Shown: piece by piece, positions 1-44,549 of the stretch | How the letters are laid out: each line of letters starts with the position of its first letter | How positions within the stretch are numbered: position 1 is the stretch's first letter | Notes under the pieces: generated by a model | Seen by the model: the letters and a program-made list of their open reading frames with translations, nothing else | The model's database searches: none | What the model was told of the DNA's origin: nothing | IMG/VR virus record: IMGVR_UViG_2721755710_000002 | DNA: 44,549 nucleotides | Origin: a virus | Lineage: Duplodnaviria > Heunggongvirae > Uroviricota > Caudoviricetes | Strand: one strand, 5' to 3' | Translations under genes and position numbers: made by a program

Positions 1-342
1 ATGGTTAACATCGTCATAGCAAGGGATTTCTCAAAGATGCCATTTGGAAGGTTCAAGTCTGACAGCCCGAACAGTGCTGAGCGTTTTCGTAAGGACTTTC
101 TGGTTCCTGCATTAAAATCTGGTGAGCGTGAGGTTGTCGTAGATTTTACGGGTATAAATCATGGGATTGGTTCTTCGTTTCTAGAGGAGGCCTTTGGAGG
201 GCTTGTTAGGAAGGAAGGTGTACCTAAGGCTGACATTAAGGCAAAACTAATTATAAAAAGTGATTTGCCGTTCTATAAAGATCAAATTTTTAGATATATT
301 GAAATGGCTAATCCAGAAAGGAAGCCTTTCCAAAGGAGTTGA
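1..342 (+). CDS. small STAS-like (DUF4325-like) protein; may be 5'-truncated by the window edge
   Basis: ORF in AT-rich DNA; the motif VVVDFTGINHGIGSSFLEEAFGGLV resembles the STAS-like DUF4325 signature (recalled, not searched). The ORF starts at base 1, so the true start may lie upstream. Confidence 0.4.
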   Translation: MVNIVIARDFSKMPFGRFKSDSPNSAERFRKDFLVPALKSGEREVVVDFTGINHGIGSSFLEEAFGGLVRKEGVPKADIKAKLIIKSDLPFYKDQIFRYIEMANPERKPFQRS

Positions 343-363
343 TTTGAACACCGTTGATATTAA

Positions 364-385
364 GGACACCCTTGCAGGGGTGTCC
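364..385. repeat. perfect 8-bp inverted repeat (GGACACCC-N6-GGGTGTCC) between the two left-end ORFs
   Basis: Read directly from the sequence; no T-run follows, so not a canonical intrinsic terminator. Possible RNA hairpin or protein-binding site. Confidence 0.5.
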
Positions 386-397
386 ACTTACGCATGG

Positions 398-973
398 ATG
401 TTTAGTGTTGTGAGTATTATCTTAGTGTTTATTGGATGGTTTGTTACTTACAATAATTCACTGAAGATTGCTACTCGCTCTGAATCTAAATCGATTATAG
501 ATGCGATTGCTAAAATTTTAAACGAAATATCAGATTTGTCTCTGGATTACTGGGTTAATAAGTCAACACCACCAGATTCTAATCCATTTAAGAAAAAAAG
601 TTTTAAGAACTCTAATGGATTGCATACTCAGTCGGCGAAAATATATTTAACGGCAATTCATGGAAAAGCCATACAAATAAATAAATACATTAATCTTCTC
701 GATGAGAGGGGGATAAAAATAACAATTTCGTATTTTTCTAATATTATAGATGAAGCTACTATGGAATGTGAGAAATCATATTGTTTTAATAAGTCATATA
801 GGGTTTTTCGCGCTCAGAATGTATCTAGTGCTTGTGTCGATTTCATAATGCATTTATATGATTCTTTTCAAAAAAATCATCCTCCACGTAAGCCTGTATA
901 TGTATTGAAAACATTAAAACAATTGGATTGTTACTTGGATAAATGGCATAATGAATTATGTGGGCGGCAATAA
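398..973 (+). CDS. hypothetical membrane-anchored protein (one N-terminal TM helix, ~190 aa)
   Basis: ORF 260..973; the first ATG after the upstream stop and hairpin is at 398. Hydrophobic stretch FSVVSIILVFIGWFVTY near the N-terminus; AT-rich composition; no recognisable domain. Confidence 0.4.
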   Translation: MFSVVSIILVFIGWFVTYNNSLKIATRSESKSIIDAIAKILNEISDLSLDYWVNKSTPPDSNPFKKKSFKNSNGLHTQSAKIYLTAIHGKAIQINKYINLLDERGIKITISYFSNIIDEATMECEKSYCFNKSYRVFRAQNVSSACVDFIMHLYDSFQKNHPPRKPVYVLKTLKQLDCYLDKWHNELCGRQ

Positions 974-981
974 ATGCCGCC
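963..981. other. 7-bp stem hairpin (GGCGGCA-ataaa-TGCCGCC) between convergent ORF2 and int
   Basis: Inverted repeat spanning the ORF2 stop codon, 5 bp from the int stop; could act as a bidirectional terminator or RNase III-type site (inference). Confidence 0.4.
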
Positions 982-985
982 ATAA

Positions 986-2152
986 TCATTGTATAATGTA
1001 TTTGATGGAGCTTTTTCCGTCGTATTCTTTGAGATATCGACCATAGTGCCTGAAAAGCATCTCCGGCCCTTTATGCCCCATTTGAGCTGCAAGCCAAAAC
1101 AGGTTTGCTCCTCGGCTGATATGGCTGGTGGCGAATGTATGCCTGGTTTGATATGGGTTTCTGTAACGAATACCTGCTTTTCGCAATGTTGGCACCCATG
1201 CTTTTTTCCTAATTGCATCAGCACTTGCCCAAGGCTTATTGGTCTTTGGATCTTCAAAGACAGTAGTATCCTTCATGAATGTAAATGGCTTCTGATTTAT
1301 CAGCGCCAACATTGCCTCTTCTGTCAGTTCAACTTTCCGAGTACCTGCTTTTGTCTTTGTCCCTTTGATAACACCGACAACACTTGCGCTCTGGACATGG
1401 GCAGTTTTTCCAACAAAGTCGATATCACGCCATCGAAGGGCACATAATTCAGAACTACGCAGGCCTGTATGTATAGCGAACCGGAACAGATTTTCCCATT
1501 GTTTGTTTCCGGCTGCTGCTAGTAATGCATCAACTTCTGCTGGTGATAGCGGATCAACTACGTAGCTGCTTTCTGCTTCTGACTTATCACTTTGGTAGCG
1601 CGAAGCTGTTACTAACGATACGGGGTTAATTTGAAGTACCCCATCGGTCACGGCTTCATCAAGTGCTGACCGCAGGAAAGATAACTGGTTGCGAATTGTT
1701 TTTAAGGTCGTTTTCTGATTTTGAATCCACGCTTTCAGGGTTGCTGGTGTTAATTCACTTGCAGGGCAAATGTGAAGTGAGGCTAACGCACTACGGCATT
1801 TTTTATAGCCACCAATCGTAGAGGGTGAAAGTTTTCTCGTTTCGCAGATTTCAAGGTATTCGTCCAGGTACATTTTTACCGTTTTGCCTGCAGCAGCATT
1901 ACCAAAAATTTTCAAACGAGCAGAACGGGGAAAATATTCCGCATAAATGAATGTTCCCCTTTCGATCTTATTATGAATTTCGCCGAGTGTGCGCTCGGCG
2001 TATTTAATGTTCTTTGGTGTTACTTCCAGATTGGAAAGAGGCTCACGACATTTAACACCTTTGTAGGTGAAAGTTATATTGATCGTTTCGCCCTGGCGGT
2101 GTTTCCTGATTGTTACGCCGCGCGGTAGTTTGAGCAGTTTTGTCTGGCCCAT
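986..2152 (-). CDS. int: tyrosine site-specific integrase
   Basis: 388-aa ORF; C-terminal catalytic region with HTGLRSSELCALRWRDID ... TRHTFATS ... HYGRY (R, H-x-x-R and Y typical of the phage integrase family). Confidence 0.9.
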   Translation of the reverse strand: MGQTKLLKLPRGVTIRKHRQGETINITFTYKGVKCREPLSNLEVTPKNIKYAERTLGEIHNKIERGTFIYAEYFPRSARLKIFGNAAAGKTVKMYLDEYLEICETRKLSPSTIGGYKKCRSALASLHICPASELTPATLKAWIQNQKTTLKTIRNQLSFLRSALDEAVTDGVLQINPVSLVTASRYQSDKSEAESSYVVDPLSPAEVDALLAAAGNKQWENLFRFAIHTGLRSSELCALRWRDIDFVGKTAHVQSASVVGVIKGTKTKAGTRKVELTEEAMLALINQKPFTFMKDTTVFEDPKTNKPWASADAIRKKAWVPTLRKAGIRYRNPYQTRHTFATSHISRGANLFWLAAQMGHKGPEMLFRHYGRYLKEYDGKSSIKYIIQ

Positions 2153-2331
2153 TTTGCAACCTCACTAAGATCAATCCACCTCTCCTTAACGCCTTCAACC
2201 TTTAAAACCTGAACACCTTCACGCCAAACACCGCGCTGTACACGTTTGTTTATTGCTTCAGGAGTTTCGCCAGTTTCTTTGCAATAAGTTGAGATAGGAA
2301 CACAATCGAGGTTCAGCATATGTTTCTCCAC
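2113..2331 (-). CDS. xis: excisionase-like small DNA-binding protein
   Basis: 72-aa ORF immediately upstream of and overlapping int on the same strand; basic small protein in the position and size of an excisionase. Confidence 0.55.
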   Translation of the reverse strand: MEKHMLNLDCVPISTYCKETGETPEAINKRVQRGVWREGVQVLKVEGVKERWIDLSEVAKWARQNCSNYRAA

Positions 2332-2378
2332 TTAGCCCGCTGCACATGGGCAGTAATATCAAATTCCAGTCCTGATAA

Positions 2379-2594
2379 TTAATTTTGTTCTCTGGTTGCT
2401 ACTTGTTTTATTGGCCTGATGCTGTCCAGTAGCAGACGGCGACGCATGTTAGGTGCACCCCAACGGTAACCAGTCTTTTTGTCGTAGGATTCACAACGTC
2501 CGGCAACCCAGGACGTTTCAGTGGAATGTAATTTCATCCGCTTTTCACCGTCTCGGGTGATAACAATTCCTGTATGAGTTTTTATCACGCTCAT
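2379..2594 (-). CDS. hypothetical early-left protein (71 aa)
   Basis: ORF in the leftward operon; its start overlaps the upstream gene stop (ATGA-type coupling). Confidence 0.4.
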   Translation of the reverse strand: MSVIKTHTGIVITRDGEKRMKLHSTETSWVAGRCESYDKKTGYRWGAPNMRRRLLLDSIRPIKQVATREQN

Positions 2595-2953
2595 TTCTTA
2601 GTCTCTGGTGCTTTCGGCATTACTGCCCAGTGAGTGATATTGACGTTTTCAAGGTCCCCGACCTGAAATGTCCACTGCCATTCTCCGGTTTCTTTTTGTC
2701 CCCAGGTGTACCAGAGAGAACGCCAGCCAATCAGCCAGCCTTCTCCGTTAGCATCAAATAACAGAACACTTTCATTTGCTGGAGGCAGTTCAGCTGACAC
2801 TGGTATTATTTTGCTTTCCAGTGCCGCACATTTAGCTTCAAGCGCGTCGAATTTACGTACCAGATACTCAGCATTTGTTTCGTTCACTTTCAGATCTCGC
2901 GGTACACATTTCCCGCGAAGAAACCCTTCCATTTCGAAAACATTCATGCGCAT
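2591..2953 (-). CDS. hypothetical phage protein, Trp-rich C-terminus (DUF551-like)
   Basis: 120-aa ORF, operon-coupled; C-terminal W-rich segment GWLIGWRSLWYTWGQKETGEWQW resembles DUF551 (recalled). Confidence 0.5.
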   Translation of the reverse strand: MRMNVFEMEGFLRGKCVPRDLKVNETNAEYLVRKFDALEAKCAALESKIIPVSAELPPANESVLLFDANGEGWLIGWRSLWYTWGQKETGEWQWTFQVGDLENVNITHWAVMPKAPETKK

Positions 2954-3480
2954 TTGCGTAACTCCGATAATTCGTTAAAGCGTTCCATAAACATCCCGTA
3001 GGCATGGCCTGGAGCCAGTGGAATCACGTTGAACATCTCTGTTGCCGGGATACCTTCCAGCACAGGCCAGAAAGAGCCATCATCAAGCCCGAGATCGCGG
3101 CGTTCGGTTGCCAGCATGATGAGATCGGCATATTTCACGGGTGTACTCATAACCGGGGGTAACCCGTATTTCTCACGGATTACGGCGTCTATTTTTTCTT
3201 CCATCCGTTTATAGTCAGGAAGAAGGCGTTTCAGTGGAGCGGGGATGTCCTGGCAATACGCTTCTGTTGCATCATGCATTAATGCTTCAAAAGCAAATTC
3301 GTGCGGTACCAGCTGGCTGCAAAGCACCGCATGTTGGGCGACGCTGTAGAAGTGTGAAAGATGTCCTGCAAAGCGGCAGATATTTGAAAGTGAAACCGCG
3401 ATATCGTTAATATCGATGTTGTCTTTATTTATCCGGTCATAAAAAAAATGCTTCCCGGAAAAAGTTTTAATAAATGACAT
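2944..3480 (-). CDS. HD-domain phosphohydrolase (YfbR-like 5'-deoxynucleotidase family)
   Basis: H...HD motif (…LSHFYSVAQHAV… / …ALMHDATEAY…); start chosen at the internal ATG preceded by GGAGAA (ORF extends to 3543). Confidence 0.65.
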   Translation of the reverse strand: MSFIKTFSGKHFFYDRINKDNIDINDIAVSLSNICRFAGHLSHFYSVAQHAVLCSQLVPHEFAFEALMHDATEAYCQDIPAPLKRLLPDYKRMEEKIDAVIREKYGLPPVMSTPVKYADLIMLATERRDLGLDDGSFWPVLEGIPATEMFNVIPLAPGHAYGMFMERFNELSELRKCA

Positions 3481-3543
3481 TTCGTTCTCCACGTTATATG
3501 CGCTGCACCGCGTTGAATTTTGGTTGCAAGAATCCCTCGCCAT

Positions 3544-4150
3544 CCGGCGATTATTGAGTCAATTACGTTTCCATAAATGCCCCCGCTGGGGCGGTTAGTT
3601 TCTCCACAAAACAGAGAAGAACACCTACGGTAGTCACTGCCGGATGGATTGGGTTATGAGCCCGTCGTCCGGTGATGCTCTTCTCTGTTTTGTAAAAAGA
3701 GCGGTACCAGCCGGAAGCAAGGGTACAAACTGGTACCGCCAAAGCAGTGGCTGTTGTGGTGGGGTTGTCACTCAGGCGTATGGTCAACCTGACAATCCGG
3801 TGTCCTCAACGGGGAAAGAGTAACCCCGCCATACTTACCGCCGCGCCATTTCGCGGATTACCACAACGCTGAGAGCACTTAGCCAGTTACGGCACCACAC
3901 TTTGTCGCGGCTCCATAAATGCCCTCATCGTTGCACCCTGGTCTCTTCCCAGGCGTCAAACCGAATCGCCACGCTGGTTAGGCGTCTTATCAGCATCATC
4001 ATTGACTTGCACATTCCGGCTACCTGGTTTGTTTGCTCGAGCAAGGAGTGGATTGTCCCCTTTAACGTCACCAGACCGCTAACGACGCATGTGCCATACG
4101 CCGTGTTACAACCAAATTTTGTTTTAATCTTGCCTGTGTTATGTTTCTTT
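3544..4150 (-). other. ORF-free, highly structured ~600-nt leader downstream of the leftward early promoter
   Basis: No convincing ORF on either strand; a 13-mer TCCATAAATGCCC occurs twice (3570..3582 and 3911..3923); a long-range 15-bp complementarity (3606..3620 with 3681..3695) and a GGTACC-containing stem (3701..3740). Confidence 0.4.
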
Positions 4151-4151
4151 T

Positions 4152-4185
4152 AGATACATTATGTATCTCATGGGTACATTGTCAA
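4152..4185 (-). promoter_or_regulatory. candidate leftward early promoter (pL-like) with overlapping operator palindrome
   Basis: On the minus strand: TTGACA (4185..4180), 16-bp spacer, CATAAT (4163..4158). A 17-bp perfect palindrome AGATACAT-T-ATGTATCT (4152..4168) overlaps the -10. Confidence 0.45.
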
Positions 4186-4187
4186 GT

Positions 4188-4212
4188 ATAAAAAAACCTG
4201 CCGAAGCAGGTT
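4188..4212 (-). terminator. intrinsic terminator downstream of the repressor gene
   Basis: On the minus strand: AACCTGC-ttcg-GCAGGTT stem followed by a 7-U run, 13 bp past the cI stop. Confidence 0.6.
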
Positions 4213-4224
4213 CATAAATATTGA

Positions 4225-4899
4225 TTAGGCCTTTATTGTGTATCTTCTTGGTTTTCCCGAGAAAATCACTGTACCAATTATAGAGCAATTACCGTTAATC
4301 TTAATGTAAGGCTCAGGCCAGTTTGGGTTTAATGCTTTGAGATAACGCTGTGTTCCATCTTCTATCAATCGCTTGAAGGTGGTTTCGCCTGTATCGTGCA
4401 TCAATGCAATAACGTCGTCACCGTGGCAGGCAGGGACTTCGGGATCAACAAAAATCATGTCTCCAGGGCGGTACTCATCAATCATTGAATCACCAATCAC
4501 CCGCAAGATATAAGTCATTTCGCCACAGGGTACAGGGCAGGGATACGTTTCTGCTGTGCTCAAATCAACCTCAGAATAGCCAACTTCTTTCCATGCTCCG
4601 GCCTGTACCCATGATATGACAGGGACTAACGTTATTTGTTTGTTAGTGATTGAAACATCAGGTTTTTTTGTGATGTTCGTTGTCTGGTGTTCTTGATCAA
4701 GCCATCCGACAGGCAGGTCGAAACATTTTTCGATGTGCCGTGCCATGCTGTCACCGATATTTTTAGTAGCGCCATCCCCCATAAACCTGCTGGTTTGGGT
4801 TGGCTCGCGATCAATCATGGTGGCAAAGGATGAATTTCCGCCAACACCATCTCTCAGTTTTCTGGCGTTAGACCGCCGGATGTCATGGATTGTTTTCAT
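4225..4899 (-). CDS. cI: CI-type phage repressor (HTH plus LexA-like S24 peptidase domain)
   Basis: 224 aa; C-terminal autocleavage-domain hallmarks (…VIGDSM… / …FKRL…); diverges from the cro-like gene. Confidence 0.85.
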   Translation of the reverse strand: MKTIHDIRRSNARKLRDGVGGNSSFATMIDREPTQTSRFMGDGATKNIGDSMARHIEKCFDLPVGWLDQEHQTTNITKKPDVSITNKQITLVPVISWVQAGAWKEVGYSEVDLSTAETYPCPVPCGEMTYILRVIGDSMIDEYRPGDMIFVDPEVPACHGDDVIALMHDTGETTFKRLIEDGTQRYLKALNPNWPEPYIKINGNCSIIGTVIFSGKPRRYTIKA

Positions 4900-4989
4900 A
4901 ACGAAATTAAAACCTTTGTACCGACAAGGTACAAGTATCTTGAAGGTTCATTTCAATCATGTAATATGTATACCGGAGGTACATATTGT
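4900..4989. promoter_or_regulatory. cI/cro intergenic region with candidate operators (oR-like)
   Basis: Palindromes TGTACC-N5-GGTACA (4917..4933) and ATATGTA-N9-TACATAT (4964..4986); GGAGG RBS in front of the cro ATG. Confidence 0.5.
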
Positions 4990-5190
4990 ATGAAAGCGTA
5001 TTGGGACTCTTTAACCAAAGAACAGCAGGGCGAGTTGGCCGGAAAAGTTGGCTCAACACCTGGCTACTTACGGCTGGTTTTCAATGGTTATAAAAAAGCC
5101 AGTTTTGTGCTGGCGAAAAAACTTGAGCAATGCACGTCAGGTGCAATTACGAAATCTGACTTAAGACCGGATATCTATCCGAAAGATTAA
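4990..5190 (+). CDS. cro: Cro-like small HTH regulator
   Basis: 66 aa from the ATG at 4990, preceded by GGAGG; divergent from cI. The ORF track starts earlier at 4885 but overlaps the cI start. Confidence 0.65.
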   Translation: MKAYWDSLTKEQQGELAGKVGSTPGYLRLVFNGYKKASFVLAKKLEQCTSGAITKSDLRPDIYPKD

Positions 5191-5221
5191 CAGAACACCT
5201 TCAATTTTTAACCACAGAACG

Positions 5222-5785
5222 ATGAGGCTAACCGTGGGTAAGTATCACTGGAAAGTAGAAAAACAGCCTGAGTGGTACGTGAAAGCTGTCAGAAAAACTA
5301 TCGCAGCGTTGCCGGGTGGTTACGCTGAAGCAGCTGACTGGCTGGATGTAACAGAGAACGCATTATTTAACCGCCTTCGTGCCGATGGCGATCAGATTTT
5401 CCCGCTGGGATGGGCAATGGTTTTACAGCGCGCGGCTGGCACTCACTACATTGCGGATGCTGTCGCACAGTCTGCTGGTGGGGTGTTCGTATCGCTTCCT
5501 GAAATTGAGGAAGTAGAGAACGCCGATATAAACCAGCGCCTGCTGGAAGTCATCGAACAGATCGGGAATTACTCAAAGCAGATTCGTTCGGCAATCGAAG
5601 ATGGGGTCGTGGAGCCACACGAGCAGACAGCAATTAATGATGAGTTGTATCTGTCAATTTCGAAGCTCCAAGAGCATGCAGCACTGGTCTACAAAATCTT
5701 TTGCGCTCCAGAAAAGAGTGACGCCCGCGAGTGTGCAGCTCCGGGCGTCGTGGCGTTTTGTGTCTGTGGAGAAACTAACGCATGA
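5222..5785 (+). CDS. hypothetical early-right protein (possibly CII/YdaT-like regulator)
   Basis: 187-aa ORF directly after cro; function assigned by position only. Confidence 0.4.
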   Translation: MRLTVGKYHWKVEKQPEWYVKAVRKTIAALPGGYAEAADWLDVTENALFNRLRADGDQIFPLGWAMVLQRAAGTHYIADAVAQSAGGVFVSLPEIEEVENADINQRLLEVIEQIGNYSKQIRSAIEDGVVEPHEQTAINDELYLSISKLQEHAALVYKIFCAPEKSDARECAAPGVVAFCVCGETNA

Positions 5786-6618
5786 ACAGTTTAACGGCAA
5801 ATAACCGTTTGTCGCAACAGCTGGTGGTCAGCGTCGCTGAACACCTGTTGTTACGGCATGAATGCAGATTACCAAATCACCTGGCTGTAAGTAACCACAG
5901 AGAACTTTACCTGACTGTGGGGGGCGAGTTGTGCAGGAACTTAACCGCTGGTTTCGTGACGGAAGAGGACTTTATGTTCATGTTATTCGTTGGGAGCCAG
6001 AAACACAGCGCGTTATCTATCTTCGCAAAGACTACCCGCATGAGTGCTTTAGTCCTTTGTGGAAATTCAGGCGTGATTTTATTGAGTGTGAAGGACCACC
6101 AGCACATTGATTCTGCCATTCCGGGACGTTACACTGTTCAGGCACCTTATAAAGCGGGTGCCGGGATTGGCGTCCTGGAATTGATCAAGGCGATATATGA
6201 CGCGCCAGCGTCTTTTTTATCGTCCGCATTTGCTCACATCAAAGTTATGGTGGGCTGGGCGGGGGCATCGAAAGATGCGCCGGTTTCCTTGATCACCGGT
6301 TACGCCAACCCCGTTCAGTTCACCACCAGCGAAATTGGCGTTTCCGGTGGTGGAAGTATTTCACCGATCAAGGAGGCTGCCATCATGGCTACTGTCCCAG
6401 CCCTCACTCGTCTGAATGATGAAGACTTACATAAACTCAGTTATGTAACAACAGCACTACGTGCTCTGCGCAAGGTAACTCTTTCAGATCCGCAGGCGCA
6501 TCAACTTCTGGTAGAAACCCTTCTTAACTTGCAGGCTGAACGTATTCGTTTGGCGGATAAGGCTAATCTTCATATTCACCGTCTCCTGAATATCAGCGGA
6601 GGGCATCGTCATGCTTAA
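5782..6618 (+). CDS. hypothetical protein (278 aa)
   Basis: ATGA overlap with the upstream gene; no recognised motifs. Confidence 0.4.
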   Translation: MNSLTANNRLSQQLVVSVAEHLLLRHECRLPNHLAVSNHRELYLTVGGELCRNLTAGFVTEEDFMFMLFVGSQKHSALSIFAKTTRMSALVLCGNSGVILLSVKDHQHIDSAIPGRYTVQAPYKAGAGIGVLELIKAIYDAPASFLSSAFAHIKVMVGWAGASKDAPVSLITGYANPVQFTTSEIGVSGGGSISPIKEAAIMATVPALTRLNDEDLHKLSYVTTALRALRKVTLSDPQAHQLLVETLLNLQAERIRLADKANLHIHRLLNISGGHRHA

Positions 6619-6847
6619 TCCGTTGATCCTCAATATTCACCGTTTACTTCAGCGTAAAAAAATATCAATTCCTACAGTTGGGCAGTGGTACACCACACCT
6701 GCAGGGCATGTTCTACGTGTTAGCCTGGTTGACCGTGAATGCCAGAAGGTGATTTGTGAACCGCTTGGCCGTAATTACCGCGTCAGTATGCCGCTTATAG
6801 CCTTTCGCTCCGGAAAAAACATGAAGCATCTCGGAGGTGCAGCATGA
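6611..6847 (+). CDS. hypothetical protein (78 aa)
   Basis: Short ORF overlapping both neighbours by a few bases (operon coupling). Confidence 0.35.
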   Translation: MLNPLILNIHRLLQRKKISIPTVGQWYTTPAGHVLRVSLVDRECQKVICEPLGRNYRVSMPLIAFRSGKNMKHLGGAA

Positions 6848-7662
6848 GTATGGAGCTGATGGTTAAAGCGATGAAAATTCGAGTGGGTAATCCATTGCGA
6901 AAACTGGTTCTGATCAAGCTGGCTGATAATGCCAGCGATCAGGGTGAGTGCTGGCCCAGCTACCAGCATATTGCTGACCAGTGCGAGATTAGCAAACGTT
7001 CTGTGATGAATCATATTGCGGCCCTTTGTGAGTCCGGGCTGGTAAAAAAAGTCACCCGGAAAGGTGAAAAAGGTAACTCAAGTAATATCTATCTCCTTCA
7101 TCTTGATGGTGCAGGAGATTCACTAGGGGGTAGTGCAAATAATTCACTATCTGGTGCAGCAAATTCACCAGGTAGTGCAGGAGTTGCACCAGGGGGTAGT
7201 GCAGGAGATTCACCCAGAACCAGTCACTCTTTTGAACCAGTCAAAGAACCAGTCAATGAACCAATAGCTGTTGGTGCATCAGTTGATGAGTCCGTGCGAG
7301 TTCGTTCAAACCGACCGGAATACTCTCCGGAGTTTGAGCAGGCATGGCTGGTATATCCCAAACGTGCTGGTGGCAATTCAAAATCTGCAGCCTTCAAAGC
7401 CTGGAAAGCCCGTTTGAATGAGGGGGTAAACCCCGAAACCATGCTGGAAGGTGTGAAACGCTACGCGGGCTGGGTATCTGCGATGGGTAACAGCGGCACA
7501 CAATTTGTGAAACAGGCTGTCACGTTCTTTGGTCCGGATCGTCATTTCGAAGAATCCTGGGAAGTTCCTGCGGTATCTGCAGCCAGACGCGAGGACCCGT
7601 ACTTCAAAGCCAGTTACGACAACGTGGACTACAGCCAGATCCCGGCAGGATTCAGGGGGTGA
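6844..7662 (+). CDS. replication initiation / replisome organizer protein (O-like, N-terminal HTH)
   Basis: N-terminal HTH-like region (…LVLIKLADNASDQGECWPSYQHIADQCEISKRSVMNHIAAL…); internal Gly/Ser/Ala linker encoded by iteron-like repeats, as in lambda O. Confidence 0.7.
   Translation: MSMELMVKAMKIRVGNPLRKLVLIKLADNASDQGECWPSYQHIADQCEISKRSVMNHIAALCESGLVKKVTRKGEKGNSSNIYLLHLDGAGDSLGGSANNSLSGAANSPGSAGVAPGGSAGDSPRTSHSFEPVKEPVNEPIAVGASVDESVRVRSNRPEYSPEFEQAWLVYPKRAGGNSKSAAFKAWKARLNEGVNPETMLEGVKRYAGWVSAMGNSGTQFVKQAVTFFGPDRHFEESWEVPAVSAARREDPYFKASYDNVDYSQIPAGFRG
7108..7215 (+). repeat. iteron-like direct repeats (candidate replication origin) inside the replication gene
   Basis: About five copies of a ~18-20 bp unit GGTAGTGCAGGAGATTCAC and variants read directly (7108..7123, 7126..7147, 7153..7169, 7171..7190, 7191..7215). 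Confidence 0.6.
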
Positions 7663-8153
7663 TCATGAGTCTTTTGAATGAAGTTCAGAAATACATTGAA
7701 GCCCATCCGGGGTGTACTTCCGGAGACATTGCGGATGCTTTTGCAGGTTACTCACGGCAGCGCGTTCTGCAGTCAGCAAGCAAGTTACGTCAGAGTGGTC
7801 GTGTGGCTCACCGTTGTGAAGGGGATACACGCAGACATTTCCCGCGCCTGACTGAGAGAGCGCAGGAGGCGGAACCGCAACCAGTTCGTGAAACCAGACC
7901 TGTGCGCAATTTCTATGTCGGCACTAACGATCCCCGGGTGATTTTGTGCCTGACCCGCCAGGCGGAAGAACTGGAGTCGAGGGGCTTATACCGTCGTGCT
8001 GCAACGGTGTGGATGGCGGCATTCCGTGAAAGCCACTCCCAGCCAGAGCGAAACAATTTTCTTGCGCGTCGTGAGCGGTGTTTACGGAAAAGCAGCAAGC
8101 GCGCTGTACCGGGTGATGAGTGGTATCTGTCAGGGAATTACGTGGGGGCTTAA
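7659..8153 (+). CDS. regulatory protein with C-terminal PerC-like domain
   Basis: C-terminal segment LTRQAEELESRGLYRRAATVWMAAFRE resembles the PerC/Pch activator family (recalled). Confidence 0.5.
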   Translation: MIMSLLNEVQKYIEAHPGCTSGDIADAFAGYSRQRVLQSASKLRQSGRVAHRCEGDTRRHFPRLTERAQEAEPQPVRETRPVRNFYVGTNDPRVILCLTRQAEELESRGLYRRAATVWMAAFRESHSQPERNNFLARRERCLRKSSKRAVPGDEWYLSGNYVGA

Positions 8154-8806
8154 TGAGTAATAAATATTGCCAGGCGCTGGTGGAACTGCGGAACAAACCA
8201 GCCCATGAACTGAAGGAAGTGGGCGATCAGTGGCGCACGCCGGATAACATTTTCTGGGGAATTAACACCCTGTTTGGCCCGTTTGTTCTGGATCTGTTCA
8301 CTGATGGTGATAACGCCAAATGTGCCGCTTATTACACTGCGGAAGACAACGCGCTGGCGCATGACTGGTCTGAACGTCTTGCGGAGCTTAAAGGTGCTGC
8401 CTTTGGTAATCCCCCGTACAGCCGCGCCAGTCAGCATGAAGGGCAATACATCACCGGCATGCGTTACATCATGAAGCATGCTAGTGCCATGCGTGATAAG
8501 GGCGGACGCTATGTTTTCCTGATCAAAGCTGCCACCAGCGAAGTGTGGTGGCCGGAAGATGCAGATCATATTGCTTTTATTCGCGGGCGTATTGGTTTTG
8601 AACTGCCTGCCTGGTTTATCCCGAAGGACGAGAAGCAGGTGCCGACAGGCGCTTTCTTCGCTGGTGCTATTGCTGTTTTCGACAAGACCTGGAAGGGACC
8701 GGCAATCAGCTACATCGGGCGCGATGAACTTGAGGCATGTGGTGAGGCGTTTCTGGCGCAGGTTCGCCAGCAGGCAGAAAAACTGGTCAGGGAGATGGCG
8801 GCATGA
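8153..8806 (+). CDS. phage N6-adenine DNA methyltransferase (Dam-like, orphan)
   Basis: NPPY catalytic motif (…AAFGNPPYSRA…); start at the ATG overlapping the upstream stop (TAATG). Confidence 0.8.
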   Translation: MSNKYCQALVELRNKPAHELKEVGDQWRTPDNIFWGINTLFGPFVLDLFTDGDNAKCAAYYTAEDNALAHDWSERLAELKGAAFGNPPYSRASQHEGQYITGMRYIMKHASAMRDKGGRYVFLIKAATSEVWWPEDADHIAFIRGRIGFELPAWFIPKDEKQVPTGAFFAGAIAVFDKTWKGPAISYIGRDELEACGEAFLAQVRQQAEKLVREMAA

Positions 8807-9129
8807 CGACGTTAACTCAATGCCAGCAGCAGGTGCTGGATATGCTGATTTCTTATCAGAAAGAACGTGGCTTCCCGCCAACCAATCAGGAGGTGGCAAC
8901 CATGCTGGGATACCGTTCGGTGAATGCAGCGGTGGAGCATCTTCGCGCACTGGAGAAAAAAGGCGTCATCACGATAAAGCGTGGCGTGGCCCGGGGGATA
9001 ACGCTTCATACCGCGGTGAAGGACGACGACAGCGAGGCGGTCGGGATTATCCGCGCACTGCTTGCCGGTGAGGAAAACGCAAGGCTGCGTGCAACCCACT
9101 GGTTACATGAGAGGGACCTGAAAGTATGA
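8803..9129 (+). CDS. LexA-N-terminal-like winged-helix DNA-binding protein
   Basis: 108 aa; …QEVATMLGYRSVNAAVEHLRALEKKGVI… resembles the LexA DNA-binding domain without a peptidase domain. Confidence 0.55.
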   Translation: MTTLTQCQQQVLDMLISYQKERGFPPTNQEVATMLGYRSVNAAVEHLRALEKKGVITIKRGVARGITLHTAVKDDDSEAVGIIRALLAGEENARLRATHWLHERDLKV

Positions 9130-9515
9130 AGCTGATCCTGCCTTTTCCGCCCAGCGTGAACACGTACTGGCGACACCCCAACAAAGGGGCGTTTGCTGGT
9201 AAGAGCCTGATAAGCGCGGCGGGGCGAAAATTCCAGAGCGCGGCGTGCGCAGCAATAGTTGAGCAGTTACGTCGTCTGCCGAAACCAACGTCGGCACCTG
9301 CTTCAGTGGAGATCGTGTTGTTTCCTCCGGATAACCGGATCCGCGATCTGGACAACTATAACAAGGCGCTGTTTGACGCCCTGACCCACGCGGGTGTGTG
9401 GGAAGACGACAGCCAGGTGAAAAGAATGCTGGTGGAGTGGGGACCGGTTATCCCGGAAGGGAAGGTCGAGATCACTATCAGTAAGTACGAGAAAACGGCG
9501 GGTGCAGCCGCCTGA
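9126..9515 (+). CDS. rusA: RusA-family Holliday junction resolvase
   Basis: 129 aa; MKLILPFPPSVNTYWRH… and conserved acidic residues (DLDNYNKALFDAL) typical of RusA. Confidence 0.8.
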   Translation: MKLILPFPPSVNTYWRHPNKGAFAGKSLISAAGRKFQSAACAAIVEQLRRLPKPTSAPASVEIVLFPPDNRIRDLDNYNKALFDALTHAGVWEDDSQVKRMLVEWGPVIPEGKVEITISKYEKTAGAAA

Positions 9516-9534
9516 TCAAGAGGAGAAACGAAGT

Positions 9535-10332
9535 ATGAATAATCTGATGGTCATTGATGGTATTGAAGTTCGTCGTGATGCTTATGGGCGTTACAGCCTG
9601 AACGATCTGCACAGGGCTGCTGGTTCTCTGGATAAGCATAAGCCTGCATTCTGGCTCCGCAATGAGCAAACTGAACGTTTAATAAGCGAGTTGCAGATTT
9701 GCAACTCGGTCAATATAGAGCCAGTTAACGTTATTCGTGGCGGAAATAACCAGGGGACGTATGTCTGCAAAGAACTGGTGTATGCCTATGCAATGTGGAT
9801 CAGCCCGTCATTCCATCTGAAGGTGATCCGTACTTTCGACATGGTAACCAGCGCACCGGAAAAATTATCCGGACAGGCTGCTGACAAGATGCAGGCTGGT
9901 GTGATTCTGCTGGACTTTATGCGCCGGGAATTAAACCTGTCTAACTCTTCAGTGCTTGGTGCCTGTCAGAAACTCCAGGAGGCTGTTGGCTTACCGAATC
10001 TGGCACCGCGCTATGCCATTGATGCTCCTGCTGACGCGCCTGATGGCTCAAGCCGCCCCACGCTGTCACTGAGTGCACTGCTGAAGCAGTATGGTATCCG
10101 CCTGACAGCTAATCAGGCATATCACCAGATGGTGAAGCTGGGGATCGTCGAGCAGCGCGAACGATACAGCCGTACCGCGATTAACAACATCAAAAAATTC
10201 TGGTCGCTGACAGCGAAAGGCTGCATGTTCGGCAAGAATATCACCAGTCCCGCAAATCCGCGCGAGACGCAGCCGCATTTCTTCGAATCCCGATTCCCTG
10301 AGCTGTTAAAGCTGCTCGATACCGTTCATTGA
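9535..10332 (+). CDS. KilA-N domain protein
   Basis: N-terminal KilA-N-like region (…YSLNDLHRAAG… / …KELVYAYAMWISPSFHLKV…); start at the ATG preceded by GAGGAGAAA. Confidence 0.7.
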   Translation: MNNLMVIDGIEVRRDAYGRYSLNDLHRAAGSLDKHKPAFWLRNEQTERLISELQICNSVNIEPVNVIRGGNNQGTYVCKELVYAYAMWISPSFHLKVIRTFDMVTSAPEKLSGQAADKMQAGVILLDFMRRELNLSNSSVLGACQKLQEAVGLPNLAPRYAIDAPADAPDGSSRPTLSLSALLKQYGIRLTANQAYHQMVKLGIVEQRERYSRTAINNIKKFWSLTAKGCMFGKNITSPANPRETQPHFFESRFPELLKLLDTVH

Positions 10333-10333
10333 G

Positions 10334-11329
10334 GTGACCGTGAGAGCACTACTGACCCCTGAAATTGCCCCGCGTATGGGGATCGTATTGTTCAGGCCAG
10401 GTTCAGAGTTGATGCCCCTGTTTATGCAGGGGCGTGTCCTGCTGGAGCCTGAGCCGGAACGTTATTCATCTTTCGCCAGTGGTGCAGTTCCGGCGGCATC
10501 ACAACCGCTGGCGGATGATCCTGCCGTTCGGGCCGTGTTCCGCAATGAGGCAGTGATCCGTCGTGCTGGTGGCGTGGAATGTCTTGAAAGCTGGTTACTT
10601 CGTGAAAAAGGCTGCCAGTGGCCTCATTCCGACTGGCACAGCGAGAACATGACCACAATGCGACACGCTCCGGGCGCAATCCGTCTGTGCTGGCACTGCG
10701 ATAACCAGCTGCGCGATCAGTTCACGGAACGGCTGGAATCAATGGCAACGGATAACTGTGCCCGCTGGGTGTTGTCTGTTGTGCGTCGGGATCTCGGTTT
10801 TGATGACAGTCACGTTGTGACAATGCCGGAACTGTGCTGGTGGCTGATTCGTAATGATCTGGCGGATGCCTTACCGGAAAGTGCAGCCCGTAAGGCACTG
10901 AGATTACCGAAGCCTGTTGTGCCGTCTGTTACCCGGGAAAGTGACCTTGTGCCTTCGGTTCCTGCCACCAGCATCATCCAGGATAAGGCGAAAAAGGTGC
11001 TGGCGCTGAAAGTGGATCCGGAGTCGCCGGAGTCTTTTATGTTACGCCCAAAACGTCGCCGCTGGGTTAATGAAAAGTACACGCGCTGGGTTAAGACACA
11101 GCCGTGTGCATGTTGTGGAAAGCCCGCTGATGATCCCCACCACCTGATAGGTCACGGTCAGGGTGGAATGGGAACAAAAGCGCATGACCTTTTTGTGTTG
11201 CCTTTGTGCAGAAAGCATCACGACGAGCTGCATGCGGATACCGTGGCATTTGAAGAGAAGTATGGCTCCCAGCTGGAGCTGATATTTCGTTTTATCGATC
11301 GTGCGCTGGCAATTGGCGTGCTGGCCTGA
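10334..11329 (+). CDS. DUF968-family phage protein (C-terminal Cys/His HNH-like motif)
   Basis: GTG start; C-terminal …CACCGKPADDPHHLIGHGQGGMGTKAHDLFVLPLCRKHHDELH…. Confidence 0.65.
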   Translation: MTVRALLTPEIAPRMGIVLFRPGSELMPLFMQGRVLLEPEPERYSSFASGAVPAASQPLADDPAVRAVFRNEAVIRRAGGVECLESWLLREKGCQWPHSDWHSENMTTMRHAPGAIRLCWHCDNQLRDQFTERLESMATDNCARWVLSVVRRDLGFDDSHVVTMPELCWWLIRNDLADALPESAARKALRLPKPVVPSVTRESDLVPSVPATSIIQDKAKKVLALKVDPESPESFMLRPKRRRWVNEKYTRWVKTQPCACCGKPADDPHHLIGHGQGGMGTKAHDLFVLPLCRKHHDELHADTVAFEEKYGSQLELIFRFIDRALAIGVLA

Positions 11330-11346
11330 TTTTGTGGAGAAAGTTG

Positions 11347-11688
11347 ATGCGTGATATGTATGAAGTATTGGACCGCTGGGGTGCATGGGCTGCAGCAGAT
11401 AACAGTGGTGTGGACTGGCAGCCTGTTGCTGCAGGGTTTAAAGGTTTACTACCTCATGGAAAGAAAACACGCCAACAATGCGATGATGATGAAGGAATCA
11501 TGATTGACAGCTGTGTTGCGCGATTGCGGAAATATAAGCCCGAAGAGTATGAGTTGGTTATTGCTCATTTTGTTATCGGCATCTCACTAAGAGCTATTGC
11601 AAAGAAGCAGAAGTGTTCTGATGGGACAATAAGAAAAGAGTTGCAAACAGCTCTTGGTTTTCTGGATGGTGTGCTTTCAATGTTGTAA
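11347..11688 (+). CDS. Q: late-gene antiterminator Q (phage 82-type)
   Basis: …VLDRWGAWAA…GFKGLLP… plus a Cys-rich segment resemble the phage-82 Q family (recalled); GGAGA RBS 6 nt upstream of the ATG. Confidence 0.7.
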   Translation: MRDMYEVLDRWGAWAAADNSGVDWQPVAAGFKGLLPHGKKTRQQCDDDEGIMIDSCVARLRKYKPEEYELVIAHFVIGISLRAIAKKQKCSDGTIRKELQTALGFLDGVLSML

Positions 11689-11692
11689 TATT

Positions 11693-11717
11693 AGGGGGAA
11701 TTACCCCCCTTTTTTTC
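11693..11717. terminator. intrinsic terminator immediately after Q, probably bidirectional
   Basis: GGGGG-aatta-CCCCCC stem followed by TTTTTTT on the plus strand; it also lies at the 3' end of the minus-strand cassette. Confidence 0.6.
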
Positions 11718-12249
11718 TCTGTTGCTTTAATAAAATTTTAATATTTTGTCTGATTATGATGAGGCAATGTAATAAAAGAAATACCGTTAGTATTGCAAGC
11801 CATACGCAAAATAAGCATGCATATAAATTAGTTGAAAGTCCAATAGTGAATTGTGCAATTGCTGTTGTGATAGAACATAATATTGATGTATTAATAAATG
11901 AGGATAAATTGTCTAAAGGTTTATAAAGTACACTATCATTGATTTTGTCAATAGGTATACCAGTGGCAATGCTATAAATTTCCTTATATTCCTGAGTTGC
12001 AAAAACCTTATCGCGTAAATTTATTATGACAAAGGTATGCAGGCTCAATAAAAATGAACCCACGGAAATAAAACCGGAGAAGAGATAGCCTCGTAAGTTT
12101 TTATGATAAAAATCAAAAAAGTTAACACTTACTTTAGGTGTGTTTCTGTACAATAGGTAAAGTGCAAGCAATGCCAGGATCGAGAATGCAAGCAGTGTAA
12201 TGTACTGATACCTCAATCTTTTATTTATTAGCCATTCATATAAAGGCAT
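11701..12249 (-). CDS. hypothetical integral membrane protein (about 4 TM helices), AT-rich cargo gene
   Basis: 182 aa with four hydrophobic segments (YITLLAFSILALLALYLLY; LFSGFISVGSFLLSLHTFVII; ILCSITTAIAQFTIGL; LYACLFCVWLAILTVFLLLHCLIII); overlaps the upstream gene by 14 nt. Confidence 0.6.
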   Translation of the reverse strand: MPLYEWLINKRLRYQYITLLAFSILALLALYLLYRNTPKVSVNFFDFYHKNLRGYLFSGFISVGSFLLSLHTFVIINLRDKVFATQEYKEIYSIATGIPIDKINDSVLYKPLDNLSSFINTSILCSITTAIAQFTIGLSTNLYACLFCVWLAILTVFLLLHCLIIIRQNIKILLKQQRKKGG

Positions 12250-13162
12250 TTTTATTCGTCCCGTTCAGCATTTCTTCTTTTATCATATCAAAAACAGGGT
12301 TTGTTGTATAATTATCGTTTGTCAATCCATTGACTTTATCGGCAATTATATCGAAATCGTATGTTTCAAAAAAAACAGGGCAGTTCATAAAATCAATGGT
12401 TTTTTCTATTCCTGCATGGTTTACTGCAATAACCTGTGCTTTAGCAACTCCACTCATAGAATTATAAATATTTGAAAGATTCTGAGATAGTTGTTGCACT
12501 TTTGTTCTGTCGCTAGAATTAAAATTCATATCTATTGTGGTGGTGTTAACAAATTGTTCAAGCGCAGTCATTGGTCCACCTTTAAAATCTATATAATTAA
12601 ATTTAAAGCTTGTGCTTTTAATCTCTTTGAATTGACATAAAACACTCTGAATGTTGTTTTTATTTGTCATAAGGCTGAAAGTCAGTCTTTCTTTGTATTT
12701 TTTATTTATTGCAGTTACTTCTTTTTGTTTTGGTTTATCACCAAGTTTTTTTATTTCTTCTTTATTTTGATTTCTGATAAATTCATTACTTATTGTTTCT
12801 AAATGAGAAAAGAGAGTGTTCAGACTGCATGAACCGTGGTGATACATATAGAGACCAGAAAGATTAGATTTTTTAATTAAGAAAAAGTTGAAATTAGCAA
12901 GTTTGTCACTTCCTTGAAGATCTTCAATTTTAAGCTGGAATTTACCATCAACAAATTGCGACTTACAGTTCTTTTTTTGGTTTCTGAATGTGACAACTAA
13001 TCCATAATAGAAATCATTCACATCCGAAATGAGAATTTTACGAGTATAGTCTGTGCGACTGTGTTCTCTGTTTGATGCGTTGATAAAAGCATTCATTACG
13101 TCAACGGTATTAATATTTTTGTTATTGTTATTTATTGTAAATCCTATGCTTCTAACTTTCAT
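12236..13162 (-). CDS. hypothetical soluble protein (308 aa), AT-rich cargo gene
   Basis: Long Lys/Asn-rich ORF antisense to the phage backbone; no Walker, HEPN, cyclase or nuclease motif recognised. Confidence 0.6.
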   Translation of the reverse strand: MKVRSIGFTINNNNKNINTVDVMNAFINASNREHSRTDYTRKILISDVNDFYYGLVVTFRNQKKNCKSQFVDGKFQLKIEDLQGSDKLANFNFFLIKKSNLSGLYMYHHGSCSLNTLFSHLETISNEFIRNQNKEEIKKLGDKPKQKEVTAINKKYKERLTFSLMTNKNNIQSVLCQFKEIKSTSFKFNYIDFKGGPMTALEQFVNTTTIDMNFNSSDRTKVQQLSQNLSNIYNSMSGVAKAQVIAVNHAGIEKTIDFMNCPVFFETYDFDIIADKVNGLTNDNYTTNPVFDMIKEEMLNGTNKNAFI

Positions 13163-13282
13163 GTGTATTCCAGGACCGACTAAAGATAGCGAGAATGGGG
13201 ACGCATAGTTTATAAAAACCCTAACGCGTACGCAAAAAGTATTATATCGTGTTAAGAGTGGTTACTTCGCCACACAGCTTAA

Positions 13283-13305
13283 ACCCGCCGCTGAGCGGTT
13301 TTTTT
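13283..13305 (+). terminator. short GC hairpin plus T7 run (candidate tR'-like terminator or insulator)
   Basis: CCGC-tga-GCGG followed by TTTTTTT on the plus strand; the stem is short, so strength is uncertain. Confidence 0.4.
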
Positions 13306-13426
13306 GTACCTGTAAACCTGGTGCAGTACAGTAAACACGCTGGTGGTCGTGAATACTGGCTTTTTATCTTGCTGGCTTTTTAGACAAGAGTTATTGGTAT
13401 GTCATGTTAACCAGAAGGGAAAAAAC

Positions 13427-13630
13427 ATGCTAAAACAGCAAGATATGACAGAAACCGCCGCCGCAGTCCTTCATTTCTTACCTGCTGACAAGTGGGTAAC
13501 GCCACGCATGATGACGAGAACTACCGGAGTAAGCGAAGCCCGGTGCCAGTTAATACTGACTCAGTTAGTTCTGGCGGGTCTGGCGAAGGATAACGGCGGG
13601 TACGGGAATAAATTCAGACGCTGCCAGTAA
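13427..13630 (+). CDS. hypothetical small protein (67 aa)
   Basis: ORF from the internal ATG preceded by AAGGGAAA; no recognised motif. Confidence 0.35.
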   Translation: MLKQQDMTETAAAVLHFLPADKWVTPRMMTRTTGVSEARCQLILTQLVLAGLAKDNGGYGNKFRRCQ

Positions 13631-13780
13631 TGGCGGTTTCCTGCTGTGAAAATGGGCGGCTGGTGGGTGTTGGTAGCACCTGCCAGCCATTCGCTCATGC
13701 TTACTGGTCACAAGCGAACCACGGCCCACTGCTTTAGCGCAAAAGCAGAGTGAGCCTACCAGAGTTACGCTTACTGATCC

Positions 13781-14833
13781 ATGAAAAATACTGTAAAAAT
13801 AAACAGTGTTGATTTAATCAACGCTGATTGCCTGCATTTTATTCAGTCCCTGCCTGATGATTCCATTGACCTGATTGTTACCGATCCGCCGTACTTCAAG
13901 GTGAAACCAAACGGCTGGGACAATCAGTGGAAAGGGGACGAAGATTACCTTAAGTGGCTGGACCACTGTCTGGCCCAGTTCTGGCGGGTGTTAAAACCTG
14001 CCGGAAGCCTTTACCTGTTCTGTGGGCATCGCCTGGCATCTGATATTGAGATCATGATGCGTGAACGTTTCAACGTGCTTAACCATATCATCTGGGCGAA
14101 GCCGTCCGGACGTTGGAATGGGTGTAATAAAGAAAGTCTGCGCGCATATTTTCCTGCCACAGAGCGCGTTCTGTTTGCTGAACATTACCAGGGGCCATAT
14201 CGCGGCAAAAGTGACGGCTATGCGGCAAAAGAAAGGGAACTCAAACAGCACATAATGGCACCGCTGATATCGTATTTCAGGGATGCTCGTGCCGAACTGG
14301 GTATAACGGCAAAACAAATTGCCGAAGCCACAGGTAAGAAAAATATGGTTTCCCACTGGTTTGGTGCCAGTCAGTGGCAGTTGCCGAATGAGGCTGACTA
14401 TCGGAAGTTACAGGCACTGTTTTCCCGTATAGCGGCAGAGAAGTTTCAGGAACAACAACTGGAACAACCACACCACCAGCTGGTGGCATCTTATGATTCA
14501 CTGAATCGCAAATATTCTGAATTGCTGGATGAGTTTAAATCTCTCCGGCGCTATTTCTCCGTATCAGTCTCCGTGCCTTATACCGATGTCTGGATGCATA
14601 AACCCGTTCAGTTCTACCCGGGTAAACATCCGTGTGAGAAACCGGCGGATATGCTCAGGCAAATAATCAATGCCAGTAGTCGACCTGGTGATCTGGTTGC
14701 TGATTTTTTTATGGGATCCGGTTCCACAATAAAAGCAGCAATGGCGCTGGGGCGTCGGGCCTTAGGTGTTGAGCTTGAGTCAGAGCGGTTTAACCAGACA
14801 GTGAAAGAGATAAACGAGCTGCTGGGGAAATAA
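13781..14833 (+). CDS. DNA methyltransferase (amino-MTase, DPPY motif first, FxGSGST near C-terminus)
   Basis: …[10 protein letters not shown]… and …[10 protein letters not shown]… motifs; no adjacent endonuclease candidate, so apparently orphan. Confidence 0.8.
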
Positions 14834-14839
14834 TCTGGT

Positions 14840-14865
14840 GGCCACGTCAGGTGGCCTTTTTATTT
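14840..14865 (+). terminator. intrinsic terminator-like hairpin after the methyltransferase gene
   Basis: GGCCAC-gtcag-GTGGCC followed by TTTTTATTT. Confidence 0.5.
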
Positions 14866-14900
14866 CCATTACACAGCACCCGCATCTGCGAGGTGGGGTT

Positions 14901-15116
14901 ATGAAATCCATGGATAAGTTAACAACGGGTGTCGCCTATGGCACCTCAGCAGGTAGTGCCGGGTACTGGTTTTTACAGTTGCTCGATAAAGTCACGCCCT
15001 CACAGTGGGCGGCAATAGGTGTGCTGGGTAGTCTGGTATTTGGCCTGCTGACGTACCTGACAAACCTTTATTTCAAGATTAAAGAAGATAAGCGCAAGGC
15101 TGCGAGAGGTGAATAA
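14901..15116 (+). CDS. pinholin (phage 21 S-type) with dual-start motif
   Basis: MKSMDKL… dual Met start; the body closely matches the recalled S21 sequence (…[17 protein letters not shown]…[13 protein letters not shown]…[11 protein letters not shown]…RKAARGE). Confidence 0.8.
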
Positions 15117-15613
15117 TGCCTCCATCATTACGAAAAGCAGTTGCTGCTGCTATTGGTGGCGGAGCAATTGCTATAGCATCAGTGTTAATCACTGGCCCAA
15201 GTGGTGACGATGGCCTGGAAGGTGTCAGCTACATACCATACAAAGATATCGTTGGCGTATGGACTGTATGTCACGGACACACCGGAAAAGACATCATGCT
15301 CGGTAAAACGTATACCGAAGCAGAATGCAAAGCCCTCCTGAATAAAGACCTTGCCACGGTTGCCAGACAAATTAACCCGTACATCAAAGTCGATATACCG
15401 GAAACAACGCGCGGCGCTCTTTACTCGTTCGTCTACAACGTGGGGGCTGGCAATTTCAGAACATCGACGCTTCTTCGCAAAATAAACCAGGGCGATATCA
15501 AAGGCGCATGTGACCAGCTACGTCGCTGGATATACGCTGGCGGTAAGCAATGGAAAGGCCTGATGACTCGTCGTGAGATTGAGCGTGAAGTCTGTTTGTG
15601 GGGGCAACAATGA
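15116..15613 (+). CDS. SAR (signal-anchor-release) endolysin, lysozyme family
   Basis: N-terminal Gly/Ala-rich weakly hydrophobic segment [18 protein letters not shown] followed by a lysozyme-like domain; sits between holin and Rz. Confidence 0.8.
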
Positions 15614-16077
15614 GCAGAGTAACCGCGATTATCTCCGCTCTGGTTATCTGCATCATCGTCTGCCTGTCGTGGGCGGTCAATCATTACCGTGATAACGCCA
15701 TCGCCTACAAAGAACAGCGAGATAAAAAAGTCAGTGAGCTGAAGCAGGCGACCGCCACCATTACTGACATGCAGCAACGCCAGCGTGCTGCTGATGTACT
15801 CGATGCTAAATACACGAAGGAGTTGGCTAATGCGAAAGCTGAAAATGATGCTCTTCGGCGCAAGCTTGATAATGGTGGTCGGGTGCTCGTCAAAGGAAAA
15901 TGCTCTGTGCCATCCGCAGCCGAAACTTCCAGCGCCTCCGGCATGGGCAATGATGCCACCGTCGAACTCTCTCCAGTTGCTGGACGAAACGTTCTCGGTA
16001 TCCGGGACGGAATCATCAGAGACCAGACAGCACTGAGAACGCTTCAGGAATATATCAGGACGCAATGCCTTCGATGA
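15610..16077 (+). CDS. i-spanin Rz
   Basis: ATGA overlap with the endolysin stop; N-terminal TM helix then coiled-coil-rich periplasmic domain. Confidence 0.7.
15830..16036 (+). CDS. o-spanin Rz1 (lipoprotein, embedded in +1 frame of Rz)
   Basis: Signal peptide with lipobox (…LIMVVGC…) and Pro-rich mature region, fully inside Rz. Confidence 0.65.
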
Positions 16078-16245
16078 TAGCGATAATTTTACTCATCATC
16101 CTTCACATTTGGCTCTGTAGACAGGGTGGTGATCACTTCTGGAGTGAATCCAGATTAAACATCTCATTGCTGATGCTTGAAGTTGAGCATCTGGCGCGCG
16201 GTAAGGGGCTGCGTTGAGATAAGAGCCAGTCATTACAAATACCAG

Positions 16246-16314
16246 GATTTAGCCTCGTATTCGCGGGGCTTTTTATTGCCATTACAAAAGCCACTCCCTA
16301 CAGAGTGGCTTTGA
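16246..16314 (+). terminator. two tandem hairpins downstream of the lysis cassette
   Basis: AGCCTCG-tattcg-CGGGGCT followed by TTTTT (16246..16270), and a perfect 10-bp stem AAAGCCACTC-cctaca-GAGTGGCTTT (16287..16312). Confidence 0.45.
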
Positions 16315-16706
16315 TAATGGCTTATACCCTACACGGGATAACTTAACTGATATCCCTTTTAACGGATAAAGGTATTCAAGCCTGACACATCATGCGCTGT
16401 ATCGTCGCCGTATTCCCGTATTAACAGAGACCGTAGCCCGACGGGGAACTCCTTCTGCGAGAGTGTGCGGGAATAATCAAAAACGATGCACACCGGGTTT
16501 TTACCGCGTTTATGGTTCGCGGGTTTGTCCCTCATGCTCGCCAGTCCTGTGCGGGGGTGGAAGAAACAGGATACTCACACAGATTCTTGTGGGCACGATG
16601 CTATTCCTTTCTGGATTATCCCGATGCCATTCATGCAAGGCGCTGTATCAGACGTTCGTCATGGCTGTCAGGCTGACGGGTCCTCCCGGTGGGGTGGTCT
16701 GCCACG

Positions 16707-16718
16707 GGGCGGGAGCGT
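16707..16718 (+). other. cos: candidate cosN cohesive-end site (GGGCGGGAGCGT), lambda-like
   Basis: ACG-GGGCGGGAGCGT-CGCGG parallels the recalled lambda ACG-GGGCGGCGACCT-CGCGG context; the terminase small subunit gene starts ~187 nt downstream, as Nu1 does in lambda. Confidence 0.55.
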
Positions 16719-16892
16719 CGCGGAAAAAGGCTAGTTTTTGAAATTTTATTCGTCATCACCACCAATGTAATTGATTGATATTACAGTGATTTTATTTTTA
16801 TGGTGTCGATTCTGATTGTTTTTTGTTCATCACTAACACCGTTTGCCTAAAGTTGTTCGCAAGATGCATGTTTAAAACATTCTGGAGCGGGT

Positions 16893-17387
16893 ATGGATCG
16901 AGAGTTAAAAAATCTGACGCTGAATATCAGTCAACTGGCGGCATTGTCAGGTGTACATCGCCAGACTGCTGCGGCAAGGCTGCAAAATCTACCCGTTGCA
17001 GGGGGGCATGAAAGCAACCTCAAGCTTTATCGGGTGGTTGATATTGTGTCGGCATTTCTGGCATTACCACCGCCGGTTGCAGAAGGCGAAATGGACGCGC
17101 ATGAGCGCAAAGCCTGGTATCAGTCTGAACGTGAGCGTCTTAAGTTCGAACAGGAAACGGCACAACTCATTCCGGCCAGTGATGTCAGACGGGAGTTTGC
17201 CATCTGGGCAAAAGCGGTCGTGCAGGTGCTGGAGACATTACCGGATATTCTTGAACGTGACTGCGGTCTGCAGCCTGCCGCTGTGAGCCGTGTTCAGTCC
17301 ATTATTGATGATCTTCGCGATCAGATAGCCCTGCGGGTGACTGAAGCAGGTGCGGATGATGAGGAGGAATTACAGCAGGAGGAGTAA
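16893..17387 (+). CDS. terminase small subunit (Nu1-like)
   Basis: N-terminal HTH-like region (…LNISQLAALSGVHRQTAAARLQ…); first gene after cos, immediately upstream of the large subunit. Confidence 0.7.
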   Translation: MDRELKNLTLNISQLAALSGVHRQTAAARLQNLPVAGGHESNLKLYRVVDIVSAFLALPPPVAEGEMDAHERKAWYQSERERLKFEQETAQLIPASDVRREFAIWAKAVVQVLETLPDILERDCGLQPAAVSRVQSIIDDLRDQIALRVTEAGADDEEELQQEE

Positions 17388-19489
17388 TGCTGAATCAGGA
17401 AACCGCAAAGGCAGCACGAACCGATTCAGGTTATATCCTTCGCGCACCGAGACGAATGCGGGTTGCTGATGCCGTTGCTCAGTATATGCGGGTGCCCATG
17501 GGGGCAGGGAACTCAGTCCCGTGGGATCCGCTGGTGGCACCGTATGTTATTGAGCCTATGAACTGCCTGGCCTCGCGTGAATACGACGCAGTGATATTTG
17601 TTGGCCCGGCACGAACCGGCAAGACTATCGGCCTGATTGACGGCTGGGTGATTTACAACGTGATTTGCGATCCTGCTGATATGCTGATTATTCAGATGAC
17701 GGAGGAAAAAGCCCGCGAACACTCCAAAAAACGACTCGCCAGAACGTTTCGCGTCAGCCCGGAAGTGGTCAGTCGCCTGAGTCCGAACAAAAATGACAAC
17801 AACGTTTATGACAGAACATTCCTTGCTGGTAACTACCTGAAAATCGGCTGGCCGTCAGTCAATATCATGTCCTCATCAGATTATAAATGCGTCGCGCTGA
17901 CGGATTATGATCGTTTTCCGGAAGATATTGATGGCGAGGGGGATGCTTTCTCTCTTGCCTCAAAACGTACCACAACATTTATGTCCAGTGGTATGACGCT
18001 GGTGGAGAGTTCCCCCGGCAGGGATGTGAAGGATGTGAAATGGCGACGGACTTCACCGCATGAGGCTCCACCAACCACGGGGATACTGTCGCTCTATAAC
18101 CGTGGCGATCGCCGTCGCTGGTACTGGCCCTGTCCACACTGTGGTGAGTATTTTCAGCCCTGCGGCGATGTGGTTGCTGGTTTCCGTGATATTGCCGATC
18201 CCGTTCTGGCAAGTGAGGCGGCTTATATTCAGTGTCCTTCCTGTTCAGGACGGATTATGCCTGAACAAAAACGTGAGCTGAACGGACGTGGGGTCTGGTT
18301 GCGGGATGGTGAATCCATCAATGCGGATGGCAGTCGTTATGGTGATCCCCGACGCTCACGTATTGCGTCATTCTGGATGGAGGGGCCGGCAGCTGCTTAC
18401 CAGACACTCTCGCAACTCGTTTACAAACTGCTTACTGCAGAACAGGAATACGAGACAACCGGAAGTGAAGAAACACTCAAGACGGTTATCAATACCGACT
18501 GGGGATTACCTTATCTTCCCCGCGCCAGCATGGAGCAACGAAAAAGTGAACTGCTTGAGCAGCGGGCAGAGCCAGTTCCTTCCCGCAGTGTGCCGGATGG
18601 CGTTAATTTTCTTGTGGCGACAGTGGATGTGCAGGCGGGACGTCATCGCCGTTTTGTGGTTCAGGTAACGGGCTATGGCAGCCGTGGCGAACGCTGGATT
18701 ATTGATCGTTACAACATCACGCAGTCATTGCGCGGTGACTGCGACGGGGAGAGCCAGCGAATTGATCCGGCCAGCTACCCGGAAGACTGGGATGTCCTGC
18801 TGACGGATGTTTTTCATAAAAGCTGGCCGCTGGCCTCCGATCCTTCTCAACAAATGCGACTGATGGCAATGGCGGTGGACTCCGGCGGTGAAGACGGGGT
18901 CACTGATAATGCCTATAAATTCTGGCGTCGTTGCCGTCGTGATGGCCTTGGTAAACGTATTTACCTGTTTAAGGGTGACAGCATCCGGCGCGCAAAACTG
19001 ATCAGCCGTACATTCCCTGATAACACCGGACGAACGGGCCGCCGGGCGCAGGCCGCAGGTGATGTGCCGCTCTGGCTTCTTCAGACGGATGCACTGAAAG
19101 ACCGGGTGAATAACGCGTTATGGCGTGACTCGCCAGGTCCCGGCTATGTGCATTTCCCTGACTGGCTGGGGAGCTGGTTTTACGACGAACTGACGTATGA
19201 AGAGCGGAGCAGTGACGGGAAATGGAGTAAGCCGGGTCGCGGTGCCAACGAAGCTTTTGACCTGATGGTGTATGCCGAGGCTCTGGTCATTCTGCATGGA
19301 TACGAAAAGATCCGCTGGCCGGATGCACCGGAGTGGGCGAGCCGGGAAACCTGGCTGGAGTGTGTCCCGGACAGTATCGAACCGTCACCCTCACCGGAAC
19401 CGGTATCCACGCCTGTTAAAAAACAAAAACGGAAGAAAACAGTAACTGACGATGTTAACCCCTGGCTGACTTCCGGAGGATGGTTATGA
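17387..19489 (+). CDS. terminase large subunit (gpA-like)
   Basis: 700 aa; Walker A-like VGPARTGKT; position after the small subunit. Confidence 0.9.
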   Translation: MLNQETAKAARTDSGYILRAPRRMRVADAVAQYMRVPMGAGNSVPWDPLVAPYVIEPMNCLASREYDAVIFVGPARTGKTIGLIDGWVIYNVICDPADMLIIQMTEEKAREHSKKRLARTFRVSPEVVSRLSPNKNDNNVYDRTFLAGNYLKIGWPSVNIMSSSDYKCVALTDYDRFPEDIDGEGDAFSLASKRTTTFMSSGMTLVESSPGRDVKDVKWRRTSPHEAPPTTGILSLYNRGDRRRWYWPCPHCGEYFQPCGDVVAGFRDIADPVLASEAAYIQCPSCSGRIMPEQKRELNGRGVWLRDGESINADGSRYGDPRRSRIASFWMEGPAAAYQTLSQLVYKLLTAEQEYETTGSEETLKTVINTDWGLPYLPRASMEQRKSELLEQRAEPVPSRSVPDGVNFLVATVDVQAGRHRRFVVQVTGYGSRGERWIIDRYNITQSLRGDCDGESQRIDPASYPEDWDVLLTDVFHKSWPLASDPSQQMRLMAMAVDSGGEDGVTDNAYKFWRRCRRDGLGKRIYLFKGDSIRRAKLISRTFPDNTGRTGRRAQAAGDVPLWLLQTDALKDRVNNALWRDSPGPGYVHFPDWLGSWFYDELTYEERSSDGKWSKPGRGANEAFDLMVYAEALVILHGYEKIRWPDAPEWASRETWLECVPDSIEPSPSPEPVSTPVKKQKRKKTVTDDVNPWLTSGGWL

Positions 19490-19698
19490 ACCAGAATGAT
19501 ATCGAAGCCATGATTCAGCGTTATACGGAAGCTGAAATGGCGGTGCTGGACGGAAAATCCGTCACCTTTAATGGTCAGCAGATGACCATGGAAAACTTAT
19601 CTGAGATCCGACAGGGACGGCAGGAGTGGGAGCGCCGCCTTGCGGCTCTGATTACACGACGACGGGGGCATCCCGGGTACCGGCTGGCGAGGTTCTGA
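19486..19698 (+). CDS. head-tail joining protein (gpW-like)
   Basis: ~70 aa between terminase and portal; ATGA overlap with the terminase stop; GGAGG RBS 6 nt upstream. Confidence 0.6.
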   Translation: MNQNDIEAMIQRYTEAEMAVLDGKSVTFNGQQMTMENLSEIRQGRQEWERRLAALITRRRGHPGYRLARF

Positions 19699-21206
19699 TG
19701 GCAATTCTTGATGATGTGATTGGCGTTTTTTCACCAGGATGGAAAGCGGCAAGGCTGCGTTCCCGGGCGGTGATCCAGGCTTATGAGGCCGTAAAAACGA
19801 CGCGGACACACAAAGCCCGGCGGGAAAACCGAACTGCCGACCAGTTAAGCCAGTACGGGGCCGTGTCGTTACGTGAGCAGGCCCGTTACCTTGATAACAA
19901 CCACGATCTGGTCATTGGTGTATTTGACAAGCTGGAAGAACGGGTGGTGGGGAAAAACGGGATTATTGTCGAGCCACATCCGGTATTACGCAATGGGGCC
20001 ATTGCCCGTGATCTGGCTGCGGAGATTCGCACCCGATGGAGTGAATGGTCTGTCAGCCCGGAAGTCACCGGGCAGTTTACCCGTCCGATGCTGGAACGTC
20101 TGATGCTGCGTACCTGGCTGCGCGATGGTGAGGTGTTTGCCCAGATGGTTTCCGGGCGCATAAACAGCCTGACGCCTTCTGCCGGTGTTCATTTCTGGCT
20201 GGAGGCGCTCGAGCCGGACTTTATTCCCATGACCAGTGATGAGAGCAACAGGCTGAATCAGGGCGTGTTTGTTGATGACTGGGGGCGTCCCGAAAAATAT
20301 CTGGTGTATAAAAGCCGTCCCGTATCCGGACGGCAGATGGAAACCAAAGAAGTGGATGCAGAGCGAATGCTGCATCTTAAATTTGTTCGCCGTCTGCACC
20401 AGATGCGCGGGACGTCTTTATTGTCCGGTGTGCTGATCCGCCTCAGTGCTCTGAAAGAGTATGAAGATTCTGAGCTGACTGCAGCAAGGATCGCCGCTGC
20501 TCTGGGGATGTACATCCGGAAAGGCGACGGGCAGAGCTATGAAGCGGATGGTAATGGCAGCAAGGATAAGGAACGCGAGCTTACCATTCAGCCAGGCATT
20601 ATTTACGATGATCTGAAACCCGGCGAAGAAATCGGAATGGTGAAGTCGGATCGCCCCAATCCTAACCTTGAAACTTTTCGTAATGGTCAGTTGCGTGCCG
20701 TGGCGGCGGGCAGTCGTCTGAGTTTTTCCAGTACAGCGCGCAACTATAACGGCACTTACAGCGCCCAGCGTCAGGAGCTGGTTGAATCCACTGATGGCTA
20801 CCTGATCCTGCAGGACTGGTTTATTGGTGCCGTCACCCGTCCGATGTATCGTGCCTGGCTGAAACAGGCTGTGGCATCCGGTGTTATCAGGCTACCCCGC
20901 GATCTTGACCGTTCTTCACTGTATACCGCGGTGTATTCCGGACCGGTGATGCCGTGGATTGACCCTGTTAAGGAGGCTGAGGCCTGGAAAATCCAGATTC
21001 GTGGTGGAGCGGCGACAGAATCAGACTGGGTACGTGCTGGTGGTCGTAATCCGGATGATGTCAAACGTCGGCGCAAGGCCGAAATTGATGAAAACCGCAA
21101 ACTGGATCTGGTATTTGATACCGATCCGGCCAGTGATAAAGGAGGCAGCAGTGCCGCAACGAAACGACAGGAGCCGCAGCACACCGACGACCAGTCCGAA
21201 GAATAA
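19698..21206 (+). CDS. portal protein (gpB-like)
   Basis: 503 aa from the ATG overlapping the gpW stop (TGATG); position and size typical of a lambda-like portal. Confidence 0.8.
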   Translation: MAILDDVIGVFSPGWKAARLRSRAVIQAYEAVKTTRTHKARRENRTADQLSQYGAVSLREQARYLDNNHDLVIGVFDKLEERVVGKNGIIVEPHPVLRNGAIARDLAAEIRTRWSEWSVSPEVTGQFTRPMLERLMLRTWLRDGEVFAQMVSGRINSLTPSAGVHFWLEALEPDFIPMTSDESNRLNQGVFVDDWGRPEKYLVYKSRPVSGRQMETKEVDAERMLHLKFVRRLHQMRGTSLLSGVLIRLSALKEYEDSELTAARIAAALGMYIRKGDGQSYEADGNGSKDKERELTIQPGIIYDDLKPGEEIGMVKSDRPNPNLETFRNGQLRAVAAGSRLSFSSTARNYNGTYSAQRQELVESTDGYLILQDWFIGAVTRPMYRAWLKQAVASGVIRLPRDLDRSSLYTAVYSGPVMPWIDPVKEAEAWKIQIRGGAATESDWVRAGGRNPDDVKRRRKAEIDENRKLDLVFDTDPASDKGGSSAATKRQEPQHTDDQSEE

Positions 21207-23178
21207 TTCCTGGTTCAGGATGCAGGCTGGTCACCAGAGTGACGCGGATATTTATATTTATGACGAGATTGGTTTCTGGGGTGTTACAGCGAAGCAGTTT
21301 ATCAGTGATCTGAATGCACTGGGCGATATCACCCACATTAATCTCCATATTAATTCACCGGGTGGCGATGTCTTTGAAGGCATCGCCATTTTTAATGCGC
21401 TGAAAACACATGGTGCGTCCATTACCGTTTATGTCGACGGTGTGGCGGCGTCAATGGCGTCGGTCATTGCGATGGTGGGAAACCCGGTCATTATGCCGGA
21501 AAACACCTTCATGATGATTCATAAACCATTTGGCTTTACGGGCGGTGATGCGGAGGACATGCGCACCTATGCCGACCTGCTCGATAAAGTTGAGGCGGTT
21601 CTGTTACCCGCTTATGCACAGAAAACCGGGAAAACCACCGATGAAATTGCTGCCATGCTGGCGGATGAGACCTGGATGTCCGGTGCCGAATGTCTGGCAC
21701 ATGGATTTGCTGATCAGGTAACGCCAGCCGTTAAGGCAATGGCATGTATTCAGTCAAAACGTACAGAGGAATTTAAAAAGATGCCGGAATCCATTCGAAA
21801 CATGATTACTCCGCCACGCAACAGTGCTCCACGCGTACAGGATGATGAACCTGCAGCCTCCCGGACGCCAGTGCAGGCAGCAGCACCCGTGGTGGATGAA
21901 AACAGTATCCGTGCGCAGGTCCTGGCAGAGCAAAAAGCGCGTGTAAACGGTATTAATGATCTGTTTGCCATGTTTGGCGGGCGTTATCAGACGCTGCAGG
22001 CCCAGTGTCTTGCCGATCCTGAATGTTCGCTGGAGCAGGCCCGCGAAAAGCTGTTGAACGAGATGGGGCGCGAGTCCACGCCATCCAATAAAAATACCCC
22101 GGCTCATATTTATGCCGGTAACGGTAATTTTGTGGGGGACGGGATCCGCCAGGCGCTGATGGCGCGTGCCGGATTTGAAAAAACCGAACGTGATAATGTC
22201 TACAACGGGATGACCCTGCGTGAATATGCCCGTATGTCACTGACTGAACGGGGTATTGGGGTTTCCGGTTATAACCCGATGCAGATGGTCGGTGCGGCGT
22301 TCACACACAGTACGTCTGACTTCGGTAATATTCTGCTGGATGTTGCGAACAAAGCCATTCTGCAGGGCTGGGAAGATGCCCCTGAAACCTATGAACAGTG
22401 GACGCGGAAAGGTCAGTTGTCTGATTTTAAAATTGCCCATCGTGTGGGTATGGGGGGCTTCAGTGCTCTGCGTCAGGTGCGTGAAGGGGCGGAATATAAA
22501 TACGTCACCACCGGAGATAAACAGGCCACTATTGCACTGGCGACCTATGGCGAGCTGTTCAGTATCACCCGTCAGGCCATTATCAATGATGATCTGAATA
22601 TGCTGACCGATGTCCCGATGAAGCTGGGCCGTGCGGCGAAATCCACTATTGCCGATCTGGTTTATGCCATTCTGACGTCTAACCCGAAAATCTCCACAGA
22701 TAATGTAAGTCTGTTCGATAAAGCGAAACATGCAAACGTACTGGAGAGCGCTGCAATGGACGTGGCATCGCTGGATAAAGCCCGCCAGTTGATGCGCGTT
22801 CAGAAAGAGGGGGAGCGTCATCTGAATATTCGTCCTGCGTTCGTACTGGTACCGACGGCGATGGAGTCTGTTGCTAACCAGGTCATTCGCTCCTCAAGTG
22901 TCAAGGGGGCTGACATTAACGCCGGTATTATTAACCCGGTGAAAGATTTTGCGACCGTTATTGCAGAGCCTCGTCTTGATGATAACAGCCAGACCACCTT
23001 CTACCTGGCTGCGTCAAAAGGCTCCGATACGATTGAAGTGGCTTATCTCAACGGTGTGGATACGCCATATATTGATCAGATGGAGGGCTTCAGTGTGGAT
23101 GGCGTGACAACGAAAGTGCGTATTGACGCCGGTGTCGCGCCAGTTGATCACCGCGGTCTGGTGAAATGTACGGCGTAA
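21151..23178 (+). CDS. prohead protease (ClpP-like) fused to major capsid protein
   Basis: N-terminal ClpP/S14-like region (…IYIYDEIGFWG… / …INSPGGDVFEGIAIFNALK…) continuous with a ~400-aa capsid-like C-terminal region. Start taken as GTG at 21151 after AAAGGAGG; ATG at 21220 is the alternative. Confidence 0.65.
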   Translation: MPQRNDRSRSTPTTSPKNNSWFRMQAGHQSDADIYIYDEIGFWGVTAKQFISDLNALGDITHINLHINSPGGDVFEGIAIFNALKTHGASITVYVDGVAASMASVIAMVGNPVIMPENTFMMIHKPFGFTGGDAEDMRTYADLLDKVEAVLLPAYAQKTGKTTDEIAAMLADETWMSGAECLAHGFADQVTPAVKAMACIQSKRTEEFKKMPESIRNMITPPRNSAPRVQDDEPAASRTPVQAAAPVVDENSIRAQVLAEQKARVNGINDLFAMFGGRYQTLQAQCLADPECSLEQAREKLLNEMGRESTPSNKNTPAHIYAGNGNFVGDGIRQALMARAGFEKTERDNVYNGMTLREYARMSLTERGIGVSGYNPMQMVGAAFTHSTSDFGNILLDVANKAILQGWEDAPETYEQWTRKGQLSDFKIAHRVGMGGFSALRQVREGAEYKYVTTGDKQATIALATYGELFSITRQAIINDDLNMLTDVPMKLGRAAKSTIADLVYAILTSNPKISTDNVSLFDKAKHANVLESAAMDVASLDKARQLMRVQKEGERHLNIRPAFVLVPTAMESVANQVIRSSSVKGADINAGIINPVKDFATVIAEPRLDDNSQTTFYLAASKGSDTIEVAYLNGVDTPYIDQMEGFSVDGVTTKVRIDAGVAPVDHRGLVKCTA

Positions 23179-23264
23179 ACGTCGCAGACAACAACTCTGA
23201 TGGCCCGTAAGGGCTTTTTTTGTACCTGAAATCAGCCCCTGAACGGGGCTGTGCGGAGACAGTT

Positions 23265-23588
23265 ATGGCAAAGAATTTTGTAGAAGAAGGAAAAACGGTG
23301 GCGATTGTTGCCAGTGCAGCCATCAGCAGCGGAGATCTGGTGCAGGTGGGTGATGTTTTTGCGGTGGCGCTGACCGATATTCCACAGGGTGAAACAGGCG
23401 ACGGCATGACCGAAGGTGTGTTTATGCTGCCTAAGCTGAAAACGGATGACATGAAAACGGGTAAGAAGGTTTATCTGAAGTCCGGAAAAGTTCAGCTGAC
23501 TAACAGCGGCTCTGATCCGCTGGTCGGGGTTGTCTGGGCAGATGCCGGAACCAATGCAGAAGAAGTGCCGGTAAAACTCAATGTCTGA
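23265..23588 (+). CDS. small head-associated protein (DUF2190-like, possible decoration protein)
   Basis: 107 aa directly after the capsid gene; start at the ATG preceded by GGAGA. Confidence 0.45.
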   Translation: MAKNFVEEGKTVAIVASAAISSGDLVQVGDVFAVALTDIPQGETGDGMTEGVFMLPKLKTDDMKTGKKVYLKSGKVQLTNSGSDPLVGVVWADAGTNAEEVPVKLNV

Positions 23589-23856
23589 TCCCTTTTCCCG
23601 GCTGGCAGCGCGTATGGATGCGATCACGGTCAGAAAGATGGGAAAGACAGCCTCGATTAATGATGCCGATATGACTGTGATCCCGGGAGAAACACTGGCA
23701 GAGCTGAATGCTCTGTCCGGACCTGCGGTCTCTCTGGTGGTGTTTTCTTCGGGATACCGCCCACGGCGCGGGGATCGCGTTGTTTATGACGGACAACAAT
23801 GGACGGTCACACGGCATGAACGTTTTAACGGTAAGCCAATGATCTTTATTGAGTAA
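23581..23856 (+). CDS. head-tail connector protein (FII-like)
   Basis: 91 aa; …RRGDRVVYDGQQWTV… is reminiscent of the lambda FII C-terminal region (recalled); position between head and tail genes. Confidence 0.45.
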   Translation: MSDPFSRLAARMDAITVRKMGKTASINDADMTVIPGETLAELNALSGPAVSLVVFSSGYRPRRGDRVVYDGQQWTVTRHERFNGKPMIFIE

Positions 23857-23867
23857 AGAGGTGTGGG

Positions 23868-24446
23868 ATGAAGGGGCTTGAGAATGCCATCCGTAATCTG
23901 AACAGCCTTGATACCCGTATGGTGCCACAGGCCAGCGCATGGGCGATAAACCGTGTGGCACAGAAAGCGGTCTCGGTCGCCACCCGGCAGGTTGCCGGGA
24001 ATACCGTTGCGGGAGATAACCAGGTGAAAGGGATCCCCCTGAAACTGGTACGTCAGCGTGTCCGGGTGTTTAAAGCCAGTCCGTCAGGAAAAATGACGGC
24101 CAGGATCCGCGTTAACCGGGGCAATCTGCCCGCTATTAAGCTGGGGACAGCCCGGGTCAGACTGGCCCGGCGTGGTGGAAAACTGCAGTACCGTGGCAGT
24201 GTGCTGAAGGTGGGTAAATATCTTTTCCGGGATGCGTTTATTCAGCAACTGGCGAATGGTCGTTGGCATGTGATGCGGCGTATTGATGGCAAAAATCGTT
24301 ACCCCATTGATGTGGTGAAAATCCCGCTGTCCGGACCGCTGACACAGGCATTTGAAGATGCCCGCGACCGCATCATTGCTGCGGAAATGCCGAAACAGCT
24401 GGGGTATGCACTGAAACAACAACTGAGGTTATGGCTGACCCGATGA
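23868..24446 (+). CDS. minor tail protein Z-like
   Basis: 192 aa (same length as lambda Z) at the start of the tail module. Confidence 0.6.
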   Translation: MKGLENAIRNLNSLDTRMVPQASAWAINRVAQKAVSVATRQVAGNTVAGDNQVKGIPLKLVRQRVRVFKASPSGKMTARIRVNRGNLPAIKLGTARVRLARRGGKLQYRGSVLKVGKYLFRDAFIQQLANGRWHVMRRIDGKNRYPIDVVKIPLSGPLTQAFEDARDRIIAAEMPKQLGYALKQQLRLWLTR

Positions 24447-24844
24447 ACCGACATACACAAATCCGCCAGGCCGTACTGGCACGCCTTCGGGAACAGTGTG
24501 GAGACAGCGCCACGTTTTTTGACGGGCTTCCGGCATTTATTGATGCGCAGGAACTGCCTGCCGTGGCGGTGTGGCTGAGTGATGCTCAGTACACCGGAAA
24601 AATGACGGATGAAGATGACTGGCAGGCTGTTCTGCATATTGCTGTCTTCATCCGGGCACAGGCACCGGATTCAGAGCTGGATATGTGGATGGAGAGCACC
24701 ATTTTCCCGGCTCTGAATGATATACCGGCACTTTCCGGACTCATCGACACCCTGATCCCTCTCGGTTTTAACTATCAACGTGATAATGAGATGGCCACCT
24801 GGGCGATGGCGGAAATCACGTACCAGATCACGTACACGAATTAA
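24431..24844 (+). CDS. minor tail protein U-like (tail terminator)
   Basis: 137 aa, immediately upstream of the major tail protein gene. Confidence 0.6.
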   Translation: MADPMNRHTQIRQAVLARLREQCGDSATFFDGLPAFIDAQELPAVAVWLSDAQYTGKMTDEDDWQAVLHIAVFIRAQAPDSELDMWMESTIFPALNDIPALSGLIDTLIPLGFNYQRDNEMATWAMAEITYQITYTN

Positions 24845-24855
24845 AGGAGGTGGCA

Positions 24856-25599
24856 ATGACCACACCAAATCCACTGGCAAAAACGAAAGGTGCGGGAACG
24901 ACGTTCTGGATGTACACCGGCAAGGGCGATGCGTTTGCGAACCCTTTATCAGACACTGACTGGCTGCGTCTTGCGATGGTGAAGGATCTGCAACCTGGCG
25001 AAATGACCGCTGATGCAGAAGATGACACTTATCTCGATGATGAAGATGCAGACTGGAAAACGACAACCCAGGGGCAGAAATCCGTCGGTGATACTTCGGC
25101 GACGCTGGCCTGGCGTCCGGGTGACAGCGGGCAGAAAAAACTGGTTCAGTTGTTCGACTCCGGTGAAGTCTGCGCGTTTCGTATCAAATATCCCAACGGC
25201 ACTGTTGATGTTTTCCGTGGCTGGCTGAGCTCACTGGGTAAAACCATTGCCTCAAAAGACGTGATGACCCGCACAGTGAAAATCAGCGGTGTGGGGCGTC
25301 CGTATCTGGCAGAGGAAGGCACTGAAACAGTGAGCGTTACCGGGCTGACGGTGGCACCGGCATCTGCCAGTGTAAAAGTGGGAGCAACCACCACGCTGAC
25401 CTTTACAGTAAAACCTGACGGAGCCAGTGACAAAGCGATCAGTGTGCATTCGACAGATCCACAGACTGCCACGGTGACCCTGAACGGGCTTGTGGCCACG
25501 GTGAAAGGCGTGAAGCAGGGCAGTGTCAGCATTGTGGGTATGACTTCTGACGGCGATTTTGTGGCCGTGGCTGCGGTGGCTGTCAGCGCCGCAGGTTAA
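24856..25599 (+). CDS. major tail protein V with C-terminal Ig-like (Big_2) domain
   Basis: ~247 aa; AGGAGG RBS 5 nt upstream of the ATG at 24856; C-terminal Thr/Val-rich Ig-like segment. Confidence 0.8.
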   Translation: MTTPNPLAKTKGAGTTFWMYTGKGDAFANPLSDTDWLRLAMVKDLQPGEMTADAEDDTYLDDEDADWKTTTQGQKSVGDTSATLAWRPGDSGQKKLVQLFDSGEVCAFRIKYPNGTVDVFRGWLSSLGKTIASKDVMTRTVKISGVGRPYLAEEGTETVSVTGLTVAPASASVKVGATTTLTFTVKPDGASDKAISVHSTDPQTATVTLNGLVATVKGVKQGSVSIVGMTSDGDFVAVAAVAVSAAG

Positions 25600-25656
25600 C
25601 AGGACGATACTCATCATTTGCCCCGGTTATCCGGGGCTTTTTTGCAGGTGGAGAAC

Positions 25657-26046
25657 ATGATGTTTCTGAAACAGGGCTCGTTTAATTATGAAAAGCAGTC
25701 CGTGGTGCTCAGTGAGCTGTCCGGGCTGCAGAGAATTGAATATCTGGCGTTTGTTCAGCAGCGAACGGCAAAGTTTGATGCCGAAGAGGGAGAACTGCCG
25801 GAGGCTGAACGACAGATTGCTTTTCTGCGGATGGGGATGGATATCAATGCCTGGCTGGTTTCCCGCTCACTGTGGAATGCGGAACAGTCTCAGGATGTTG
25901 AGACGCTTTGCGCATCCGTTATTACAACATGGTCGTATGATGCCCTGGGAGCGGGGGCGGAGATGGTTCTGTCGCTGAGCGGTATGGGAGCCATTGAGAA
26001 TGCCGGGGATTTGGAGCATGAGGTGCTGACGCCGGAAAAGTCCTGA
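25657..26046 (+). CDS. tail assembly chaperone G
   Basis: Acidic ~129-aa protein before the tape measure gene; its -1 frame is open across its 3' end and continues into T. Confidence 0.7.
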   Translation: MMFLKQGSFNYEKQSVVLSELSGLQRIEYLAFVQQRTAKFDAEEGELPEAERQIAFLRMGMDINAWLVSRSLWNAEQSQDVETLCASVITTWSYDALGAGAEMVLSLSGMGAIENAGDLEHEVLTPEKS

Positions 26047-26384
26047 CGCGGGAAATGCAGTTTGTCATGCGGCTTGCCCGGGAGTTCCGGCGGGCAGACT
26101 GGCGGCGGATGCTGTCGGAAATGTCGGCCACTGAGCTTGGTGAATGGGGCGATTATTTCCGGATGCAGAGCTTCAGTGATGTGTGGATGGATGCGCAGTT
26201 TGCCTCGCTGAAGGCATTGATCGTGAGAATGGTGTCCGGTAGCAGTGATGCTGCGGTGGCTGATTTCAGCCTTTTACCGGAAGAGAACGGGATACCGGAG
26301 CGAACGGACGAAGAACTGATGCATCTTGGGGAAGGTATTTCCGGAGGTGTGCGTTATGGACCAGATAGCCAACCTGGTCATTGA
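26022..26384 (+). CDS. tail assembly chaperone T region (expressed as a G-T fusion by -1 frameshift)
   Basis: The frame of ORF 26055..26384 is open from 26022 and is -1 relative to G; candidate slip site CCGGAAAAG at 26032..26040. Confidence 0.6.
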   Translation, partial: GADAGKVLTREMQFVMRLAREFRRADWRRMLSEMSATELGEWGDYFRMQSFSDVWMDAQFASLKALIVRMVSGSSDAAVADFSLLPEENGIPERTDEELMHLGEGISGGVRYGPDSQPGH

Positions 26385-29300
26385 TTTGGGGATTGATGCG
26401 GCAGAGTTTAAAAATGAAATTCCCCGTATCAAAAACCTTCTGAATGGTGCAGCCAGCGATGCAGAACGGTCTTCTGCCCGTATGCAGCGTTTTATGGAGC
26501 GTCAGACTCAGGTCGCCCGGCAGACAATGCAGGCGGCTTCTTCGGCTGCAACAGCCGCATCCGTCCATGCGCAGACGATGGAGAAGAGCGCACAGGCTCA
26601 TGAACGCATGGCCCGCGAGGTGGAGCAAACCCGCCAGCGTATGGAGGCACTGAGCCAGAAAATGCGCGAGGAACAGGCGCAGGCCATGGCTCTGGCGGAG
26701 GCTCAGGATAAAGCGGCTGCCGCGTTTTATCGTCAGATTGACAGTGTGAAACAGGCCAGTGCGGGACTGCAGGAATTACAGCGTATTCAGCAGCAGATCC
26801 GACAGGCCAGAAACAGTGGCGGGATTGGTCAGCAGGATTATCTGGCGCTGATTTCTGAGGTTACGGCGAAAACCGGTGTTCTTACGCAGGCTGAGGCAGA
26901 GGCTACCCGACAGAAAGTGGCGTTTATCCGTCAGCTTAAAGAGCAGGCAACCCGCCAGAATCTTTCTTCTTCTGAGTTGCTTCGTGCTAAGGCTGCCCAG
27001 CTGGGGGTAAGCAGTGCTGCAGAAGTGTATATCCGCAAAATGGAGCAGGCAGGAAAAGCCACGCATTCGCTGGGTCTGAAAAGTGCAGCGGCCCGCCAGG
27101 AGATAGGCGTTCTGATAGGTGAACTGGCTCGCGGCAATTTAGGTGCGCTGAGGGGATCCGGGATAACGCTGGCTAACCGTGCCGGATGGATAGACACACT
27201 GATGTCACCGAAAGGCATGATGCTGGGCGGGGTTATTGGCGGTATTGCCGCGGCCGTCTATGGTCTGGGTAAAGCCTGGTATGATGGTCAGAAGGAGGGG
27301 GAAGAATTTAACCGCCAGTTGTCGCTGACGGGGCATTATGCCGGAGTCACTGCCGGGCAGCTGTGGACGCTCAGTCGTGCTATTTCCGGGAATGGTATTA
27401 CGCAACATGCTGCAGCCGGTGCGCTGGCTCAGGTGGTGGGGAGTGGTGCATTTCGTGGAAACGATATCGGTATGGTGGCGAGAGCTGCCGCACAGATGGA
27501 GCGATCGGTTGGCCAGTCGGTCAGCGATACCATAAATCAGTTTAAGCGGCTAAAGGATGATCCTGTAAATGCCGCGAAGGCTCTGGACAATGAGCTGCAT
27601 TTTCTTACTGCCACTCAGCTTGAGCAGATACGCGTCCTTGGGGAACAGGGGCGGTCCAGTGATGCGGCACGGATAGCCATGTCTGCACTGGCAGAGGAAA
27701 CCGGTCGGCGTACTGCGGATATTGATAATAACCTCAATGCGCTGGGCAGTACGCTGAAGTATCTGTCTGATTTATGGAGTCGTTTCTGGGATGCGGCCAT
27801 GAATATTGGTCGTGAAGACTCGCTGGATGAACAGATTTCCGCTTTACAGGAGAAAGTGTCGCGGGCGAAAAGACTCCCCTGGACGGCATCATCTTCTCAG
27901 GTTGAGTACGATCAGCAGCGTCTTAACGAGCTTCAGGAGAAAAAACGCCAGAAGGATTTGCAGGATGCAAAAGAGCAGGCAGAGCGGAATTATCAGGAGC
28001 AACAGAAACGCCGTAATGCTGAAAATGCTGCACTGAACCGGATGAATGAAACGGAAGCAGCACGACATCAGCGTGAAATTGCGCGTATTAATTCCATGCA
28101 GTACGCCGATCAGGCTGTCAGGGATGCGGCGATACAACGTGAAAATGAACGTTACGAGAAAGCCCTGGCATCCGGTAAGAAAAAAACACGCGAACCCCGT
28201 AATGATGAGGCCACCCGGTTATTGCTGCAGTACAGTCAGCAACAGGCACAGGTGGAAGGACAGATTGCTGCTGCCAGACAGTCAGCAGGCATTGCCACGG
28301 AAAGGATGACAGAAGCGCATAAACAGCTTCTGGCTCTGCAGCAGCGCATCAGCGACCTGGACGGGAAAAAACTGACGGCAGATGAAAAGAGTGTGCTGGC
28401 CCGTAAAGATGAACTGATTCAGGCACTGACGCTGCTGGATGTAAAACAGCAGGAGCTTCAGAAACAGACGGCACTCAACGAGCTGAAGAAAAAAACAATT
28501 CAGCTGACCAGTCAACTGGCTGAAGAAGAGCGCGCTCAGCGTCAGCAACATGACCTGGATATCGCCACGGTGGGTATGGGTGATCAGCAGCGGCAGCGAT
28601 ATCAGGTACAACTGAATCTTCGCCAGAAATACCAGCAACAGCTGGAGCAGTTGAGGCGGGATAGTGAGCAGAAAGGGACATATAACACGGATGACTACAG
28701 AAAGGCCGAGCAGGCGCTGACGGAGAGCCTGAACCGACAACTGAATGAGAATCGCCGTTACTGGCAACAGCTTGAAGTTGTGCAGGGTAACTGGAAAAAC
28801 GGAGTCCTGCGTGCATTTCAGGATTTTACCGTGGATGCAGATAATACGGCAGGAACAGCAGAACAGGTGTTCTCGTCAGCCTTCAGCAACATGGGAAATG
28901 GCCTGGCAACTTTTGTCACTACCGGCAAACTCAATTTCAAATCCTTCACCTCTTCTGTGCTGTCAGATATGGCGAAAATCCTGGCGCAGGCAACCATGAT
29001 GAAATCGATAAAAGGGATTGGCAGTGTACTGGGATTTGATCTCAGCAGCCTTTCCCTGAATGCCAATGGGGGGATTTATCAGTCTGCTGATTTGAGTCGT
29101 TACAGTGGCACGGTGGTTAACCGTCCGACGTTTTTTGCTTTTGCAAAAGGCGCGGGTGTGATGGGGGAAGCGGGACCTGAAGCCATTCTGCCACTGCGTC
29201 GTGGTGCTGACGGTAAGCTGGGGGTTGTGGCGGATATTGGTGGTTCAGGTATGGCGATGTTTGCCCCGCAGTACAACATCGAGATCAATAACGATGGCAC

Positions 29301-29421
29301 GAACGGGCAGATAGGTCCGGCTGCCCTGAAGGTGGTTTATGACCTCGGGAAAAAAGCGGCAGCGGACTTTATGCAACAGCAGGCCCGTGATGGTGGTCGG
29401 TTAAGTGGAGCATATCGGTAA
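26356..29421 (+). CDS. tail tape measure protein (gpH-like)
   Basis: ~1020 aa, coiled-coil-rich (Gln/Ala/Arg/Glu repeats); position after G/T. Confidence 0.85.
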   Translation: MDQIANLVIDLGIDAAEFKNEIPRIKNLLNGAASDAERSSARMQRFMERQTQVARQTMQAASSAATAASVHAQTMEKSAQAHERMAREVEQTRQRMEALSQKMREEQAQAMALAEAQDKAAAAFYRQIDSVKQASAGLQELQRIQQQIRQARNSGGIGQQDYLALISEVTAKTGVLTQAEAEATRQKVAFIRQLKEQATRQNLSSSELLRAKAAQLGVSSAAEVYIRKMEQAGKATHSLGLKSAAARQEIGVLIGELARGNLGALRGSGITLANRAGWIDTLMSPKGMMLGGVIGGIAAAVYGLGKAWYDGQKEGEEFNRQLSLTGHYAGVTAGQLWTLSRAISGNGITQHAAAGALAQVVGSGAFRGNDIGMVARAAAQMERSVGQSVSDTINQFKRLKDDPVNAAKALDNELHFLTATQLEQIRVLGEQGRSSDAARIAMSALAEETGRRTADIDNNLNALGSTLKYLSDLWSRFWDAAMNIGREDSLDEQISALQEKVSRAKRLPWTASSSQVEYDQQRLNELQEKKRQKDLQDAKEQAERNYQEQQKRRNAENAALNRMNETEAARHQREIARINSMQYADQAVRDAAIQRENERYEKALASGKKKTREPRNDEATRLLLQYSQQQAQVEGQIAAARQSAGIATERMTEAHKQLLALQQRISDLDGKKLTADEKSVLARKDELIQALTLLDVKQQELQKQTALNELKKKTIQLTSQLAEEERAQRQQHDLDIATVGMGDQQRQRYQVQLNLRQKYQQQLEQLRRDSEQKGTYNTDDYRKAEQALTESLNRQLNENRRYWQQLEVVQGNWKNGVLRAFQDFTVDADNTAGTAEQVFSSAFSNMGNGLATFVTTGKLNFKSFTSSVLSDMAKILAQATMMKSIKGIGSVLGFDLSSLSLNANGGIYQSADLSRYSGTVVNRPTFFAFAKGAGVMGEAGPEAILPLRRGADGKLGVVADIGGSGMAMFAPQYNIEINNDGTNGQIGPAALKVVYDLGKKAAADFMQQQARDGGRLSGAYR

Positions 29422-29750
29422 TGGAGACGTTTCACTGGAAAGTGCGCCCGGATATGAATGTGGTATCAGAGCCGAAAGTGGTGACAGTGAAGCTGGGCGA
29501 TGGTTATGAACAGCGTCGTGCGGCGGGACTGAATAACCAGTTGTCGATTTACAGCGTGACGATACGTGTTCGTAAATGTGAACACCCATCTTTAAAAGCC
29601 TTTCTGGAACGGCACGGTGGCGTCCGCGCATTTCAGTGGACGCCACCTTATGACTGGAGGCCGATCAGGGTGGTTTGTCGTAAATGGTCGGCAAGCGTGG
29701 GGGCGCTGTGGATAACCATAACGGCAGATTTTGAACAGGTCGTGGCATAG
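29421..29750 (+). CDS. minor tail protein M
   Basis: 109 aa, same length and position as lambda gpM. Confidence 0.8.
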   Translation: METFHWKVRPDMNVVSEPKVVTVKLGDGYEQRRAAGLNNQLSIYSVTIRVRKCEHPSLKAFLERHGGVRAFQWTPPYDWRPIRVVCRKWSASVGALWITITADFEQVVA

Positions 29751-29759
29751 GAGGCTCTG

Positions 29760-30458
29760 ATGCAGGATATTCCACAGGAAACACATCATGAGACGACACG
29801 CCTCACTCAGTCAGCCCAGGTGGTGCTCTGGGAAATCGATCTGACAGAGGTCGGTGGTGAACGTTATTTTTTCTGTAATGAGCAGAACGAAAAAGGTGAG
29901 CCGGTTACCTGGCAGGGGCGGCAGTATCAGGCATACCCCATTCAGGGGACGGGATTTGAACTGAATGGCAAGGGCAGTGCTGCCCGTCCGACACTGACGG
30001 TTTCTAACCTGCACGGCATGGTCACCGGGATGGCGGAAGACCTGCAGAGTCTGGTCGGCGGAACGGTGGTCCGGCGTAAGGTTTACGCCCGTTTTCTGGA
30101 TGCGGTGAACTTCGTCAACGGAAATAGTGACGCCGATCCGGAGCAGGAGGTGATCAGCCGCTGGCGCATCGAGCAGTGCAGCGAACTGAGCGCGGTGAGT
30201 GCCTCTTTTGTACTGTCCACGCCGACGGAAACGGACGGTGCCGTTTTTCCGGGACGTATCATGCTGGCCAACACCTGCACCTGGACCTATCGCGGTGACG
30301 AGTGCGGTTATCACGGTCCGGCGGTCGCGGATGAATATGATCAGCCGACGTCCGATATCACGAAGGATAAATGCAGCAAATGCCTGAGCGGCTGTAAGTT
30401 TCGCAATAACGTCGGCAACTTTGGCGGCTTCCTTTCCATTAACAAACTTTCGCAGTGA
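29760..30458 (+). CDS. minor tail protein L
   Basis: 232 aa, same length and position as lambda gpL; C-terminal Cys cluster. Confidence 0.8.
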   Translation: MQDIPQETHHETTRLTQSAQVVLWEIDLTEVGGERYFFCNEQNEKGEPVTWQGRQYQAYPIQGTGFELNGKGSAARPTLTVSNLHGMVTGMAEDLQSLVGGTVVRRKVYARFLDAVNFVNGNSDADPEQEVISRWRIEQCSELSAVSASFVLSTPTETDGAVFPGRIMLANTCTWTYRGDECGYHGPAVADEYDQPTSDITKDKCSKCLSGCKFRNNVGNFGGFLSINKLSQ

Positions 30459-31207
30459 ATCCCATGACAGAGACAGAATCAGCGATTCTGGCGCACGCCC
30501 GGCGATGTGCGCCAGCGGAGTCGTGCGGCTTCGTGGTGAGAACACCGGAGGGGGAAAGATATTTTCCCTGCGTGAATATCTCTGGTGAGCCGGAGGCGTA
30601 TTTCCGGATGTCGCCGGAGGACTGGCTGAGTGCAGAAATGCAGGGAGAGATTGTGGCGCTGGTCCACAGCCACCCCGGTGGTCTGCCCTGGCTGAGTGAG
30701 GCCGACCGGCGGCTGCAGGTGCAGAGTGATTTGCCGTGGTGGCTGGTCTGCCGGGGGGCGATTCATAAATTCCGCTGTGTGCCGCATCTCACCGGGCGGC
30801 GCTTTGAGCACGGGGTGACGGACTGTTACACGCTGTTCCGGGACGCTTACCATCTGGCGGGAATTGAGATGCCGGATTTTCATCGCGGGGATGACTGGTG
30901 GCGTCACGGCCAGAATCTCTATCTTGACAATATGGAGGCAACGGGTTTTTACCGTGTCCCACTGACAGAGGCGCAGCCTGGCGACGTGCTGCTGTGCTGT
31001 TTTGGTTCATCGGTGCCGAATCATGCCGCCATTTACTGTGGCGACGGCGAGCTGCTGCACCATATTCCTGAACAACTGAGTAAACGAGAGAGGTACACCG
31101 ACAAATGGCAGCGACGCACACACTCCCTCTGGCGTCACCGGGCATGGCGCGCATCTGCCTTTACGGGGATTTGCAACGATTTGGTCGCCGTATCGACCTT
31201 CGTGTGA
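30455..31207 (+). CDS. tail assembly protein K (JAB/MPN plus NlpC/P60 domains)
   Basis: …VALVHSHPGG… (JAMM-like) plus a downstream Cys/His region; the ORF runs 103 nt into the next gene. Confidence 0.75.
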   Translation: MNPMTETESAILAHARRCAPAESCGFVVRTPEGERYFPCVNISGEPEAYFRMSPEDWLSAEMQGEIVALVHSHPGGLPWLSEADRRLQVQSDLPWWLVCRGAIHKFRCVPHLTGRRFEHGVTDCYTLFRDAYHLAGIEMPDFHRGDDWWRHGQNLYLDNMEATGFYRVPLTEAQPGDVLLCCFGSSVPNHAAIYCGDGELLHHIPEQLSKRERYTDKWQRRTHSLWRHRAWRASAFTGICNDLVAVSTFV

Positions 31208-31752
31208 AAACGGGGGCTGAAGCCATCCGGGCACTGGCCACACAGCTCCCGGTGTTTCGTCAGAAACTGAATGAGGGCTGGTATCAGGTGCGCATTGCCG
31301 GGCGTGATGCAGGCGAAAATGAATTATCTGCCCGTCTTAATGAGCCGCTGGCAAATGGTGCCGTGATCCACATCGTGCCGCGTCTGGCGGGAGCTAAAAG
31401 TGGCGGTGTGTTTCAGGTGGTGCTTGGGGCGGCGCTGATTGCGGTGGCATGGTGGAACCCTGTGGGCTGGCTGGGGGCCGCGGCTGTATCGGGCATGTAT
31501 GCGGCAGGGGCCAGTATGATCCTGGGCGGAGTGGCGCAGATGCTGGCACCGAAAGCCAGGACGCCCACGGCAGCCAGTACAGATAACGGCAAACAGAACA
31601 CCTATTTCTCCTCACTGGATAACATGGTTGCCCAGGGCAATGTTCTGCCGGTTCTGTACGGTGAAATGCGCGTGGGGTCACGCGTGGTTTCTCAGGAGAT
31701 CAGCACGGCAGACGAAGGGGACGGTGGTCAGGTTGTGGTGATTGGTCGCTGA
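31105..31752 (+). CDS. tail assembly protein I
   Basis: The N-terminus MAATHTLPLASPGMARICLYGDLQRFGRR and the C-terminus closely match the recalled lambda gpI. Confidence 0.75.
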   Translation: MAATHTLPLASPGMARICLYGDLQRFGRRIDLRVKTGAEAIRALATQLPVFRQKLNEGWYQVRIAGRDAGENELSARLNEPLANGAVIHIVPRLAGAKSGGVFQVVLGAALIAVAWWNPVGWLGAAAVSGMYAAGASMILGGVAQMLAPKARTPTAASTDNGKQNTYFSSLDNMVAQGNVLPVLYGEMRVGSRVVSQEISTADEGDGGQVVVIGR

Positions 31753-31770
31753 TGCAAAATGTTTTATGTG

Positions 31771-31795
31771 AAACCGCCTCCGGGCGGTTTTGTCG
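31771..31795 (+). terminator. hairpin plus T-rich tract between I and J (partial terminator)
   Basis: AAACCGCC-tccg-GGCGGTTT followed by TGTCGTTT. Confidence 0.45.
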
Positions 31796-31812
31796 TTTAT
31801 GGAGCGTGAGGA

Positions 31813-34800
31813 ATGGGTAAAGGCAGCAGTAAGGGGCATACCCCGCGCGAAGCAAAGGACAACCTGAAGTCCACGCAGTTGCTGAGTGTGATCGATGCCA
31901 TCAGCGAAGGGCCGGTTGAAGGTCCGGTGGATGGATTAAAAAGCGTGCTGCTGAACAGTACACCGGTGCTGGACAGTGAGGGGAATACTAACATCTCCGG
32001 TGTCACGGTGGTGTTCCGGGCAGGTGAGCAGGAACAGACACCGCCGGAGGGATTTGAATCATCAGGTTCCGAGACGGTACTGGGTACGGAAGTGAAATAC
32101 GACACGCCGATCACCCGGACCATCACGTCGGCAAACATTGACCGTCTGCGCTTTACCTTCGGTGTGCAGGCACTGGTGGAAACCACCTCAAAGGGGGACA
32201 GGAATCCGTCGGAAGTTCGCCTGCTGGTTCAGATACAACGTAACGGTGGCTGGGTGACGGAAAAAGACATCACCATTAAGGGCAAAACCACCTCGCAGTA
32301 TCTGGCCTCGGTAGTGGTGGATAATTTGCCGCCGCGCCCGTTCAACATCCGGATGCGCAGGATGACGCCGGACAGCACCACAGACCAGCTGCAGAACAAA
32401 ACGCTCTGGTCGTCATACACCGAAATCATCGATGTGAAACAGTGCTACCCGAACACGGCACTGGTCGGCGTACAGGTGGATTCGGAGCAGTTCGGCAGCC
32501 AGCAGGTGAGCCGTAATTATCATCTGCGCGGGCGCATTCTGCAGGTGCCGTCGAACTATAACCCGCAGACGCGGCAATACAGCGGTATCTGGGACGGAAC
32601 GTTTAAGCCAGCATACAGCAACAACATGGCCTGGTGTCTGTGGGATATGCTGACCCATCCGCGCTACGGCATGGGGAAACGTCTTGGTGCGGCGGATGTG
32701 GACAAATGGGCGCTGTATGTCATCGGCCAGCATTGCGATCAGTCGGTGCCGGACGGTTTTGGCGGCACGGAGCCGCGCATCACCTGTAATGCGTACCTGA
32801 CCACACAGCGTAAGGCGTGGGATGTGCTCAGTGATTTCTGCTCGGCGATGCGCTGTATGCCGGTATGGAACGGGCAGACGCTGACGTTCGTGCAGGACCG
32901 ACCATCGGATAAGGTGTGGACCTATAACCGCAGTAATGTGGTGATGCCGGATGATGGCGCACCATTCCGCTACAGCTTCAGCGCCCTGAAAGACCGCCAT
33001 AATGCCGTTGAAGTGAACTGGATTGACCCGGATAACGGCTGGGAGACGGCAACAGAGCTTGTGGAGGACTCGCAGGCCATTGCCCGTTATGGTCGTAACG
33101 TCACGAAGATGGATGCGTTTGGCTGTACCAGTCGGGGGCAGGCGCACCGCGCCGGGCTGTGGCTGATTAAAACGGAGCTGCTGGAAACGCAGACCGTGGA
33201 CTTCAGCGTGGGTGCTGAAGGGCTTCGCCATGTACCGGGCGATGTCATTGAAATCTGCGATGATGACTATGCCGGTATCAGCACCGGCGGGCGCGTGCTG
33301 GCGGTGAACAGCCAGACCCGGACGCTGACGCTCGACCGTGAAATCACGCTGCCATCCTCCGGTACCACGCTGATAAGCCTGGTTGACGGAAGTGGCAATC
33401 CGGTCAGCGTGGAGGTCCAGTCCGTCACCGACGGCGTGAAGGTAAAAGTGAGCCGTGTTCCTGACGGCGTTGCCGGATACAGCGTATGGGGGCTGAAGCT
33501 GCCGACGCTGCGCCAGCGCCTGTTCCGCTGCGTGAGTATCCGTGAGAACGATGACGGCACGTATGCCATCACTGCCGTGCAGCATGTACCGGAAAAAGAG
33601 GCCATCGTGGATAACGGGGCGCACTTTGACGGCGACCAGAGCGGCACGGTGAATGGTGTCACGCCGCCAGCAGTGCAGCATCTGACCGCAGAAGTCACCG
33701 CAGACAGCGGGGAATACCAGGTGCTGGCCCGCTGGGACACGCCGAAGGTGGTGAAGGGGGTGAGCTTCCTGCTTCGCCTGACCGTGGCAGCGGATGACGG
33801 CAGTGAGCGGCTGGTCAGCACGGCCCGGACGACGGAAACCACTTACCGCTTCACGCAACTGGCGCTGGGGAACTACAGGCTGACAGTCCGGGCAGTAAAT
33901 GCGTGGGGGCAGCAGGGCGATCCGGCGTCGGTATCGTTCCGGATTGCCGCACCGGCAGCGCCGTCGCGGATTGAGCTGACGCCGGGCTATTTTCAGATAA
34001 CCGCCACGCCGCATCTTGCGGTTTACGATCCGACGGTACAGTTTGAGTTCTGGTTCTCGGAAACGCGGATTACCGATATCAGGCAGGTTGAAACCACAGC
34101 CCGCTACCTTGGCACGGGGCTGTACTGGATAGCCGCCAGTATCAATATCAAACCGGGCCATGATTATTACTTTTATATCCGCAGTGTGAACACCGTTGGC
34201 AAATCGGCATTCGTGGAGGCTGTTGGTCAGCCGAGTGATGACGCATCCGGCTATCTGGATTTTTTCAAAGGCGAGATAGGGAAAACCCATCTGGCTCAGG
34301 AGCTGTGGACGCAGATTGATAACGGTCAGCTTGCGCCTGACCTGGCTGAAATCAGGACATCCATTACGGATGTCAGCAATGAAATCACACAGACCGTCAA
34401 TAAGAAACTGGAAGACCAGAGTGCAGCGATCCAGCAGATACAGAAGGTTCAGGTTGATACAAATAATAACCTGAACAGCATGTGGGCCGTGAAACTGCAG
34501 CAGATGCAGGACGGACGCCTTTATATTGCGGGTATCGGTGCCGGTATTGAGAATACGCCAGCAGGAATGCAGAGTCAGGTGCTGCTGGCGGCAGACAGGA
34601 TTGCGATGATTAATCCTGCGAATGGCAACACAAAGCCGATGTTTGTTGGTCAGGGTGATCAGATATTCATGAACGATGTGTTCCTGAAATATCTGACGGC
34701 TCCCACCATTACCAGCGGCGGTAATCCTCCTGCATTTTCCCTTACACCGGACGGGCGACTGACGGCGAAAAATGCGGATATCAGTGGCAGTGTGAATGCG

Positions 34801-35292
34801 AACGCCGGGACGCTCAACAATGTCACGATAAATGAAAACTGTCGGGTTCTGGGAAAACTGTCTGCGAACCAGATTGAAGGCGATCTCGTTAAAACAGTGG
34901 GCAAAGCTTTCCCCCGGGACTCCCGTGCACCGGAGCGGTGGCCATCAGGGACCATTACCGTCAGGGTTTATGACGATCAGCCGTTTGACCGGCAGATTGT
35001 TATTCCCGCGGTGGCGTTTCGTGGCGCTAAACATGAGCGGGAGAATAACGATATTTATTCGTCATGCCGCCTGATAGTGAAGAAAAACGGTGCTGAAATT
35101 TATAACCGTACCGCGCTGGATAATACGCTGGTTTATACAGGTGTTATTGATATGCCTGCTGGTCGCGGTCACATGACGCTGGAGTTTTCGGTATCAGCGT
35201 GGCTGGTAAATGACTGGTATCCCACAGCCAGTATCAGTGATTTGCTGGTTGTGGTGATGAAGAAATCCACAGCAGGTATCACGATTAGCTGA
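31813..35292 (+). CDS. central tail fiber / host specificity protein J
   Basis: 1159 aa; N-terminus [45 protein letters not shown]… matches the recalled lambda gpJ start. Confidence 0.9.
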
Positions 35293-35312
35293 ATTTTCAT
35301 AACCCATATGCG

Positions 35313-35336
35313 GGCGCCATTTCTGGCGCCTTTTTT
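35313..35336 (+). terminator. intrinsic terminator after J
   Basis: GGCGCC-atttct-GGCGCC followed by TTTTTT. Confidence 0.7.
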
Positions 35337-35360
35337 ATTGCAGAAAAGCGAGAGGTAATT

Positions 35361-35960
35361 ATGCGTAAAGTTTGTGCAGCCATTTTGTCCGCAGCCATCT
35401 GTCTGGCCGTATCCGGTGCGCCTGCATGGGCGTCTGAGCAGCAGGCCACACTGAGCGCAGGGTATCTTCATGCCCGTACGAACGCTCCCGGCAGCGATAA
35501 TCTGAACGGGATTAACGTGAAATACCGTTATGAGTTTACGGACACGCTGGGGCTGATTACGTCATTCAGTTATGCCAACGCTGAAGATGAGCAAAAAACG
35601 CATTACAGCGATACCCGCTGGCATGAGGATTCCGTGCGTAACCGCTGGTTCAGCGTGATGGTGGGGCCGTCTGTGCGCGTGAATGAATGGTTCAGCGCGT
35701 ATGCGATGGCGGGTATGGCTTACAGCCGTGTGTCGACTTTCTCCGGGGATTATCTCCGCGTAACTGACAACAAGGGGAAAACGCACGATGTGCTGACCGG
35801 AAGTGATGACGGTCGCCACAGCAACATGTCTCTGGCGTGGGGGGCTGGCGTGCAGTTTAACCCGACCGAATCCGTGGCCATTGATATTGCTTATGAAGGC
35901 TCCGGCAGTGGCGACTGGCGCACTGACGGTTTCATCGTGGGTGTTGGTTATAAGTTCTGA
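35361..35960 (+). CDS. lom: Lom-like outer membrane protein (Ail/Lom/PagC family moron)
   Basis: Signal peptide plus beta-barrel; C-terminus …DIAYEGSGSGDWRTDGFIVGVGYKF matches the recalled lambda Lom. Confidence 0.85.
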   Translation: MRKVCAAILSAAICLAVSGAPAWASEQQATLSAGYLHARTNAPGSDNLNGINVKYRYEFTDTLGLITSFSYANAEDEQKTHYSDTRWHEDSVRNRWFSVMVGPSVRVNEWFSAYAMAGMAYSRVSTFSGDYLRVTDNKGKTHDVLTGSDDGRHSNMSLAWGAGVQFNPTESVAIDIAYEGSGSGDWRTDGFIVGVGYKF

Positions 35961-35986
35961 TTAGCCAGGTAACACAGTGTTATGAC

Positions 35987-36013
35987 AGCCCGCCGGTTCA
36001 GGCGGGCTTTTTT
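35987..36013 (+). terminator. intrinsic terminator after lom
   Basis: AGCCCGCC-ggttca-GGCGGGCT followed by TTTTT. Confidence 0.7.
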
Positions 36014-36024
36014 GTGGGGTGAAT

Positions 36025-39000
36025 ATGGCAGTAAAGATTTCAGGTGTACTGAAAGACGGTGCAGGTAAACCGGTACAGAACTGTACAATCCAGCTGAAAG
36101 CAAAACGTAACAGCACCACGGTGGTGGCGAACACGGTGGCCTCAGAAAATCCGGATGAAGCCGGGCGTTACAGCATGGACGTTGAGTACGGTCAGTACAG
36201 CGTTATTCTGTTGGTGGAAGGCTTCCCGCCATCGCATGCCGGGACCATCACCGTGTATGAAGACTCACAACCGGGTACGCTGAATGATTTTCTTGGTGCC
36301 ATGACGGAGGATGATGCCCGTCCGGAGGCACTGCGCCGCTTTGAACTGATGGTGGAAGAGGTGGCGCGTAACGCGTCCGCAGTGGCGCAGAACACAGCAG
36401 CCGCGAAGAAGTCAGCCAGCGATGCCAGCACATCAGCCCGTGAGGCGGCAACCCGTGCGACTGATGCTGCAGGCTCAGCACGTGCAGCCAGCACGTCAGC
36501 CGGACAGGCCGCGTCGTCGGCTCAGTCAGCGTCTTCCAGCGCAGGAACAGCATCAACAAAGGCCACTGAAGCATCAAAAAGTGCTGCCGCCGCAGAGTCT
36601 TCAAAAAGCGCGGCAGCCACCAGTGCCGGCGCAGCGAAAACGTCGGAAACGAATGCCGCAGCGTCACAAAAATCTGCGGCCACATCTGCATCCACCGCGA
36701 CCACGAAAGCGTCAGAAGCTGCCACCTCAGCCCGGGATGCGTCGGCTTCAAAAGTGGCGGCAAAATCATCAGAAACGAGCGCAGCCTCGAGCGCCGGCAG
36801 TGCAGCTTCCTCGGCAACGGCGGCAGGAAATTCCGCGAAGGCCGCAAAAACGTCTGAGACGAATGCGGATAACAGCGCACAGGCGGCAGCAGACTCACAA
36901 ACTGCATCGGCAAACTCCGCGACAGCAGCCAAAAAATCAGAAACCAACGCGAAAAATAGTGAGGCAGCAGCAAAGGTCAGCGAAACCAACGCTAAAGCGT
37001 CAGAGAACAAGGCGAAAGAATATCTCGACAAGGTCGGGGGACTCGTCAGCCCGATGACGCAATACGATTGGCCTGTTGTTACTGCTAGTGAGTCTCTTTA
37101 CATCAAGATCGCGAAACTTTCCGATCCTGGAACCAGCAGAAGTCATGTAACGCTAATGGTTACTAACGCTGGTAACTACGGCTCCCCTTACGGAAACATT
37201 GACTTTATCGAGATCTCGGCGCGCGGTCTGCCTTCTTTGCTTAGTGCGGATAATGTTTCTCGTCATCTGAGTATACGCCGCTTAGGGTCAACCGGGCTGA
37301 CCGATAACAACCAGATGCGTTACGGCCTGGTTAAAGGTGACGGCTTTATTGAGGTTTGGGCATTCCAGGGTGCGTTTATTAACGACGCAAAGGTTGCGGT
37401 GCTGGCGCAGACAACACTAAGCACAGAATTATACATCCCAGACGGATTTGTTAAGCAAACCGCCGCGCCTTCTGGATATATTGAAGGCAACGTTGTAAGG
37501 ATTTACGACCAGGTAAACAAGCCGACTAAAGCAGATTTGGGTCTTTCTAATGCTATGCTTACAGGCGCTTTCGGTCTTGGCGGTAGCGGGATATCAACAA
37601 ACGGCAAGATGAGCGATGTAGAGATCTTAAAAGCTCTGCGTGACAAAGGTGGTCATTTCTGGCGCGGTGATAAGCCGCCCGGAAGCACGGCGACCATTTA
37701 TAGCCACGGTTCTGGTATATTCTCGCGGTGCGGCGATACGTGGTCAGCGATCAATATCGACTACTCAACCGCGAAGATTAAGATCTATGCCGGCAACGAT
37801 GCCCGGCTTAACAACGGGACTTTTAGCGTCAATGAGCTATACGGCTCGGCAAACAAGCCGTCGAAATCGGATGTTGGACTTGGCAACGTAACGAACGATG
37901 CGCAGGTAAAAAAAACCGGCGATACAATGACCGGTGACTTGACAATCAAAAAAGGTACACCGTCAGTCTTCCTGCGGGCAGACAGTGGAGTCACCGCTTT
38001 GCGGTTTTATACTGGCGATAACACAGAGCGCGGCATAATTTATGCTGGTCCTAACACTGATTCGCTTGGCGAAGTTCGCATCAGGGCAAAGACAGCAGGG
38101 GGGACATCAGGAGGGGATCTTGTTGTTCGTCACGACGGGAGGGTTGAAGTCCGTGATCTCACAGTAGCGTATAAAATTAAAAGCAGAACGATTGAGATTG
38201 CAAATACCGACACTGACTCATCGGCAACTACGCTAAGCATCTATGGAGTACAGCACACGCCGTTGGTTTTAACGCGTTCTGGTTCTTCTGAAAATGTGTC
38301 CATTGGGTTTAAGTTAGACAACGTGAACCAAAAGTATCTTGGAATTGATACTAATGGGGATCTGGCTTTTGGTGAGAGTCCTGATCAGAAACAAAACAGC
38401 AAATTGATCACGCAAGCGAAACTCGACAAGGGATTAACGATTGGTGGTCAACTGGCTTTCAAAGGTACGACAGCGTTTTCAGCCGTTGCTACGTTCAGTG
38501 CCGGGATAGCAGGAGCCATCGAGCCGGAAAACATTGACGGCCAGACGGTTAATCTTAACAACCTGACCATCATCAAGTCAGATGTCGGGGCAGTTAAATA
38601 CTATATTTGTCCATCCTCTGCAGGTGGTGCAAATATTACCAATAAGCCTGACGGCATAGCCGGTAACTTTTTGCTTCGTGTAGAGTCGACTCGTAAGGTT
38701 AGGGATTCAGATTATGCGAACATGCAAACGCTGATTAACAGCGACACAAAACGTATATACGTTCGCTTTGTTGTTAATGGAAACTGGACAGCGTGGAGTC
38801 AGGTTGTTGTTTCCGGATGGAATCAGGATGTAACCGTCAGGTCGTTAACCTCGACGACTCCATCAAAATTAGGTGGCGGGCGGATTGATGTGCTTGGAAG
38901 TACTTCAGATTATGGCAGCATGAATTGTACCGTTCGTGGTGTTGATAGCACTGGAACCAATTCGGCGTGGTCGGTAGGCACATCAGAAAGCACAGGCAAA

Positions 39001-39804
39001 ATGTTGTTCCTGAAAAACCACAGAAGCAGCGCTCAAGTGCTGTTAAATGGCGATGATGGAGCGGTTCAACTACTAAGTGGCACTGTTAACGGGGCTACAG
39101 CGCAGGCGCTCACTATCAACAGGAATGAGGTTAACTCAACTGTTGATTTAACCCTTACAAAACAATCAGGGACTGGCAATCGTTTTGTTTTACAGAACTC
39201 AGGTAATGCAGAACTACCGTTTTCTGTCAGGGTGTGGGGTTCCAGTACTCGACAAAACGTTTTTGAGGTTGGTACGTCTGCTGCGTATCTGTTTTATGCG
39301 CAAAAAACAACAGACGGGCAAAACCTTACTGTAAACGGAAGTGTTAACTGCACCACACTGAATCAGTCATCAGACCGCAGACTGAAAGAAAATATCGAGA
39401 TTATCGATAACGCGACTGACGCAATCCGCAAAATTAATGGATACACGTACACGCTCAAGGAGAATGGGGCACATTGCGCCGGGGTTATAGCCCAGGAAGT
39501 TGAAGAGGCCATCCCGGAGGCCGTTGGTTCATTCATCCATTACGGTGAAGAGTTGCAAGGCCCGACCGTTGACGGCAACGAGCTACGCGAAGAAACGCGC
39601 TATCTTAATGTTGACTACGCCGCCGTGACGGGTTTACTTGTTCAGGTCGCCCGTGAAACAGATGATCGCGTTACCGCGCTGGAAGAGGAAAACACAACGC
39701 TACGTGAAAATCTGGCAACAGCAGACACCCGGATCAGCACTCTGGAAAATCAGGTAAGCGAACTGGTTGCACTTGTCCGGCAGTTAACAGGAAGCGAACA
39801 TTGA
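36025..39804 (+). CDS. stf: side tail fiber: lambda Stf-like N-terminus, Ala/Ser-rich repeats, divergent distal domain, C-terminal intramolecular chaperone (S74-like) domain
   Basis: N-terminus MAVKISGVLKDGAGKPVQNCTIQLKAKRNSTTVVANTV… matches the recalled lambda Stf; repeat region with reiterated AAKTSETNA units; C-terminal …SSDRRLKENIEII…GVIAQEV… chaperone signature from 39367. Confidence 0.85.
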   Translation: MAVKISGVLKDGAGKPVQNCTIQLKAKRNSTTVVANTVASENPDEAGRYSMDVEYGQYSVILLVEGFPPSHAGTITVYEDSQPGTLNDFLGAMTEDDARPEALRRFELMVEEVARNASAVAQNTAAAKKSASDASTSAREAATRATDAAGSARAASTSAGQAASSAQSASSSAGTASTKATEASKSAAAAESSKSAAATSAGAAKTSETNAAASQKSAATSASTATTKASEAATSARDASASKVAAKSSETSAASSAGSAASSATAAGNSAKAAKTSETNADNSAQAAADSQTASANSATAAKKSETNAKNSEAAAKVSETNAKASENKAKEYLDKVGGLVSPMTQYDWPVVTASESLYIKIAKLSDPGTSRSHVTLMVTNAGNYGSPYGNIDFIEISARGLPSLLSADNVSRHLSIRRLGSTGLTDNNQMRYGLVKGDGFIEVWAFQGAFINDAKVAVLAQTTLSTELYIPDGFVKQTAAPSGYIEGNVVRIYDQVNKPTKADLGLSNAMLTGAFGLGGSGISTNGKMSDVEILKALRDKGGHFWRGDKPPGSTATIYSHGSGIFSRCGDTWSAINIDYSTAKIKIYAGNDARLNNGTFSVNELYGSANKPSKSDVGLGNVTNDAQVKKTGDTMTGDLTIKKGTPSVFLRADSGVTALRFYTGDNTERGIIYAGPNTDSLGEVRIRAKTAGGTSGGDLVVRHDGRVEVRDLTVAYKIKSRTIEIANTDTDSSATTLSIYGVQHTPLVLTRSGSSENVSIGFKLDNVNQKYLGIDTNGDLAFGESPDQKQNSKLITQAKLDKGLTIGGQLAFKGTTAFSAVATFSAGIAGAIEPENIDGQTVNLNNLTIIKSDVGAVKYYICPSSAGGANITNKPDGIAGNFLLRVESTRKVRDSDYANMQTLINSDTKRIYVRFVVNGNWTAWSQVVVSGWNQDVTVRSLTSTTPSKLGGGRIDVLGSTSDYGSMNCTVRGVDSTGTNSAWSVGTSESTGKMLFLKNHRSSAQVLLNGDDGAVQLLSGTVNGATAQALTINRNEVNSTVDLTLTKQSGTGNRFVLQNSGNAELPFSVRVWGSSTRQNVFEVGTSAAYLFYAQKTTDGQNLTVNGSVNCTTLNQSSDRRLKENIEIIDNATDAIRKINGYTYTLKENGAHCAGVIAQEVEEAIPEAVGSFIHYGEELQGPTVDGNELREETRYLNVDYAAVTGLLVQVARETDDRVTALEEENTTLRENLATADTRISTLENQVSELVALVRQLTGSEH

Positions 39805-39987
39805 TATCCTTCAAGCTCTGAAGGAGGCTGTTCCCGGTACGTTCAGACTGTTGTTGAGCTGGAAATCGCAACGGAGGAAGAGAAAGCGTTACTGGCCGCA
39901 TGGAAAAAGTATCGGGTGTTGCTGAACCGTGTTGATACATCAACTGCACCTGATATTGAGTGGCCAGAAGAACCAGACACCGTGTAA
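39805..39987 (+). pseudogene. tfa: remnant of tail fiber assembly gene tfa (C-terminal fragment only, no start codon)
   Basis: Open frame without ATG encodes …[37 protein letters not shown], matching the recalled C-terminus of lambda Tfa. Confidence 0.6.
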
Positions 39988-40000
39988 GCAAAAAAGAAAA

Positions 40001-40037
40001 ACCGCAGACACGACGTATGCATGACGTGCTGCGGTTT
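40001..40037. terminator. long hairpin with flanking A/T runs between tfa remnant and the convergent GIY-YIG gene
   Basis: ACCGCAG…CTGCGGT stem with extra inner pairs; on the minus strand it is followed by TTTTCTTTTT. Confidence 0.55.
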
Positions 40038-40056
40038 ATGCTTATCACTTAAAGAC

Positions 40057-40875
<819 letters not shown>

Positions 40876-41236
40876 TCATTGCAAGGGCTCACAACCAGTA
40901 GTGTTGAGAAAACCATCGGAGAAATGAGGCTAAGCCTTTGAATTTACATAGTACAAAAAAGATACTTTTCCTCATAATGTGAGCTAATTTTATGTTTCGT
41001 TTGATGATTGGACCGGTCTCGAAAACCGTAGACACATAGTATGCGTTAATTTATGAACAAACTACTTGTCTGCTGTTTTTCTGTCATTAGTCGTATATAG
41101 AATGATTCTCTATGCCTAACAAAGCATCACCAGTGCTAGATTACGTTGTAGTCACTGTTTAAATATCCAGATAAAACATTTCCTTCTGGGTTGAATGAGT
41201 GATAAAGTTTCACCCATTAGACCCCTTGGAGGAATT

Positions 41237-42670
41237 ATGTCTGAATTTGAAGTGTTGGCACAGCATCTGCTGAAGGAAGCCGAGGCGGAAGAAAAGCTGC
41301 GACAGGAAAATGATAAAAAGCTTATCGAGAAAGTGCTGGAAATCTATGATCAGAAGTATGTGGCTGAATTACTGAGAAAAGTCGGAAAAAATGAGTGGAG
41401 CCGTGAAACCATTAACCGCTGGATTAATGGCAAGTGTTTACCAAAATCGTTGACTTCAGTAGAAGAGTCTCTTCTGCGTAAGATGCTACCAGAACCACCT
41501 GCAAACCATCCGGAATATGCTTTCCGCTTCATTGACTTATTTGCTGGAATTGGAGGGATACGGAAAGGTTTTGAGGCCATTGGAGGCCAGTGTGTTTTTA
41601 CCAGTGAATGGAATAAAGATGCTGTGCGTACATACAAGGCCAACTGGTTTAACGATGAACAGGTGCATAAATTCAATCTCGATATTCGGGAAGTCACGCT
41701 GAGTGATAAAACCGATGTATTGGAAACGGATGCTTATGCATATATTGATGAGCATGTGCCGGATCATGATGTGCTTCTTGCGGGGTTCCCGTGCCAGCCA
41801 TTTAGCCTTGCTGGTGTTAGTAAGAAAAACTCACTTGGTCGTGCGCATGGTTTTGAATGTGAAGCACAAGGAACACTTTTTTTTGACGTGGCACGTATTA
41901 TACGAGCAAAAAAACCGGCAATTTTTGTGCTGGAAAATGTCAAAAATCTGAAGAGCCATGATAAGGGTAAAACTTTCAAAGTCATTATGGAGACCCTTGA
42001 CGAGCTGGGCTACGAAGTTGCCGATGCTGCAGAAATGGGAAAAAACGATCCAAAGATTATCGATGGGAAGCATTTTTTGCCTCAGCATCGTGAACGCATT
42101 GTTCTGGTCGGATTTAGACGAGATCTGAATATTCACAAGGGGTTTACCTTGCGTGATATCAGTCGTTTTTATCCGGAACACCGCCCATCATTTGGTGAAT
42201 TGCTGGAGCCTGTAGTCGACAGTAAATATATACTTACGCCAAAACTATGGGAGTACCTTTATAACTACGCCAAAAAGCATGCAGCCAAGGGGAATGGTTT
42301 TGGCTTTGGGTTGGTCAATCCTGAGAATAAGGAAAGCATTGCACGCACACTTTCTGCCAGATATCACAAAGACGGATCAGAAATTCTTATTGATCGTGGT
42401 TGGGATATGGCAACGGGAGAGGCTGACTTTATGAATGAGAGTAATCAGGCTCGTCGACCACGCAGGCTGACTCCCCGAGAGTGCGCACGCCTTATGGGAT
42501 TTGAAAAACCTGGAGGGAAACCATTCCGTATTCCGGTTTCAGATACTCAGTCATATCGGCAGTTCGGTAACTCAGTTGTGGTGCCAGTATTTGAAGCTGT
42601 TGCCAGACTTCTGGAACCCTATATCCTCAAAGCTGTTTCTGCTGATGCTGGTAAGACTGGGCAGCCTTGA
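41237..42670 (+). CDS. DNA cytosine-5 methyltransferase, Dcm/M.EcoRII-like
   Basis: C5-MTase motifs [10 protein letters not shown] (I), [11 protein letters not shown] (IV), VLENVKNL (VI), [10 protein letters not shown] (X); GGAGG RBS 6 nt upstream of the ATG at 41237, giving 477 aa. Confidence 0.9.
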
Positions 42671-42704
42671 GAACATCTCCCGGCCTTTTAAGCCGGGAGT
42701 CAGC

Positions 42705-43913
42705 CTATGATAGTTCAGCGTAAAGCTCTATCAGCTCAGTAATGAATGCTCCGAGCGTTATTAATTCTTCTCTAACTGCTTCTGGGTATTTTTTATGTAA
42801 AGTTGATGGTACAACGAGTCTGACACCCGCATCTTTCATTTCTCGGTATTGTGCTGAAGAAACACCTTCTTGCAGTGTAAATAAATGTACCTGATGGATT
42901 TTATCTGCTTCATTCAGTATCTGACGCCAGCGATCTTTGCAGGTGGTCTTTACTGCCAGCATACGTAAGTTTTCTACAGGAAATTCAACGTTATGATATG
43001 CCTCTGCTGAAGGAAACAGGAAATCTGGTTTTTTATTACCTTCAGTAACTGCCTGAGTGGAGAAATGCCGTAGTCCGTGCTCGATAAAAAGCTTCTCTAG
43101 GTGAAGTTCAAGTGATTTGCCTGCCCTTGATTTACGTCGATTACTGACAGAGTTGGCTAATGCAATAAACTCATCTACAGAATCGAATCCTTTCTTAATA
43201 ATATCAAGAACATGTAATTCCTCGACGAGTAGAAAAATATCATACTCGACACGCCGACGGTCAATCAGTTGCTCATCTGGATCCTTGGAGTTTTTAGCAT
43301 AATGGCCAGCAGCATATTGAATAATTTCGTTTCCAGAAGGAAAACGCTTCTTCCAGTCTTCAGGAATAACATATTTATGATTTACTGGAGTTTGCTGAAG
43401 AGACAATCCGCCCAAAATTTGTCCGGCAGGGCCGGAAATTAGGGTTCCAGGTATGATTTCGCCAATAGCAGACTCGATGATATCCTCTTCATCGGGATTG
43501 ACGCAGACCCATATATCTACCTCGGAACAGTCAGTGTTCTGTTCGTTTAACCTGAAAGCAAGAATTGTGAGGGCTCCTGTATTTTCAGGGTTCTGTAATG
43601 GACTTCCTCTCCCCCAGCGCGTAATTCTTTTTTCGTTTCGGGTCTTACCAAAATAACGGTTGTTGTAATAAATTGCGCGTGCTTGGGTATCAGGGCAATC
43701 ATGGGATGATACATGCGCAGTAAGGAAGACTGAAGGGTTCAGTTCGCGAGTATGATTGATAGATGGAAAAAGCTTTTCAACGATATTTGAGGGGATATAA
43801 AGTCCGACCTGATGGCCACCTGTTGCGCCTGTGTCGTTTGCAGAAAGGCGTTTGATGTAGATAAAGTAATTCCCGCTTGCGATATCAAGCAGCCAGTTAT
43901 GAAAAACCGACAT
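42705..43913 (-). CDS. EcoRII-like type IIE restriction endonuclease
   Basis: ~402-404 aa; N-terminal …YIKRLSANDTGATGGHQVGLYIP… and overall sequence resemble EcoRII as recalled; convergent with the MTase. Start could be 43913 or 43919. Confidence 0.75.
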   Translation of the reverse strand: MSVFHNWLLDIASGNYFIYIKRLSANDTGATGGHQVGLYIPSNIVEKLFPSINHTRELNPSVFLTAHVSSHDCPDTQARAIYYNNRYFGKTRNEKRITRWGRGSPLQNPENTGALTILAFRLNEQNTDCSEVDIWVCVNPDEEDIIESAIGEIIPGTLISGPAGQILGGLSLQQTPVNHKYVIPEDWKKRFPSGNEIIQYAAGHYAKNSKDPDEQLIDRRRVEYDIFLLVEELHVLDIIKKGFDSVDEFIALANSVSNRRKSRAGKSLELHLEKLFIEHGLRHFSTQAVTEGNKKPDFLFPSAEAYHNVEFPVENLRMLAVKTTCKDRWRQILNEADKIHQVHLFTLQEGVSSAQYREMKDAGVRLVVPSTLHKKYPEAVREELITLGAFITELIELYAELS

Positions 43914-43990
43914 ATACATCCCTTTGTTAACATACAGTCAGGGTTAACATTTTTCCATAGTTATAGATAAGCGGCTAGGAACTTAAGGGA

Positions 43991-44017
43991 AAAACAAAAA
44001 GCCCGCATAAGCGGGCT
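43991..44017 (-). terminator. intrinsic terminator downstream of ssrA
   Basis: On the minus strand AGCCCGC-ttat-GCGGGCT followed by TTTTTGTTTTT, ~130 nt past the tmRNA 3' end. Confidence 0.6.
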
Positions 44018-44147
44018 TTTGTGTCACTCGAGAGCCGCGGCTCCTTTGCGTATCCTTTTTTGTCTCCTCACCGTCTGGTCGGTGTCCTGCTGAGACTGCT
44101 AACTTCCTGTTTTTGTTGGTGTTGTCCTTACACCGTCCAATCATGAT

Positions 44148-44510
44148 TGGTGGAGCTGGCGGGAGTTGAACCCGCGTCCGAAATTCCTACATCCTCGGTA
44201 CTACATGCTTAGTCAGTCTTTACATTCGCTTGCCAGCTGCGGACGGACACGCCACTAACAAACTAGCCTGATTAAGTTTTAACGCTTCAACCCCAGGCAG
44301 GGCTTCCACGCGATCTCTTTTGGGTTTGACCTCTCTTGATCCCCGTCCTAAGAGCGGAGGCTAGGGAGAGAGGGCTCTAAGCAGGTTATTAAGCTGCTAA
44401 AGCGTAGTTTTCGTCGTTTGCGACTATTTTTTGCGGCTTTTTACGAGGCCAACCGCCCCTCGGCATGCACCTTGGGTTTCGCAAATCCCGTCGAATCCAG
44501 AATCAGCCCC
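44148..44510 (-). ncRNA. ssrA: tmRNA (SsrA), 363 nt
   Basis: The reverse complement begins GGGGCTGATTCTGGATTCGACGGGATTTGCGAAACCCAAGGTGCATGCCGAGGGGCGGTTGGCCTCGTAAAAAGCCGCAAAAAATAGTCGCAAACGACGAAAACTACGCTTTAGCAGCTTAATAA (tag-peptide ORF …ANDENYALAA*) and ends …GGACGCGGGTTCAACTCCCGCCAGCTCCACCA. Confidence 0.9.
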
Positions 44511-44549
44511 AATGTGTAAAGGTAAGTATACCAGATTTATGAGCGCCAT

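Follow-up and report, generated by a model that had tools for sequence, protein, structure and literature searches.

The gating of an effector by a serine kinase and a STAS-domain partner that it phosphorylates has been part of the bacterial-immunity literature only since 2026, with the CapKS and VapKSC systems. In VapKSC (Chambers et al., EMBO J 2026, PMC13373217) a kinase combining STAS and GHKL domains (VapK) is accompanied by a STAS antitoxin (VapS) and a PIN toxin (VapC), and Ser48 of VapS is both experimentally required and buried in the toxin interface. The system is described there as toxin-antitoxin-like and responsive to DNA damage, its authors seeing a blurred line between stress response and immunity, and it protected against phage Bas42. 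The same paper proposes ssDNA as the activating signal for VapK and CapK, and has CapK-CapS regulating CBASS, Bub and Thoeris operons. It makes no mention of a membrane variant of VapKSC.

The DNA analysed in the current study (the window) is a stretch of 44,549 nt from a tailed virus (IMG/VR record IMGVR_UViG_2721755710_000002). Its first 985 nt carry the second and third genes of an operon of three, here called K-S-T, in which a GHKL serine kinase (K) precedes a small STAS-like protein (S) and a membrane protein (T). By analogy with VapKSC, we give roughly even chances to the reading that K-S-T causes abortive infection by means of a membrane effector gated by the kinase, where a membrane protein replaces the nuclease toxin.

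Gene organisation at the left end of the window

A preliminary description of this DNA had noted two same-strand ORFs to the left of the integrase gene, in markedly AT-rich DNA. Both ORFs are present (Table 1), and the G+C content is 40.6% in S and 32.4% in T, compared with 50.2% for the window. It had also suspected that the unit was cut off at base 1, and proposed a leftward extension, which in the source genome (NZ_CP083478.1) recovered both an att core repeat (see below) and, directly upstream, the gene for a 307 aa kinase that overlaps S by 8 nt and whose stop codon forms bases 6-8 of the window. The start of the window coincides with a provirus-boundary artefact, one also met in IMG/VR contigs; boundary callers often clip the K-S-T operon at the start codon of S or of K, and the kinase is then hidden. 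In E. coli elppa10 the proteins K, S and T have the accessions WP_032083256, WP_032083255 and WP_063082127. T begins 1 nt past the stop codon of S, with 5 nt between an AAGGAG Shine-Dalgarno sequence and the TTG start, an arrangement that implies translational coupling.

Table 1. Features of the K-S-T cassette and of the prophage that carries it, in window coordinates
Feature	Position	Strand	Remarks
K, 3' end (final 8 nt, including TAA stop at 6-8)	1..8	+	Whole gene at L001 11085-12008, NZ_CP083478.1 (window -915..8)
S, 113 aa, stand-alone DUF4325 STAS-like protein, putative kinase substrate	1..342	+	ATG at base 1
S/T junction	333..346	+	AAGGAG Shine-Dalgarno 333-338; S stop TGA 340-342; T start TTG 344-346
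T, 209 aa, single-pass inner-membrane protein, putative effector	344..973	+	TTG start; alternative ATG 398
Inverted repeat, 8 bp with 6-nt loop, GGACACCC/GGGTGTCC	364..385 (364-371/378-385)		Inside T codons 7-14
T transmembrane helix, residues 17-36, AWMFSVVSIILVFIGWFVTY	392..451	+	Hydrophobic segment kept in alignments, invariant G31-W32
GC-rich stem-loop, 7 bp, between convergent T and int	963..981 (stems 963-969/975-981)		T stop in loop
Prophage tyrosine integrase (int, 388 aa)	986..2152	-	Convergent with T
Excisionase-like gene, overlapping int start	2113..2319	-	RefSeq CDS; phage phiNP homologue annotated xis
Right-hand att core, 31 bp, ssrA 3' end	44147..44177		Second copy 141 nt upstream of K
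Intact ssrA (tmRNA), chromosomal integration target	44148..44510	-	ARAGORN, tag peptide ANDENYALAA; RefSeq annotation

TTG 344 is most likely the start of T. It is the start annotated in RefSeq, and the N-terminal sequence KDTLSGVS.YAWMFS is found in frame in homologues that are 64-68% identical to T. The second ORF therefore encodes 209 aa from TTG 344, not the approximately 190 aa estimated earlier, while the single N-terminal transmembrane helix ascribed to its product is retained. The choice of start also bears on the perfect 8-bp inverted repeat, which had been placed between the two ORFs: the repeat exists, but since T starts at TTG 344 it separates no ORFs and sits within the coding sequence. 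As RNA it has a dG of -17 kcal/mol. Perfect 8-bp repeats of this kind occur 18 times in the window, and at least one is found in 17% of shuffles of nt 1..985. The repeat is probably incidental, and its interpretation as an inter-cistronic regulatory hairpin was rejected on account of its location in coding sequence and its frequency by chance.

The hairpin reported where the 3' ends of T and int meet is present, and comes to within 5 nt of the stop codon of int. It has no T-tract, was not called in a terminator scan, and folds with a dG of -13.9 kcal/mol on one strand and -14.2 kcal/mol on the other. It may act as a weak bidirectional terminator or as an RNA-stability element.

The kinase and its STAS-like partner

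K consists of a STAS domain fused to a serine kinase of the SpoIIAB/RsbW-like GHKL type, the motifs of which are invariant in the alignment of K homologues; Asn159 lies in its N-box. An AF2 model of the protein (pLDDT 87.6) has the STAS strand beginning at residue 2. S, described earlier as STAS-like, matches Pfam PF14213 (DUF4325) over profile positions 1-58 of 64 (54.7 bits against a gathering threshold of 23; E 8.1e-15). Members of the S family are 100-116 aa long, and 26 homologues from several phyla share 20 invariant columns, including the motif GSSFLEEAFGGL (G57-S-S-F-L-E-E-A-F-G-G-L68). Within this motif Ser58 is a putative phospho-acceptor, and 82 of 87 loci have Ser or Thr at the equivalent position.

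Other searches with the two proteins returned little. Profile searches of the PDB with the K and S alignments gave only noise, or a match to the RsbW N-box at E 0.43, and phmmer of S against the PDB found nothing (library to 8 April 2026, from which the VapS-VapC entry 9Z7O is probably absent). Neither K nor S had a match in PADLOC v2 (PADLOC-DB v2.0.0), and an NCBIfam scan of S and T was likewise empty.

The membrane protein

T is predicted to lie N-out/C-in, with about 16 N-terminal residues outside, and its predicted model comprises the transmembrane helix and a cytoplasmic, all-alpha four-helix bundle. Across 82 homologues the transmembrane segment has a median 19-residue Kyte-Doolittle score of 1.74. 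Against Pfam, at E-values up to 10, T has no PIN match, and its matches to Phage_holin_6_1 (12.7-13.5 bits, E 0.1-0.17) fall below the gathering threshold of 24.9. The sole match in PADLOC v2, to a '2TM effector', is at noise level (E 0.0055-0.0073). Of the HMM and structure searches that had been advised, those with S thus identified a DUF4325 protein, while the fold search with T was uninformative, returning only generic helical bundles. T evolves much faster than S, with identities among homologues of 15-40% compared with 45-60%.

One alternative is that T is not an effector but a sensor or membrane anchor. K-S-T would then be a membrane-tethered partner-switching module in which T senses envelope perturbation, caused for instance by phage DNA injection or by membrane stress, and controls K, the output being the action of S (free or phosphorylated) or of K on a conserved cellular target. 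The far stronger conservation of S relative to T, with invariant residues held across phyla, would fit a universal target of S, and the lack of a toxin-like fold in T points the same way. Classical partner-switching STAS proteins (RsbV, SpoIIAA, SypA; cf. PMC8256260) also act on downstream partners. However, a cytoplasmic bundle with so short an outside segment leaves little for extracellular sensing, the surveyed loci show no further conserved gene or output partner alongside the triad, and in the only characterised relative, VapKSC, the third gene is the effector and the STAS protein its inhibitor. A sensory T is considered unlikely.

Integration site and cargo slot

In a complete E. coli genome the cassette lies inside a lambdoid prophage of about 45 kb that is integrated at ssrA, between int and the att core. 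The left copy of the 31-bp core (L001 10913-10943, NZ_CP083478.1; window about -1087..-1057) was located upstream of K. The window itself holds a single copy of the core, and shuffled sequences none. As the core repeat lies beyond the cassette, the K-S-T genes are inside the prophage, in agreement with the earlier description of S and T as accessory cargo between int and the attachment site. A sigma-70 scan of the 141-nt spacer between att and K revealed no consensus promoter.

The integrase (Arm-DNA-bind_2, E 5e-23; Phage_integrase, E 1.5e-16) is present at 95-99% identity in about 530 of 5,426 complete E. coli genomes, and homology among the genomes that bear it breaks at about nt 1012-1041 of the window. 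Strains with the same int differ in the cargo of the int-att slot. In JJ1886 the slot is occupied by a homologue of the PD-Lambda-5_B methyltransferase (E 6e-124) and an AAA ATPase. At the end opposite the slot, the same prophage has PD-T4-3 (E 8e-140) together with a type II restriction-modification system. In ExPEC strains that do not have the neighbouring island, the cassette is found between int and glaH. Elsewhere among phages the triad is found at different moron positions, either after the tail genes or between the lysis and terminase genes. The int-att interval of ssrA prophages can be regarded as a hotspot for defence cargo.

These data dispose of two further readings, namely that S and T are a self-contained pair of STAS sensor and membrane effector, as had been suggested earlier, or that they are ordinary host genes outside the prophage, the alternative against which that suggestion was to be checked. 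Such readings arise from the window, in which only two ORFs are visible and the first has its ATG at base 1, a start that matches the boundary artefact (see above). The overlapping kinase gene in the source genome, together with an upstream K in about 150 of 160 surveyed loci, shows instead a conserved three-gene operon headed by a GHKL serine kinase. The position of the att core outside the cassette, and the int-glaH location in the ExPEC strains, speak against host genes. Both versions are taken to be refuted by the upstream kinase and the att mapping, and are left with next to no probability.

The positions occupied in temperate phages would also fit a module that benefits the phage without killing the host, through superinfection exclusion or control of lysis. 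K and S would then regulate a T that blocks DNA entry or lysis at the inner membrane (cf. HK97 gp15, P22 SieA, T4 Imm) or times a holin. Moron positions (int-att, after the tail genes, lysis-terminase) are consistent with this, as are the orientation of the cassette, which runs from the att side towards int on the other strand, as would be expected of lysogen-expressed genes, and the nature of T, a small single-pass inner-membrane protein with a sub-threshold match to Phage_holin_6_1 (E ~0.1). At 13 bits, however, that match is far under the Pfam cut-off of 24.9, the exclusion proteins known so far require no kinase-STAS pair, and many copies of the triad are chromosomal and not in prophages, including most of 80 species-representative loci. 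This role is judged to be quite improbable.

Distribution of the triad

The co-occurrence check proposed in the preliminary description was extended to several phyla, and the order K-S-T was found to be kept in about 150 of 160 surveyed loci, wherever the contig shows the upstream side. In the genome survey K is upstream of S in about 80 of 87 loci and a member of the T family is the third gene in 82 of 86; on viral contigs the corresponding figures are 71 of 80 for K and 75 of 80 for T. At least 535 species genomes and no fewer than 208 viral contigs contain the S motif. The cassette is present in about 2.5% of the complete E. coli genomes, UTI89, S88 and IHE3034 among them. Individual contexts in which the triad was seen include Vibrio, Pseudoalteromonas, Yersinia, Providencia, Opitutaceae and Methyloversatilis, and Francisella phage KIRK has a trio composed of a 293-aa protein, a DUF4325 protein and a TM protein. 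Among 50,697 records of isolated phages, a single one (Marinobacter phage AS1) has an S homologue detectable by tblastn.

Many copies of the triad are chromosomal and have no obvious mobile or defence neighbours (e.g. in Pseudoalteromonas and Opitutaceae), and of the 80 species-representative loci only 4 have an integrase within 4 kb, as judged by phmmer. Two chromosomal copies had suggested a link to ECF sigma factors, which was rejected when such a gene proved to be nearby in 1 of 160 loci. The cassette itself contains neither a phosphatase nor a sigma factor.

Proposed function

If K-S-T is a gated membrane effector, unphosphorylated S would be bound to T in the uninfected lysogen and keep it inactive. 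A signal associated with infection would activate K, which would phosphorylate S at Ser58, and phosphorylated S would let go of T. Freed T might then self-associate in, or otherwise perturb, the inner membrane, with a collapse of its integrity or of cellular energy, and growth would be arrested before the infecting phage could finish its cycle. As the operon has no phosphatase, the proposed switch would be one-way. The interaction of S with T, the toxicity of T and an anti-phage effect are put forward by analogy with VapKSC, and a role of the cassette in defence is plausible from that analogy and from the genomic context. The faster evolution of T relative to S would be unexpected if the invariant surface of S docks on T.

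A prophage that encodes a suicide switch triggered by DNA damage would be hindered in its own SOS induction, which is a point against the gated-effector reading. The weak similarity of K to VapK and of S to VapS, the lack of a PADLOC match, the many chromosomal copies and the single occurrence in 50,697 phage records were also counted against abortive infection.

In a related alternative, K-S-T would be a toxin-antitoxin module or one for general stress, controlled by the kinase, that stabilises the element by addiction or responds to DNA damage and has no specific anti-phage role. VapKSC is itself presented in such terms (see above), the cassette is compact, mobile and AT-rich, and K-S-T is without a PADLOC match. 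In mechanism this overlaps largely with abortive infection, and the selective benefit is the only difference between the two. The int-att slot and the opposite end of the prophage, however, hold validated anti-phage systems (PD-Lambda-5 and PD-T4-3), and VapKSC did protect against Bas42. A module of general stress or addiction alone is seen as rather unlikely.

Abortive infection by a gated membrane effector is the reading preferred here. The fuller claim, that K-S-T is a distinct and phylogenetically broad Abi system in which a phosphorylated STAS 'antitoxin' releases a new membrane-acting effector of the four-helix-bundle type, is possible and is advanced tentatively, as something short of an even prospect. 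If it is true, the kinase-STAS switch would be a modular trigger of general use, which evolution has connected to outputs of the nuclease, transcriptional and membrane kinds, and the principle would extend to a new class of effector, across hundreds of species and many prophages. The membrane version might even be the commonest, with the proviso that the counts for VapKSC and K-S-T come from different databases and different methods. A testable role would also be given to families now labelled 'hypothetical' or 'STAS-like', namely PHROGs 3364 and 30059 and Pfam DUF4325 (the C-terminal part of PHROG 5816), and the well-studied uropathogenic and avian-pathogenic strains that carry the cassette would provide a tractable E. 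coli model.

Comparison with known systems

VapKSC is the closest relative. Both are three-gene operons that open with the kinase and continue with the STAS protein and a third gene, neither encodes a phosphatase, and both are often near defence genes. VapK (302 aa) and K (307 aa) share the STAS plus GHKL architecture, and VapS and S are both DUF4325 proteins of about 115 aa (VapS, E 2.7e-17). The VapS and VapK sequences were taken from the supplementary AF3 model of PMC13373217. By hhalign, with these as single-sequence templates, K and VapK align over the C-terminal half of the kinase (E 4.5e-5, probability 69%), and S and VapS with a probability of 36%, VapS Ser48 falling on Ser58 of S. The sequence similarity is marginal, and K and S form a distinct, tightly conserved subfamily marked by the SFLEEAFG motif. 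The main difference lies in the third gene, which encodes a PIN nuclease in VapKSC and a single-pass membrane helical bundle here. VapS also has a C-terminal helix of about 20 residues (residues 94-116) that reaches the active site of VapC, and which S does not have. S stops about 10 residues beyond its STAS fold; after the last position aligned by hhalign, S continues for about 9 residues and VapS for 24. The aromatic residue putatively in contact with ssDNA in VapK (F54) and CapK (W68) has as its counterpart Tyr48 of K, in an alignment made by eye since that of hhalign does not include the region, and the column appears not to be conserved (Y/F/L/M/R/V in 26 homologues).

The resemblance to CapK-CapS lies in a GHKL kinase with an internal STAS domain that phosphorylates a conserved serine in helix 2 of a partner STAS protein. 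CapK, however, has an N-terminal HTH, and CapS, a transcriptional repressor, has a C-terminal winged HTH; K and S have neither, and T alone follows S in place of a multi-gene immune operon. Unlike the SpoIIAB-SpoIIAA and RsbW-RsbV pairs, K has its kinase fused to a STAS domain of its own, the K-S-T neighbourhoods examined contain no sigma factor or PP2C phosphatase, and the output is predicted to run through a membrane protein instead of transcription.

In its proposed logic, by which a cytoplasmic sensor would free or activate a small inner-membrane protein and so compromise the membrane, K-S-T resembles the TM effectors of CBASS and Pycsar, the 2TM effectors of retrons, and RexAB. T has no significant relationship to any of these in sequence or fold, being composed of one TM helix and a cytoplasmic bundle, and its activation would proceed by protein phosphorylation instead of a nucleotide signal.

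Genes next to the integrase gene

As the preliminary description had held, two ORFs of marked AT-richness lie on the same strand to the left of the prophage integrase gene, int (nt 1 – 985; 40.6% G+C for the first, S, and 32.4% for the second, T, versus 50.2% for the window). Both are convergent with the 3' end of int. S is indeed a STAS-like protein of the DUF4325 type, and T has the single hydrophobic helix near its N-terminus that had been described, but its length is 209 aa rather than ~190 aa, because translation most likely starts at TTG 344. This codon follows the S stop codon (340 – 342) by 1 nt, is preceded at 5 nt by a Shine-Dalgarno sequence (AAGGAG) and is the RefSeq start, and the segment KDTLSGVS.YAWMFS, N-terminal to the shorter start, stays in frame in homologues of just 64–68% identity. 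T has no significant match in Pfam, NCBIfam or PADLOC; it matches PHROG 30059, a family without assigned function (E 2e-47).

The perfect 8-bp inverted repeat thought to separate the two ORFs exists (nt 364–371/378–385) but occupies codons 7–14 of T, and is no evidence of a signal since 18 such repeats occur in the window and at least one is found in 17% of shuffles of nt 1 – 985. The hairpin described at the 3' end is present as a 7-bp GC-rich stem (963–969/975–981; dG ~ -14 kcal/mol) whose loop contains the stop codon of T; a T-tract is absent, and a terminator scan did not pick the hairpin up.

The suspicion that the unit is incomplete at base 1 proved correct. Window nt 1 – 1000 are 100% identical to a stretch of the E. 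coli elppa10 genome (NZ_CP083478.1), and 8 more complete genomes match them at 99.8% identity or better; leftward extension in elppa10 gives a further gene, K. What had been taken for a two-gene unit is a three-gene cassette of kinase, STAS protein and membrane protein (K-S-T). A large protein collection contained 149 K homologues of ~300 aa, and the GHKL motifs are invariant when 26 of these are aligned: N-box (E155-A-x-x-N159-x-x-x-H163-A-Y), G1 (D201-x-G-x-G), G2 (R242-G-N-G-S) and G3 (G292-T). These motifs identify K as a predicted fusion of a STAS domain to a SpoIIAB/RsbW-type serine kinase.

Features of the prophage and of related int–att slots (L numbers denote compared loci; other positions are those of the window)
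Feature	Position	Strand	Remarks
K, 307 aa, WP_032083256	ends at base 8	+	elppa10 genome; 8-nt overlap with S start
S, 113 aa	1–342	+	Pfam PF14213 DUF4325 'STAS-like', E 8.1e-15
T, 209 aa	344–973	+	
int, integrase	986–2152	-	Arm-DNA-bind_2 and Phage_integrase domains
Overlapping gene pair, 182 and 308 aa	11701–12249 / 12236–13162	- / -	29–34% G+C
Tail-tip and tail-fibre genes	~31813–35292, 36025–37014		
ssrA-proximal defence genes (PD-T4-3 and R-M pair)	40057–40830, 41237–42670, 42705–43913	-, +, -	LEM-3-like GIY-YIG protein = PD-T4-3 match, PADLOC E 7.6e-140; cytosine methyltransferase, E 4e-230; restriction enzyme, E 1.5e-233
att core, 31 bp, TTGGTGGAGCTGGCGGGAGTTGAACCCGCGT	44147–44177		ssrA 3' end; second copy 141 nt upstream of K start codon
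ssrA (tmRNA gene), intact	44148–44510	-	window end
CP4-57-type IntA integrase island	L001 9467–10943		elppa10, outside window
Slot, Citrobacter phage phiNP	L017 1087–2874		AAA ATPase alone
Slot, CFT073	L018 3762–4950		two uncharacterised proteins, 271 and 127 aa
Slot, FDAARGOS_1265	L019 4140–4919		one uncharacterised 259-aa protein
Slot, JJ1886	L020 2204–4916		AAA ATPase and methyltransferase matching PD-Lambda-5_B, E 6e-124
Slot, S88	L181 3050–4920		K-S-T allele, ~68% identical

Prophage boundaries and the int–att slot

The att core at the 3' end of ssrA has no further copy anywhere in the window; its second copy lies beyond the cassette. Directly left of that copy is the IntA island, so two elements stand in tandem at ssrA in elppa10; in CFT073, JJ1886 and S88, unlike elppa10, the prophage abuts glaH directly. 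The repeat pair and the island to its left delimit a lambdoid prophage that spans ~45 kb between the left repeat and ssrA. K-S-T falls within this prophage, in the interval that separates int from the att core, which is where the preliminary description had placed its cargo. That description is confirmed in part as an observation, and its interpretation (cargo, possibly for defence, in an incomplete unit) is partly supported.

Among 5,426 complete E. coli genomes, ~530 carry int at 95–99% identity; homology around int ends at window nt ~1012–1041, and the cassette itself occurs in only nine. The uncharacterised slot genes of CFT073 and FDAARGOS_1265 are candidates for more uncharacterised systems. 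A second K-S-T allele, ~68% identical at the nucleotide level, was found in 127 more complete E. coli genomes (matches including H55–H90), with UTI89, S88, IHE3034 and APEC O1/O2 strains among the carriers; in S88 it adjoins the same int. From this divergence it follows that K-S-T either has been resident for a long time and has diversified or was acquired repeatedly.

The ssrA-proximal end carries PD-T4-3, a single-gene defence system, with a type II R-M pair adjoining it, so that the prophage would have defence cargo at both ends. Between the Q antiterminator gene and the methyltransferase and lysis genes is the overlapping gene pair, which has no match in Pfam or PADLOC and is uncharacterised moron cargo; it is presumably the other AT-rich pair implied when the preliminary description calls its own pair the second. 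RefSeq annotation of the identical genome marks the tail-tip gene as a pseudogene (internal stop) and the tail-fibre gene as truncated; going by this annotation, the prophage may be defective in producing particles.

Conservation and spread of K-S-T

For K-S-T, the analysis shows the architecture and folds, the motifs and homology, and the co-occurrence and context. The order K (~280–400 aa), S (~100–120 aa), T (~145–220 aa) recurs in a Vibrio dusA-integrated element (adjoining the integrase), on a Pseudoalteromonas chromosome, in a Yersinia prophage (3' of tail genes), in a Providencia lambdoid prophage (between lysis and terminase genes), in Opitutaceae and Methyloversatilis and, going by the published annotation, in Francisella phage KIRK. 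When a single genome of each species was scanned, the S motif turned up at no fewer than 535 loci. In a sample of 87 (the best 80 of these and 7 earlier loci), ~80 have, closely coupled to S on its upstream side, an ORF that matches the K profile, and after HMM iteration the downstream protein belongs to the T family in 82 of 86. An integrase gene directly follows T in 20 of 110 cases.

In IMG/VR the S motif occurs on 208 contigs; among the 80 examined, K is present in 71 and T in 75. Most of the contigs without K are truncated right at the first codon of S, an artefact that the present window shares. Many provirus contigs start exactly at the S or K start codon (L108–L110, L113–L114, L118–L120, L122, L124–L126, L135, L145, L165); evidently, automated provirus boundaries often cut through or just before the operon.

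Upstream of two of the chromosomal copies (L004 2581–3799, L013 163–1607), at a distance of a few genes, are an ECF sigma factor and a putative anti-sigma gene. This proximity is probably coincidental, and a sigma-factor link was rejected, as ECF sigma factors flank only 1 of the 160 loci surveyed.

Across phyla, 20 columns of S are invariant, including G57-S58-S59-F-L-E-E-A-F-G-G-L68, and 82 of the 87 loci have Ser or Thr at the position equivalent to Ser58. T homologues diverge fast (15–40% identity) and keep the hydrophobic helix with an invariant G31-W32, a juxtamembrane motif (Y-x-N-A-x-K-I-A-T-R-S-E-S-K) and scattered W70, L119, E143 and P181. The family comprises 164 cluster representatives among 1.84 billion proteins, each of 65–289 aa and none (0/164) fused to another domain.

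Proposed mechanism and relationship to known systems

Two kinase-STAS systems have been described (Chambers et al., EMBO J 2026, PMC13373217). In CapK-CapS, an HTH-STAS-GHKL kinase phosphorylates a STAS-wHTH repressor. The vapKSC operon, which protects against phage Bas42, encodes a STAS-GHKL kinase, a small STAS protein (VapS) that acts as antitoxin, and a PIN toxin. Ser48 of VapS lies buried at the contact with the toxin, the S48E substitution leaves VapS inactive as an antitoxin, and the proposed activator is single-stranded DNA.

The most economical model, in our judgement an evenly balanced one, transfers the VapKSC logic to K-S-T, and by this analogy we infer S phosphorylation, S–T binding, T toxicity, a trigger and protection. 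Unphosphorylated S would keep T inactive; K, switched on by an infection-linked signal, would phosphorylate Ser58 of S, and the freed T would compromise the inner membrane and abort infection. The switch would be one-way, because the cassette encodes no phosphatase.

Such a kinase-gated effector role is opposed by the non-diagnostic fold of T, by its faster evolution than S, by the lack of defence-database matches and by the many chromosomal copies that lack mobile neighbours; a suicide switch triggered by DNA damage would, moreover, be awkward on an SOS-inducible prophage. Other readings are less probable. That T serves as sensor or anchor while S or K provides the output we consider rather unlikely; a toxin-antitoxin or stress module of a general kind seems unlikely, and a role in non-lethal superinfection exclusion or lysis control is quite improbable.

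VapS and VapK sequences were extracted from the supplementary model of PMC13373217. VapS belongs to PF14213 (E 2.7e-17); in its alignment with the S profile, Ser48 falls on Ser58 (hhalign E 3.8e-4). The alignment of VapK with the K profile covers the C-terminal half of the kinase (E 4.5e-5), and VapK and K agree in length and architecture. The cassette matches VapKSC in its K and S components, but lacks the PIN toxin, its defining third component, and S lacks the C-terminal inhibitory helix of VapS. A membrane-protein variant is not mentioned in PMC13373217, and none was found in wider literature searches. K-S-T represents a new form of the kinase-STAS-gated effector systems reported recently, widespread and experimentally tractable in E. 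coli.

Follow-up and report, generated by a model that had tools for sequence, protein, structure and literature searches.

What occupies the early leftward leader of a temperate phage when neither an N-type antiterminator nor any other protein appears to be encoded there? The question is raised by the window analysed here, a 44,549-nucleotide stretch of DNA from a member of the Caudoviricetes (IMG/VR record IMGVR_UViG_2721755710_000002). The original prediction placed a structured, ORF-free leader of 600 nt (3544-4150) downstream of a pL-like promoter and offered three readings of it: a cis-acting antitermination RNA like put of phage HK022, a regulatory noncoding RNA, or a decayed gene region. 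RNAs of the HK022 put type bring about terminator read-through in cis, dependent on the zinc-binding domain of the beta-prime subunit of RNA polymerase. Our computational analysis supports the second reading and makes it more specific: the leader appears to be an array of structured RNAs, among them a DicF-precursor homologue and a terminator hairpin resembling DicF.

Results

A consensus scan bore out the pL-like promoter, in which a -35 element TTGACA (4180-4185) and a -10 element CATAAT (4158-4163) are separated by 16 nt on the minus strand (4185-4158) and match the consensus at 11 of 12 positions. The promoter follows closely on the terminator of a CI/S24-type repressor gene (4225-4899), a position that points to a function as pL, and transcription would start at about 4150. 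Read directly from the sequence, a perfect 17-bp palindrome, AGATACATAATGTATCT (4152-4168), overlaps the -10 element and is a candidate OL operator.

As predicted, 3544-4150 holds no credible ORF. The longest are 83, 74, 59, 48 and 41 aa, three of these five begin at TTG or GTG, and a Pfam search of the leader ORFs at E ≤ 0.1 gave no match. GenBank records of related phages call “hypothetical proteins” in this region, differing and mutually inconsistent, with strand, frame and length varying among near-identical phages. The ORF-free stretch is real, and its length is about 670 nt rather than 600, because the likely true start of the first early-left gene is an ATG at 3480, preceded by a Shine-Dalgarno (SD) sequence at 3487-3490. 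That gene encodes a YfdR-like HD-domain dNMP phosphatase (minus strand, 2944-3490 including the SD; PHROGs phrog_318, E 8.7e-110), and in the long ORF the phrog_318 profile matches begin at residues 9 and 22. Downstream of it, on the same strand, PHROGs identifies two small genes, then xis (2113-2331) and int (986-2152). The claim that an N-like gene is missing from both early operons holds for the left one, as judged from PHROGs and translations: none of its ORFs (YfdR-like phosphatase, phrog_583, phrog_1226, xis, int) carries an N-terminal arginine-rich motif.

Folding of the leader, a check that had been proposed for it, showed that the minus strand is more stable than its shuffles (z -4.19; plus strand, z -2.56). 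Judged from sequence comparison, the minus strand of 3544-4150 is a mosaic of conserved structured RNA cassettes, with compensatory base changes best documented for the element we call module A and for the helix P5. A search with Rfam 15 at permissive thresholds, also proposed originally, found no known ribozyme, riboswitch or sRNA in the leader. ARAGORN likewise found no tRNA there, and a tRNA or tRNA-like identity was rejected. Pas sRNAs and the anti-sRNAs AgvB and AsxR were set aside as candidates, being located in late-region moron sites rather than in this stretch. Ahead of module A lies an A-rich 5' stretch (4108-4150, minus strand) that is mostly unpaired; the 607-nt MFE fold gives it a single long-range stem. 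In alignment A1, the 13 nt at the end of this stretch, UUUGGUUGUAACA, recur in phage P1, where they come after tRNA-Ile.

The module A core is a structured RNA of about 190 nt (3918-4107, minus strand), represented by covariance model R1. It has four helices, namely the hairpin P1 (4083-4103), P2 (4071-4079 with 4019-4027), P3 (3971-3985) and P4 (3937-3953), together with an invariant 19-mer (4006-4024) and other long invariant single-stranded segments. One pseudoknot, PK2, pairs the P3 loop with 3955-3963 and is supported by covariation: CACC/GGUG is replaced by AACC/GGUU in 5 of 37 sequences, with zero exceptions at that pair. A further pseudoknot, PK1, between the P1-hairpin loop (4089-4097) and 4009-4014, is possible; its bases are invariant. 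Pair counts were made on a structure-independent MAFFT alignment (A2), in which 96.7% of cells were paired and 13 pairs showed double (compensatory) changes. None of 500 shuffles scored as high, and controls in which the pairing was slid reached at most 51% paired. The variability in the module A alignment has no three-base periodicity (0.230, 0.232, 0.215). R1 matched the window at full length (model positions 1-169), with P1-P4 and the invariant GGUAGCCGGAAUGUGCAAG present, at 146.1 bits, a score obtained partly by construction because the window sequence sits in the R1 seed. Independent support comes from the ~80% identity of the window's module A with the copies in phages P1 and phiV10. 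The R1 search found a single copy in the window and none on the pR side.

Module A is widespread: about a third of complete E. coli genomes, 1793 out of 5426, carry copies. At least three immunity types (window/Ayreon, mEp460 and mEp390) have it behind pL, and it also lies between trnI and ban in phage P1 and immediately ahead of tRNA-Arg(UCU) in epsilon15-like phages. It shares its strand with the neighbouring RNA genes in every context; tRNAs stand beside it only in the P1-like and epsilon15-like loci. A terminator-like hairpin follows within 1 kb in 87 of 121 unique loci, mostly 300-400 nt past the anchor, and module A therefore usually heads a short RNA-only unit. This cassette grammar is not universal, because in P1 and the mEp390-type loci module A is followed by neither P5 nor a terminator.

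With Rfam 15, nothing overlapped module A on the transcribed strand of the leader at E ≤ 10, and the sole match over it, CC0196, was on the opposite strand (3985-4033; 14.6 bits, E 1.8). Nor did any family match module A in P1, SPN1S, mEp390 or phiV10 at E ≤ 1. The RefSeq/GenBank records that we examined do not annotate it, and literature searches with core sequence strings and with P1 ban-leader RNAs turned up nothing relevant to it. Module A is thus apparently an undescribed RNA family.

The DicF sRNA of the Qin dicBF operon was reportedly described by Faubladier in 1990. That operon also yields a 190-nt RNase III-dependent precursor, “long DicF” (Ragunathan & Vanderpool 2023, PMC10448788), which bears on the next element of the leader. 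P5 is a helix of ~20 bp (3916-3935 with 3862-3881, within 3862-3935 on the minus strand; dG -33.9 kcal/mol) that closes a variable insert. It occurs as 16 distinct strand pairs and is 94-100% paired at 14 of 17 positions. The motif of its 3' strand is also present in Qin, as GUGCGCUUCCGGUUGUG, and counting back 190 nt from the 3' end of DicF puts the 5' end of the 190-nt species within this P5-like motif, so that the RNase III cut in Qin would lie within it. From the homology to Qin and the helix length, on which we base the RNase III assignment in the leader, P5 is probably an RNase III site dividing module A from the next cassette. Words of the form UGCUCU(U/C) recur and resemble boxA, but they form the 3' strand of this covarying helix and read UGCGCUC or GUCAUCU in relatives, and a boxA/nut identity was rejected; the window has 26 boxA-like words against 30 expected by chance.

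Module B (3753-3867, minus strand) is a homologue of the 5' domain of long DicF. In alignment A3, which joins the window to K-12 Qin, PPompW, pPE4 and the P1 ban leader, it closely resembles the ~137 nt on the 5' side of Qin dicF and has the same helices: a closing helix (3860-3867 with 3753-3760), stem a (3841-3856), stem b (3829-3834 with 3778-3783), stem c (3810-3828) and a pseudoknot (3790-3798 with 3762-3770). Pairing is 92.9%, and five pairs, in stem b, stem c and the pseudoknot, carry double changes, a modest covariation because the aligned sequences are close. Module B was found in at least 120 IMG/VR contigs, and across 128 module B loci it always stands ahead of a DicF-type slot. In PPompW this slot holds a bona fide DicF (76.7 bits with the Rfam DicF model).

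In the window, the dicF position directly 3' of module B holds a hairpin (3694-3743, minus strand) made up of UUUGGCGGUACCAG, a 19-nt loop and CUGGUACCGC, with a 12-bp stem and a terminator-type U tract, UCUUUUU; its sequence predicts an intrinsic terminator. The DicF family model (Rfam RF00039) did not match the window at its gathering score of 48 bits, nor 3400-4300 at E ≤ 10. The seed of DicF pairs with the ribosome-binding region of ftsZ. As read from the sequence, that seed, ACUCCG, is absent from the window's hairpin loop, and duplex energies of the window RNA with the ftsZ start region did not exceed those of shuffles (fraction 0.48), in a test that barely separates true DicF itself (0.117). 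The hairpin may be only a terminator.

Two further elements lie between this hairpin and the first gene. The predicted 15-bp complementarity of 3606-3620 with 3681-3695 is real and makes up the lower part of hairpin C, a stem of 25 bp whose tip is structured (3606-3693, minus strand; dG -43.1 kcal/mol, z -6.2), which is ~82% identical in ST64B, 118970_sal3 and one Klebsiella phage. We regard it as a second RNase III-type helix, which would be cleaved. A second terminator-like hairpin, GCCCCAGCGGGGGC followed by AUUUAUGG (3571-3592, minus strand), sits at a mosaic joint, and this element, at another place in phage Ayreon, carries a terminator annotation. The 13-mer TCCATAAATGCCC that had been noted as a repeat is indeed duplicated (3570-3582 and 3912-3924), with the second copy one base away from the 3911 first given. 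Its copies lie in unrelated elements, one in the P5 hairpin and the other in a separate mobile hairpin, AAATGCCCC-TGC-GGGGGCATTT. We rejected it as a functional repeat and treat the duplication as a coincidence or a recombination joint.

Discussion

We believe, with rather more confidence than doubt, that the leader is a repressor-controlled, pL-driven noncoding RNA precursor made of exchangeable RNA cassettes. On derepression, polymerase would transcribe in turn module A, P5, module B with the DicF-like terminator, hairpin C and a second, weak terminator. Most transcripts would probably end at the DicF-like terminator, as an RNA of ~455 nt. RNase III probably cuts P5, and also hairpin C in read-through transcripts; cleavage of P5 would free module A and a ~170-nt species of module B plus the DicF-like hairpin, equivalent to the 190-nt long DicF, which RNase E may trim to a short hairpin RNA. 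Once freed, these RNAs would act on host targets in trans. A read-through fraction of polymerase would supply yfdR-xis-int, and we therefore propose that the terminators act as attenuators. The sequence itself shows the promoter consensus, the modules with their homologues, the covarying helices and the terminator-like hairpins; we infer transcription, trans action and attenuation, and, by homology with Qin, the processing sites.

The Qin dicBF operon is alike in its repressor-controlled pL-like promoter, in the GGUUGUG junction motif and preceding helix at the placed RNase III cut, and in a dicF slot whose hairpin/terminator RNA starts UUUGGCGGUAYCAGUUU, with more genes past the terminator. 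It differs in having ydfABC upstream, where the window has module A, and dicB downstream, where the window has yfdR-xis-int. The slot allele differs as well: in the window its stem is perfect over 11-12 bp, its 19-nt loop is another one, and the 5' UUUCUGGUGACG of DicF is missing. A sub-threshold element resembling the STnc100/PasD prophage sRNAs (RF02076) follows DicF in Qin-type and PPompW loci; in the window there is a very weak match over 3437-3620, not counted as a member because its 12.9 bits are far under the gathering score of 47.

The ban operon of P1, with the order Pban, “dicF-like region”, tRNA-Asn, tRNA-Thr, tciABC, tRNA-Ile, ban, is likewise an early operon under repressor control (C1) in which a module B-like element and module A are interleaved with RNA genes. 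Its B-like element adjoins the annotated dicF-like region, and its module A is ~79% identical to that of the window; the 535-feature P1 record annotates neither. Unlike in the window, B comes first, A follows 2.3 kb later, and neither P5 nor a terminator comes after A. The lambda N leader, with nutL and an RNase III site, is also a long pL 5' leader with an RNase III-type helix, but the window has no N gene and no convincing boxA/boxB.

The most serious alternative, which we consider unlikely, is that module A works in cis as a processive antiterminator RNA, either by itself or together with module B, with put-like action and a different fold, so that modified polymerase passes the DicF-like terminator and the second hairpin and transcribes yfdR, xis and int from pL. 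The setting resembles that of put in HK022 and HK639, a noncoding RNA just past pL in a lambdoid phage without N, with terminators downstream: the left operon has no N-like gene, two terminator-like hairpins separate pL from the first gene, and module A begins 35-50 nt past pL in two unrelated immunity regions. One short hairpin is similar too (CGGCGY..GCGUCG), the P1 hairpin of module A reading CGGCGU..GCGUCG and one put stem CGGCGC..GCGUCG. As a proposal of membership in the put family, the original put-like reading fails. We built a covariance model (R2) on 12 put RNAs; it scores HK022 putL at 96.2 bits, HK639 putL at 86.1 and HK022 putR at 49.4, yet it finds nothing in 3544-4150; its best match in the whole window, 11.4 bits at 6288-6318, lies outside the leader. 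A degenerate pattern of the put consensus (~70 nt, two stem-loops, GAACGGCGCG..UAAACCAUGCGUCGG..GGCGGG..CGGCAAU) did not match in the leader, and R1 matched neither HK022 nor HK639. The RNAs also differ in size and fold: put spans ~70 nt and has two stem-loops, as against ~190 nt, four helices and pseudoknots in module A. Nor are the paired sites of HK022, at pL and pR, reproduced, since module A is single-copy and the right operon has no second one, although pairing is not universal for the put family, because HK639 is annotated with only putL. Module A also occurs outside operon leaders: in epsilon15-like phages it heads a short unit of tRNA-Arg and a terminator, and in P1 it lies 2.6 kb into the operon, where it immediately precedes ban and no terminator follows. 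Finally, Qin-type prophages without module A read past the same kind of DicF terminator into dicB (PMC10448788).

No likelier is the view that the leader is mainly a cis-regulatory 5' UTR, whose structure shields it from Rho and RNases and whose terminators attenuate int/xis, with no separate RNAs made. It would accommodate the strong overall folding (z -4.19), the terminator-like hairpins ahead of the first gene and the place of P1 module A within the ban 5' UTR. Generic structure leaves the 19 invariant bases and the pseudoknot covariation unexplained, as it does the ~80% identity of module A across unrelated phage types with different downstream genes. Moreover, some module A units hold RNA genes only, and module B is part of an RNA species detected experimentally in K-12 (PMC10448788).

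Less probable again is a riboswitch, or a self-cleaving or processing ribozyme, that controls or matures the next RNA, be it a tRNA, a small RNA or an mRNA. A complex fold with a covarying pseudoknot, a possible second one and long invariant single-stranded segments would suit such a role, as would direct contact with tRNA genes in two phage groups. Against it, no Rfam ribozyme or riboswitch model matches even at E ≤ 10; there is no conserved expression platform, the downstream sequence varying with context; and the tRNA end has no fixed position relative to the fold, the tRNA being upstream in P1 and downstream in epsilon15-like phages. The last reading, a decayed, pseudogenised coding region, has the annotated hypothetical proteins in its favour and is rejected as very improbable, because each module is conserved as RNA in unrelated phage backgrounds and substitutions in RNA helices (module A, module B, P5) are compensatory, and also in view of the inconsistency of those annotations and the negative Pfam and codon-periodicity results.

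Under the precursor reading that we prefer, our best guess is that module A is a stable, protein- or RNA-binding RNA of the early lytic cycle. We raise more tentatively the prospect that it represents a new class of large functional RNA in temperate enterobacterial phages (lambdoid phages, P1 and epsilon15-like phages), made early after induction and directed at a host machine or defence system; possible modes would then include a protein-binding decoy, a nucleotide-signal sponge, a tRNA-linked factor, or a modifier of RNA polymerase with a fold other than that of put.

No system in RNA biology has been studied better than E. coli and its phages, yet module A has apparently been missed in Rfam 15, RefSeq/GenBank annotation and the literature searched. 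The Qin DicF locus emerges as one case of a wider modular system, in which interchangeable small-RNA alleles come after a conserved pseudoknotted precursor domain, and RNase III-type helices form the boundary to neighbouring RNA genes. The tractable phages P1, mEp460 and Ayreon offer testable targets. The finding bears on the control of early-left operons in N-less temperate phages and on the first RNAs deployed after induction; if module A is indeed a new RNA class, the pL leaders of N-less lambdoid phages would be “RNA operons” of shuffled cassettes delimited by RNase III hairpins.

Architecture of the leader

The stretch behind the leftward promoter is very probably a series of conserved RNA modules that share homology with the leaders of dicBF, an operon of the cryptic K-12 prophage Qin, and of phage P1 ban. 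Among the readings offered by the original prediction, it is the regulatory noncoding RNA that is upheld by the sequence features, homologies, helices and covariation described here.

The window is an enterobacterial lambdoid prophage. With the integrase (986-2152) and an excisionase beside it at the left end and a complete tmRNA gene (44148-44510, minus strand; 296 bits; tag ANDENYALAA) at the right end, its integration site is probably ssrA. A CI/S24-type repressor (4225-4899, minus strand) is found with a Cro-like gene (4990-5187) and a CII-like gene (5222-5782). After the hairpin-plus-U terminator of the repressor gene (4213..4194) comes a near-consensus leftward promoter (4185..4158; TTGACA-16-CATAAT, 11 of 12 matches), whose -10 is overlapped by a 17-bp perfect palindrome (4152-4168); from their expected place and form, we infer that the two function as pL and OL. 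In the pR operon, Rfam isrK (6142-6218, plus strand, 64 bits) lies beside a P1-type C4 antisense RNA (6243-6330, plus strand, 82 bits), a pair which looks like the P1 immI or Gifsy-1 IsrK-like module. Both matches fall within a 278-aa ORF (5782-6618; PHROGs label, transcriptional regulator), which may therefore be in part a false prediction.

Sensitive BLAST searches of phage genomes revealed that the leader is a mosaic whose segments have independent distributions (transcript positions numbered from 4150). Segment 34-290 recurs at 77-88% identity in P1, P7, D6, epsilon15-like phages (phiV10, SPN1S), a Klebsiella phage and mEp390; segment 284-406 in PPompW-type prophages, an Actinobacillus phage and, weakly, at a second place in P1; and segment 409-607 in SfII, ST64B and others. 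On the minus strand, the elements are module A, a structured RNA of ~190 nt (3918-4107); a helix, P5 (3862-3935); module B (3753-3867); a DicF-like hairpin/terminator (3694-3743); next, hairpin C; and, at a mosaic joint, a weaker second terminator-like hairpin (3571-3592), then a YfdR-like gene. Against shuffles, the whole leader folds with a z of -4.19 on the transcribed strand and -2.56 on the opposite strand. The predicted 15-bp complementarity proved to be the foot of hairpin C, a 25-bp stem (3606-3693; dG -43.1 kcal/mol, z -6.2). The 13-mer reported as duplicated is indeed present at 3570-3582 and 3912-3924; its copies sit in different elements, one being part of a mobile hairpin (AAATGCCCC-TGC-GGGGGCATTT) seen after other genes in relatives, and we ascribe no function to the duplication.

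Structure of module A

The structure of module A was read from a MAFFT alignment (A2) of 37 sequences less than 94% identical. In this alignment, 96.7% of cells are paired and double changes occur in 13 pairs; 0 of 500 shuffles scored as high, and sliding the partners reduced pairing to 27-45%. In hairpin P1 (columns 5-10 with 20-25), G-C becomes A-U in 14 sequences and one G-C becomes C-G, while in P2 (columns 29-37 with 91-99), C-G becomes U-A in 11 sequences. Double changes are found in three pairs of P3 (columns 148-151 with 159-162; loop YUCACCA) and in four of P4 (columns 181-185 with 194-198; loop GGAAGAGA). Pseudoknot PK2, in which CACC of the P3 loop pairs with a downstream GGUG (columns 154-157 with 171-174), is AACC/GGUU in five sequences including the window, with no exception at the pair. 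In the covariance analysis that had been called for, the helices and PK2 covary across phage homologues. A possible second pseudoknot, between the P1 loop GCACAU and AUGUGC of an invariant block, is preferred by RNAalifold; its bases are invariant, so covariation is uninformative. The core can be aligned across very different phages as invariant single-stranded blocks and variable helices, and R1, the module A covariance model, finds exactly one copy in the window (146 bits).

Genomic contexts and distribution of module A

At least three unrelated immunity regions (window/Ayreon, mEp460 and mEp390) have module A 35-50 nt downstream of pL. In phage P1, it is 2.6 kb inside the C1-repressed ban operon, starting ~15 nt after tRNA-Ile(CAU) and ending ~60-100 nt before the ban start codon. 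In epsilon15-like phages, it occupies a divergent intergenic region, with tRNA-Arg(UCU) within two bases after it and then terminator-like hairpins. Its orientation is always that of the neighbouring RNA genes. A hairpin-plus-U terminator lies within 1 kb in 87 of 121 unique loci, in most of these 300-400 nt past the anchor; module A thus typically forms the first half of a short unit of transcription that contains only RNA.

The invariant 19-mer GGTAGCCGGAATGTGCAAG is present in at least 120 IMG/VR contigs, and an 18-mer cut down from it at 27 loci among GTDB species representatives; true copies, of those examined, were in the Enterobacterales genera Kosakonia, Citrobacter, Klebsiella, Enterobacter, Erwinia and Buttiauxella. 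Of the five non-enterobacterial matches to the 18-mer, the four whose flanks were examined lack the P1 motif there; all five are taken as chance. Megablast located module A in 1793 of 5426 complete E. coli genomes, with 551 places on plasmids. No feature is annotated over it in the records listed, which hold only adjacent tRNA-Arg and unrelated CRISPR array entries, and its site is blank in the P1 record (535 annotated features). The proposed Rfam search returned nothing from Rfam 15 over module A on the transcribed strand (E<=10 for the window; E<=1 for P1, SPN1S, mEp390 and phiV10), and the Rfam DicF model did not match the DicF-like hairpin of the window. Full-text searches with core sequence strings and related topics, in literature and databases of incomplete coverage, found nothing on module A, and it appears to be undescribed.

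A 32-nt spacer identical to window 4057-4088 (the P1 3' strand through P2) is present in a type I-E CRISPR array of the E. coli 2012C-4502 chromosome (NZ_CP027440, 1868888-1868919; L387:401-432); the protospacer in the window is preceded by ATG, a functional I-E PAM.

Module B and the DicF-like RNA

The module B alignment (A3) shows 3753-3867 to be homologous to the ~130 nt that immediately precede dicF in Qin and PPompW. Further matches are to an Actinobacillus phage and to the beginning of the P1 ban leader, adjoining P1's annotated 'dicF-like region'. The element following module B in PPompW is a bona fide DicF (76.7 bits). A pattern of two invariant blocks identified module B in at least 120 further contigs, and in all 128 loci it stands ahead of a small hairpin/terminator RNA. 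This RNA has at least five alleles (loci L162-L263), with UUUGGCGG and a terminator stem in common and differing loops; an allelic slot which includes canonical DicF and at least four or five others points to a family of DicF-like RNAs that differ in their targets. The allele in the window consists of UUUGGCGGUACCAG, loop UUUGUACCCUUGCUUCCGG and CUGGUACCGC, then UCUUUUU. It lacks the ACUCCG seed of DicF, and in a rough test of duplex formation with the ftsZ start region it performed no better than shuffles.

Module B was modelled as a closing helix (GUUGUGGU with ACCACAAC), three stems and a pseudoknot (GGRUUGUCA with UGACAAYCC). With 92.9% of cells paired, double changes in five pairs and 1 of 500 shuffles as high, support is modest, the sequences being close.

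CCUUG, UCCUU and CUCCUU words occupy apices at 4040-4060 (tip of module A P2), 3815-3822 (loop of module B stem c) and 3712-3722 (DicF-like loop). These pyrimidine-rich words are conserved in relatives while the helices around them change; they might serve as seeds for purine-rich (Shine-Dalgarno-like) targets or make tertiary contacts. STnc100-like elements below threshold (33-39 bits; gathering score 47) recur beside DicF-type RNAs and in the early regions of P1 and ST64B (L158:2682-2891, L159:2766-2950, L160:2298-2416, L003:2071-2190), and a STnc100-like GUGAAUGCGGCU..GCGCACGCGG element directly follows P5 in some module A loci.

A candidate processing helix

In most module A members, P4 is followed by P5, a helix of ~20 bp around a variable insert. 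Its strands covary extensively (CAACGAUGAGAGCA/UGCUCUCAGCGUUG, CAAUCAAAGAGCGC/GCGCUCUUUUUGAUUG, GAUGAUGGCU/AGUCAUCUUC): there are 16 distinct strand pairs, 14 of 17 positions are 94-100% paired, and an internal mismatch is conserved. The motif of the 3' strand also occurs ahead of module B in Qin (GUGCGCUUCCGGUUGUG), whose RNase III-dependent DicF species is 190 nt long (PMC10448788). Counting 190 nt back from the Qin DicF end at 1649434 puts the 5' end at ~1649245, within the P5-type motif, and for this reason we read P5, by homology, as a putative RNase III processing helix. The module B closing helix has GUUG in common with the P5 foot; cleavage of P5 could thus free it to close module B.

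The word GGUUGU(G)G-YAA stands before module A (4108-4120, UUUGGUUGUAACA, which P1 also has immediately after tRNA-Ile) and before module B (3860-3872, GCGUUGUGGUAAUC; Qin, CCGGUUGUGGCAAC); its positions outside the window are L161:2250-2262 and L003:3010-3022. It may be a processing or recombination boundary of RNA cassettes.

Antitermination and coding alternatives

Module A could have the activity of put, the HK022-type antiterminator RNA, on a new fold; the only likeness between the two is a short hairpin, CGGCGY..GCGUCG. This fits poorly, as module A heads tRNA-plus-terminator units and Qin reads through its DicF terminator without module A.

A put RNA of the HK022 kind, as originally suggested, or a nut system is ruled out. 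R2, a covariance model built from 12 aligned put RNAs (A5: HK022 putL and putR, annotated HK639 putL, and more from IMG/VR), recovers HK022 putL at 96 bits, HK639 putL at 86 bits and HK022 putR at 49 bits; it finds nothing in the window leader or in the P1, SPN1S and mEp390 loci, and R1 has no match in HK022 or HK639. The left operon encodes no N-like protein, in agreement with the original prediction, and boxA-like words in the window are at chance level.

IMG/VR is rich in put-like antiterminator RNAs: the put 15-mer TAAACCATGCGTCGG occurs in at least 120 contigs, the majority of which have the complete AGWCGAACGGCGCG..GGCGGG..CGGCAAU pattern (L130:740-811 and L265:8249-8320, both minus strand; L266-L385). 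The put family is absent from the Rfam results obtained, in searches which covered loci other than HK022 and HK639.

As had been noted, pL and the first gene are separated by sequence without a credible ORF: the longest ORFs are 83, 74, 59, 48 and 41 aa, three of these five begin with TTG or GTG, and none of the longest matches Pfam. PHROG matches to the first gene start at residues 9 and 22 of its long ORF and GGAG lies 7 nt upstream of ATG 3480, so the true start is probably 3480, with an untranslated leader of ~670 nt. Relatives do carry annotated 'hypothetical proteins' over the leader (Ayreon, mEp460, mEp390), and these disagree in strand, frame and length. Those over modules A and B and hairpin C (L001:3042-3236 and 3338-3457; L002:3042-3595; L008:2511-2753) are probably mis-annotated noncoding RNA. 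The inconsistency of these proteins, variability without codon periodicity in the module A alignment and the lack of a Pfam match dispose of a decayed gene region.

Proposed expression and significance

We lean towards an overall picture in which a noncoding precursor from pL is processed to trans-acting RNAs. Upon derepression, pL would make this precursor, and the majority of transcripts would stop ~455 nt downstream, at the DicF-like terminator. P5 would be cleaved by RNase III, as would hairpin C in read-through transcripts, and RNase E may trim the RNA comprising module B and the DicF-like element, as in Qin. This would yield a stable module A RNA together with DicF-like RNAs, in a long and a short form, that act in trans; yfdR, two small genes, xis and int would lie on the transcripts that read through. 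For this leader, we infer transcription, cleavage sites, trans action and attenuation.

The DicF-precursor part of the leader is a new variant of the known DicF system. Module A occurs widely (a third of complete E. coli genomes, phage P1 and epsilon15-like phages), has invariant segments and folds with a pseudoknot, which together make it a good candidate for a new class of functional RNA.

Follow-up and report, generated by a model that had tools for sequence, protein, structure and literature searches.

The stretch between gene Q and the lysis genes of this phage is likely to be a lambdoid cassette for Q-dependent late antitermination, of the QuuD (DLP12) type, with Q and its late promoter split by a slot for antisense cargo. 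A preliminary description of the window (by which we mean the whole 44,549-nt stretch of DNA that was analysed) had noted the end of Q, an adjacent hairpin with a T-run, the antisense cargo and a terminator-like element at 13283-13305, all of which we recovered at the same positions. It had also proposed that the late promoter was displaced by the cargo into 13163-13282; this proposal is supported by a conserved block of predicted promoter, Q site and pause element at 13222-13261, just upstream of the terminator. The features discussed are:

11347-11688, plus strand: gene for late antiterminator Q, short QuuD-like type (113 aa; PF06530 match)
11693-11716, plus strand: intrinsic terminator after Q (hairpin GGGGG/CCCCC with U7)
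11701-12249, minus strand: cargo gene 2, polytopic membrane protein, RexB-like partner (182 aa, hydrophobic segments)
12236-13162, minus strand: cargo gene 1, soluble protein with RexA/RdgC-like fold (308 aa)
13207-13212, minus strand: predicted -10 of the cargo promoter, TAAACT
13222-13238, plus strand: predicted Q-binding element, TAACGCGTACGC (13222-13233; core GCGTACGC, 13226-13233) plus an A-tract
13230-13235, minus strand: predicted -35 of the cargo promoter, TTGCGT, overlapping the right half of the Q palindrome
13240-13245, plus strand: predicted -10 of late promoter PR', TATTAT, weak and with no recognisable -35
13250-13261, plus strand: predicted sigma-dependent pause element, TGTTAAGAGTGG, with -10-like hexamers TAAGAG / AAGAGT
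13262-13282, plus strand: conserved leader, GTTACTTCGCCACACAGCTTAA
13283-13305, plus strand: tR', first late terminator (hairpin 13287-13299, U-run 13299-13305)
13427-14833, plus strand: first genes of the predicted late transcript (67-aa ORF, 13427-13630; N6/N4 DNA methylase, 13781-14833)
14840-14862, plus strand: second, stronger terminator before the lysis genes (-12.2 kcal/mol, z -3.1)
14901-15613, plus strand: lysis genes (phage-21-type pinholin S, 14901-15116; lysozyme-family endolysin, 15116-15613)

Gene Q and the conserved element ahead of the late genes

In a profile search, Q matched the Pfam family PF06530 (Phage_antitermQ) over its whole length (E 1.6e-45), and it also matched, weakly, the solved structures of Q21 (E 8.8e-5); these matches place it in one of the three lambdoid Q families. 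The protein is 45% identical to QuuD of K-12, and its homologues begin with the same MRD... residues. At the far end of the region, Pfam matches identify pinholin S (PF04971, E 2e-35) and the endolysin (PF00959, E 1.8e-45).

Downstream of every QuuD-like short Q that we examined, an element of approximately 100 nt (13222-13305 in the window) has been kept, irrespective of the cargo and of which genes (stx1, holin or methylase) come next. Its palindrome, which is present as a single copy in the window and lies 20 nt upstream of the pause motif, is a predicted Q-type-specific binding site: among 64 unique Q/site pairs, seven palindrome classes map one-to-one onto the classes of Q recognition helix, a perfect co-variation that argues for the displaced late promoter. 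In phage PhiR40_1, whose Q has a different C-terminal half, homology to the window begins only at 13231. The pause motif is invariant across all of the relatives and occurs once in the window, against 0.01 copies expected; TGYTAAGAGTGGTYACTT is present in at least 120 viral contigs. When 11300-15200 was scanned against Rfam at E <= 1, nothing but a spurious lncRNA match came up, and thus the conserved leader is not a described RNA family.

At the offset of the predicted PR' -10, a plus-strand TAnnnT is found in 21 of 44 non-redundant loci (a statistic which takes no account of common descent among the loci); roughly one relative in two has no more than TnnnnT as its hexamer, and there is no extended -10. 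With so degenerate a -10, and no recognisable -35 or extended -10, the strength of PR' and the sigma factor that it uses are uncertain. The sequences TATTATA and TATTGTA are, moreover, readable as a -10 on either strand. As to spacing, the -10-like hexamer TAAGAG begins 13 nt downstream of the first base of TATTAT. PR' of phage 21 has the same geometry: its Q site lies between the -35 and the -10, and its -10-like element, at approximately +2 to +7, is likewise 13 nt from the first base of the -10 (PMC6606751). A consensus promoter scan found no site in 13163-13282 on either strand; both of the promoters that we propose were missed because they fall below its 4-of-6 rule. The Q stop is 1,561 nt from the pause motif, so that the late promoter does not lie immediately downstream of Q.

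The hairpin after Q begins 4 nt past the Q stop (stem 11693-11698/11705-11710; U-run 11710-11716) and the terminator extends across the stop codon of the membrane-protein gene on the other strand. Its folding energy (-11.4 kcal/mol) is not exceptional against dinucleotide shuffles (z -0.87); we regard it as a credible terminator because of its hairpin-plus-U7 layout and because it occurs in every copy of the RexAB-like cargo cassette. Homology among the Q relatives stops at the Q stop, and the hairpin therefore belongs to the variable cargo part; a plus-strand terminator directly follows Q at 11 of 64 distinct Q-downstream junctions only, and we rejected it as a general trait of the family.

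Between the predicted promoter and the late genes there is an intrinsic terminator, tR', at 13287-13305, whose hairpin alone is modest (-6.3 kcal/mol). Phages 720R4 and Ayreon carry the identical tR', there behind a lambda-type PR', and relatives carry terminators of other sequence at this position, after the conserved leader. The preliminary description took 13283-13305 to be the only plus-strand terminator before the late genes, and in this it was wrong: the stronger one at 14840-14862, between the methylase and pinholin genes, is annotated as a terminator in phage Ayreon. There is also a weak plus-strand candidate at 13339-13360, and terminator-like sites are enriched across 10500-15500 as a whole (18, versus 4.8 +/- 2.5 in shuffles).

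Related loci and the antisense cargo

A short Q lies upstream, on the same strand, at 106 of the 129 motif-bearing loci analysed. Fourteen of these 106 are compact: 2-43 nt lie between the Q stop and the pause motif, there is no cargo, and palindrome, TGTTAAGAG motif, leader and terminator are all still present. The other 92 hold 0.6-2.9 kb of cargo, in which 130 of 135 ORFs are antisense. Occupants of the same slot in other phages include Kiwa, PifA, several candidate PDC systems, porins and many unknowns. In phages with a lambda-type Q, homology to the window runs up to 11341 and resumes only at 13282, and the PR' before the identical terminator has the form TTGCAT-17-TAAGAT...AACGATGGG. Q, cargo and promoter are thus swapped as one module; like the compact relatives, this argues for the displacement of the late promoter in the window. 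The exact window cassette is found in 218 of 5,426 complete E. coli genomes and the promoter element in more than 1,100 of them, including Stx1 phages, where stx1 lies directly downstream of the element; E. coli RM12761 and Ecol_AZ146 are examples of lysogens with the window prophage. Our literature searches turned up no earlier account of a defence hotspot in the gap that separates Q from its promoter.

In the window, the slot (11701-13162; 1.5 kb) is filled by two minus-strand ORFs which overlap by 14 nt and have a GC content of about 0.30, versus about 0.52 in the flanks. The 308-aa protein has a RexA fold, its similarity to RexA being at the level of the fold only (7% identity in structural alignment), and its pattern of structural neighbours matches that reported for RexA (RdgC, IML3 and CHL4; PMC11077077). 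The 182-aa protein encoded downstream has three to four hydrophobic segments and is a polytopic membrane partner. Pfam and PADLOC scans assigned neither protein to a family (at E <= 0.01 and 0.1, respectively) and, given also that 7% identity to RexA, the pair does not belong to the RexAB family at sequence level; Kiwa (KwaA/KwaB), which we considered for a soluble-plus-membrane pair, was rejected since the window cargo gave no PADLOC match. The pair resembles RexAB of lambda in that one operon encodes a soluble protein of about 300 aa with the RexA fold and then a small polytopic membrane protein, and in being carried by a lambdoid prophage, with transcription opposed to that of the lytic genes; unlike RexAB, to which it has no detectable sequence similarity, it sits between Q and PR' and not next to cI under PRM. 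The pair is probably a RexAB-like anti-phage system.

The cargo ATG lies 59 nt from the Q site, and minus-strand TAnnnT peaks at the offset of the predicted cargo -10: of 44 non-redundant cargo loci, 16 have it there, whereas the background is 1-2 (again computed over related loci, with shared ancestry ignored). Among 22 non-redundant cargo contexts with the same Q site as the window, 18 have a TAnnnT 16-18 nt downstream, on the minus strand, of TTGCGT, a hexamer which combines one half of the Q site with the A-tract; the TAnnnT background is 0.023 per position. This spacing suggests that the cargo promoter probably overlaps the Q site, and it agrees with the earlier suggestion that the late and cargo promoters share space. 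The cargo -10 is missing from all six of the compact loci examined, and a leftward -10 is weak or absent at other classes of Q site (GCGGTCCGC and that of DLP12). A minus-strand promoter using TATAAT at 13246-13241 was set aside, as it has no accompanying -35 or TG motif.

A proposed late switch and its alternatives

We propose that Q would be made from the early-right transcript, which would stop at the 11693-11716 terminator just past Q and would thus not run antisense into the cargo. PR', 1.55 kb downstream of Q, with its weak -10 and no -35, would start transcription near 13251-13252; RNA polymerase may then pause at TGTTAAGAGTGG, with sigma-70 re-binding there, while Q, probably as a symmetric dimer, would bind the palindrome between the -35 and -10 positions and load onto the paused polymerase. 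The polymerase so modified could pass both tR' and the 14840-14862 terminator, into the methylase, lysis and structural genes. The RexAB-like pair would be transcribed leftwards from the -35 TTGCGT (13235-13230), which is half of the Q site, and the -10 TAAACT (13212-13207). Since the two divergent promoters would overlap within the same approximately 50 bp, they would not be occupied simultaneously, and Q on its site would also cover the cargo -35. It is plausible that cargo expression is coupled to the lysis switch, either by promoter competition or by Q occluding the cargo -35. We suggest more tentatively, and with more doubt than conviction, that the gap between Q and PR' is a dedicated antisense slot for defence genes or morons, with a built-in promoter whose -35 is one half of the Q palindrome, and that Q, once bound, turns the late genes on by antitermination and the cargo off by occluding its promoter.

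The same motifs can be read in other ways. The invariant TGnTAAGAG might itself be the extended -10 of the late promoter, with a start near 13265 and the palindrome centred near -35; Q would then serve as an activator of class-II type or take the place of sigma region 4, either as an activator alone or also as an antiterminator. TG, one variable base and TAAGAG are indeed invariant, the upstream -10 is weak and a -35 hexamer is missing; Q resembles ECF sigma region 4, both in its Pfam match to Sigma70_ECF (E 1.3e-4) and in the fold of Q21 (10.1101/651190), and a paper on DLP12, in its title at least, names Q a 'transcription factor'. However, TAAGAG has no T at the final hexamer position, and with the terminator 20-40 nt downstream there would be hardly any space for pausing or loading. 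The spacing of -10, -10-like element and palindrome, in contrast, reproduces the layout of phage 21 and lambda, and the relatives with lambda-type Q have a canonical PR' plus an AACGAT pause element ahead of the identical terminator; we therefore think an extended -10 unlikely.

It is very unlikely, in our view, that the 13207-13261 block is mainly a leftward cargo promoter and regulatory site, with Q as a repressor of the cargo only and the late genes expressed by read-through or from another promoter. The minus-strand hexamers are the better ones (TTGCGT-17-TAAACT, plus the TATAAT at 13246-13241) and cargo is nearly always antisense, yet the palindrome, TGTTAAGAG, the leader and the terminator are retained at compact loci which are free of cargo; leader and terminator face rightwards, ahead of lysis or stx genes, and the promoter scan gave no other plus-strand candidate before the late genes. 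We give hardly any credence to a late promoter in or just after the 3' end of Q, with the 11693-11716 hairpin as tR' and Q-modified polymerase reading 1.5 kb antisense through the cargo. The late promoters of lambda, 21 and 82 do directly follow Q, the promoter overlaps the end of Q in the compact relatives, and here a hairpin with U7 lies 4 nt after the Q stop; but neither the Q palindrome nor the pause motif is copied near 11600-11700, the hairpin lies beyond the Q stop at which homology ends, within variable cargo, a plus-strand terminator at that place is confined to the 11 of 64 junctions mentioned above, and every cargo-bearing relative has the element with its own terminator (13222-13305 here).

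Known systems and the biology of the split cassette

The split Q-dependent cassette has its closest comparison in DLP12, the cryptic prophage of E. coli K-12, with the order quuD, antisense nmpC, essD promoter and essD-rrrD-rzpD. Both have a short PF06530 Q, an antisense accessory gene, the leader (TGTTAAGAGTGGTTACTTCGtCACACAGCTTAA in DLP12), a terminator and phage-21-type lysis genes, and in the window, too, the QuuD-like Q and antisense cargo are followed by the conserved TGTTAAGAGTGGTYACTT leader before the late genes; the K-12 copy of the leader is at 4722-4754 of our locus L010. In DLP12, however, the cargo is the porin gene nmpC (split by IS5), which has its own upstream region of approximately 400 nt; the palindrome is TTTACGTACGTAAA, fitting another Q recognition helix; minus-strand terminators follow quuD; and there is no methylase module. 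Rueggeberg is said to have proposed RpoE, in 2015, for the essD promoter of DLP12. The DLP12 lysis operon is reported, in a passage of PMC7918800 citing Rueggeberg 2013, to be under its Q-type antiterminator. Judged on sequence, then, the split layout of Q and late promoter is already represented by DLP12 and by many relatives with other cargo.

Likenesses to phages 21, lambda and 82 are the Q family (PF06530, that of Q21 and 933W), a predicted Q site that falls between -35 and -10, a -10-like element shortly past the predicted start and an intrinsic terminator before the late genes. In those phages, however, Q is adjacent to PR', whereas in the window they are 1.55 kb apart, there is no -35 hexamer, and a divergent predicted cargo promoter overlaps the Q site. 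Q21 has 162 aa, against 113 aa for the window Q, and at the Q site of phage 21 TGAGCA occurs twice as a direct repeat, with a spacing of 8 bp (PMC6606751), whereas the predicted site in the window is a palindrome; we found no TGAGCA pair in 13200-13250, and hence no site of the Q21 subtype there. Rousset et al. (2022, PMC9122126) described defence hotspots in P2-like phages and in P4-like satellites, where many alternative cassettes likewise occupy a fixed site flanked by conserved phage genes, but these hotspots belong to another phage family and another position, and differ from the slot described here in that it lies inside a regulatory cassette, with cargo that is almost always antisense and an apparent promoter overlapping the predicted Q site.

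A palindromic site would imply a symmetric Q dimer, with a loading geometry unlike that at the direct-repeat site of Q21, and the co-variation of palindrome and recognition helix provides a ready specificity table for the QuuD-like Q subfamily. The analysis puts the predicted late promoter of a common prophage type in a place that automated annotation would overlook. The gap between Q and PR' is a rich, nearly always antisense, cargo site and, as such, a practical place to seek new anti-phage genes. The overlap predicted between the cargo -35 and the Q site would be a simple, testable link between activation of the late genes and the shutting-off of prophage defence and, if Q is truly such a dual switch, it would give the phage immunity to its own abortive-infection cargo during the lytic cycle.

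The Q gene and the hairpin at its end

The late antiterminator gene Q lies behind a block of four genes and is followed at once by an intrinsic terminator:

8803-9129, LexA-like small ORF
9126-9515, RusA
9502-10332, KilA-N-type protein
10334-11329, DUF968/HNH protein
11347-11688, plus strand, late antiterminator Q, 113 aa (Pfam PF06530, Phage_antitermQ, E 1.6e-45, full length)
11693-11716, plus strand, GGGGG/CCCCC hairpin, then seven U, starting four bases past the Q stop

This short Q has 45% identity with QuuD from DLP12, a prophage of K-12, and weaker similarity to the solved phage 21 Q protein (E 8.8e-5). The block at 8803-11329 is common to phages with either Q type, the short one or the lambda-family one. 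A terminator within 5 nt of Q, as noted in the preliminary description, is indeed present. Similarity among the Q relatives ends at the Q stop codon, so this hairpin is part of the cargo cassette, the two antisense genes that separate Q from its predicted late promoter; it is present in every copy of the window cassette, and a plus-strand terminator follows Q at only 11 of 64 distinct family junctions (a minus-strand one at 23 of 64). The hairpin was considered as tR', the first late terminator, and rejected because it belongs to the variable cassette, beyond the point where similarity ends.

The window hairpin overlaps the final codons of the membrane-protein gene and, read on the minus strand, is followed only by UAAUAUUA. 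It likely halts early-right transcription past Q, which would prevent both an antisense run through the cargo and Q-free entry into the late genes. Its C-run (window 11704-11709) is not of constant length in cassettes that are otherwise identical (ACCCCCT versus ACCCCCCT, in related loci L016 and L035), altering the membrane-protein C-terminus (182 aa versus 185 aa); homopolymer slippage could account for this.

Placement of the predicted late promoter

Three independent comparisons (module boundaries, a conserved block, and co-variation of a palindrome with the Q recognition helix) support a late promoter, PR', at 13222-13261, within the interval 13163-13282 proposed for it. The predicted elements and the terminators beyond them are:

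13222-13233, palindrome, predicted Q site
13240-13245, plus strand, weak -10, TATTAT
13287-13305, plus strand, hairpin and U-run, tR'
14840-14862, a further intrinsic terminator, stronger than tR' (-12.2 kcal/mol, z -3.1), past the methylase gene, which stops at 14833, and before the pinholin gene, which starts at 14901

Ayreon and vB_EcoM-720R4, which carry a lambda-family Q (PF03589), match the window almost perfectly as far as 11341 and again from 13282, with nothing near-identical in the interval, so that 11342-13281 is one exchangeable module of Q and its own predicted promoter. Such phages have a lambda-like PR' (TTGCAT-17-TAAGAT), then AACGATGGG, the lambda pause-inducing sequence, directly before the shared terminator (loci L003 2397-2510 and L001 3075-3185); thus 13287-13305 would be a tR' serving two different Q/promoter modules. 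The breakpoint at which these modules have recombined coincides exactly with the terminator stem (window 13282).

In every short-Q phage checked (PhiR40_1, SfII, Stx2a_1447, Stx1_14040 and two Klebsiella phages), the block TAACGCGTACGCAAAAAnTATTGTATcgTGtTAAGAGTGGTTACTTCGCCACACAGCTTAA and then a terminator lie just upstream of the late genes, whatever genes are found downstream (stx1, holin, methylase) or upstream. A core of 18 nt, TGYTAAGAGTGGTYACTT, is present a single time in the window (0.01 expected) and also in over 120 IMG/VR contigs; 106 of 129 core-bearing loci have a same-strand short Q upstream, and in most others the upstream sequence is too short to tell. Some 20 nt before the core lies a palindrome of at least seven classes (GCGTACGC, GCGGTCCGC, TTTACGTACGTAAA, TTTACAATCGTAAA, ATTCGTTACGAAT, TTGTTATAACAA and TGGAATTCCA), each tied to a single Q recognition-helix class, with no exception in 64 unique Q/site pairs. 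Consistent with this co-variation, PhiR40_1, whose Q differs from that of the window in its C-terminal half, begins to match the window only at 13231, immediately to the right of the palindrome. The late region also holds, far downstream (window 36369-36380), a copy of the Q-site core with one mismatch (TAACGCGTCCGC; about 0.18 expected by chance).

TAnnnT occupies the position of the weak -10 in 21 of 44 non-redundant relatives, and the invariant -10-like hexamers TAAGAG and AAGAGT, the predicted pause element, start 13-14 nt after the -10 start; we predict a start site at about 13251-13252 and a terminated RNA of about 50-55 nt. Phage 21 PR' has its Q-binding element between -35 and -10, and a -10-like element at about +2 to +7 (PMC6606751; 10.1101/651190). 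The predicted window promoter shares this layout and departs from the textbook cases in two ways: it has no -35 hexamer, and its Q site is a palindrome where phage 21 has a pair of direct TGAGCA repeats. A less favoured reading makes TGnTAAGAG an extended -10 in its own right, with Q occupying the -35 position, and would also keep the promoter inside 13163-13282; we prefer TATTAT as the -10. The leader after the pause element (13256-13282, GAGTGGTYACTTnGnCACnnnnCTTAA) is nearly invariant in the family and can fold into a small GTGG/CCAC hairpin; it has no matching Rfam family.

Beyond tR' come a 67-aa ORF, an N6/N4 DNA methylase, the terminator at 14840-14862, a phage-21-type pinholin and a lysozyme-family endolysin. 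The hairpin at 13283-13305, which had been described as the only plus-strand terminator-like element before the late genes, is therefore not the only terminator before the lysis genes; Q, its hairpin, some 1.5 kb of antisense cargo and the second hairpin had been accurately described. Since the small ORF and the methylase sit between two terminators, leaky read-through of tR' would still stop short of the lysis genes.

The cargo between Q and its predicted promoter

In 14 of the 106 loci, which are compact, only 2-43 nt separate the Q stop from the pause motif and the Q site abuts or overlaps the Q end, whereas the other 92 hold 623-2,882 nt in this gap (1,561 nt in the window). By this comparison the cargo is an insertion, which has probably displaced the promoter from Q as had been proposed. 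The inserted material comprises 43 ORF patterns and 48 protein clusters, with 130 ORFs on the minus strand and five on the plus. Cargo representatives match Kiwa (KwaA/KwaB), PifA, an HNH effector, several candidate PADLOC systems (PDC-S20, PDC-M53, PDC-S42, PDC-M68), porin (NmpC/Lc), KAP NTPase, NYN and NA37 proteins. In three different cassette types (L017, L120, L009) an NA37 protein, YejK-like and nucleoid-associated, is encoded together with a large coiled-coil protein anchored in the membrane, and at least one type matches PDC-M53; pairing of a soluble with a membrane protein recurs in many cassettes of this slot. The Stx1a phage Stx1_14040 (L007 3003-6326) has a short Q, three antisense ORFs, the same promoter element and stx1A about 490 nt downstream, so that in such phages Q-to-stx distance typing spans an unrelated cargo cassette.

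The window cargo consists of two overlapping genes:

11701-12249, minus strand, 182-aa ORF
12236-13162, minus strand, 308-aa ORF

They occupy 1.46 kb with a GC content of about 0.30, against about 0.52 on both flanks. The 182-aa downstream protein has three to four hydrophobic segments, in which it resembles RexB, a protein of four transmembrane segments. Full-length homologues of the 308-aa protein are found only in Enterobacterales, none annotated. Its AlphaFold2 model (pLDDT 82) has lambda RexA as nearest structural match (Foldseek E 8.7e-5); the other neighbours, RdgC, IML3 and CHL4/CENP-N, have likewise been reported as neighbours of RexA (PMC11077077). By fold and operon architecture the cassette resembles RexAB, but by sequence and location it does not. 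Among 5,426 complete E. coli genomes, 218 carry the exact cassette (window 11342-13320), mostly at 99% identity or above; one of them is an O145:H28 STEC strain.

The split arrangement is not new in kind: DLP12 of E. coli K-12 has the same layout of quuD, antisense nmpC, the same leader with palindrome TTTACGTACGTAAA, a terminator and essD, and its lysis operon is reportedly controlled by its own Q-type antiterminator (a passage in PMC7918800 citing Rueggeberg et al. 2013). Judged by its sequence, the window locus is a further member of this DLP12/QuuD-type split Q cassette.

Probable overlap of the cargo promoter with the Q site

There are just 59 nt between the cargo start codon (13162) and the Q site, and in relatives the first cargo ATG is usually found 70-130 nt to the left of the pause motif, so any promoter of the cargo has to adjoin the late promoter. 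The predicted elements are:

13235-13230, minus strand, TTGCGT, predicted cargo -35, formed of the right palindrome half and A-tract
13212-13207, minus strand, TAAACT, predicted cargo -10, seventeen nt beyond TTGCGT

Minus-strand TAnnnT peaks at the window offset in 16 of 44 non-redundant cargo loci (nine more at +/-1), with 0-3 at most other variable-region offsets. Of the 22 non-redundant loci whose Q site is of the window type, 18 have it at 16-18 nt (background 0.023 per position; nominal P ~5e-18, ignoring the shared ancestry of the loci), with differing interior bases (TATATT, TAAGAT, TAGAAT, TACAAT, TATGCT and others). This leftward -10 is absent from all six compact loci examined, and weaker or absent with other Q-site classes. 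One half of the Q site thus probably serves as the -35 of a leftward cargo promoter, in support of the proposal that the late and cargo promoters share space.

The preliminary observation is confirmed, and comparative evidence supports its interpretation. Literature searches found no earlier account of the antisense cargo slot as a general feature, of a palindrome/recognition-helix specificity code, or of a cargo -35 overlapping the Q site; to our knowledge these are new, and we infer each from sequence. The divergent start sites would be about 50 bp apart, so that two polymerases would compete for the same DNA, and Q on its site would cover the cargo -35. Cargo expression may in this way be coupled to the lysis switch.

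What the first reader, a model, noticed from the sequence alone, without database searches (positions are those of the whole stretch)
16700..16900. Lambda-like cos site with a variant 12-nt cohesive end
The motif ACG-GGGCGGGAGCGT-CGCGG followed by A/T-rich tracts parallels the lambda cosN context as I recall it, and the terminase small subunit gene begins ~187 nt downstream, matching lambda Nu1 spacing. The predicted cohesive end GGGCGGGAGCGT differs from lambda's GGGCGGCGACCT at four positions, implying a distinct packaging specificity.
Basis: partly seen in the sequence, partly recalled or inferred. Interest (0 to 1): 0.45.

Follow-up and report, generated by a model that had tools for sequence, protein, structure and literature searches.

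The report
Lambda-type cos site of a common prophage
This is the DNA-packaging cut site (cos) of a very common mEp460/cdtI-like lambdoid prophage of E. coli: a real but ordinary, already catalogued variant of the lambda cohesive end. Its four base differences from lambda do not by themselves set packaging specificity.

Summary
ACG|GGGCGGGAGCGT|CGCGG lies at window 16704-16723, once only (about 0.02 matches expected by chance). The small terminase gene starts at base 187 from the predicted left end, against 191 in lambda.

It is a full lambda-type cos:
- cosQ heptamer GGGTCCT at 16678-16684
- cosN at 16702-16723
- an A/T-tract spacer
- three R-like repeats oriented + - +, with an IHF consensus between the first two
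- a remote Nu1 homologue as TerS (Pfam DUF1441), then a gpA-family TerL

The deposited genomes of phages cdtI and Tritos start exactly with this 12-mer and end with ...CCACG. The region occurs in 2117 of 5426 complete E. coli genomes.

The 12-mer differs from lambda at positions 7, 8, 9 and 11, and from Gifsy-1 only at position 7. Published work from the Feiss laboratory describes positions 7-12 as commonly variable and not under selection. Packaging specificity resides in cosB and TerS.

The same 12-mer is joined to at least four different cosB sequences. So "distinct specificity because of the cohesive end" is the wrong inference, although specificity distinct from lambda is likely through cosB/TerS. 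Virion ends were not measured here.

Verdict: already known, low interest.

The parts
16678..16684 (+). cosQ-like heptamer GGGTCCT, 22 bp upstream of the predicted top-strand nick (23 bp in lambda)
   Evidence: It is identical to the lambda heptamer, which starts 30 nt before lambda's right end. It is conserved in PhiR40_1, 606R10, VT1-Sakai, cdtI, Tritos and phi458. Its role in packaging termination is inferred from lambda (PMC4856287).
16702..16723 (.). cosN, 22-bp nicking site CCACG|GGGCGGGAGCGT|CGCGG. The predicted nicks lie between 16706/16707 on the top strand and 16718/16719 on the bottom strand.
   Evidence: It aligns base for base with lambda TTACG|GGGCGGCGACCT|CGCGG. 12 of 22 positions are rotationally symmetric, against 10 of 22 in lambda. 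It is unique in the window.
16707..16718 (+). Predicted 12-nt 5' cohesive end GGGCGGGAGCGT
   Evidence: The cdtI (AB285204) and Tritos (OV696610) records begin with exactly this 12-mer and end with ...CTGCCACG. It differs from lambda at positions 7, 8, 9 and 11, and from Gifsy-1 (GGGCGGCAGCGT) at position 7 only. The nick positions are inferred, not measured.
16724..16752 (.). A/T-tract spacer between cosN and cosB (AAAAAGGCTAGTTTTTGAAATTTTATTCG), in the position of lambda's I2 segment
   Evidence: Read directly from the sequence. Lambda has poly-dA and poly-dT tracts at about bp 18-50 (PMC4856287). The first 16 nt are identical in cdtI and Tritos, after which the sequences diverge.
16753..16761 (+). 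R3-like TerS binding repeat TCATCACCA, at bases 47-55 from the left end
   Evidence: It aligns with the ATCATCATC repeat of Fels-1 and VT1-Sakai. TerS binding is inferred.
16768..16780 (-). IHF consensus WATCAANNNNTTR (TATCAATCAATTA), in the position of lambda I1 between R3 and R2
   Evidence: It is one of only 3 exact matches in the window. The count itself is not above chance (mean 1.9); the argument rests on its position.
16801..16809 (-). R2-like repeat TCGACACCA, inverted relative to R3 and R1
   Evidence: It aligns with the inverted GATGATGAT of Fels-1 and VT1-Sakai.
16827..16835 (+). R1-like repeat TCATCACTA
   Evidence: It aligns with TCATCATCTT of Fels-1.
16893..17387 (+). Terminase small subunit gene (164 aa, Pfam DUF1441), whose stop overlaps the TerL start
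   Evidence: Pfam DUF1441, E 2.7e-41. PHROG 141 'terminase small subunit', E 7e-74, and lambda Nu1's PHROG 57, E 8e-10; Nu1 reciprocally hits PHROG 141 at 5.6e-8. The N-terminal segment aligns with the first ~50 residues of Nu1.
17387..19489 (+). Terminase large subunit gene (700 aa), lambda gpA family
   Evidence: Pfam GpA_ATPase 7.7e-72 and GpA_nuclease 1.1e-85. It is 25% identical to lambda gpA over 625 aa, E 4e-19, and 88% identical to cdtI TerL.

Best explanation
Window 16678-16892 is the cos site of an intact mEp460/cdtI-like lambdoid prophage of E. coli, and it works like lambda cos.

Proposed mechanism:
1. TerS (a DUF1441 protein and remote Nu1 homologue) binds the R3, R2 and R1 repeats of cosB.
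2. IHF bends the DNA between R3 and R2.
3. This anchors the gpA-type TerL over cosN.
4. TerL nicks the two strands 12 bp apart, after 16706 on the top strand and after 16718 on the bottom strand. The result is 5' overhangs GGGCGGGAGCGT.
5. DNA is packaged rightwards from the cosB-bearing end.
6. Packaging ends at the next cos, where cosQ (GGGTCCT) is needed for bottom-strand nicking.

What is shown here: the sequence elements, their homology and spacing, the protein families, and two deposited phage genomes that start and end at the predicted nick.

What is inferred from lambda: the binding events, the exact nick positions and the 5' polarity.

[quoted passage not shown] They are not what sets packaging specificity. 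Specificity resides in cosB plus TerS, which here are a module different from lambda's.
For: - Motif: exact, unique and not expected by chance.
- Homology to lambda: cosQ, both nick flanks and GGGCGG are identical to lambda, read from NC_001416, with spacing 22 versus 23 bp.
- Proteins: TerL has both gpA Pfam domains, followed by a lambda-family portal. TerL is 25% identical to gpA. TerS hits the small-terminase PHROGs, including Nu1's.
- Record ends: cdtI and Tritos start with GGGCGGGAGCGTCGCGGAAAAAGGCTAGTTTTT and end with ...CTGCCACG.
- Isolated phages: phi458, PhiR40_1 and 606R10 carry the identical cosN.
- Conservation: 64 of 80 IMG/VR loci encoding the identical TerS have this 12-mer, and 13 have ...GCGG. 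The region is present in 2117 of 5426 complete E. coli genomes.
- cosB: R-like repeats in + - + order, with an IHF consensus between the first two. They align with the clear ATCATCATC / GATGATGAT / TCATCATC triads of Fels-1 and VT1-Sakai.
- Literature: lambda-like phages are defined by 12-base 5' ends similar to lambda's. Positions 7-12 vary commonly, cosQ and the left half are conserved, and specificity lies in cosB/TerS (PMC4669245; PMC4856287; PMC9026076).
- The same 12-mer is joined to at least four cosB types.
Against: - How the cdtI authors placed base 1 is unknown, because the paper is not held. Tritos may simply follow cdtI.
- The R consensus searched was derived from the window itself. 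The repeat finder did not report the R repeats in the window.
- The IHF match count in the window is not above chance.
- TerS shows no BLASTP similarity to Nu1. The shallow hhalign gave only 11% probability, E 0.0028.
- Relatives with 1-3 fewer bases between the nick flanks exist. The rule that places the nicks is therefore not fully settled for this clade.
Confidence: 0.88

Rival explanations
1. It is a real lambda-type cos, but the nicks are not exactly where predicted. The overhang would then have a different length or register, for example shifted by a few bases or 9-11 nt long.
For: Relatives show length variation between the conserved flanks. mEp460_4F5 reads CCACG-GGGCGGGAG-CGCGG, 3 nt shorter. 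VT1-Sakai and O157-like loci are 1-2 nt shorter. No end mapping was available.
Against: The window has exactly the lambda spacing of 12 bp between the conserved CG flanks, and higher twofold symmetry than lambda about the same centre. The cdtI and Tritos records are cut exactly at the predicted position. The mEp460_4F5 start was chosen relative to reference genomes, not measured.
Confidence: 0.06
2. It is a relic cos in a defective prophage that is no longer cut or packaged.
For: Many E. coli lambdoid prophages are defective.
Against: TerS, TerL, the portal and the protease-capsid fusion are all full-length ORFs. The cos region is 98.6% identical over 1 kb to phage vB_EcoS-569R4. Its cosN is identical to that of the isolated phages phi458 and PhiR40_1.
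Confidence: 0.05
3. The resemblance to lambda cosN is coincidental, and the phage packages by a headful (pac) mechanism.
For: None found.
Against: The chance expectation is 0.02. TerL belongs to the gpA family. cosQ, cosN and cosB are all present in lambda order and spacing.
Confidence: 0.01

Closest known systems
cos of phage cdtI (AB285204 / NC_009514) and phage Tritos (OV696610)
   Same: The 12-mer, both nick flanks, cosQ and the first 33 nt of the left end are identical in cdtI (100% over window 16707-16739). Both records begin and end at the predicted nick. TerL is 88% identical, and nearly identical through the nuclease domain.
   Different: To the right of base +33 the cosB sequence is unrelated. 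TerS is only 42% identical, and the first ~20 residues of TerL do not align. They probably have a different cosB/TerS specificity.
cos of phage mEp460 and relatives (JQ182728, Ayreon, phi458, vB_EcoS-569R4)
   Same: They share the window's cosB type, TerS and TerL, at 98-99% DNA identity. phi458 has the identical 12-mer.
   Different: mEp460 itself has G instead of T at position 12 (GGGCGGGAGCGG). The mEp460 and Ayreon records are opened at the TerS gene by convention, and their cos was never mapped.
Bacteriophage lambda cos (cosQ-cosN-cosB, Nu1/gpA terminase)
   Same: The cosQ heptamer, the ACG/CGCGG nick flanks and GGGCGG are the same. Also shared are a 12-bp stagger implied by spacing, an A/T-tract spacer, R3-I1-R2-R1 order, a TerS gene about 190 bp from the end, and a gpA-family TerL.
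   Different: Cohesive-end positions 7, 8, 9 and 11 differ. cosQ lies 1 bp closer. The R sequences are of TCATCAC type, not CGTTTCC type. TerS is undetectable by BLASTP against Nu1, and TerL is only 25% identical.
Salmonella phage Gifsy-1 cos (counted by the Feiss laboratory among the lambda-like cohesive-end phages)
   Same: Its 12-mer GGGCGGCAGCGT differs from the window's only at position 7. It shares cosQ and the nick flank ACG.
   Different: Gifsy-1 has a Nu1/phage 21-type TerS and lambda-type head genes. Its cosB repeats are different.
cos regions of Fels-1 and VT1-Sakai (Sp15)
   Same: They share a DUF1441 TerS (42-53% identical) and an alignable cosB with an R3/inverted R2/R1 triad.
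   Different: Fels-1 has GGGCGGCAGCGG and a degenerate cosQ (AGGTACT). VT1-Sakai has one base fewer between the flanks. Their R repeats are ATCATCATC rather than TCATCACCA.

Membership tests
Lambda-like cos packaging system (12-base 5' cohesive ends, as defined in PMC4669245) | Large terminase of the lambda gpA family, with ATPase and endonuclease domains | tested here: met
   Pfam GpA_ATPase 7.7e-72 and GpA_nuclease 1.1e-85. BLASTP to lambda gpA: 25% identity over 625 aa, E 4e-19.
Lambda-like cos packaging system (12-base 5' cohesive ends, as defined in PMC4669245) | [quoted passage not shown] | tested here: met
   CCACG|GGGCGGGAGCGT|CGCGG against lambda TTACG|GGGCGGCGACCT|CGCGG. 8 of 12 positions in the overhang and 8 of 10 in the flanks are identical. 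Chance expectation is 0.02.
Lambda-like cos packaging system (12-base 5' cohesive ends, as defined in PMC4669245) | cosQ heptamer upstream of cosN | tested here: met
   GGGTCCT at 16678-16684, 22 bp before the nick, against 23 bp in lambda.
Lambda-like cos packaging system (12-base 5' cohesive ends, as defined in PMC4669245) | cosB to the right of cosN with TerS binding repeats (R3, inverted R2, R1) and an IHF site between R3 and R2 | tested here: inconclusive
   TCATCACCA (+), TCGACACCA (-) and TCATCACTA (+) lie at 16753, 16801 and 16827, with an IHF consensus at 16768-16780. They align with clearer triads in Fels-1 and VT1-Sakai. The pattern was derived from the window itself, and no binding was tested.
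Lambda-like cos packaging system (12-base 5' cohesive ends, as defined in PMC4669245) | Small terminase of Nu1 type, with an N-terminal DNA-binding domain, encoded just right of cos and upstream of TerL | tested here: met
   Its position and its overlap with TerL fit. PHROG 141 E 7e-74 and Nu1's PHROG 57 E 8e-10, with a reciprocal Nu1 hit to PHROG 141 at 5.6e-8. The N-terminus aligns with Nu1 residues 3-52. BLASTP alone is negative.
Lambda-like cos packaging system (12-base 5' cohesive ends, as defined in PMC4669245) | Virion DNA that is non-permuted and carries complementary 12-base 5' single-stranded ends | not testable with these tools
   The only evidence is indirect: the cdtI and Tritos records start and end at the predicted nick. 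The primary paper is not held.
Lambda packaging specificity group (DNA packaged by lambda Nu1/gpA) | Lambda-type R sequences (CGTTTCC...) in cosB, recognised by the Nu1 recognition helix | tested here: not met
   No lambda-type R sequence lies between 16719 and 16892. TerS has no BLASTP similarity to Nu1. The window therefore works like lambda cos but is not expected to share lambda's specificity.

The most novel reading that the evidence does not exclude
The most novel reading not excluded has two parts. First, in this clade the cosQ-cosN core (window about 16676-16739) may be a shared, exchangeable cassette that is recombined onto different cosB/TerS specificity modules. Second, the number of bases between the nick flanks may genuinely vary (9-13 in relatives), giving functional lambda-type cos sites with cohesive ends shorter than 12 nt. 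The window itself has the canonical 12.
Probability: 0.1. Interest if true: 0.35.

Novelty: already known. Interest (0 to 1): 0.1.

Why it matters
It matters little beyond correct annotation. The site marks the true ends of the virion chromosome of a prophage type found in about 39% of complete E. coli genomes. RefSeq still labels its small terminase 'DUF1441 family protein'. Several deposited phage records carry hypothetical ORFs across the region that holds cosN. Knowing the cos position helps to orient such genomes. It also identifies which helper phages and satellites can share packaging. Finally, the data illustrate with natural sequences the published rule that the cohesive-end sequence and packaging specificity are separable.

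Tried and rejected
- Primary papers. I tried to read Asakura 2007 on phage cdtI, Vahanian 2017 on natural cosN variation and Casjens & Gilcrease 2009. None is held, so I could not learn how cdtI base 1 was set or whether this exact 12-mer is tabulated.
- Literal 12-mer search. A full-text search for the 12-mer returned only an unrelated mammalian promoter paper.
- mEp460_4F5 record start. The record begins 5 nt left of the nick. I considered this possible evidence for a different terminus and rejected it, because the authors chose nt 1 relative to reference genomes.
- mEp460 and Ayreon record starts. These records begin 25 nt before the TerS gene. Ayreon's authors say they opened the genome at the TerS gene without mapping cos, so the start is a convention and not a terminus.
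- The Tritos paper says nothing about cos.
- TerS searches. BLASTP of TerS against Nu1, a PDB sequence search and NCBIfam all gave nothing.
- The repeat finder did not report the R repeats in the window. It reported them only in Fels-1 and VT1-Sakai.
- IMG/VR contig ends did not coincide with cos.

Full report
**Observation**

The window reads ...GGTCTGCCACG GGGCGGGAGCGT CGCGGAAAAAGGCTAGTTTTTGAAATTTTATT... The 12-mer lies at 16707-16718 and the flanks ACG and CGCGG at 16704-16706 and 16719-16723. The pattern ACGGGGCGGNNNNNNCGCGG, with one mismatch allowed, occurs once in the window on both strands. Shuffles give 0.02 matches on average.

Lambda's own junction, read from NC_001416, is TTACG|GGGCGGCGACCT|CGCGG. 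The 12-mers differ at positions 7, 8, 9 and 11. The next gene starts at 16893, base 187 of the predicted mature chromosome. Lambda nu1 starts at base 191.

**Surroundings**

- Upstream is a lysis cassette: a P21-type holin at 14838, a lysozyme at 15116 and Rz at 15598. A DNA methylase gene precedes it.
- Downstream is a 164-aa protein of Pfam family DUF1441, whose stop overlaps the start of a 700-aa protein. That protein has both lambda gpA terminase domains. A small gpW-sized ORF, a lambda-family portal and a ClpP-capsid fusion follow.
- The DUF1441 protein matches PHROG 141 'terminase small subunit' (E 7e-74). It also matches PHROG 57, the family of lambda Nu1 (E 8e-10), and Nu1 matches PHROG 141 in return at 5.6e-8.
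- Its N-terminal segment LNISQLAALSGVHRQTAAARL aligns with residues 3-52 of Nu1. BLASTP alone sees nothing, and the shallow hhalign is weak (probability 11%, E 0.0028).
- TerL is 25% identical to gpA over 625 residues.
- The same 261 bp occur at 100% identity in the chromosome of E. coli strain elppa10. RefSeq annotates the neighbours there as lysis genes, 'DUF1441 family protein', terminase large subunit and portal. The window is therefore a prophage with an apparently intact packaging module.

**Anatomy of the site**

- cosQ: the heptamer GGGTCCT is at 16678-16684, 22 bp before the predicted top-strand nick (23 bp in lambda).
- cosN: the 22-bp segment CCACGGGGCGGGAGCGTCGCGG has 12 of 22 rotationally symmetric positions, against 10 of 22 in lambda, about the same centre.
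- Spacer: cosN is followed by poly-A and poly-T tracts, in the position of lambda's I2 segment (PMC4856287).
- cosB: TCATCACCA lies at 16753 (+), an exact IHF consensus at 16768-16780 (-), TCGACACCA at 16801 (-) and TCATCACTA at 16827 (+).

In an alignment with PhiR40_1, 606R10, Fels-1 and VT1-Sakai, these three repeats fall on the much clearer ATCATCATC / GATGATGAT / TCATCATC triads of Fels-1 and VT1-Sakai. This is the R3-I1-R2-R1 order of lambda, which the Feiss laboratory also describes for phi80, 21 and Gifsy-1 (PMC9026076).

I derived the R consensus from the window itself, and the number of IHF matches in the window is not above chance. The cosB assignment therefore rests on position and on the alignment, not on statistics.

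**Evidence from relatives**

- A distant BLAST of 16660-16900 found that phage cdtI (AB285204/NC_009514) begins at its base 1 with a 33-nt stretch 100% identical to window 16707-16739. Phage Tritos (OV696610) ends exactly at the base that corresponds to 16706.
- Reading both records confirms this. Both start GGGCGGGAGCGTCGCGGAAAAAGGCTAGTTTTT and both end ...CTGCCACG.
- Phages phi458, PhiR40_1 and 606R10 carry the identical cosN. mEp460 itself has G at position 12.
- Among 80 IMG/VR loci that encode the identical TerS, 64 have GGGCGGGAGCGT and 13 have GGGCGGGAGCGG.
- The region is present in 2117 of 5426 complete E. coli genomes.
- Gifsy-1 reads TTACG|GGGCGGCAGCGT|CGCAGG. The window therefore differs from that published lambda-like end at position 7 only.

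**What the four differences mean**

Feiss and co-workers define lambda-like phages by 12-base 5' ends similar to lambda's. They state the following (PMC4669245):
- Differences at positions 7-12 are common. N15 differs at 9 and 12, and Gifsy-1 at 8, 9 and 11.
- cosQ, the left half of the end and the CG dinucleotides at the nicks are conserved.
- Packaging specificity resides in TerS recognition of the cosB R sequences.

A dedicated survey of natural cosN variation exists (Vahanian et al. 2017, Virology 509:140, cited), but I could not read it.

cdtI and Tritos have the identical cosQ-cosN core, but to the right of base +33 their cosB is unrelated. Their TerS is 42% identical, and the first ~20 residues of TerL do not align, while the nuclease domain is almost identical.

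phi458 combines a cdtI-type left flank with the window's cosB. The core at about 16676-16739 is thus bounded by mosaic junctions on both sides.

The inference 'variant end, hence distinct specificity' therefore does not hold. A specificity different from lambda's is still likely, but because cosB and TerS differ.

**Limits**

- No virion-end measurement for this cosN was available. The cdtI paper is not held.
- The Tritos and mEp460_4F5 records come from a laboratory whose stated practice, in the paper describing mEp460_4F5, was to set base 1 relative to reference genomes. The Tritos paper says nothing about cos.
- Ayreon was opened at the TerS gene without mapping cos, and the mEp460 records start at the same position.
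- Some relatives have fewer bases between the nick flanks: mEp460_4F5 has 9, and VT1-Sakai-like loci have 10 or 11. I cannot tell whether these are functional.

**Verdict**

This is a genuine, complete lambda-type cos site with predicted 5' ends GGGCGGGAGCGT (confidence about 0.88). It is an already catalogued and very common variant. The specificity argument attached to it is mistaken in its logic. Interest is low.

Noticed in passing
L100 (IMGVR_UViG_2574179916_000005) 92, 8227, 10763; also L108: One 12-kb contig carries three cosQ-cosN cores in the same orientation, each followed by a different cosB type. After the first come a DUF1441 TerS and a TerL cut down to its ATPase domain. Then come an integrase, Bro-N, an AAA_25 replicase-like protein, SSB, the second cos, a ClpP-capsid fusion, the third cos and a second DUF1441 TerS. 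It looks like a satellite or PICI-like island inserted in the TerL gene of a mEp460-like prophage and carrying cos sites of two specificities. L108 also has three cos cores within 8 kb.
   Followed up: partly
L001 1-30 (LR595868 mEp460_4F5); L014 933-960 (VT1-Sakai); IMG/VR loci: The number of bases between the conserved nick flanks varies among relatives. mEp460_4F5 has CCACG-GGGCGGGAG-CGCGG (9 nt). O157/VT1-Sakai-like loci have GGGCGGGCGG or GGGCGGGCGGG (10-11 nt), and one locus has a 4-nt insertion. These could be defective prophages, assembly errors or truly shorter cohesive ends.
   Followed up: partly
window 16486-16734 and 16463-16741: These ORFs of 82 and 92 aa run straight across cosN. 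The 82-aa one is annotated as a hypothetical protein in mEp460 (mEp460_059). A hypothetical CDS also spans this region in PhiR40_1, and hypothetical proteins lie under the match in vB_EcoS-569R4. They are probably spurious gene calls, since the sequence is severed in virion DNA.
   Followed up: no
window 16400-16571: This stretch of about 170 nt, upstream of cosQ, is 83-96% identical to a segment about 130 nt from the right end of many lambda- and 434-like phage records. It is often unannotated there (H14-H40). It is not obviously present in the last 120 nt of lambda NC_001416. Its function is unknown.
   Followed up: no
L013 850-912 (Fels-1): Fels-1 has a degenerate cosQ (AGGTACT instead of GGGTCCT) at the usual distance from cosN.
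   Followed up: no
window 13781-14833: A 350-aa N6/N4 DNA methyltransferase gene (Pfam N6_N4_Mtase, 2.2e-42) sits just upstream of the holin gene.
   Followed up: no
window 16893-17387: RefSeq (PGAP) names this small terminase only 'DUF1441 family protein', and NCBIfam has no model for it or for the TerL. PHROGs and its genomic position identify it as TerS.
   Followed up: yes

Follow-up and report, generated by a model that had tools for sequence, protein, structure and literature searches.

The window, that is, the whole 44,549-nucleotide stretch of DNA analysed here, carries the side tail fiber gene stf in the lambdoid tail operon position, with J (31813-35292) and lom (35361-35960) being followed by stf from 36025. 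The gene (36025-39804, on the plus strand like every feature described below) is one intact open reading frame of 1259 codons and a TGA stop. Starts are available at 36019 (GTG) and 36025 (ATG), and the lambda-type start MAVKISG at 36025 gives the 1259-residue protein. The predicted masses are 131.6 kDa for full-length Stf, 115.7 kDa for the mature part (residues 1-1115) and 16.0 kDa for the chaperone part. This is an ordinary, already catalogued side tail fiber gene of E. coli prophages, the sequence anatomy, recombination junctions, domain families, folds and distribution of which are established in this analysis.

Modular anatomy of the side tail fiber

The N-terminal end of the protein is a tail-attachment domain of the lambda Stf type (residues 1-134; 36025-36426), recognized by the Pfam family phage_tail_N (PF08400; E 2.1e-71, 238.6 bits against a cut-off of 26.6). 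Residues 1-94 also match the chain named ‘Tail fiber protein’ in PDB entries 9e7m and 9mgh (E 3e-51), the sequence of which is that of lambda orf-401 residues 1-94. Through BLASTP, it was observed that 244 of 284 positions (86%) are identical to lambda orf-401 over residues 1-284 and that no match to it lies past residue 284 of Stf. The first-pass annotation had described some 330 N-terminal residues as matching lambda Stf; the lambda-like character was confirmed, while its extent was shortened to residue 284.

The attachment domain overlaps a repeat region (residues ~101-335; 36325-37029), in which Ala, Ser, Thr, Lys and Glu make up 80% of the residues and the motif AAK(T/K/V)SETNA is found in four copies. 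Within it, residues 285-335 carry the Ala/Ser-rich pattern further without being derived from lambda. The base composition changes along the gene, the GC content being 0.53 for residues 1-100, 0.59 for 101-335, 0.484 for 336-934, 0.464 for 935-1115 and 0.516 for 1116-1259; the distal part is indeed lower in GC, as had been noted from the letters alone.

The repeats are followed by a middle fiber module (residues 336-934; 37030-38826), which is 53% identical to the tail fiber of a Klebsiella siphophage. It consists of a beta domain (~345-505), a first knob (~520-620), a beta shaft (~635-805) and a second knob (~835-930), and one of the two knobs resembles the knob of the R2 pyocin fiber. The distal tip (residues 935-1115; 38827-39369), the presumed receptor-binding end, carries a motif of the T4 gp34/gp37 type, ‘VWG..TR..VFEVG..FY’, and is common to phages Ayreon and mEp460. 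Residues 336-1115 are thus modelled as a fiber of small beta domains with two knobs and a T4 gp34-like tip; the structure models are of monomers, and Stf functions as a trimer. The distal part is in turn a mosaic, composed of several modules. It shares single domains with the R-type pyocin and T4 gp34-gp37 fibers, although overall collinearity with them is absent.

The C-terminal end is an intramolecular chaperone of the Peptidase_S74 type (residues 1116-1259; 39370-39801). The Pfam family PF13884 matches residues 1116-1167 of 1259 (E 2.6e-16; score 60.1 bits, gathering cut-off 22), and the motif SSDRRLKENIEII contains both members of the catalytic dyad, Ser1116 (39370-39372) and Lys1121 (39385-39387). 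These are spaced as S-D-x-x-x-K (Ser-x4-Lys), five residues apart. In an alignment of 64 diverse homologues, neither D1117 nor K1121 varies, and the conservation of S1116 reaches at least 90%; these homologues were drawn from representatives clustered at 50%, since the best 120 protein matches are all from E. coli and 98-100% identical. The chaperone signature recognized at first reading is therefore borne out by the domain match as well as by the motif, and the Ser/Lys context, the lack of which would have spoken against it, is present and conserved.

The AlphaFold model of this domain matches the chaperone structures of endosialidase, GA-1 and MyRF, and the chaperone fold is followed by a long C-terminal helix (residues ~1198-1256). 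Family, dyad, C-terminal position, fold and helix are as in the K1F endosialidase (3gw6), the GA-1 neck appendage (3gud), the T5 L-shaped fiber pb1 (4uw7/4uw8), S16 gp37 (6f45) and the MyRF ICA (7dc3). Most of the solved S74 examples are only 13-24% identical to Stf, with S16 gp37 being closer over 61-68 aligned residues. No meaningful NCBIfam match was obtained for Stf, for the tfa stub described below or for the downstream GIY-YIG protein.

The tfa remnant and the recombination junctions

A spacer of 36 nt (39805-39840), conserved along with the junction in Ayreon and mEp460, separates the stf stop from a remnant of the tail fiber assembly gene tfa (39841-39987). The remnant comprises 48 start-less codons in the frame of stf, corresponding to Tfa residues 147-194 and the stop, and is non-coding as it stands. 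With the intact Tfa of a sibling prophage as the tblastn query, only residues 147-194 were recovered (39841-39984; 85% identity, E 4e-22; stop at 39985-39987), and no second tfa was found below E 0.6 across the 44.5-kb window. A complete tfa frame of ~194 codons with a start codon is absent, and the in-frame start-like codons within the remnant lead to peptides of at most 23 codons. In RefSeq, this stretch is a partial pseudogene labelled ‘tail fiber assembly protein; incomplete; missing N-terminus’. Thus, the start-less Tfa C-terminus that had been reported directly downstream of stf is confirmed, and the full-length tfa that would have contradicted it is not found in the window.

Beyond the tfa stop lies a GC-rich hairpin (39999-40037), a putative late-operon terminator. 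Its fold has a free energy of -23.4 kcal/mol (z -5.3), and it is conserved in lambda, Ayreon and mEp460. Its T tract being short, it escaped a consensus scan for terminators.

The sibling used above is a related lambdoid prophage of E. coli FDAARGOS_1265. It occupies the same ssrA site and is followed by identical GIY-YIG, Dcm and restriction-enzyme proteins, but encodes a 1023-residue Stf with a lambda-like distal end and an intact 194-residue Tfa. Past residue 284, Stf of the window has no similarity to either the lambda or the sibling distal end. The junctions were mapped by DNA alignment and counted from the alignments. The left one (36841-36866) falls within a copy of a 26-nt repeat encoding ‘AAKTSETNA’, and identity to both lambda and the sibling stops after codon N280 (36864|36865); identity to the sibling is 92.7% up to 36864 and 55% beyond. 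On the right side, it is 38-45% before 39842 and then rises to 81%, 97.6% and 100%. Since the sibling retains both the lambda-like Stf end and an intact tfa, both junctions could be mapped and the replacement of a cassette is supported. The proposal that the receptor-binding region was replaced as a module is thereby upheld, given the sharp steps in identity. Of the junctions, for the location of which an alignment with lambda stf/tfa had been recommended, the left one is placed at residue ~280 and not at ~330.

Relatives and distribution

The exact Stf protein is already in NCBI, intact 1259-residue alleles are carried by hundreds of contigs, and the locus is present in about 300 of 5426 complete E. 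coli genomes. The distal module can therefore not be called novel, as had been suggested: the protein is catalogued, and phages Ayreon (MF807953), vB_EcoS-640R1 (ON470612) and mEp460 (JQ182728) share the locus, with the same architecture, left junction and junction between the stf stop and the tfa scar. Amino-acid identity to Stf is 82% for Ayreon, 86% for vB_EcoS-640R1 (a partial record) and 59% for mEp460. The Ayreon fiber differs from Stf chiefly in residues ~640-930, and that of mEp460 has an unrelated middle module of ~600 residues between the shared residues 1-328 and 935-1259. Ayreon and mEp460, both of them phage isolates, have the identical stf-stop/tfa-scar junction, so that viable virions can go together with this arrangement. 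In the searchable literature, no functional characterisation of these three fibers was found, nor any account that expressly describes a lambda Stf of the S74 type together with a tfa scar; the treatments found were general ones.

Compared with lambda (Ur-lambda) Stf and Tfa, the locus has in common the order J-lom-stf-(tfa), residues 1-284, the tfa 3' end and the hairpin. It differs in that the distal 975 residues are unrelated and end in the S74 domain, and in that tfa is reduced to 48 codons; the lambda distal end has been replaced in this Stf, and presumably with it the dependence on a separate Tfa. Another likeness is to the fiber of the Klebsiella siphophage vB_Kpl_K50 and the ‘L-shaped tail fiber’ of Slopekvirus, which have ‘SETNAK’ repeats and an S74 end as Stf does. 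The ~600-residue module of beta domains and knobs is common to them and Stf (53% and ~40% identity), whereas the N-terminal anchor, the tip, the host genus and the phage morphotypes are different.

Proposed origin and alternative explanations

It is considered very likely, taking the explanation as a whole, that this is the Stf of an ssrA lambdoid prophage assembled from at least four recombined modules, with a self-chaperoning distal cassette and a tfa scar. The trimer would dock on the tail tip via the lambda-type N-terminal domain, with the fiber being built from the Ala/Ser-rich repeats and the knob-and-shaft module, and the distal tip (residues 935-1115) probably binds a surface receptor. 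The S74 chaperone would trimerise first and template the folding of the tip, after which it may remove itself by cleavage at Ser1116/Lys1121, giving a mature subunit of ~116 kDa and a 16-kDa fragment; such autocleavage is predicted from the conserved dyad. As folding would be templated in cis, a separate Tfa chaperone would not be needed, and Stf is presumably independent of Tfa. A chaperone in cis and a separate Tfa are known as alternative routes of fiber assembly (PMC11990801; bioRxiv 10.64898/2026.05.12.724579).

It is proposed that an ancestral lambda-like cassette, made up of the Stf distal end and the Tfa N-terminus, was swapped out by a left crossover in the ‘AAKTSETNA’ repeat and a right crossover in the highly conserved tfa 3' end. 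Such a swap would have left the start-less 48-codon scar and kept the downstream hairpin, and may have changed the host range. In experiments, recombination between lambda and prophages has been shown to take place within stf and also within tfa, along a stretch of 95% identity (PMC3945230).

A decaying locus, with a fiber put out of action once tfa was lost and with stf as an inert passenger of a cryptic prophage, is quite unlikely. The truncation of tfa would agree with it, and IS1 or IS2 insertions break this stf in some genomes; side fibers are also dispensable, as lambda PaPa shows (PMC3945230). J, the gene next to it, is a pseudogene with a premature stop in the nearest RefSeq genome, so at least that prophage copy is defective. 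In the window, however, J is intact, and so is the 3.8-kb stf frame, which is also unbroken on hundreds of contigs at identities of 96-100%. Conservation of the catalytic dyad likewise speaks against decay, as does the same scar in plaque-forming phages.

It is very unlikely that the fiber still needs a partner, either Tfa from another prophage or a gp38-like adhesin capping the tip. Multiple tfa genes are found per E. coli genome, and a median of four stf/tfa-like places makes a supply of Tfa in trans possible. Stf also resembles the C-terminus of S16 gp37, and phage S16, with a similar C-terminal chaperone in gp37, still carries the separate adhesin gp38. Nevertheless, the interval from the stf stop to the hairpin holds neither tfa nor any other open reading frame, and the window has no second tfa. 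In Ayreon and mEp460, with the same scar, nothing downstream is annotated as an adhesin. It is general knowledge that S74-type fibers, for example T5 pb1 and the endosialidases, fold without partners. On all these grounds, a gp38-type adhesin was rejected.

That the distal ~800 residues form a tailspike-like depolymerase with a beta-helix, and not a fiber, is highly improbable. Stf has no Pfam domain of a tailspike depolymerase, and the check for a beta-helix or depolymerase fold advised in the first-pass annotation returned a knob-bearing fiber of separate small domains instead, with no long parallel beta-helix or enzymatic domain. Depolymerase N-termini (7vyv) did appear among the PDB profile matches, but these searches were partly contaminated, as the alignments included full-length proteins, and the matches were set aside because they refer to regions that Stf lacks. 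It is hardly credible that the tfa stub is expressed and functional, whether by read-through of the in-frame stf stop codon TGA or through a start at the internal GTG (39916), and the read-through fusion was rejected. The stub is well conserved and shares the stf frame, but the frame agreement is a 1-in-3 chance, a read-through extension would end up on the chaperone fragment predicted to be cut off, the available frame has only 23 codons, and recent common descent and homology to intact tfa genes account for the conservation.

The exchange of a self-chaperoning cassette into a lambda-type Stf offers a clean natural case of a receptor-binding cassette passing between the separate-Tfa route and that of a built-in, self-cleaving chaperone, with both crossover points resolved to a few bases. 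No new kind of biology is added; the mosaicism of tail fibers, S74 chaperones and recombination in stf/tfa were all established before. The junctions (after N280 in the KTSETNA repeat and at residues ~328, 935 and 1116) could inform the construction of chimeric lambda Stf fibers that require no helper gene.

From 39842 onwards, the tfa 3' end has matching tfa genes in 4613 of the 5426 E. coli genomes and is thus a ready homology arm. A tentative and rather unlikely extension is that this end and the hairpin are retained as the right-hand arm, paired with the left ‘KTSETNA’ repeats, and that selection keeps the stub. If so, the locus would be a defined, reusable site at which lambdoid prophages trade whole receptor-binding cassettes with the fibers of unrelated phages, among them those of Klebsiella siphophages and of T4-like phages and even central fibers of the GpJ type.

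Modular anatomy of the side tail fiber

The side tail fiber gene (stf) is a single, long and intact reading frame on the plus strand, 36019 (GTG) or 36025 (ATG) to 39804. The lambda-type start, MAVKISG, lies at 36025 and gives a protein of 1259 residues. The prophage tail fiber N-terminal domain (PF08400) was identified by Pfam at residues 1-134 (E 2.1e-71), and residues 1-94 match the chain in PDB 9e7m/9mgh, whose sequence is that of lambda Stf 1-94. The first-pass annotation had extended the likeness to lambda Stf over some 330 residues. The lambda-like N-terminus is indeed present, but it ends at about 280, as the BLASTP match to lambda orf-401 covers residues 1-284 (86% identity) with none further on. 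The distal part also differs, as had been noticed, in its lower GC: 0.46-0.48 across the distal modules, against 0.59 for the repeats rich in Ala and Ser. Several long ORFs overlap these repeats (36192-37057), two antisense (241 and 169 aa) and one in another sense frame (211 aa); they are analogous to the lambda 'orf206b' and seem to arise from the skewed composition of the repeats.

Residues 336-960 were modelled with a pLDDT of 82.9 and a low pTM, as is expected for a beads-on-a-string arrangement. Instead of the beta-helix or depolymerase fold for which the middle was to be checked, the model contains a beta domain of ~160 residues (aa ~345-505), a knob (~520-620), a beta shaft (~635-805) and a second knob (~835-930). 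A depolymerase was looked for, and none was found. The middle module is 53% identical to a Klebsiella siphophage tail fiber; for the 'L-shaped tail fibers' of T4-like Klebsiella phages, the figure is ~40%. Additional breakpoints near aa 653, 805, 930 and 1055 emerged from the search of 50%-clustered representatives. Among these homologues, P0133 has the tip and chaperone module (65% identity to the present one) fused to a GpJ-type FNIII domain, and P0126 has the aa 336-653 module joined to a Gp34_trimer end. What had been called one 'distal module' is, therefore, a composite. In a further homologue, P0121, a terminase ATPase domain is joined to the fiber C-terminus, probably through an assembly or gene-calling artefact.

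At the C-terminal end, the suspected S74-type chaperone was recognised by Pfam as Peptidase_S74 ('chaperone of endosialidase', PF13884; aa 1116-1167, E 2.6e-16). When aa 930-1259 were aligned with 63 diverse representatives, D1117 and K1121 were invariant and S1116 was at least 90% conserved. S1116 and K1121 form the Ser-x4-Lys dyad of the S74 family.

The tfa remnant and the junctions of the probable replacement

The frame running on from the stf stop encodes a 48-residue stretch. With intact Tfa, the separate fiber chaperone, as the tblastn query, only its residues 147-194 were matched in the whole window, at 39841-39984, and no other tfa-like sequence was found. No usable tfa start was found either, the in-frame start-like codons giving at most 23 codons. 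The stub is thus the start-less Tfa C-terminus that had been described; in RefSeq it is a tail fiber assembly protein marked incomplete. With it, all elements of the first-pass annotation are accounted for, at E-values well outside the range of chance. The stub is in frame with the stf TGA stop (39802-39987), such that read-through would lengthen the chaperone fragment by 60 residues; this agreement is probably chance, 1 in 3, and expression of the in-frame stub is improbable. A GC-rich hairpin 3' of the stub (39999-40037; -23.4 kcal/mol, z -5.3) is conserved in lambda, Ayreon and mEp460. It was not called as a terminator by the consensus scan because its T tract is short.

For mapping the junctions, the unreplaced comparison was a sibling prophage of E. 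coli FDAARGOS_1265 that likewise sits at ssrA. Its downstream GIY-YIG, Dcm and restriction-enzyme proteins are identical and its lom DNA is 95% identical to the window; its 1023-aa Stf has a distal end of the lambda type and is accompanied by an intact 194-aa tfa. On the left, identity to the sibling drops from 92.7% over 36700-36864 to 55% in the following 96 bases; against lambda, it steps from 85.5% to 52% at the same place. The break follows codon N280, within a 26-nt repeat encoding 'AAKTSETNA' that is found on both sides of it (the SETN core starts at aa 207, 277, 305 and 319). Similar SETNAK repeats are present in the Klebsiella phage fiber with the same next module. On the right, identity to the sibling starts low, at 45% for the final 155 bases of stf and 38% for the 36-37-nt spacer, and climbs to 81% over 39842-39905, 97.6% over 39906-39987 and 100% over 39988-40160. 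The alignment thus placed the breaks at N280 and ~39842, and the identity steps, together with the lambda-like end and intact tfa of the sibling, support the proposed module replacement. From 39842 onward, the sequence matches tfa 3' ends in 4613 of 5426 E. coli genomes.

The replacement would most likely have taken place by homologous or relaxed homologous recombination, with the repeat as the left arm and the conserved tfa 3' end as the right arm. Recombination between lambda and a resident prophage has been shown experimentally, including crossovers in a 95%-identical tfa stretch (PMC3945230). The stf-stop/spacer/tfa-stub junction is the same in Ayreon and mEp460, and a single ancestral event would explain it most simply.

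Proposed assembly of the fiber

From what is established for the S74 domains of endosialidase, T5 pb1 and GA-1, and for Tfa-type chaperones, we infer that the C-terminal S74 domain would trimerise, template the folding of the tip and then cleave itself off at Ser1116. Tfa would not be required, and the new tip would alter what the side fibers bind. In recent surveys, the cis chaperone and a separate Tfa or adhesin figure as alternative solutions at the C-terminus, which vary together with the assembly genes (PMC11990801; bioRxiv 10.64898/2026.05.12.724579).

The loss of tfa could otherwise mark a decaying, non-functional stf locus; this is unlikely because the ORF is intact, widespread and found in plaque-forming phages. 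A partner might conceivably be supplied in trans, either Tfa or, as in S16, an adhesin like gp38, but this is improbable, and none is encoded in the window. Overall, the earlier reading of replacement by a self-chaperoned module is supported once the position of the junction and the character of the middle are corrected.

Distribution, relatives and prophage setting

The fiber was first taken as novel in its distal module. The exact protein is, however, already listed by NCBI under the title 'prophage tail fiber N-terminal domain-containing protein / peptidase S74', hundreds of contigs carry intact variants of 1259 aa, and one of the names used by RefSeq is 'pyocin knob domain-containing S74 family peptidase'. 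E. coli strain elppa10 has the 4-kb stretch at 100% identity, and 300 of the 5426 complete E. coli genomes have at least 80% of it, at 96-100% identity. As an allele it is common and already catalogued, and mosaic genes of this kind are well understood. Among isolated phages, Ayreon has the gene in full (82% aa identity), and vB_EcoS-640R1 is 86% identical in a record that stops inside the gene. mEp460 shares aa 1-328, aa 935-1259 and the tfa scar but has an unrelated middle of ~600 residues (aligned to aa 328-935); the shaft is, therefore, exchangeable independently of both ends.

In NZ_CP083478 (RefSeq, 100% identical), the annotation splits stf into a 'partial' N-terminal pseudogene (window 36025-37014; 6007-6996 of its locus L001) and, from an internal start, a second gene for a 267-aa 'tail fiber domain-containing protein' (39001-39804; L001 8983-9786), with ~2 kb between them unannotated. 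This looks like an annotation artefact and not a real disruption. Over the 14.5 kb shared with the elppa10 stretch that was compared, the window differs by 2 substitutions. At one of them, 34756 in J (31813-35292), it has C (Arg982) in place of T (stop), so J is intact here and a pseudogene in elppa10, the nearest RefSeq genome.

The window represents a lambdoid prophage, and its integration site is ssrA, as Rfam places the tmRNA at its right end (44148-44510, minus strand). Rfam also identifies, in the early region, an isrK sRNA and an adjoining C4 antisense RNA (6142-6218 and 6243-6330, plus strand). The tfa stub is separated from ssrA by a cargo block of low GC (40057-43919; GC 0.34-0.46) encoding a LEM-3-like GIY-YIG protein (40057-40830, minus), a DNA cytosine methyltransferase (41195-42670, plus) and a type II restriction endonuclease (42705-43919, minus), and this block is identical in the sibling prophage with its different stf.

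Follow-up and report, generated by a model that had tools for sequence, protein, structure and literature searches.

Organization of the M-R locus

The window, that is, the whole 44,549-nt stretch of DNA analyzed here, carries in its right arm a gene for a Dcm/M.EcoRII-type C5-cytosine methyltransferase with an N-terminal regulatory domain (M; 41237..42670, + strand, 477 aa) and a gene for an EcoRII-type type IIE restriction endonuclease with effector and catalytic domains (R; 42705..43919, − strand, 404 aa). The two genes are convergent, with 34 bp between their stop codons, and their order, orientation, and 33–34 bp gap are as in plasmid pACN001-A. Both genes are AT-rich relative to the backbone, as the original prediction stated: M has a GC content of 44.6% and R one of 42.1%, whereas the remainder of the prophage stands at 51.6% and the structural genes at 54%.

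A hairpin with an 8-bp G+C-rich stem (CTCCCGGC / GCCGGGAG) lies between the convergent stops at 42677..42699. It folds at −18.2 kcal/mol (z-score −1.9, a modest value), and the plasmid EcoRII system retains the stem but has diverged in the flanks. This hairpin likely serves as a bidirectional transcription stop. The region upstream of M (41155..41236, + strand) is also conserved in the plasmid EcoRII system and carries an inverted repeat, CCAGA...TCTGG, as well as the ribosome-binding site GGAGG; homology to pACN001-A begins at 41155, and approximately 80 nt are near-identical up to the M ATG. Because M.EcoRII represses its own promoter once its sites are methylated (reviewed in PMC12707154), the region presumably holds the M promoter and an M autorepression site. 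Upstream of R, the region 43920..43990 (− strand) is partly conserved with the plasmid system, with TATAAC aligned to the plasmid TATAAT; the plasmid homology on this side reaches 43981, and the region is the presumed R promoter. A consensus promoter scan of 39700–44549 returned 9 promoter-like sites against 8.5 expected from shuffles, which is not above chance, and both promoters were therefore placed solely by alignment to the plasmid system.

The methyltransferase and the endonuclease

The original prediction of a Dcm/M.EcoRII-type C5-methyltransferase with all canonical motifs agrees with our analysis of M. The protein matches DNA_methylase (PF00145, 4.4e-78) and the N-terminal regulatory domain DNA_meth_N (PF18284, 6.6e-27), and it scores 927 bits against the NCBIfam Dcm subfamily model PRK10458/NF007772, for which the cut-off is 710. 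Motifs I (FAGIGG), IV (PCQ), VI (ENV), VIII (QHRER), and X (GNSV) are all present, at residues 102, 185, 233, 283, and 444, respectively. M is 91% identical to the plasmid M.EcoRII-type protein WP_001288435 and 69% identical to K-12 Dcm; in particular, the stretch between motifs VIII and X is almost unchanged relative to the plasmid enzyme. Based on these features, M is predicted to methylate the inner cytosine of CCWGG at C5. RefSeq WP_001288444.1 is identical to M. A longer M start at 41195 (491 aa) is less likely and was rejected, because GGAGG precedes 41237 by 5 nt and the plasmid allele does not preserve the 14 additional codons as coding sequence.

The convergent endonuclease, for which approximately 402 aa had been proposed, is an open reading frame of 404 aa; RefSeq places its start at 43913, which shortens it to 402 aa. 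The protein comprises an N-terminal B3-like effector domain (EcoRII-N, PF09217, 3.9e-61, residues 18–165) and a C-terminal PD-(D/E)XK catalytic domain (EcoRII-C, PF09019, 2.4e-71, residues 229–393). R aligns with the crystallized R.EcoRII (PDB 1NA6) at 3e-243 over residues 1–403 without gaps, with 347/403 residues identical (86%), and shares 87% protein identity with plasmid R. Moreover, all 27 of the 27 published catalytic, recognition, and effector residues of R.EcoRII, as listed together with the flipping pocket in PMC2770665, are kept. The four active-site residues of the variant PD-(D/E)XK motif (E271/D299/K324/E337) are identical to those of EcoRII, as are the CC:GG recognition triplet K328-D329-R330 with N260 and the base-flipping pocket R222/E225/Y226/F229/R265/A266. 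Similarly, the effector domain shows 13/13 identical contacts, which include the CCWGG readers N28, H36, Q37, Y85, R94, E96, and R98 and the phosphate contacts. The claim of an EcoRII-like nuclease thus withstood the check for a lost catalytic core or an unrelated reading frame. Given the 86% identity to R.EcoRII and the conserved residues, R would cut unmethylated /CCWGG only when at least two sites are bound, and 5mC at the inner cytosine would block cutting.

Location in an ssrA prophage

The M-R pair is cargo inside a lambdoid E. coli prophage integrated at ssrA, where it lies between the tail-fibre genes and the attachment site. The prophage tyrosine integrase (986..2152, − strand; Arm-DNA-bind_2 and Phage_integrase) is encoded at the far (attL) end and shares 87% identity with that of phage LLS, which has a 3′ fragment of tmRNA as its attP. 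Since this LLS-like integrase lies at the opposite end of the window, M and R are placed inside one ssrA-integrating prophage. Between R and ssrA, a 152-bp attachment-site arm (43996..44147) is 91.6% identical to the arm beside the annotated attP/tmRNA pseudogene of Escherichia phage LLS. This arm contains a terminator-like hairpin and T-run on the − strand (43997–44020), which appears placed to terminate ssrA transcription. The ssrA (tmRNA) gene itself (44148..44510, − strand) was identified with ARAGORN, encodes the tag peptide ANDENYALAA, and lies 228 bp past the R start; its 3′ end is the integration core (attR). The LLS attP core aligns at 44167–44186, and the RefSeq annotation at an identical locus agrees. 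Collectively, the domains, the 86% identity to R.EcoRII, and the LLS-like integrase and att arm bear out the proposal of a complete EcoRII-like restriction-modification system in the prophage right arm beside ssrA.

Neither a blastn comparison of the right end with the first 4 kb nor a pattern search allowing up to 3 mismatches found a second ssrA 3′ end in the window, and attL therefore lies outside it. The window open reading frame 260–973 shows no similarity to LLS gene 31. In a nucleotide search of the phage collection, the att arm alone matched, the hits being phages LLS and Ayreon. That collection contains no isolated coliphage record with a close homologue, and the protein search gave distant homologues only.

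The CMoRE neighbor and the mobile block

M-R is adjoined by CMoRE / PD-T4-3 (40057..40830, − strand), a GIY-YIG type IV nuclease gene that accompanies M-R in most copies. Its product matches the PADLOC PD-T4-3 model PDLC04031 (7.6e-140, residues 1–256 of 257), Pfam LEM-3_GIY-YIG, and, over its full length, the crystallized CMoRE with its GIY-YIG and modification-sensing domains (PDB 9U75; 5e-171, approximately 97% identity). CMoRE is specific for 5hmC and glucosyl-5hmC DNA and leaves C or 5mC DNA uncut (PMC12923530). The original prediction was silent on this neighbor and on the block being common, already annotated prophage cargo.

A hairpin at 39999..40037 (AAACCGCAG...CTGCGGTTT) marks the left edge of a shared CMoRE-M-R-att block, and identity with three different prophage backbones begins sharply at 39999. 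In 5/5 sampled ssrA-adjacent loci, M-R lies directly beside ssrA, and the left-hand phage is either lambdoid or an e14-like myovirus. Near paoD/yagU, a different locus, the block lies in a lambdoid prophage, and it also occurs within a circular 43.7-kb phage-only record, beside the integrase of that record. Sequence comparison thus indicates that the block moves as a unit among unrelated prophage backbones.

The 4.2-kb CMoRE-M-R segment with one att arm might constitute a discrete cargo cassette that lacks an integrase and passes from one temperate phage to another, unrelated one (lambdoid siphoviruses, e14-like myoviruses), as well as between integration loci, either through att recombination supplied in trans or through tandem lysogeny with later deletion; we consider this possible but rather doubtful. 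Three hints point to it, namely the sharp left edge at one hairpin in three backbones, att-like direct repeats of approximately 130 nt on either side of the block in a single circular phage record, and a crossover within an ssrA-like core in a copy located away from ssrA. If this reading is true, phages would gain a portable "cytosine-state" defense islet by which unmodified and hypermodified cytosine DNA is attacked and 5mC is tolerated. The fixed pairing of M-R with CMoRE and an att arm is, moreover, an example of complementary defense genes that travel together in a cargo slot by the phage attachment site.

Distribution and selection

The block that carries the M-R pair is present in 377 of the 5426 complete E. 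coli genomes (approximately 7%), ST131 isolates included, and RefSeq annotates it correctly. The M-R pair is thus real but ordinary, and it is already annotated in hundreds of genomes. We found no earlier description in the literature of an EcoRII system in an ssrA prophage; the paper on the ST131 methylome deals with EC958, a strain that has Dcm alone.

At least 80% of the query region is matched in 573 plasmid records, nearly all at 80–90% identity, which corresponds to the plasmid allele. The window M-R shares 79.6% DNA identity with this allele, and dS between them is saturated (approximately 1.6–1.7); the prophage M-R is therefore an old sister allele rather than the product of a recent plasmid transfer. 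The dN/dS values relative to the plasmid allele are 0.033 for M and 0.048 for R, the latter in both domains. Furthermore, R is intact: neither a frameshift nor a stop interrupts it in the window or in any of the 6 other translated loci, among which at most two amino acids differ. The pair is a sister allele of the type IIE system that was described first; it is common E. coli prophage cargo and holds little new biology. Yet R is under strong purifying selection in hosts with an isospecific orphan methylase, which makes it a natural case for asking what use EcoRII-type restriction has in Dcm+ enterobacteria.

Proposed working of the system

The M-R pair is very probably a functional type IIE EcoRII-family restriction-modification system, an accessory cargo lodged between the tail-fibre genes and the att site of the lambdoid ssrA prophage. 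We infer the activity and CCWGG specificity of the prophage allele from homology. M would add a methyl group to C5 of the inner cytosine of CCWGG and, as predicted from M.EcoRII (PMC12707154), would shut down its own promoter after site methylation. In the R dimer, the C-terminal domains would flip the W pair at the center of an unmethylated CCWGG site and cut the site, while the N-terminal domains would auto-inhibit the enzyme until a second, or a second and a third, unmethylated site is bound; as a result, only DNA with several unmethylated sites would be cut. The prophage itself has 94 CCWGG sites. Self DNA would be doubly protected, by M and by host Dcm, and M-R could thus enter or leave a cell without killing it. 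R would then filter out DNA that comes from sources without Dcm or that is left under-methylated when replication is fast. Together with CMoRE, the islet would treat 5mC at CCWGG as "self" and attack both unmodified and hypermodified cytosine DNA.

The original prediction also assigned to the pair the restriction of incoming unmethylated DNA. This role is plausible, but it is narrow, because DNA from Dcm+ enterobacteria is already protected. A dcm-like gene is present in 5366 of 5426 complete E. coli genomes (approximately 99%), so most incoming E. coli DNA is already protected, and the benefit behind the strong purifying selection on R is for this reason not explained here.

Alternative explanations

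The suggestion that M-R acts as an addiction module stabilizing the prophage fared less well. By this account, loss of the prophage would dilute M, leftover R would cut the newly replicated chromosome, and cured cells would die. EcoRII post-segregational killing is indeed documented, an unstable M mutant strengthens it (PMC3874152), and the pair is complete and under purifying selection. However, a second M-like gene was found in 60/60 of the best carrier chromosomes sampled, a result that rests on genomes with an identical block since the window excludes the dcm locus. This gene is taken to be chromosomal dcm; in non-carrier genomes, a match of approximately 69% identity is annotated as dcm. 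A host with no other isospecific methyltransferase was thus not encountered among the 60 sampled carriers. Dcm shares the CCWGG specificity and attenuates host killing after EcoRII loss (reviewed in PMC3874152), and the block has moved among prophages and loci, evidently gained and lost without lethal cost. Because host Dcm protects the same sites, M-R is unlikely to be an addiction module in its native host, and we give this account a low probability. The same host Dcm makes R dispensable for survival, and orphan methyltransferases are common on prophages (PMC4659465), which would fit a decayed or silent system in which R is inactive and M is a second orphan-like Dcm that alters the epigenome or shields phage DNA from EcoRII-bearing hosts. 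Such decay is very improbable given the intact, nearly invariant R at all seven loci, the low dN/dS in both of its domains, the retention of every catalytic and DNA-contact residue, and an upstream region partly conserved with that of the active plasmid system.

The position of M-R directly beside ssrA in all five sampled ssrA-adjacent loci, whatever the left-hand phage, might instead mean that M-R is a chromosomal islet fixed beside ssrA, alongside which prophages merely insert. The 152 bp between R and ssrA, however, correspond to the attP arm in phage LLS, a sequenced virion genome, the window integrase is close to that of LLS, and the block occurs both in the circular phage-only record, next to its integrase, and in the lambdoid prophage near paoD/yagU; there is accordingly little chance that the islet account is correct. 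Least probable of all, to the point of being nearly negligible, is a shift in recognition, for example to CCNGG as in SsoII/Ecl18kI, through the 14% (R) and 9% (M) divergence from EcoRII. The pockets of EcoRII-C, PspGI, and Ecl18kI are very similar, and discrimination between W and N is subtle (PMC2770665, PMC2577355). Nevertheless, both R domains agree with EcoRII at every listed base-contacting and pocket residue, including the effector readers of the central T:A pair (N28, Q37, Y85, R98), and M is near-identical to the plasmid enzyme between motifs VIII and X. Moreover, a CCNGG-cutting R with a CCWGG-only M and Dcm would be lethal.

Comparison with known systems

The closest relative of the prophage pair is the plasmid EcoRII system (R.EcoRII, PDB 1NA6/3HQF/3HQG; M.EcoRII). 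Both have genes of the same lengths (404/477 aa), the convergent order, the hairpin, and homologous upstream regions; protein identity is 86–87% for R and 91% for M, and the characterized residues are all identical. In contrast, the plasmid system resides on conjugative plasmids, while the window allele, at 79.6% DNA identity, resides on prophages. K-12 Dcm (with Vsr) shares with M the fold, the N-terminal domain, the NCBIfam subfamily, and the expected CCWGG target at 69% identity; it is, however, an orphan overlapped by vsr with no partner nuclease, whereas M is paired with R and lacks vsr. With 91% identity to M.EcoRII against 69% to Dcm, M clearly stands nearer to the former.

Burkholderia phage KL3, a temperate phage whose genome encodes an EcoRII-family nuclease, provides a precedent for phage carriage. 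In this case, the C-terminal catalytic domain alone was matched (residues 171–397, 39%), with no effector match, and the host is unrelated. PspGI, Ecl18kI, and SsoII (CCWGG, CCNGG) share the catalytic fold, base flipping, and the K/D/R triplet (PMC2770665) with R at marginal but significant similarity (E about 1e-4); unlike R, they have no N-terminal effector domain and are not type IIE enzymes.

Gene pair and its relation to EcoRII

Based on the ORF analysis, the methyltransferase gene M (41237..42670, + strand) encodes 477 aa, and the convergent endonuclease gene R (42705..43919, − strand) encodes 404 aa, or 402 aa in RefSeq, where the identical gene is started two codons later. The 34 bp between the two stop codons contain a G+C-rich hairpin of 8 bp (42677-42699). 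Both genes are AT-rich, with G+C contents of 44.6% for M and 42.1% for R, against 51.6% for the rest of the prophage and 54% for its structural genes. The adjoining tmRNA gene, ssrA (44148..44510, − strand), is intact as called by ARAGORN and encodes the tag peptide ANDENYALAA. The original prediction was thus right in all its descriptive elements: the ORFs, their convergence, their AT-richness, and the adjoining ssrA. A strong hairpin with a T-run (43997-44020, − strand) lies just 3′ of the ssrA end, in DNA derived from the phage; transcription of the reconstituted tmRNA gene therefore appears to stop at a terminator provided by the prophage.

M contains the Pfam domains DNA_methylase (4.4e-78) and, at the N-terminus, DNA_meth_N (6.6e-27), scores 927 bits against the NCBIfam Dcm cut-off of 710, and has motifs I, IV (PCQ), VI (ENV), VIII, and X. 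Its identity to the 477-aa methyltransferase from the EcoRII system on plasmid pACN001-A is 91%; in contrast, M and the plasmid enzyme are each 69% identical to K-12 Dcm. Collectively, these results bear out the assignment to the Dcm/M.EcoRII type. In C5-methyltransferases, the target-recognition domain sits between motifs VIII and X. Since this stretch of M is nearly unchanged from the plasmid enzyme, the sequence strongly indicates CCWGG specificity.

R contains the Pfam domains EcoRII-N (3.9e-61) and EcoRII-C (2.4e-71). Its best match among solved structures is R.EcoRII (PDB 1NA6, E = 3e-243), aligned without gaps over residues 1-403 of both proteins with 347 of 403 identical (86%) and 56 differences. 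The difference at position 88 may reflect the crystal form rather than divergence: 1NA6 is presumably the R88A mutant, and both the plasmid allele and the window have Arg there. The functional residues were taken from the list of Golovenko et al. 2009 (PMC2770665), namely, the active site (E271, D299, K324, and E337), CC:GG recognition (K328, D329, R330, and N260), the base-flipping pocket (R222, E225, Y226, F229, R265, and A266), and the effector-domain contacts with bases (N28, H36, Q37, Y85, R94, E96, and R98) and phosphates (Y41, R81, K92, T93, T100, and R101). All 27 of these 27 residues are identical in R; the predicted relation to EcoRII therefore holds, and the catalytic core is intact.

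The plasmid system also has the same gene order, orientation, and spacing. At the nucleotide level, window and plasmid are homologous from 41155 to 43981 (79.6%), an interval that includes approximately 80 near-identical nt upstream of M that end in a GGAGG ribosome-binding site, the stem of the intergenic hairpin, and 60-70 nt upstream of R. By the Nei-Gojobori method, dN/dS between the alleles is 0.033 for M and 0.048 for R at a dS of 1.6-1.7, which is near saturation, and both R domains are under constraint. Moreover, no stop or frameshift was found in R in the window and six other translated loci, which differ by at most two amino acids. Collectively, these results indicate that both genes have stayed functional since they diverged long ago from the plasmid allele.

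Restriction and host background

As reported, EcoRII is inactive on a single site and requires an additional CCWGG bound by its effector domain; if the inner cytosine is 5mC, the effector domain no longer binds and cleavage drops by four to five orders of magnitude (PMC2770665). By homology, multi-site DNA arriving unmethylated would be cut by the prophage system; the targets would be DNA out of Dcm-negative hosts or DNA replicated too fast for full methylation. CCWGG occurs 94 times in the window, where base composition predicts 87, which makes the prophage a good substrate in the unmethylated state.

The original prediction also proposed an addiction module that stabilizes the prophage, and the host background contradicts this proposal. 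A sensitive search with the M gene found a match in 5366 of the 5426 complete E. coli genomes; in non-carriers, this match is approximately 69% identical and annotated dcm. Each of the best 60 carrier chromosomes matched twice, at the prophage M and at another M-like gene, taken to be dcm. Dcm attenuates host killing upon EcoRII loss because both recognize CCWGG (Mruk and Kobayashi, PMC3874152), and the native-host chromosome would therefore be protected without the prophage M. Addiction in the native host should be weak or absent. According to a review, M.EcoRII shuts down its own promoter when its sites carry methylation (PMC12707154); M should therefore be self-repressed, and R should be expressed without control by M. 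With Dcm methylation already in place, arrival of the R gene in a new cell would involve no lethal lag, which would answer the question of how a host dcm of the same specificity bears on acquisition.

Position in the prophage and neighboring genes

The tyrosine integrase at the left end of the window (986..2152, − strand) is 87% identical to that of Escherichia phage LLS, whose annotated attP is a tmRNA 3′ fragment. The 152-bp interval between R and ssrA (43996-44147) is 91.6% identical to the arm beside attP in the LLS virion genome, and in the identical RefSeq locus, the genes for J, Lom, tail fibre, and tail-fibre assembly lie directly to the left. As predicted, the pair therefore lies beside ssrA in the right arm, where it fills the cargo slot of a lambdoid, ssrA-integrating prophage, with tail-fibre genes on one side and the attachment site on the other. 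attL was not found in the window and must lie left of position 1.

Several other features of this prophage were observed. The tail fibre (36019-39804, + strand; 1261 aa) ends in an S74 intramolecular-chaperone domain, while the otherwise near-identical ssrA prophages L001 and L009 have a different, 1023-aa fibre; only a C-terminal fragment of the tail-fibre assembly gene (39842-39987) follows it. On the attL side beyond the integrase, 1-973 (+ strand, 35% GC) contains two overlapping ORFs, the first with a DUF4325 (STAS-like) domain and the second (237 aa) without a match in Pfam, NCBIfam, or PADLOC; LLS has an unrelated gene at this position, which thus looks like another variable cargo slot. 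Mid-prophage, in a patch of very low GC (31%), an overlapping ORF pair of 182 and 308 aa (11701-13162, − strand), opposite in strand to its neighbors and without Pfam or PADLOC matches, looks like an uncharacterised moron.

The gene adjoining M (40057..40830, − strand; 257 aa) matches the PADLOC model PD-T4-3 over its full length (7.6e-140), and its protein is approximately 97% identical to the crystallized CMoRE of E. coli O157:H7 (PDB 9U75), a recently characterized GIY-YIG nuclease. CMoRE is a type IV enzyme that binds and degrades DNA with 5hmC or glucosyl-5hmC, spares ordinary cytosine or 5mC, and protects against T-even phages (Liu et al. 2026, PMC12923530), and it can therefore coexist with methylation of the M.EcoRII type. 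It is present beside the pair in the window and in six of seven other loci examined, and it would complement R, which is predicted to act against unmodified CCWGG DNA, by acting against DNA with hypermodified cytosine.

Modularity of the right end

Comparisons with other loci revealed three nested blocks. The largest, from CMoRE through the attachment-site arm (39999-44147 and beyond), is 98-99.7% identical across copies in lambdoid prophages, e14-like myovirus prophages (with baseplate J/gp47, YmfQ, and PinE genes), and a circular, phage-only record of 43.7 kb. The middle block (M, R, and arm; 41014-44147) is shared with the ssrA prophage of strain ST95-32 (NZ_CP043950.1) at 99.9% identity; there, an alpha/beta hydrolase gene and a small ferredoxin gene (4140-5377 in comparison locus L008) replace CMoRE, and the slot left of M is thus itself variable. 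The core (41155-43981) is shared with plasmids.

The largest block has a sharp left boundary, which coincides with one hairpin (39999-40037) in three distinct prophage backbones. R, arm, and ssrA are contiguous in only 128 genomes, compared with 377 that have the block. In one sampled exception, a single strain, a lambdoid prophage at a non-ssrA locus, near paoD/yagU, carries the block; there, identity with the window ends inside the ssrA-like core and then continues as in the circular record. In that record, direct repeats of approximately 130 nt, 76% identical and each with arm, core, and hairpin, flank the block. These features map to 39999-44175 in the window, 19012-19140 and 23165-23303 in comparison locus L002, and 9701-9860 in L010. 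Collectively, the hairpin edge, the flanking att-like repeats, and the crossover in the ssrA-like core suggest that right-end cargo accumulates, is captured, or is exchanged through att-site recombination.

Comparison with known systems

At least 80% of 40900-44147 is present in 377 of the 5426 genomes, many copies being 100% identical, and carriers annotate the pair as "DNA cytosine methyltransferase" and "type II restriction endonuclease". The M gene at an identity of at least 99% occurs in 262 records, and the exact M and R proteins are in RefSeq (WP_001288444.1 and WP_000110239.1). The classic EcoRII allele is found in the plasmid collection, where 573 records cover 80% or more of the query; most of these plasmids are conjugative, and nearly all match at 80-90% identity. 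The phage collection held no close homologue in isolated coliphage records, and the nearest phage precedent is Burkholderia phage KL3, which carries an EcoRII-C-like gene. No published description of this prophage allele turned up in the literature search. The pair thus belongs to a textbook system as a conserved and widespread allele with existing annotation, to which the pairing with CMoRE and the apparent att-linked cassette behavior add modest value.
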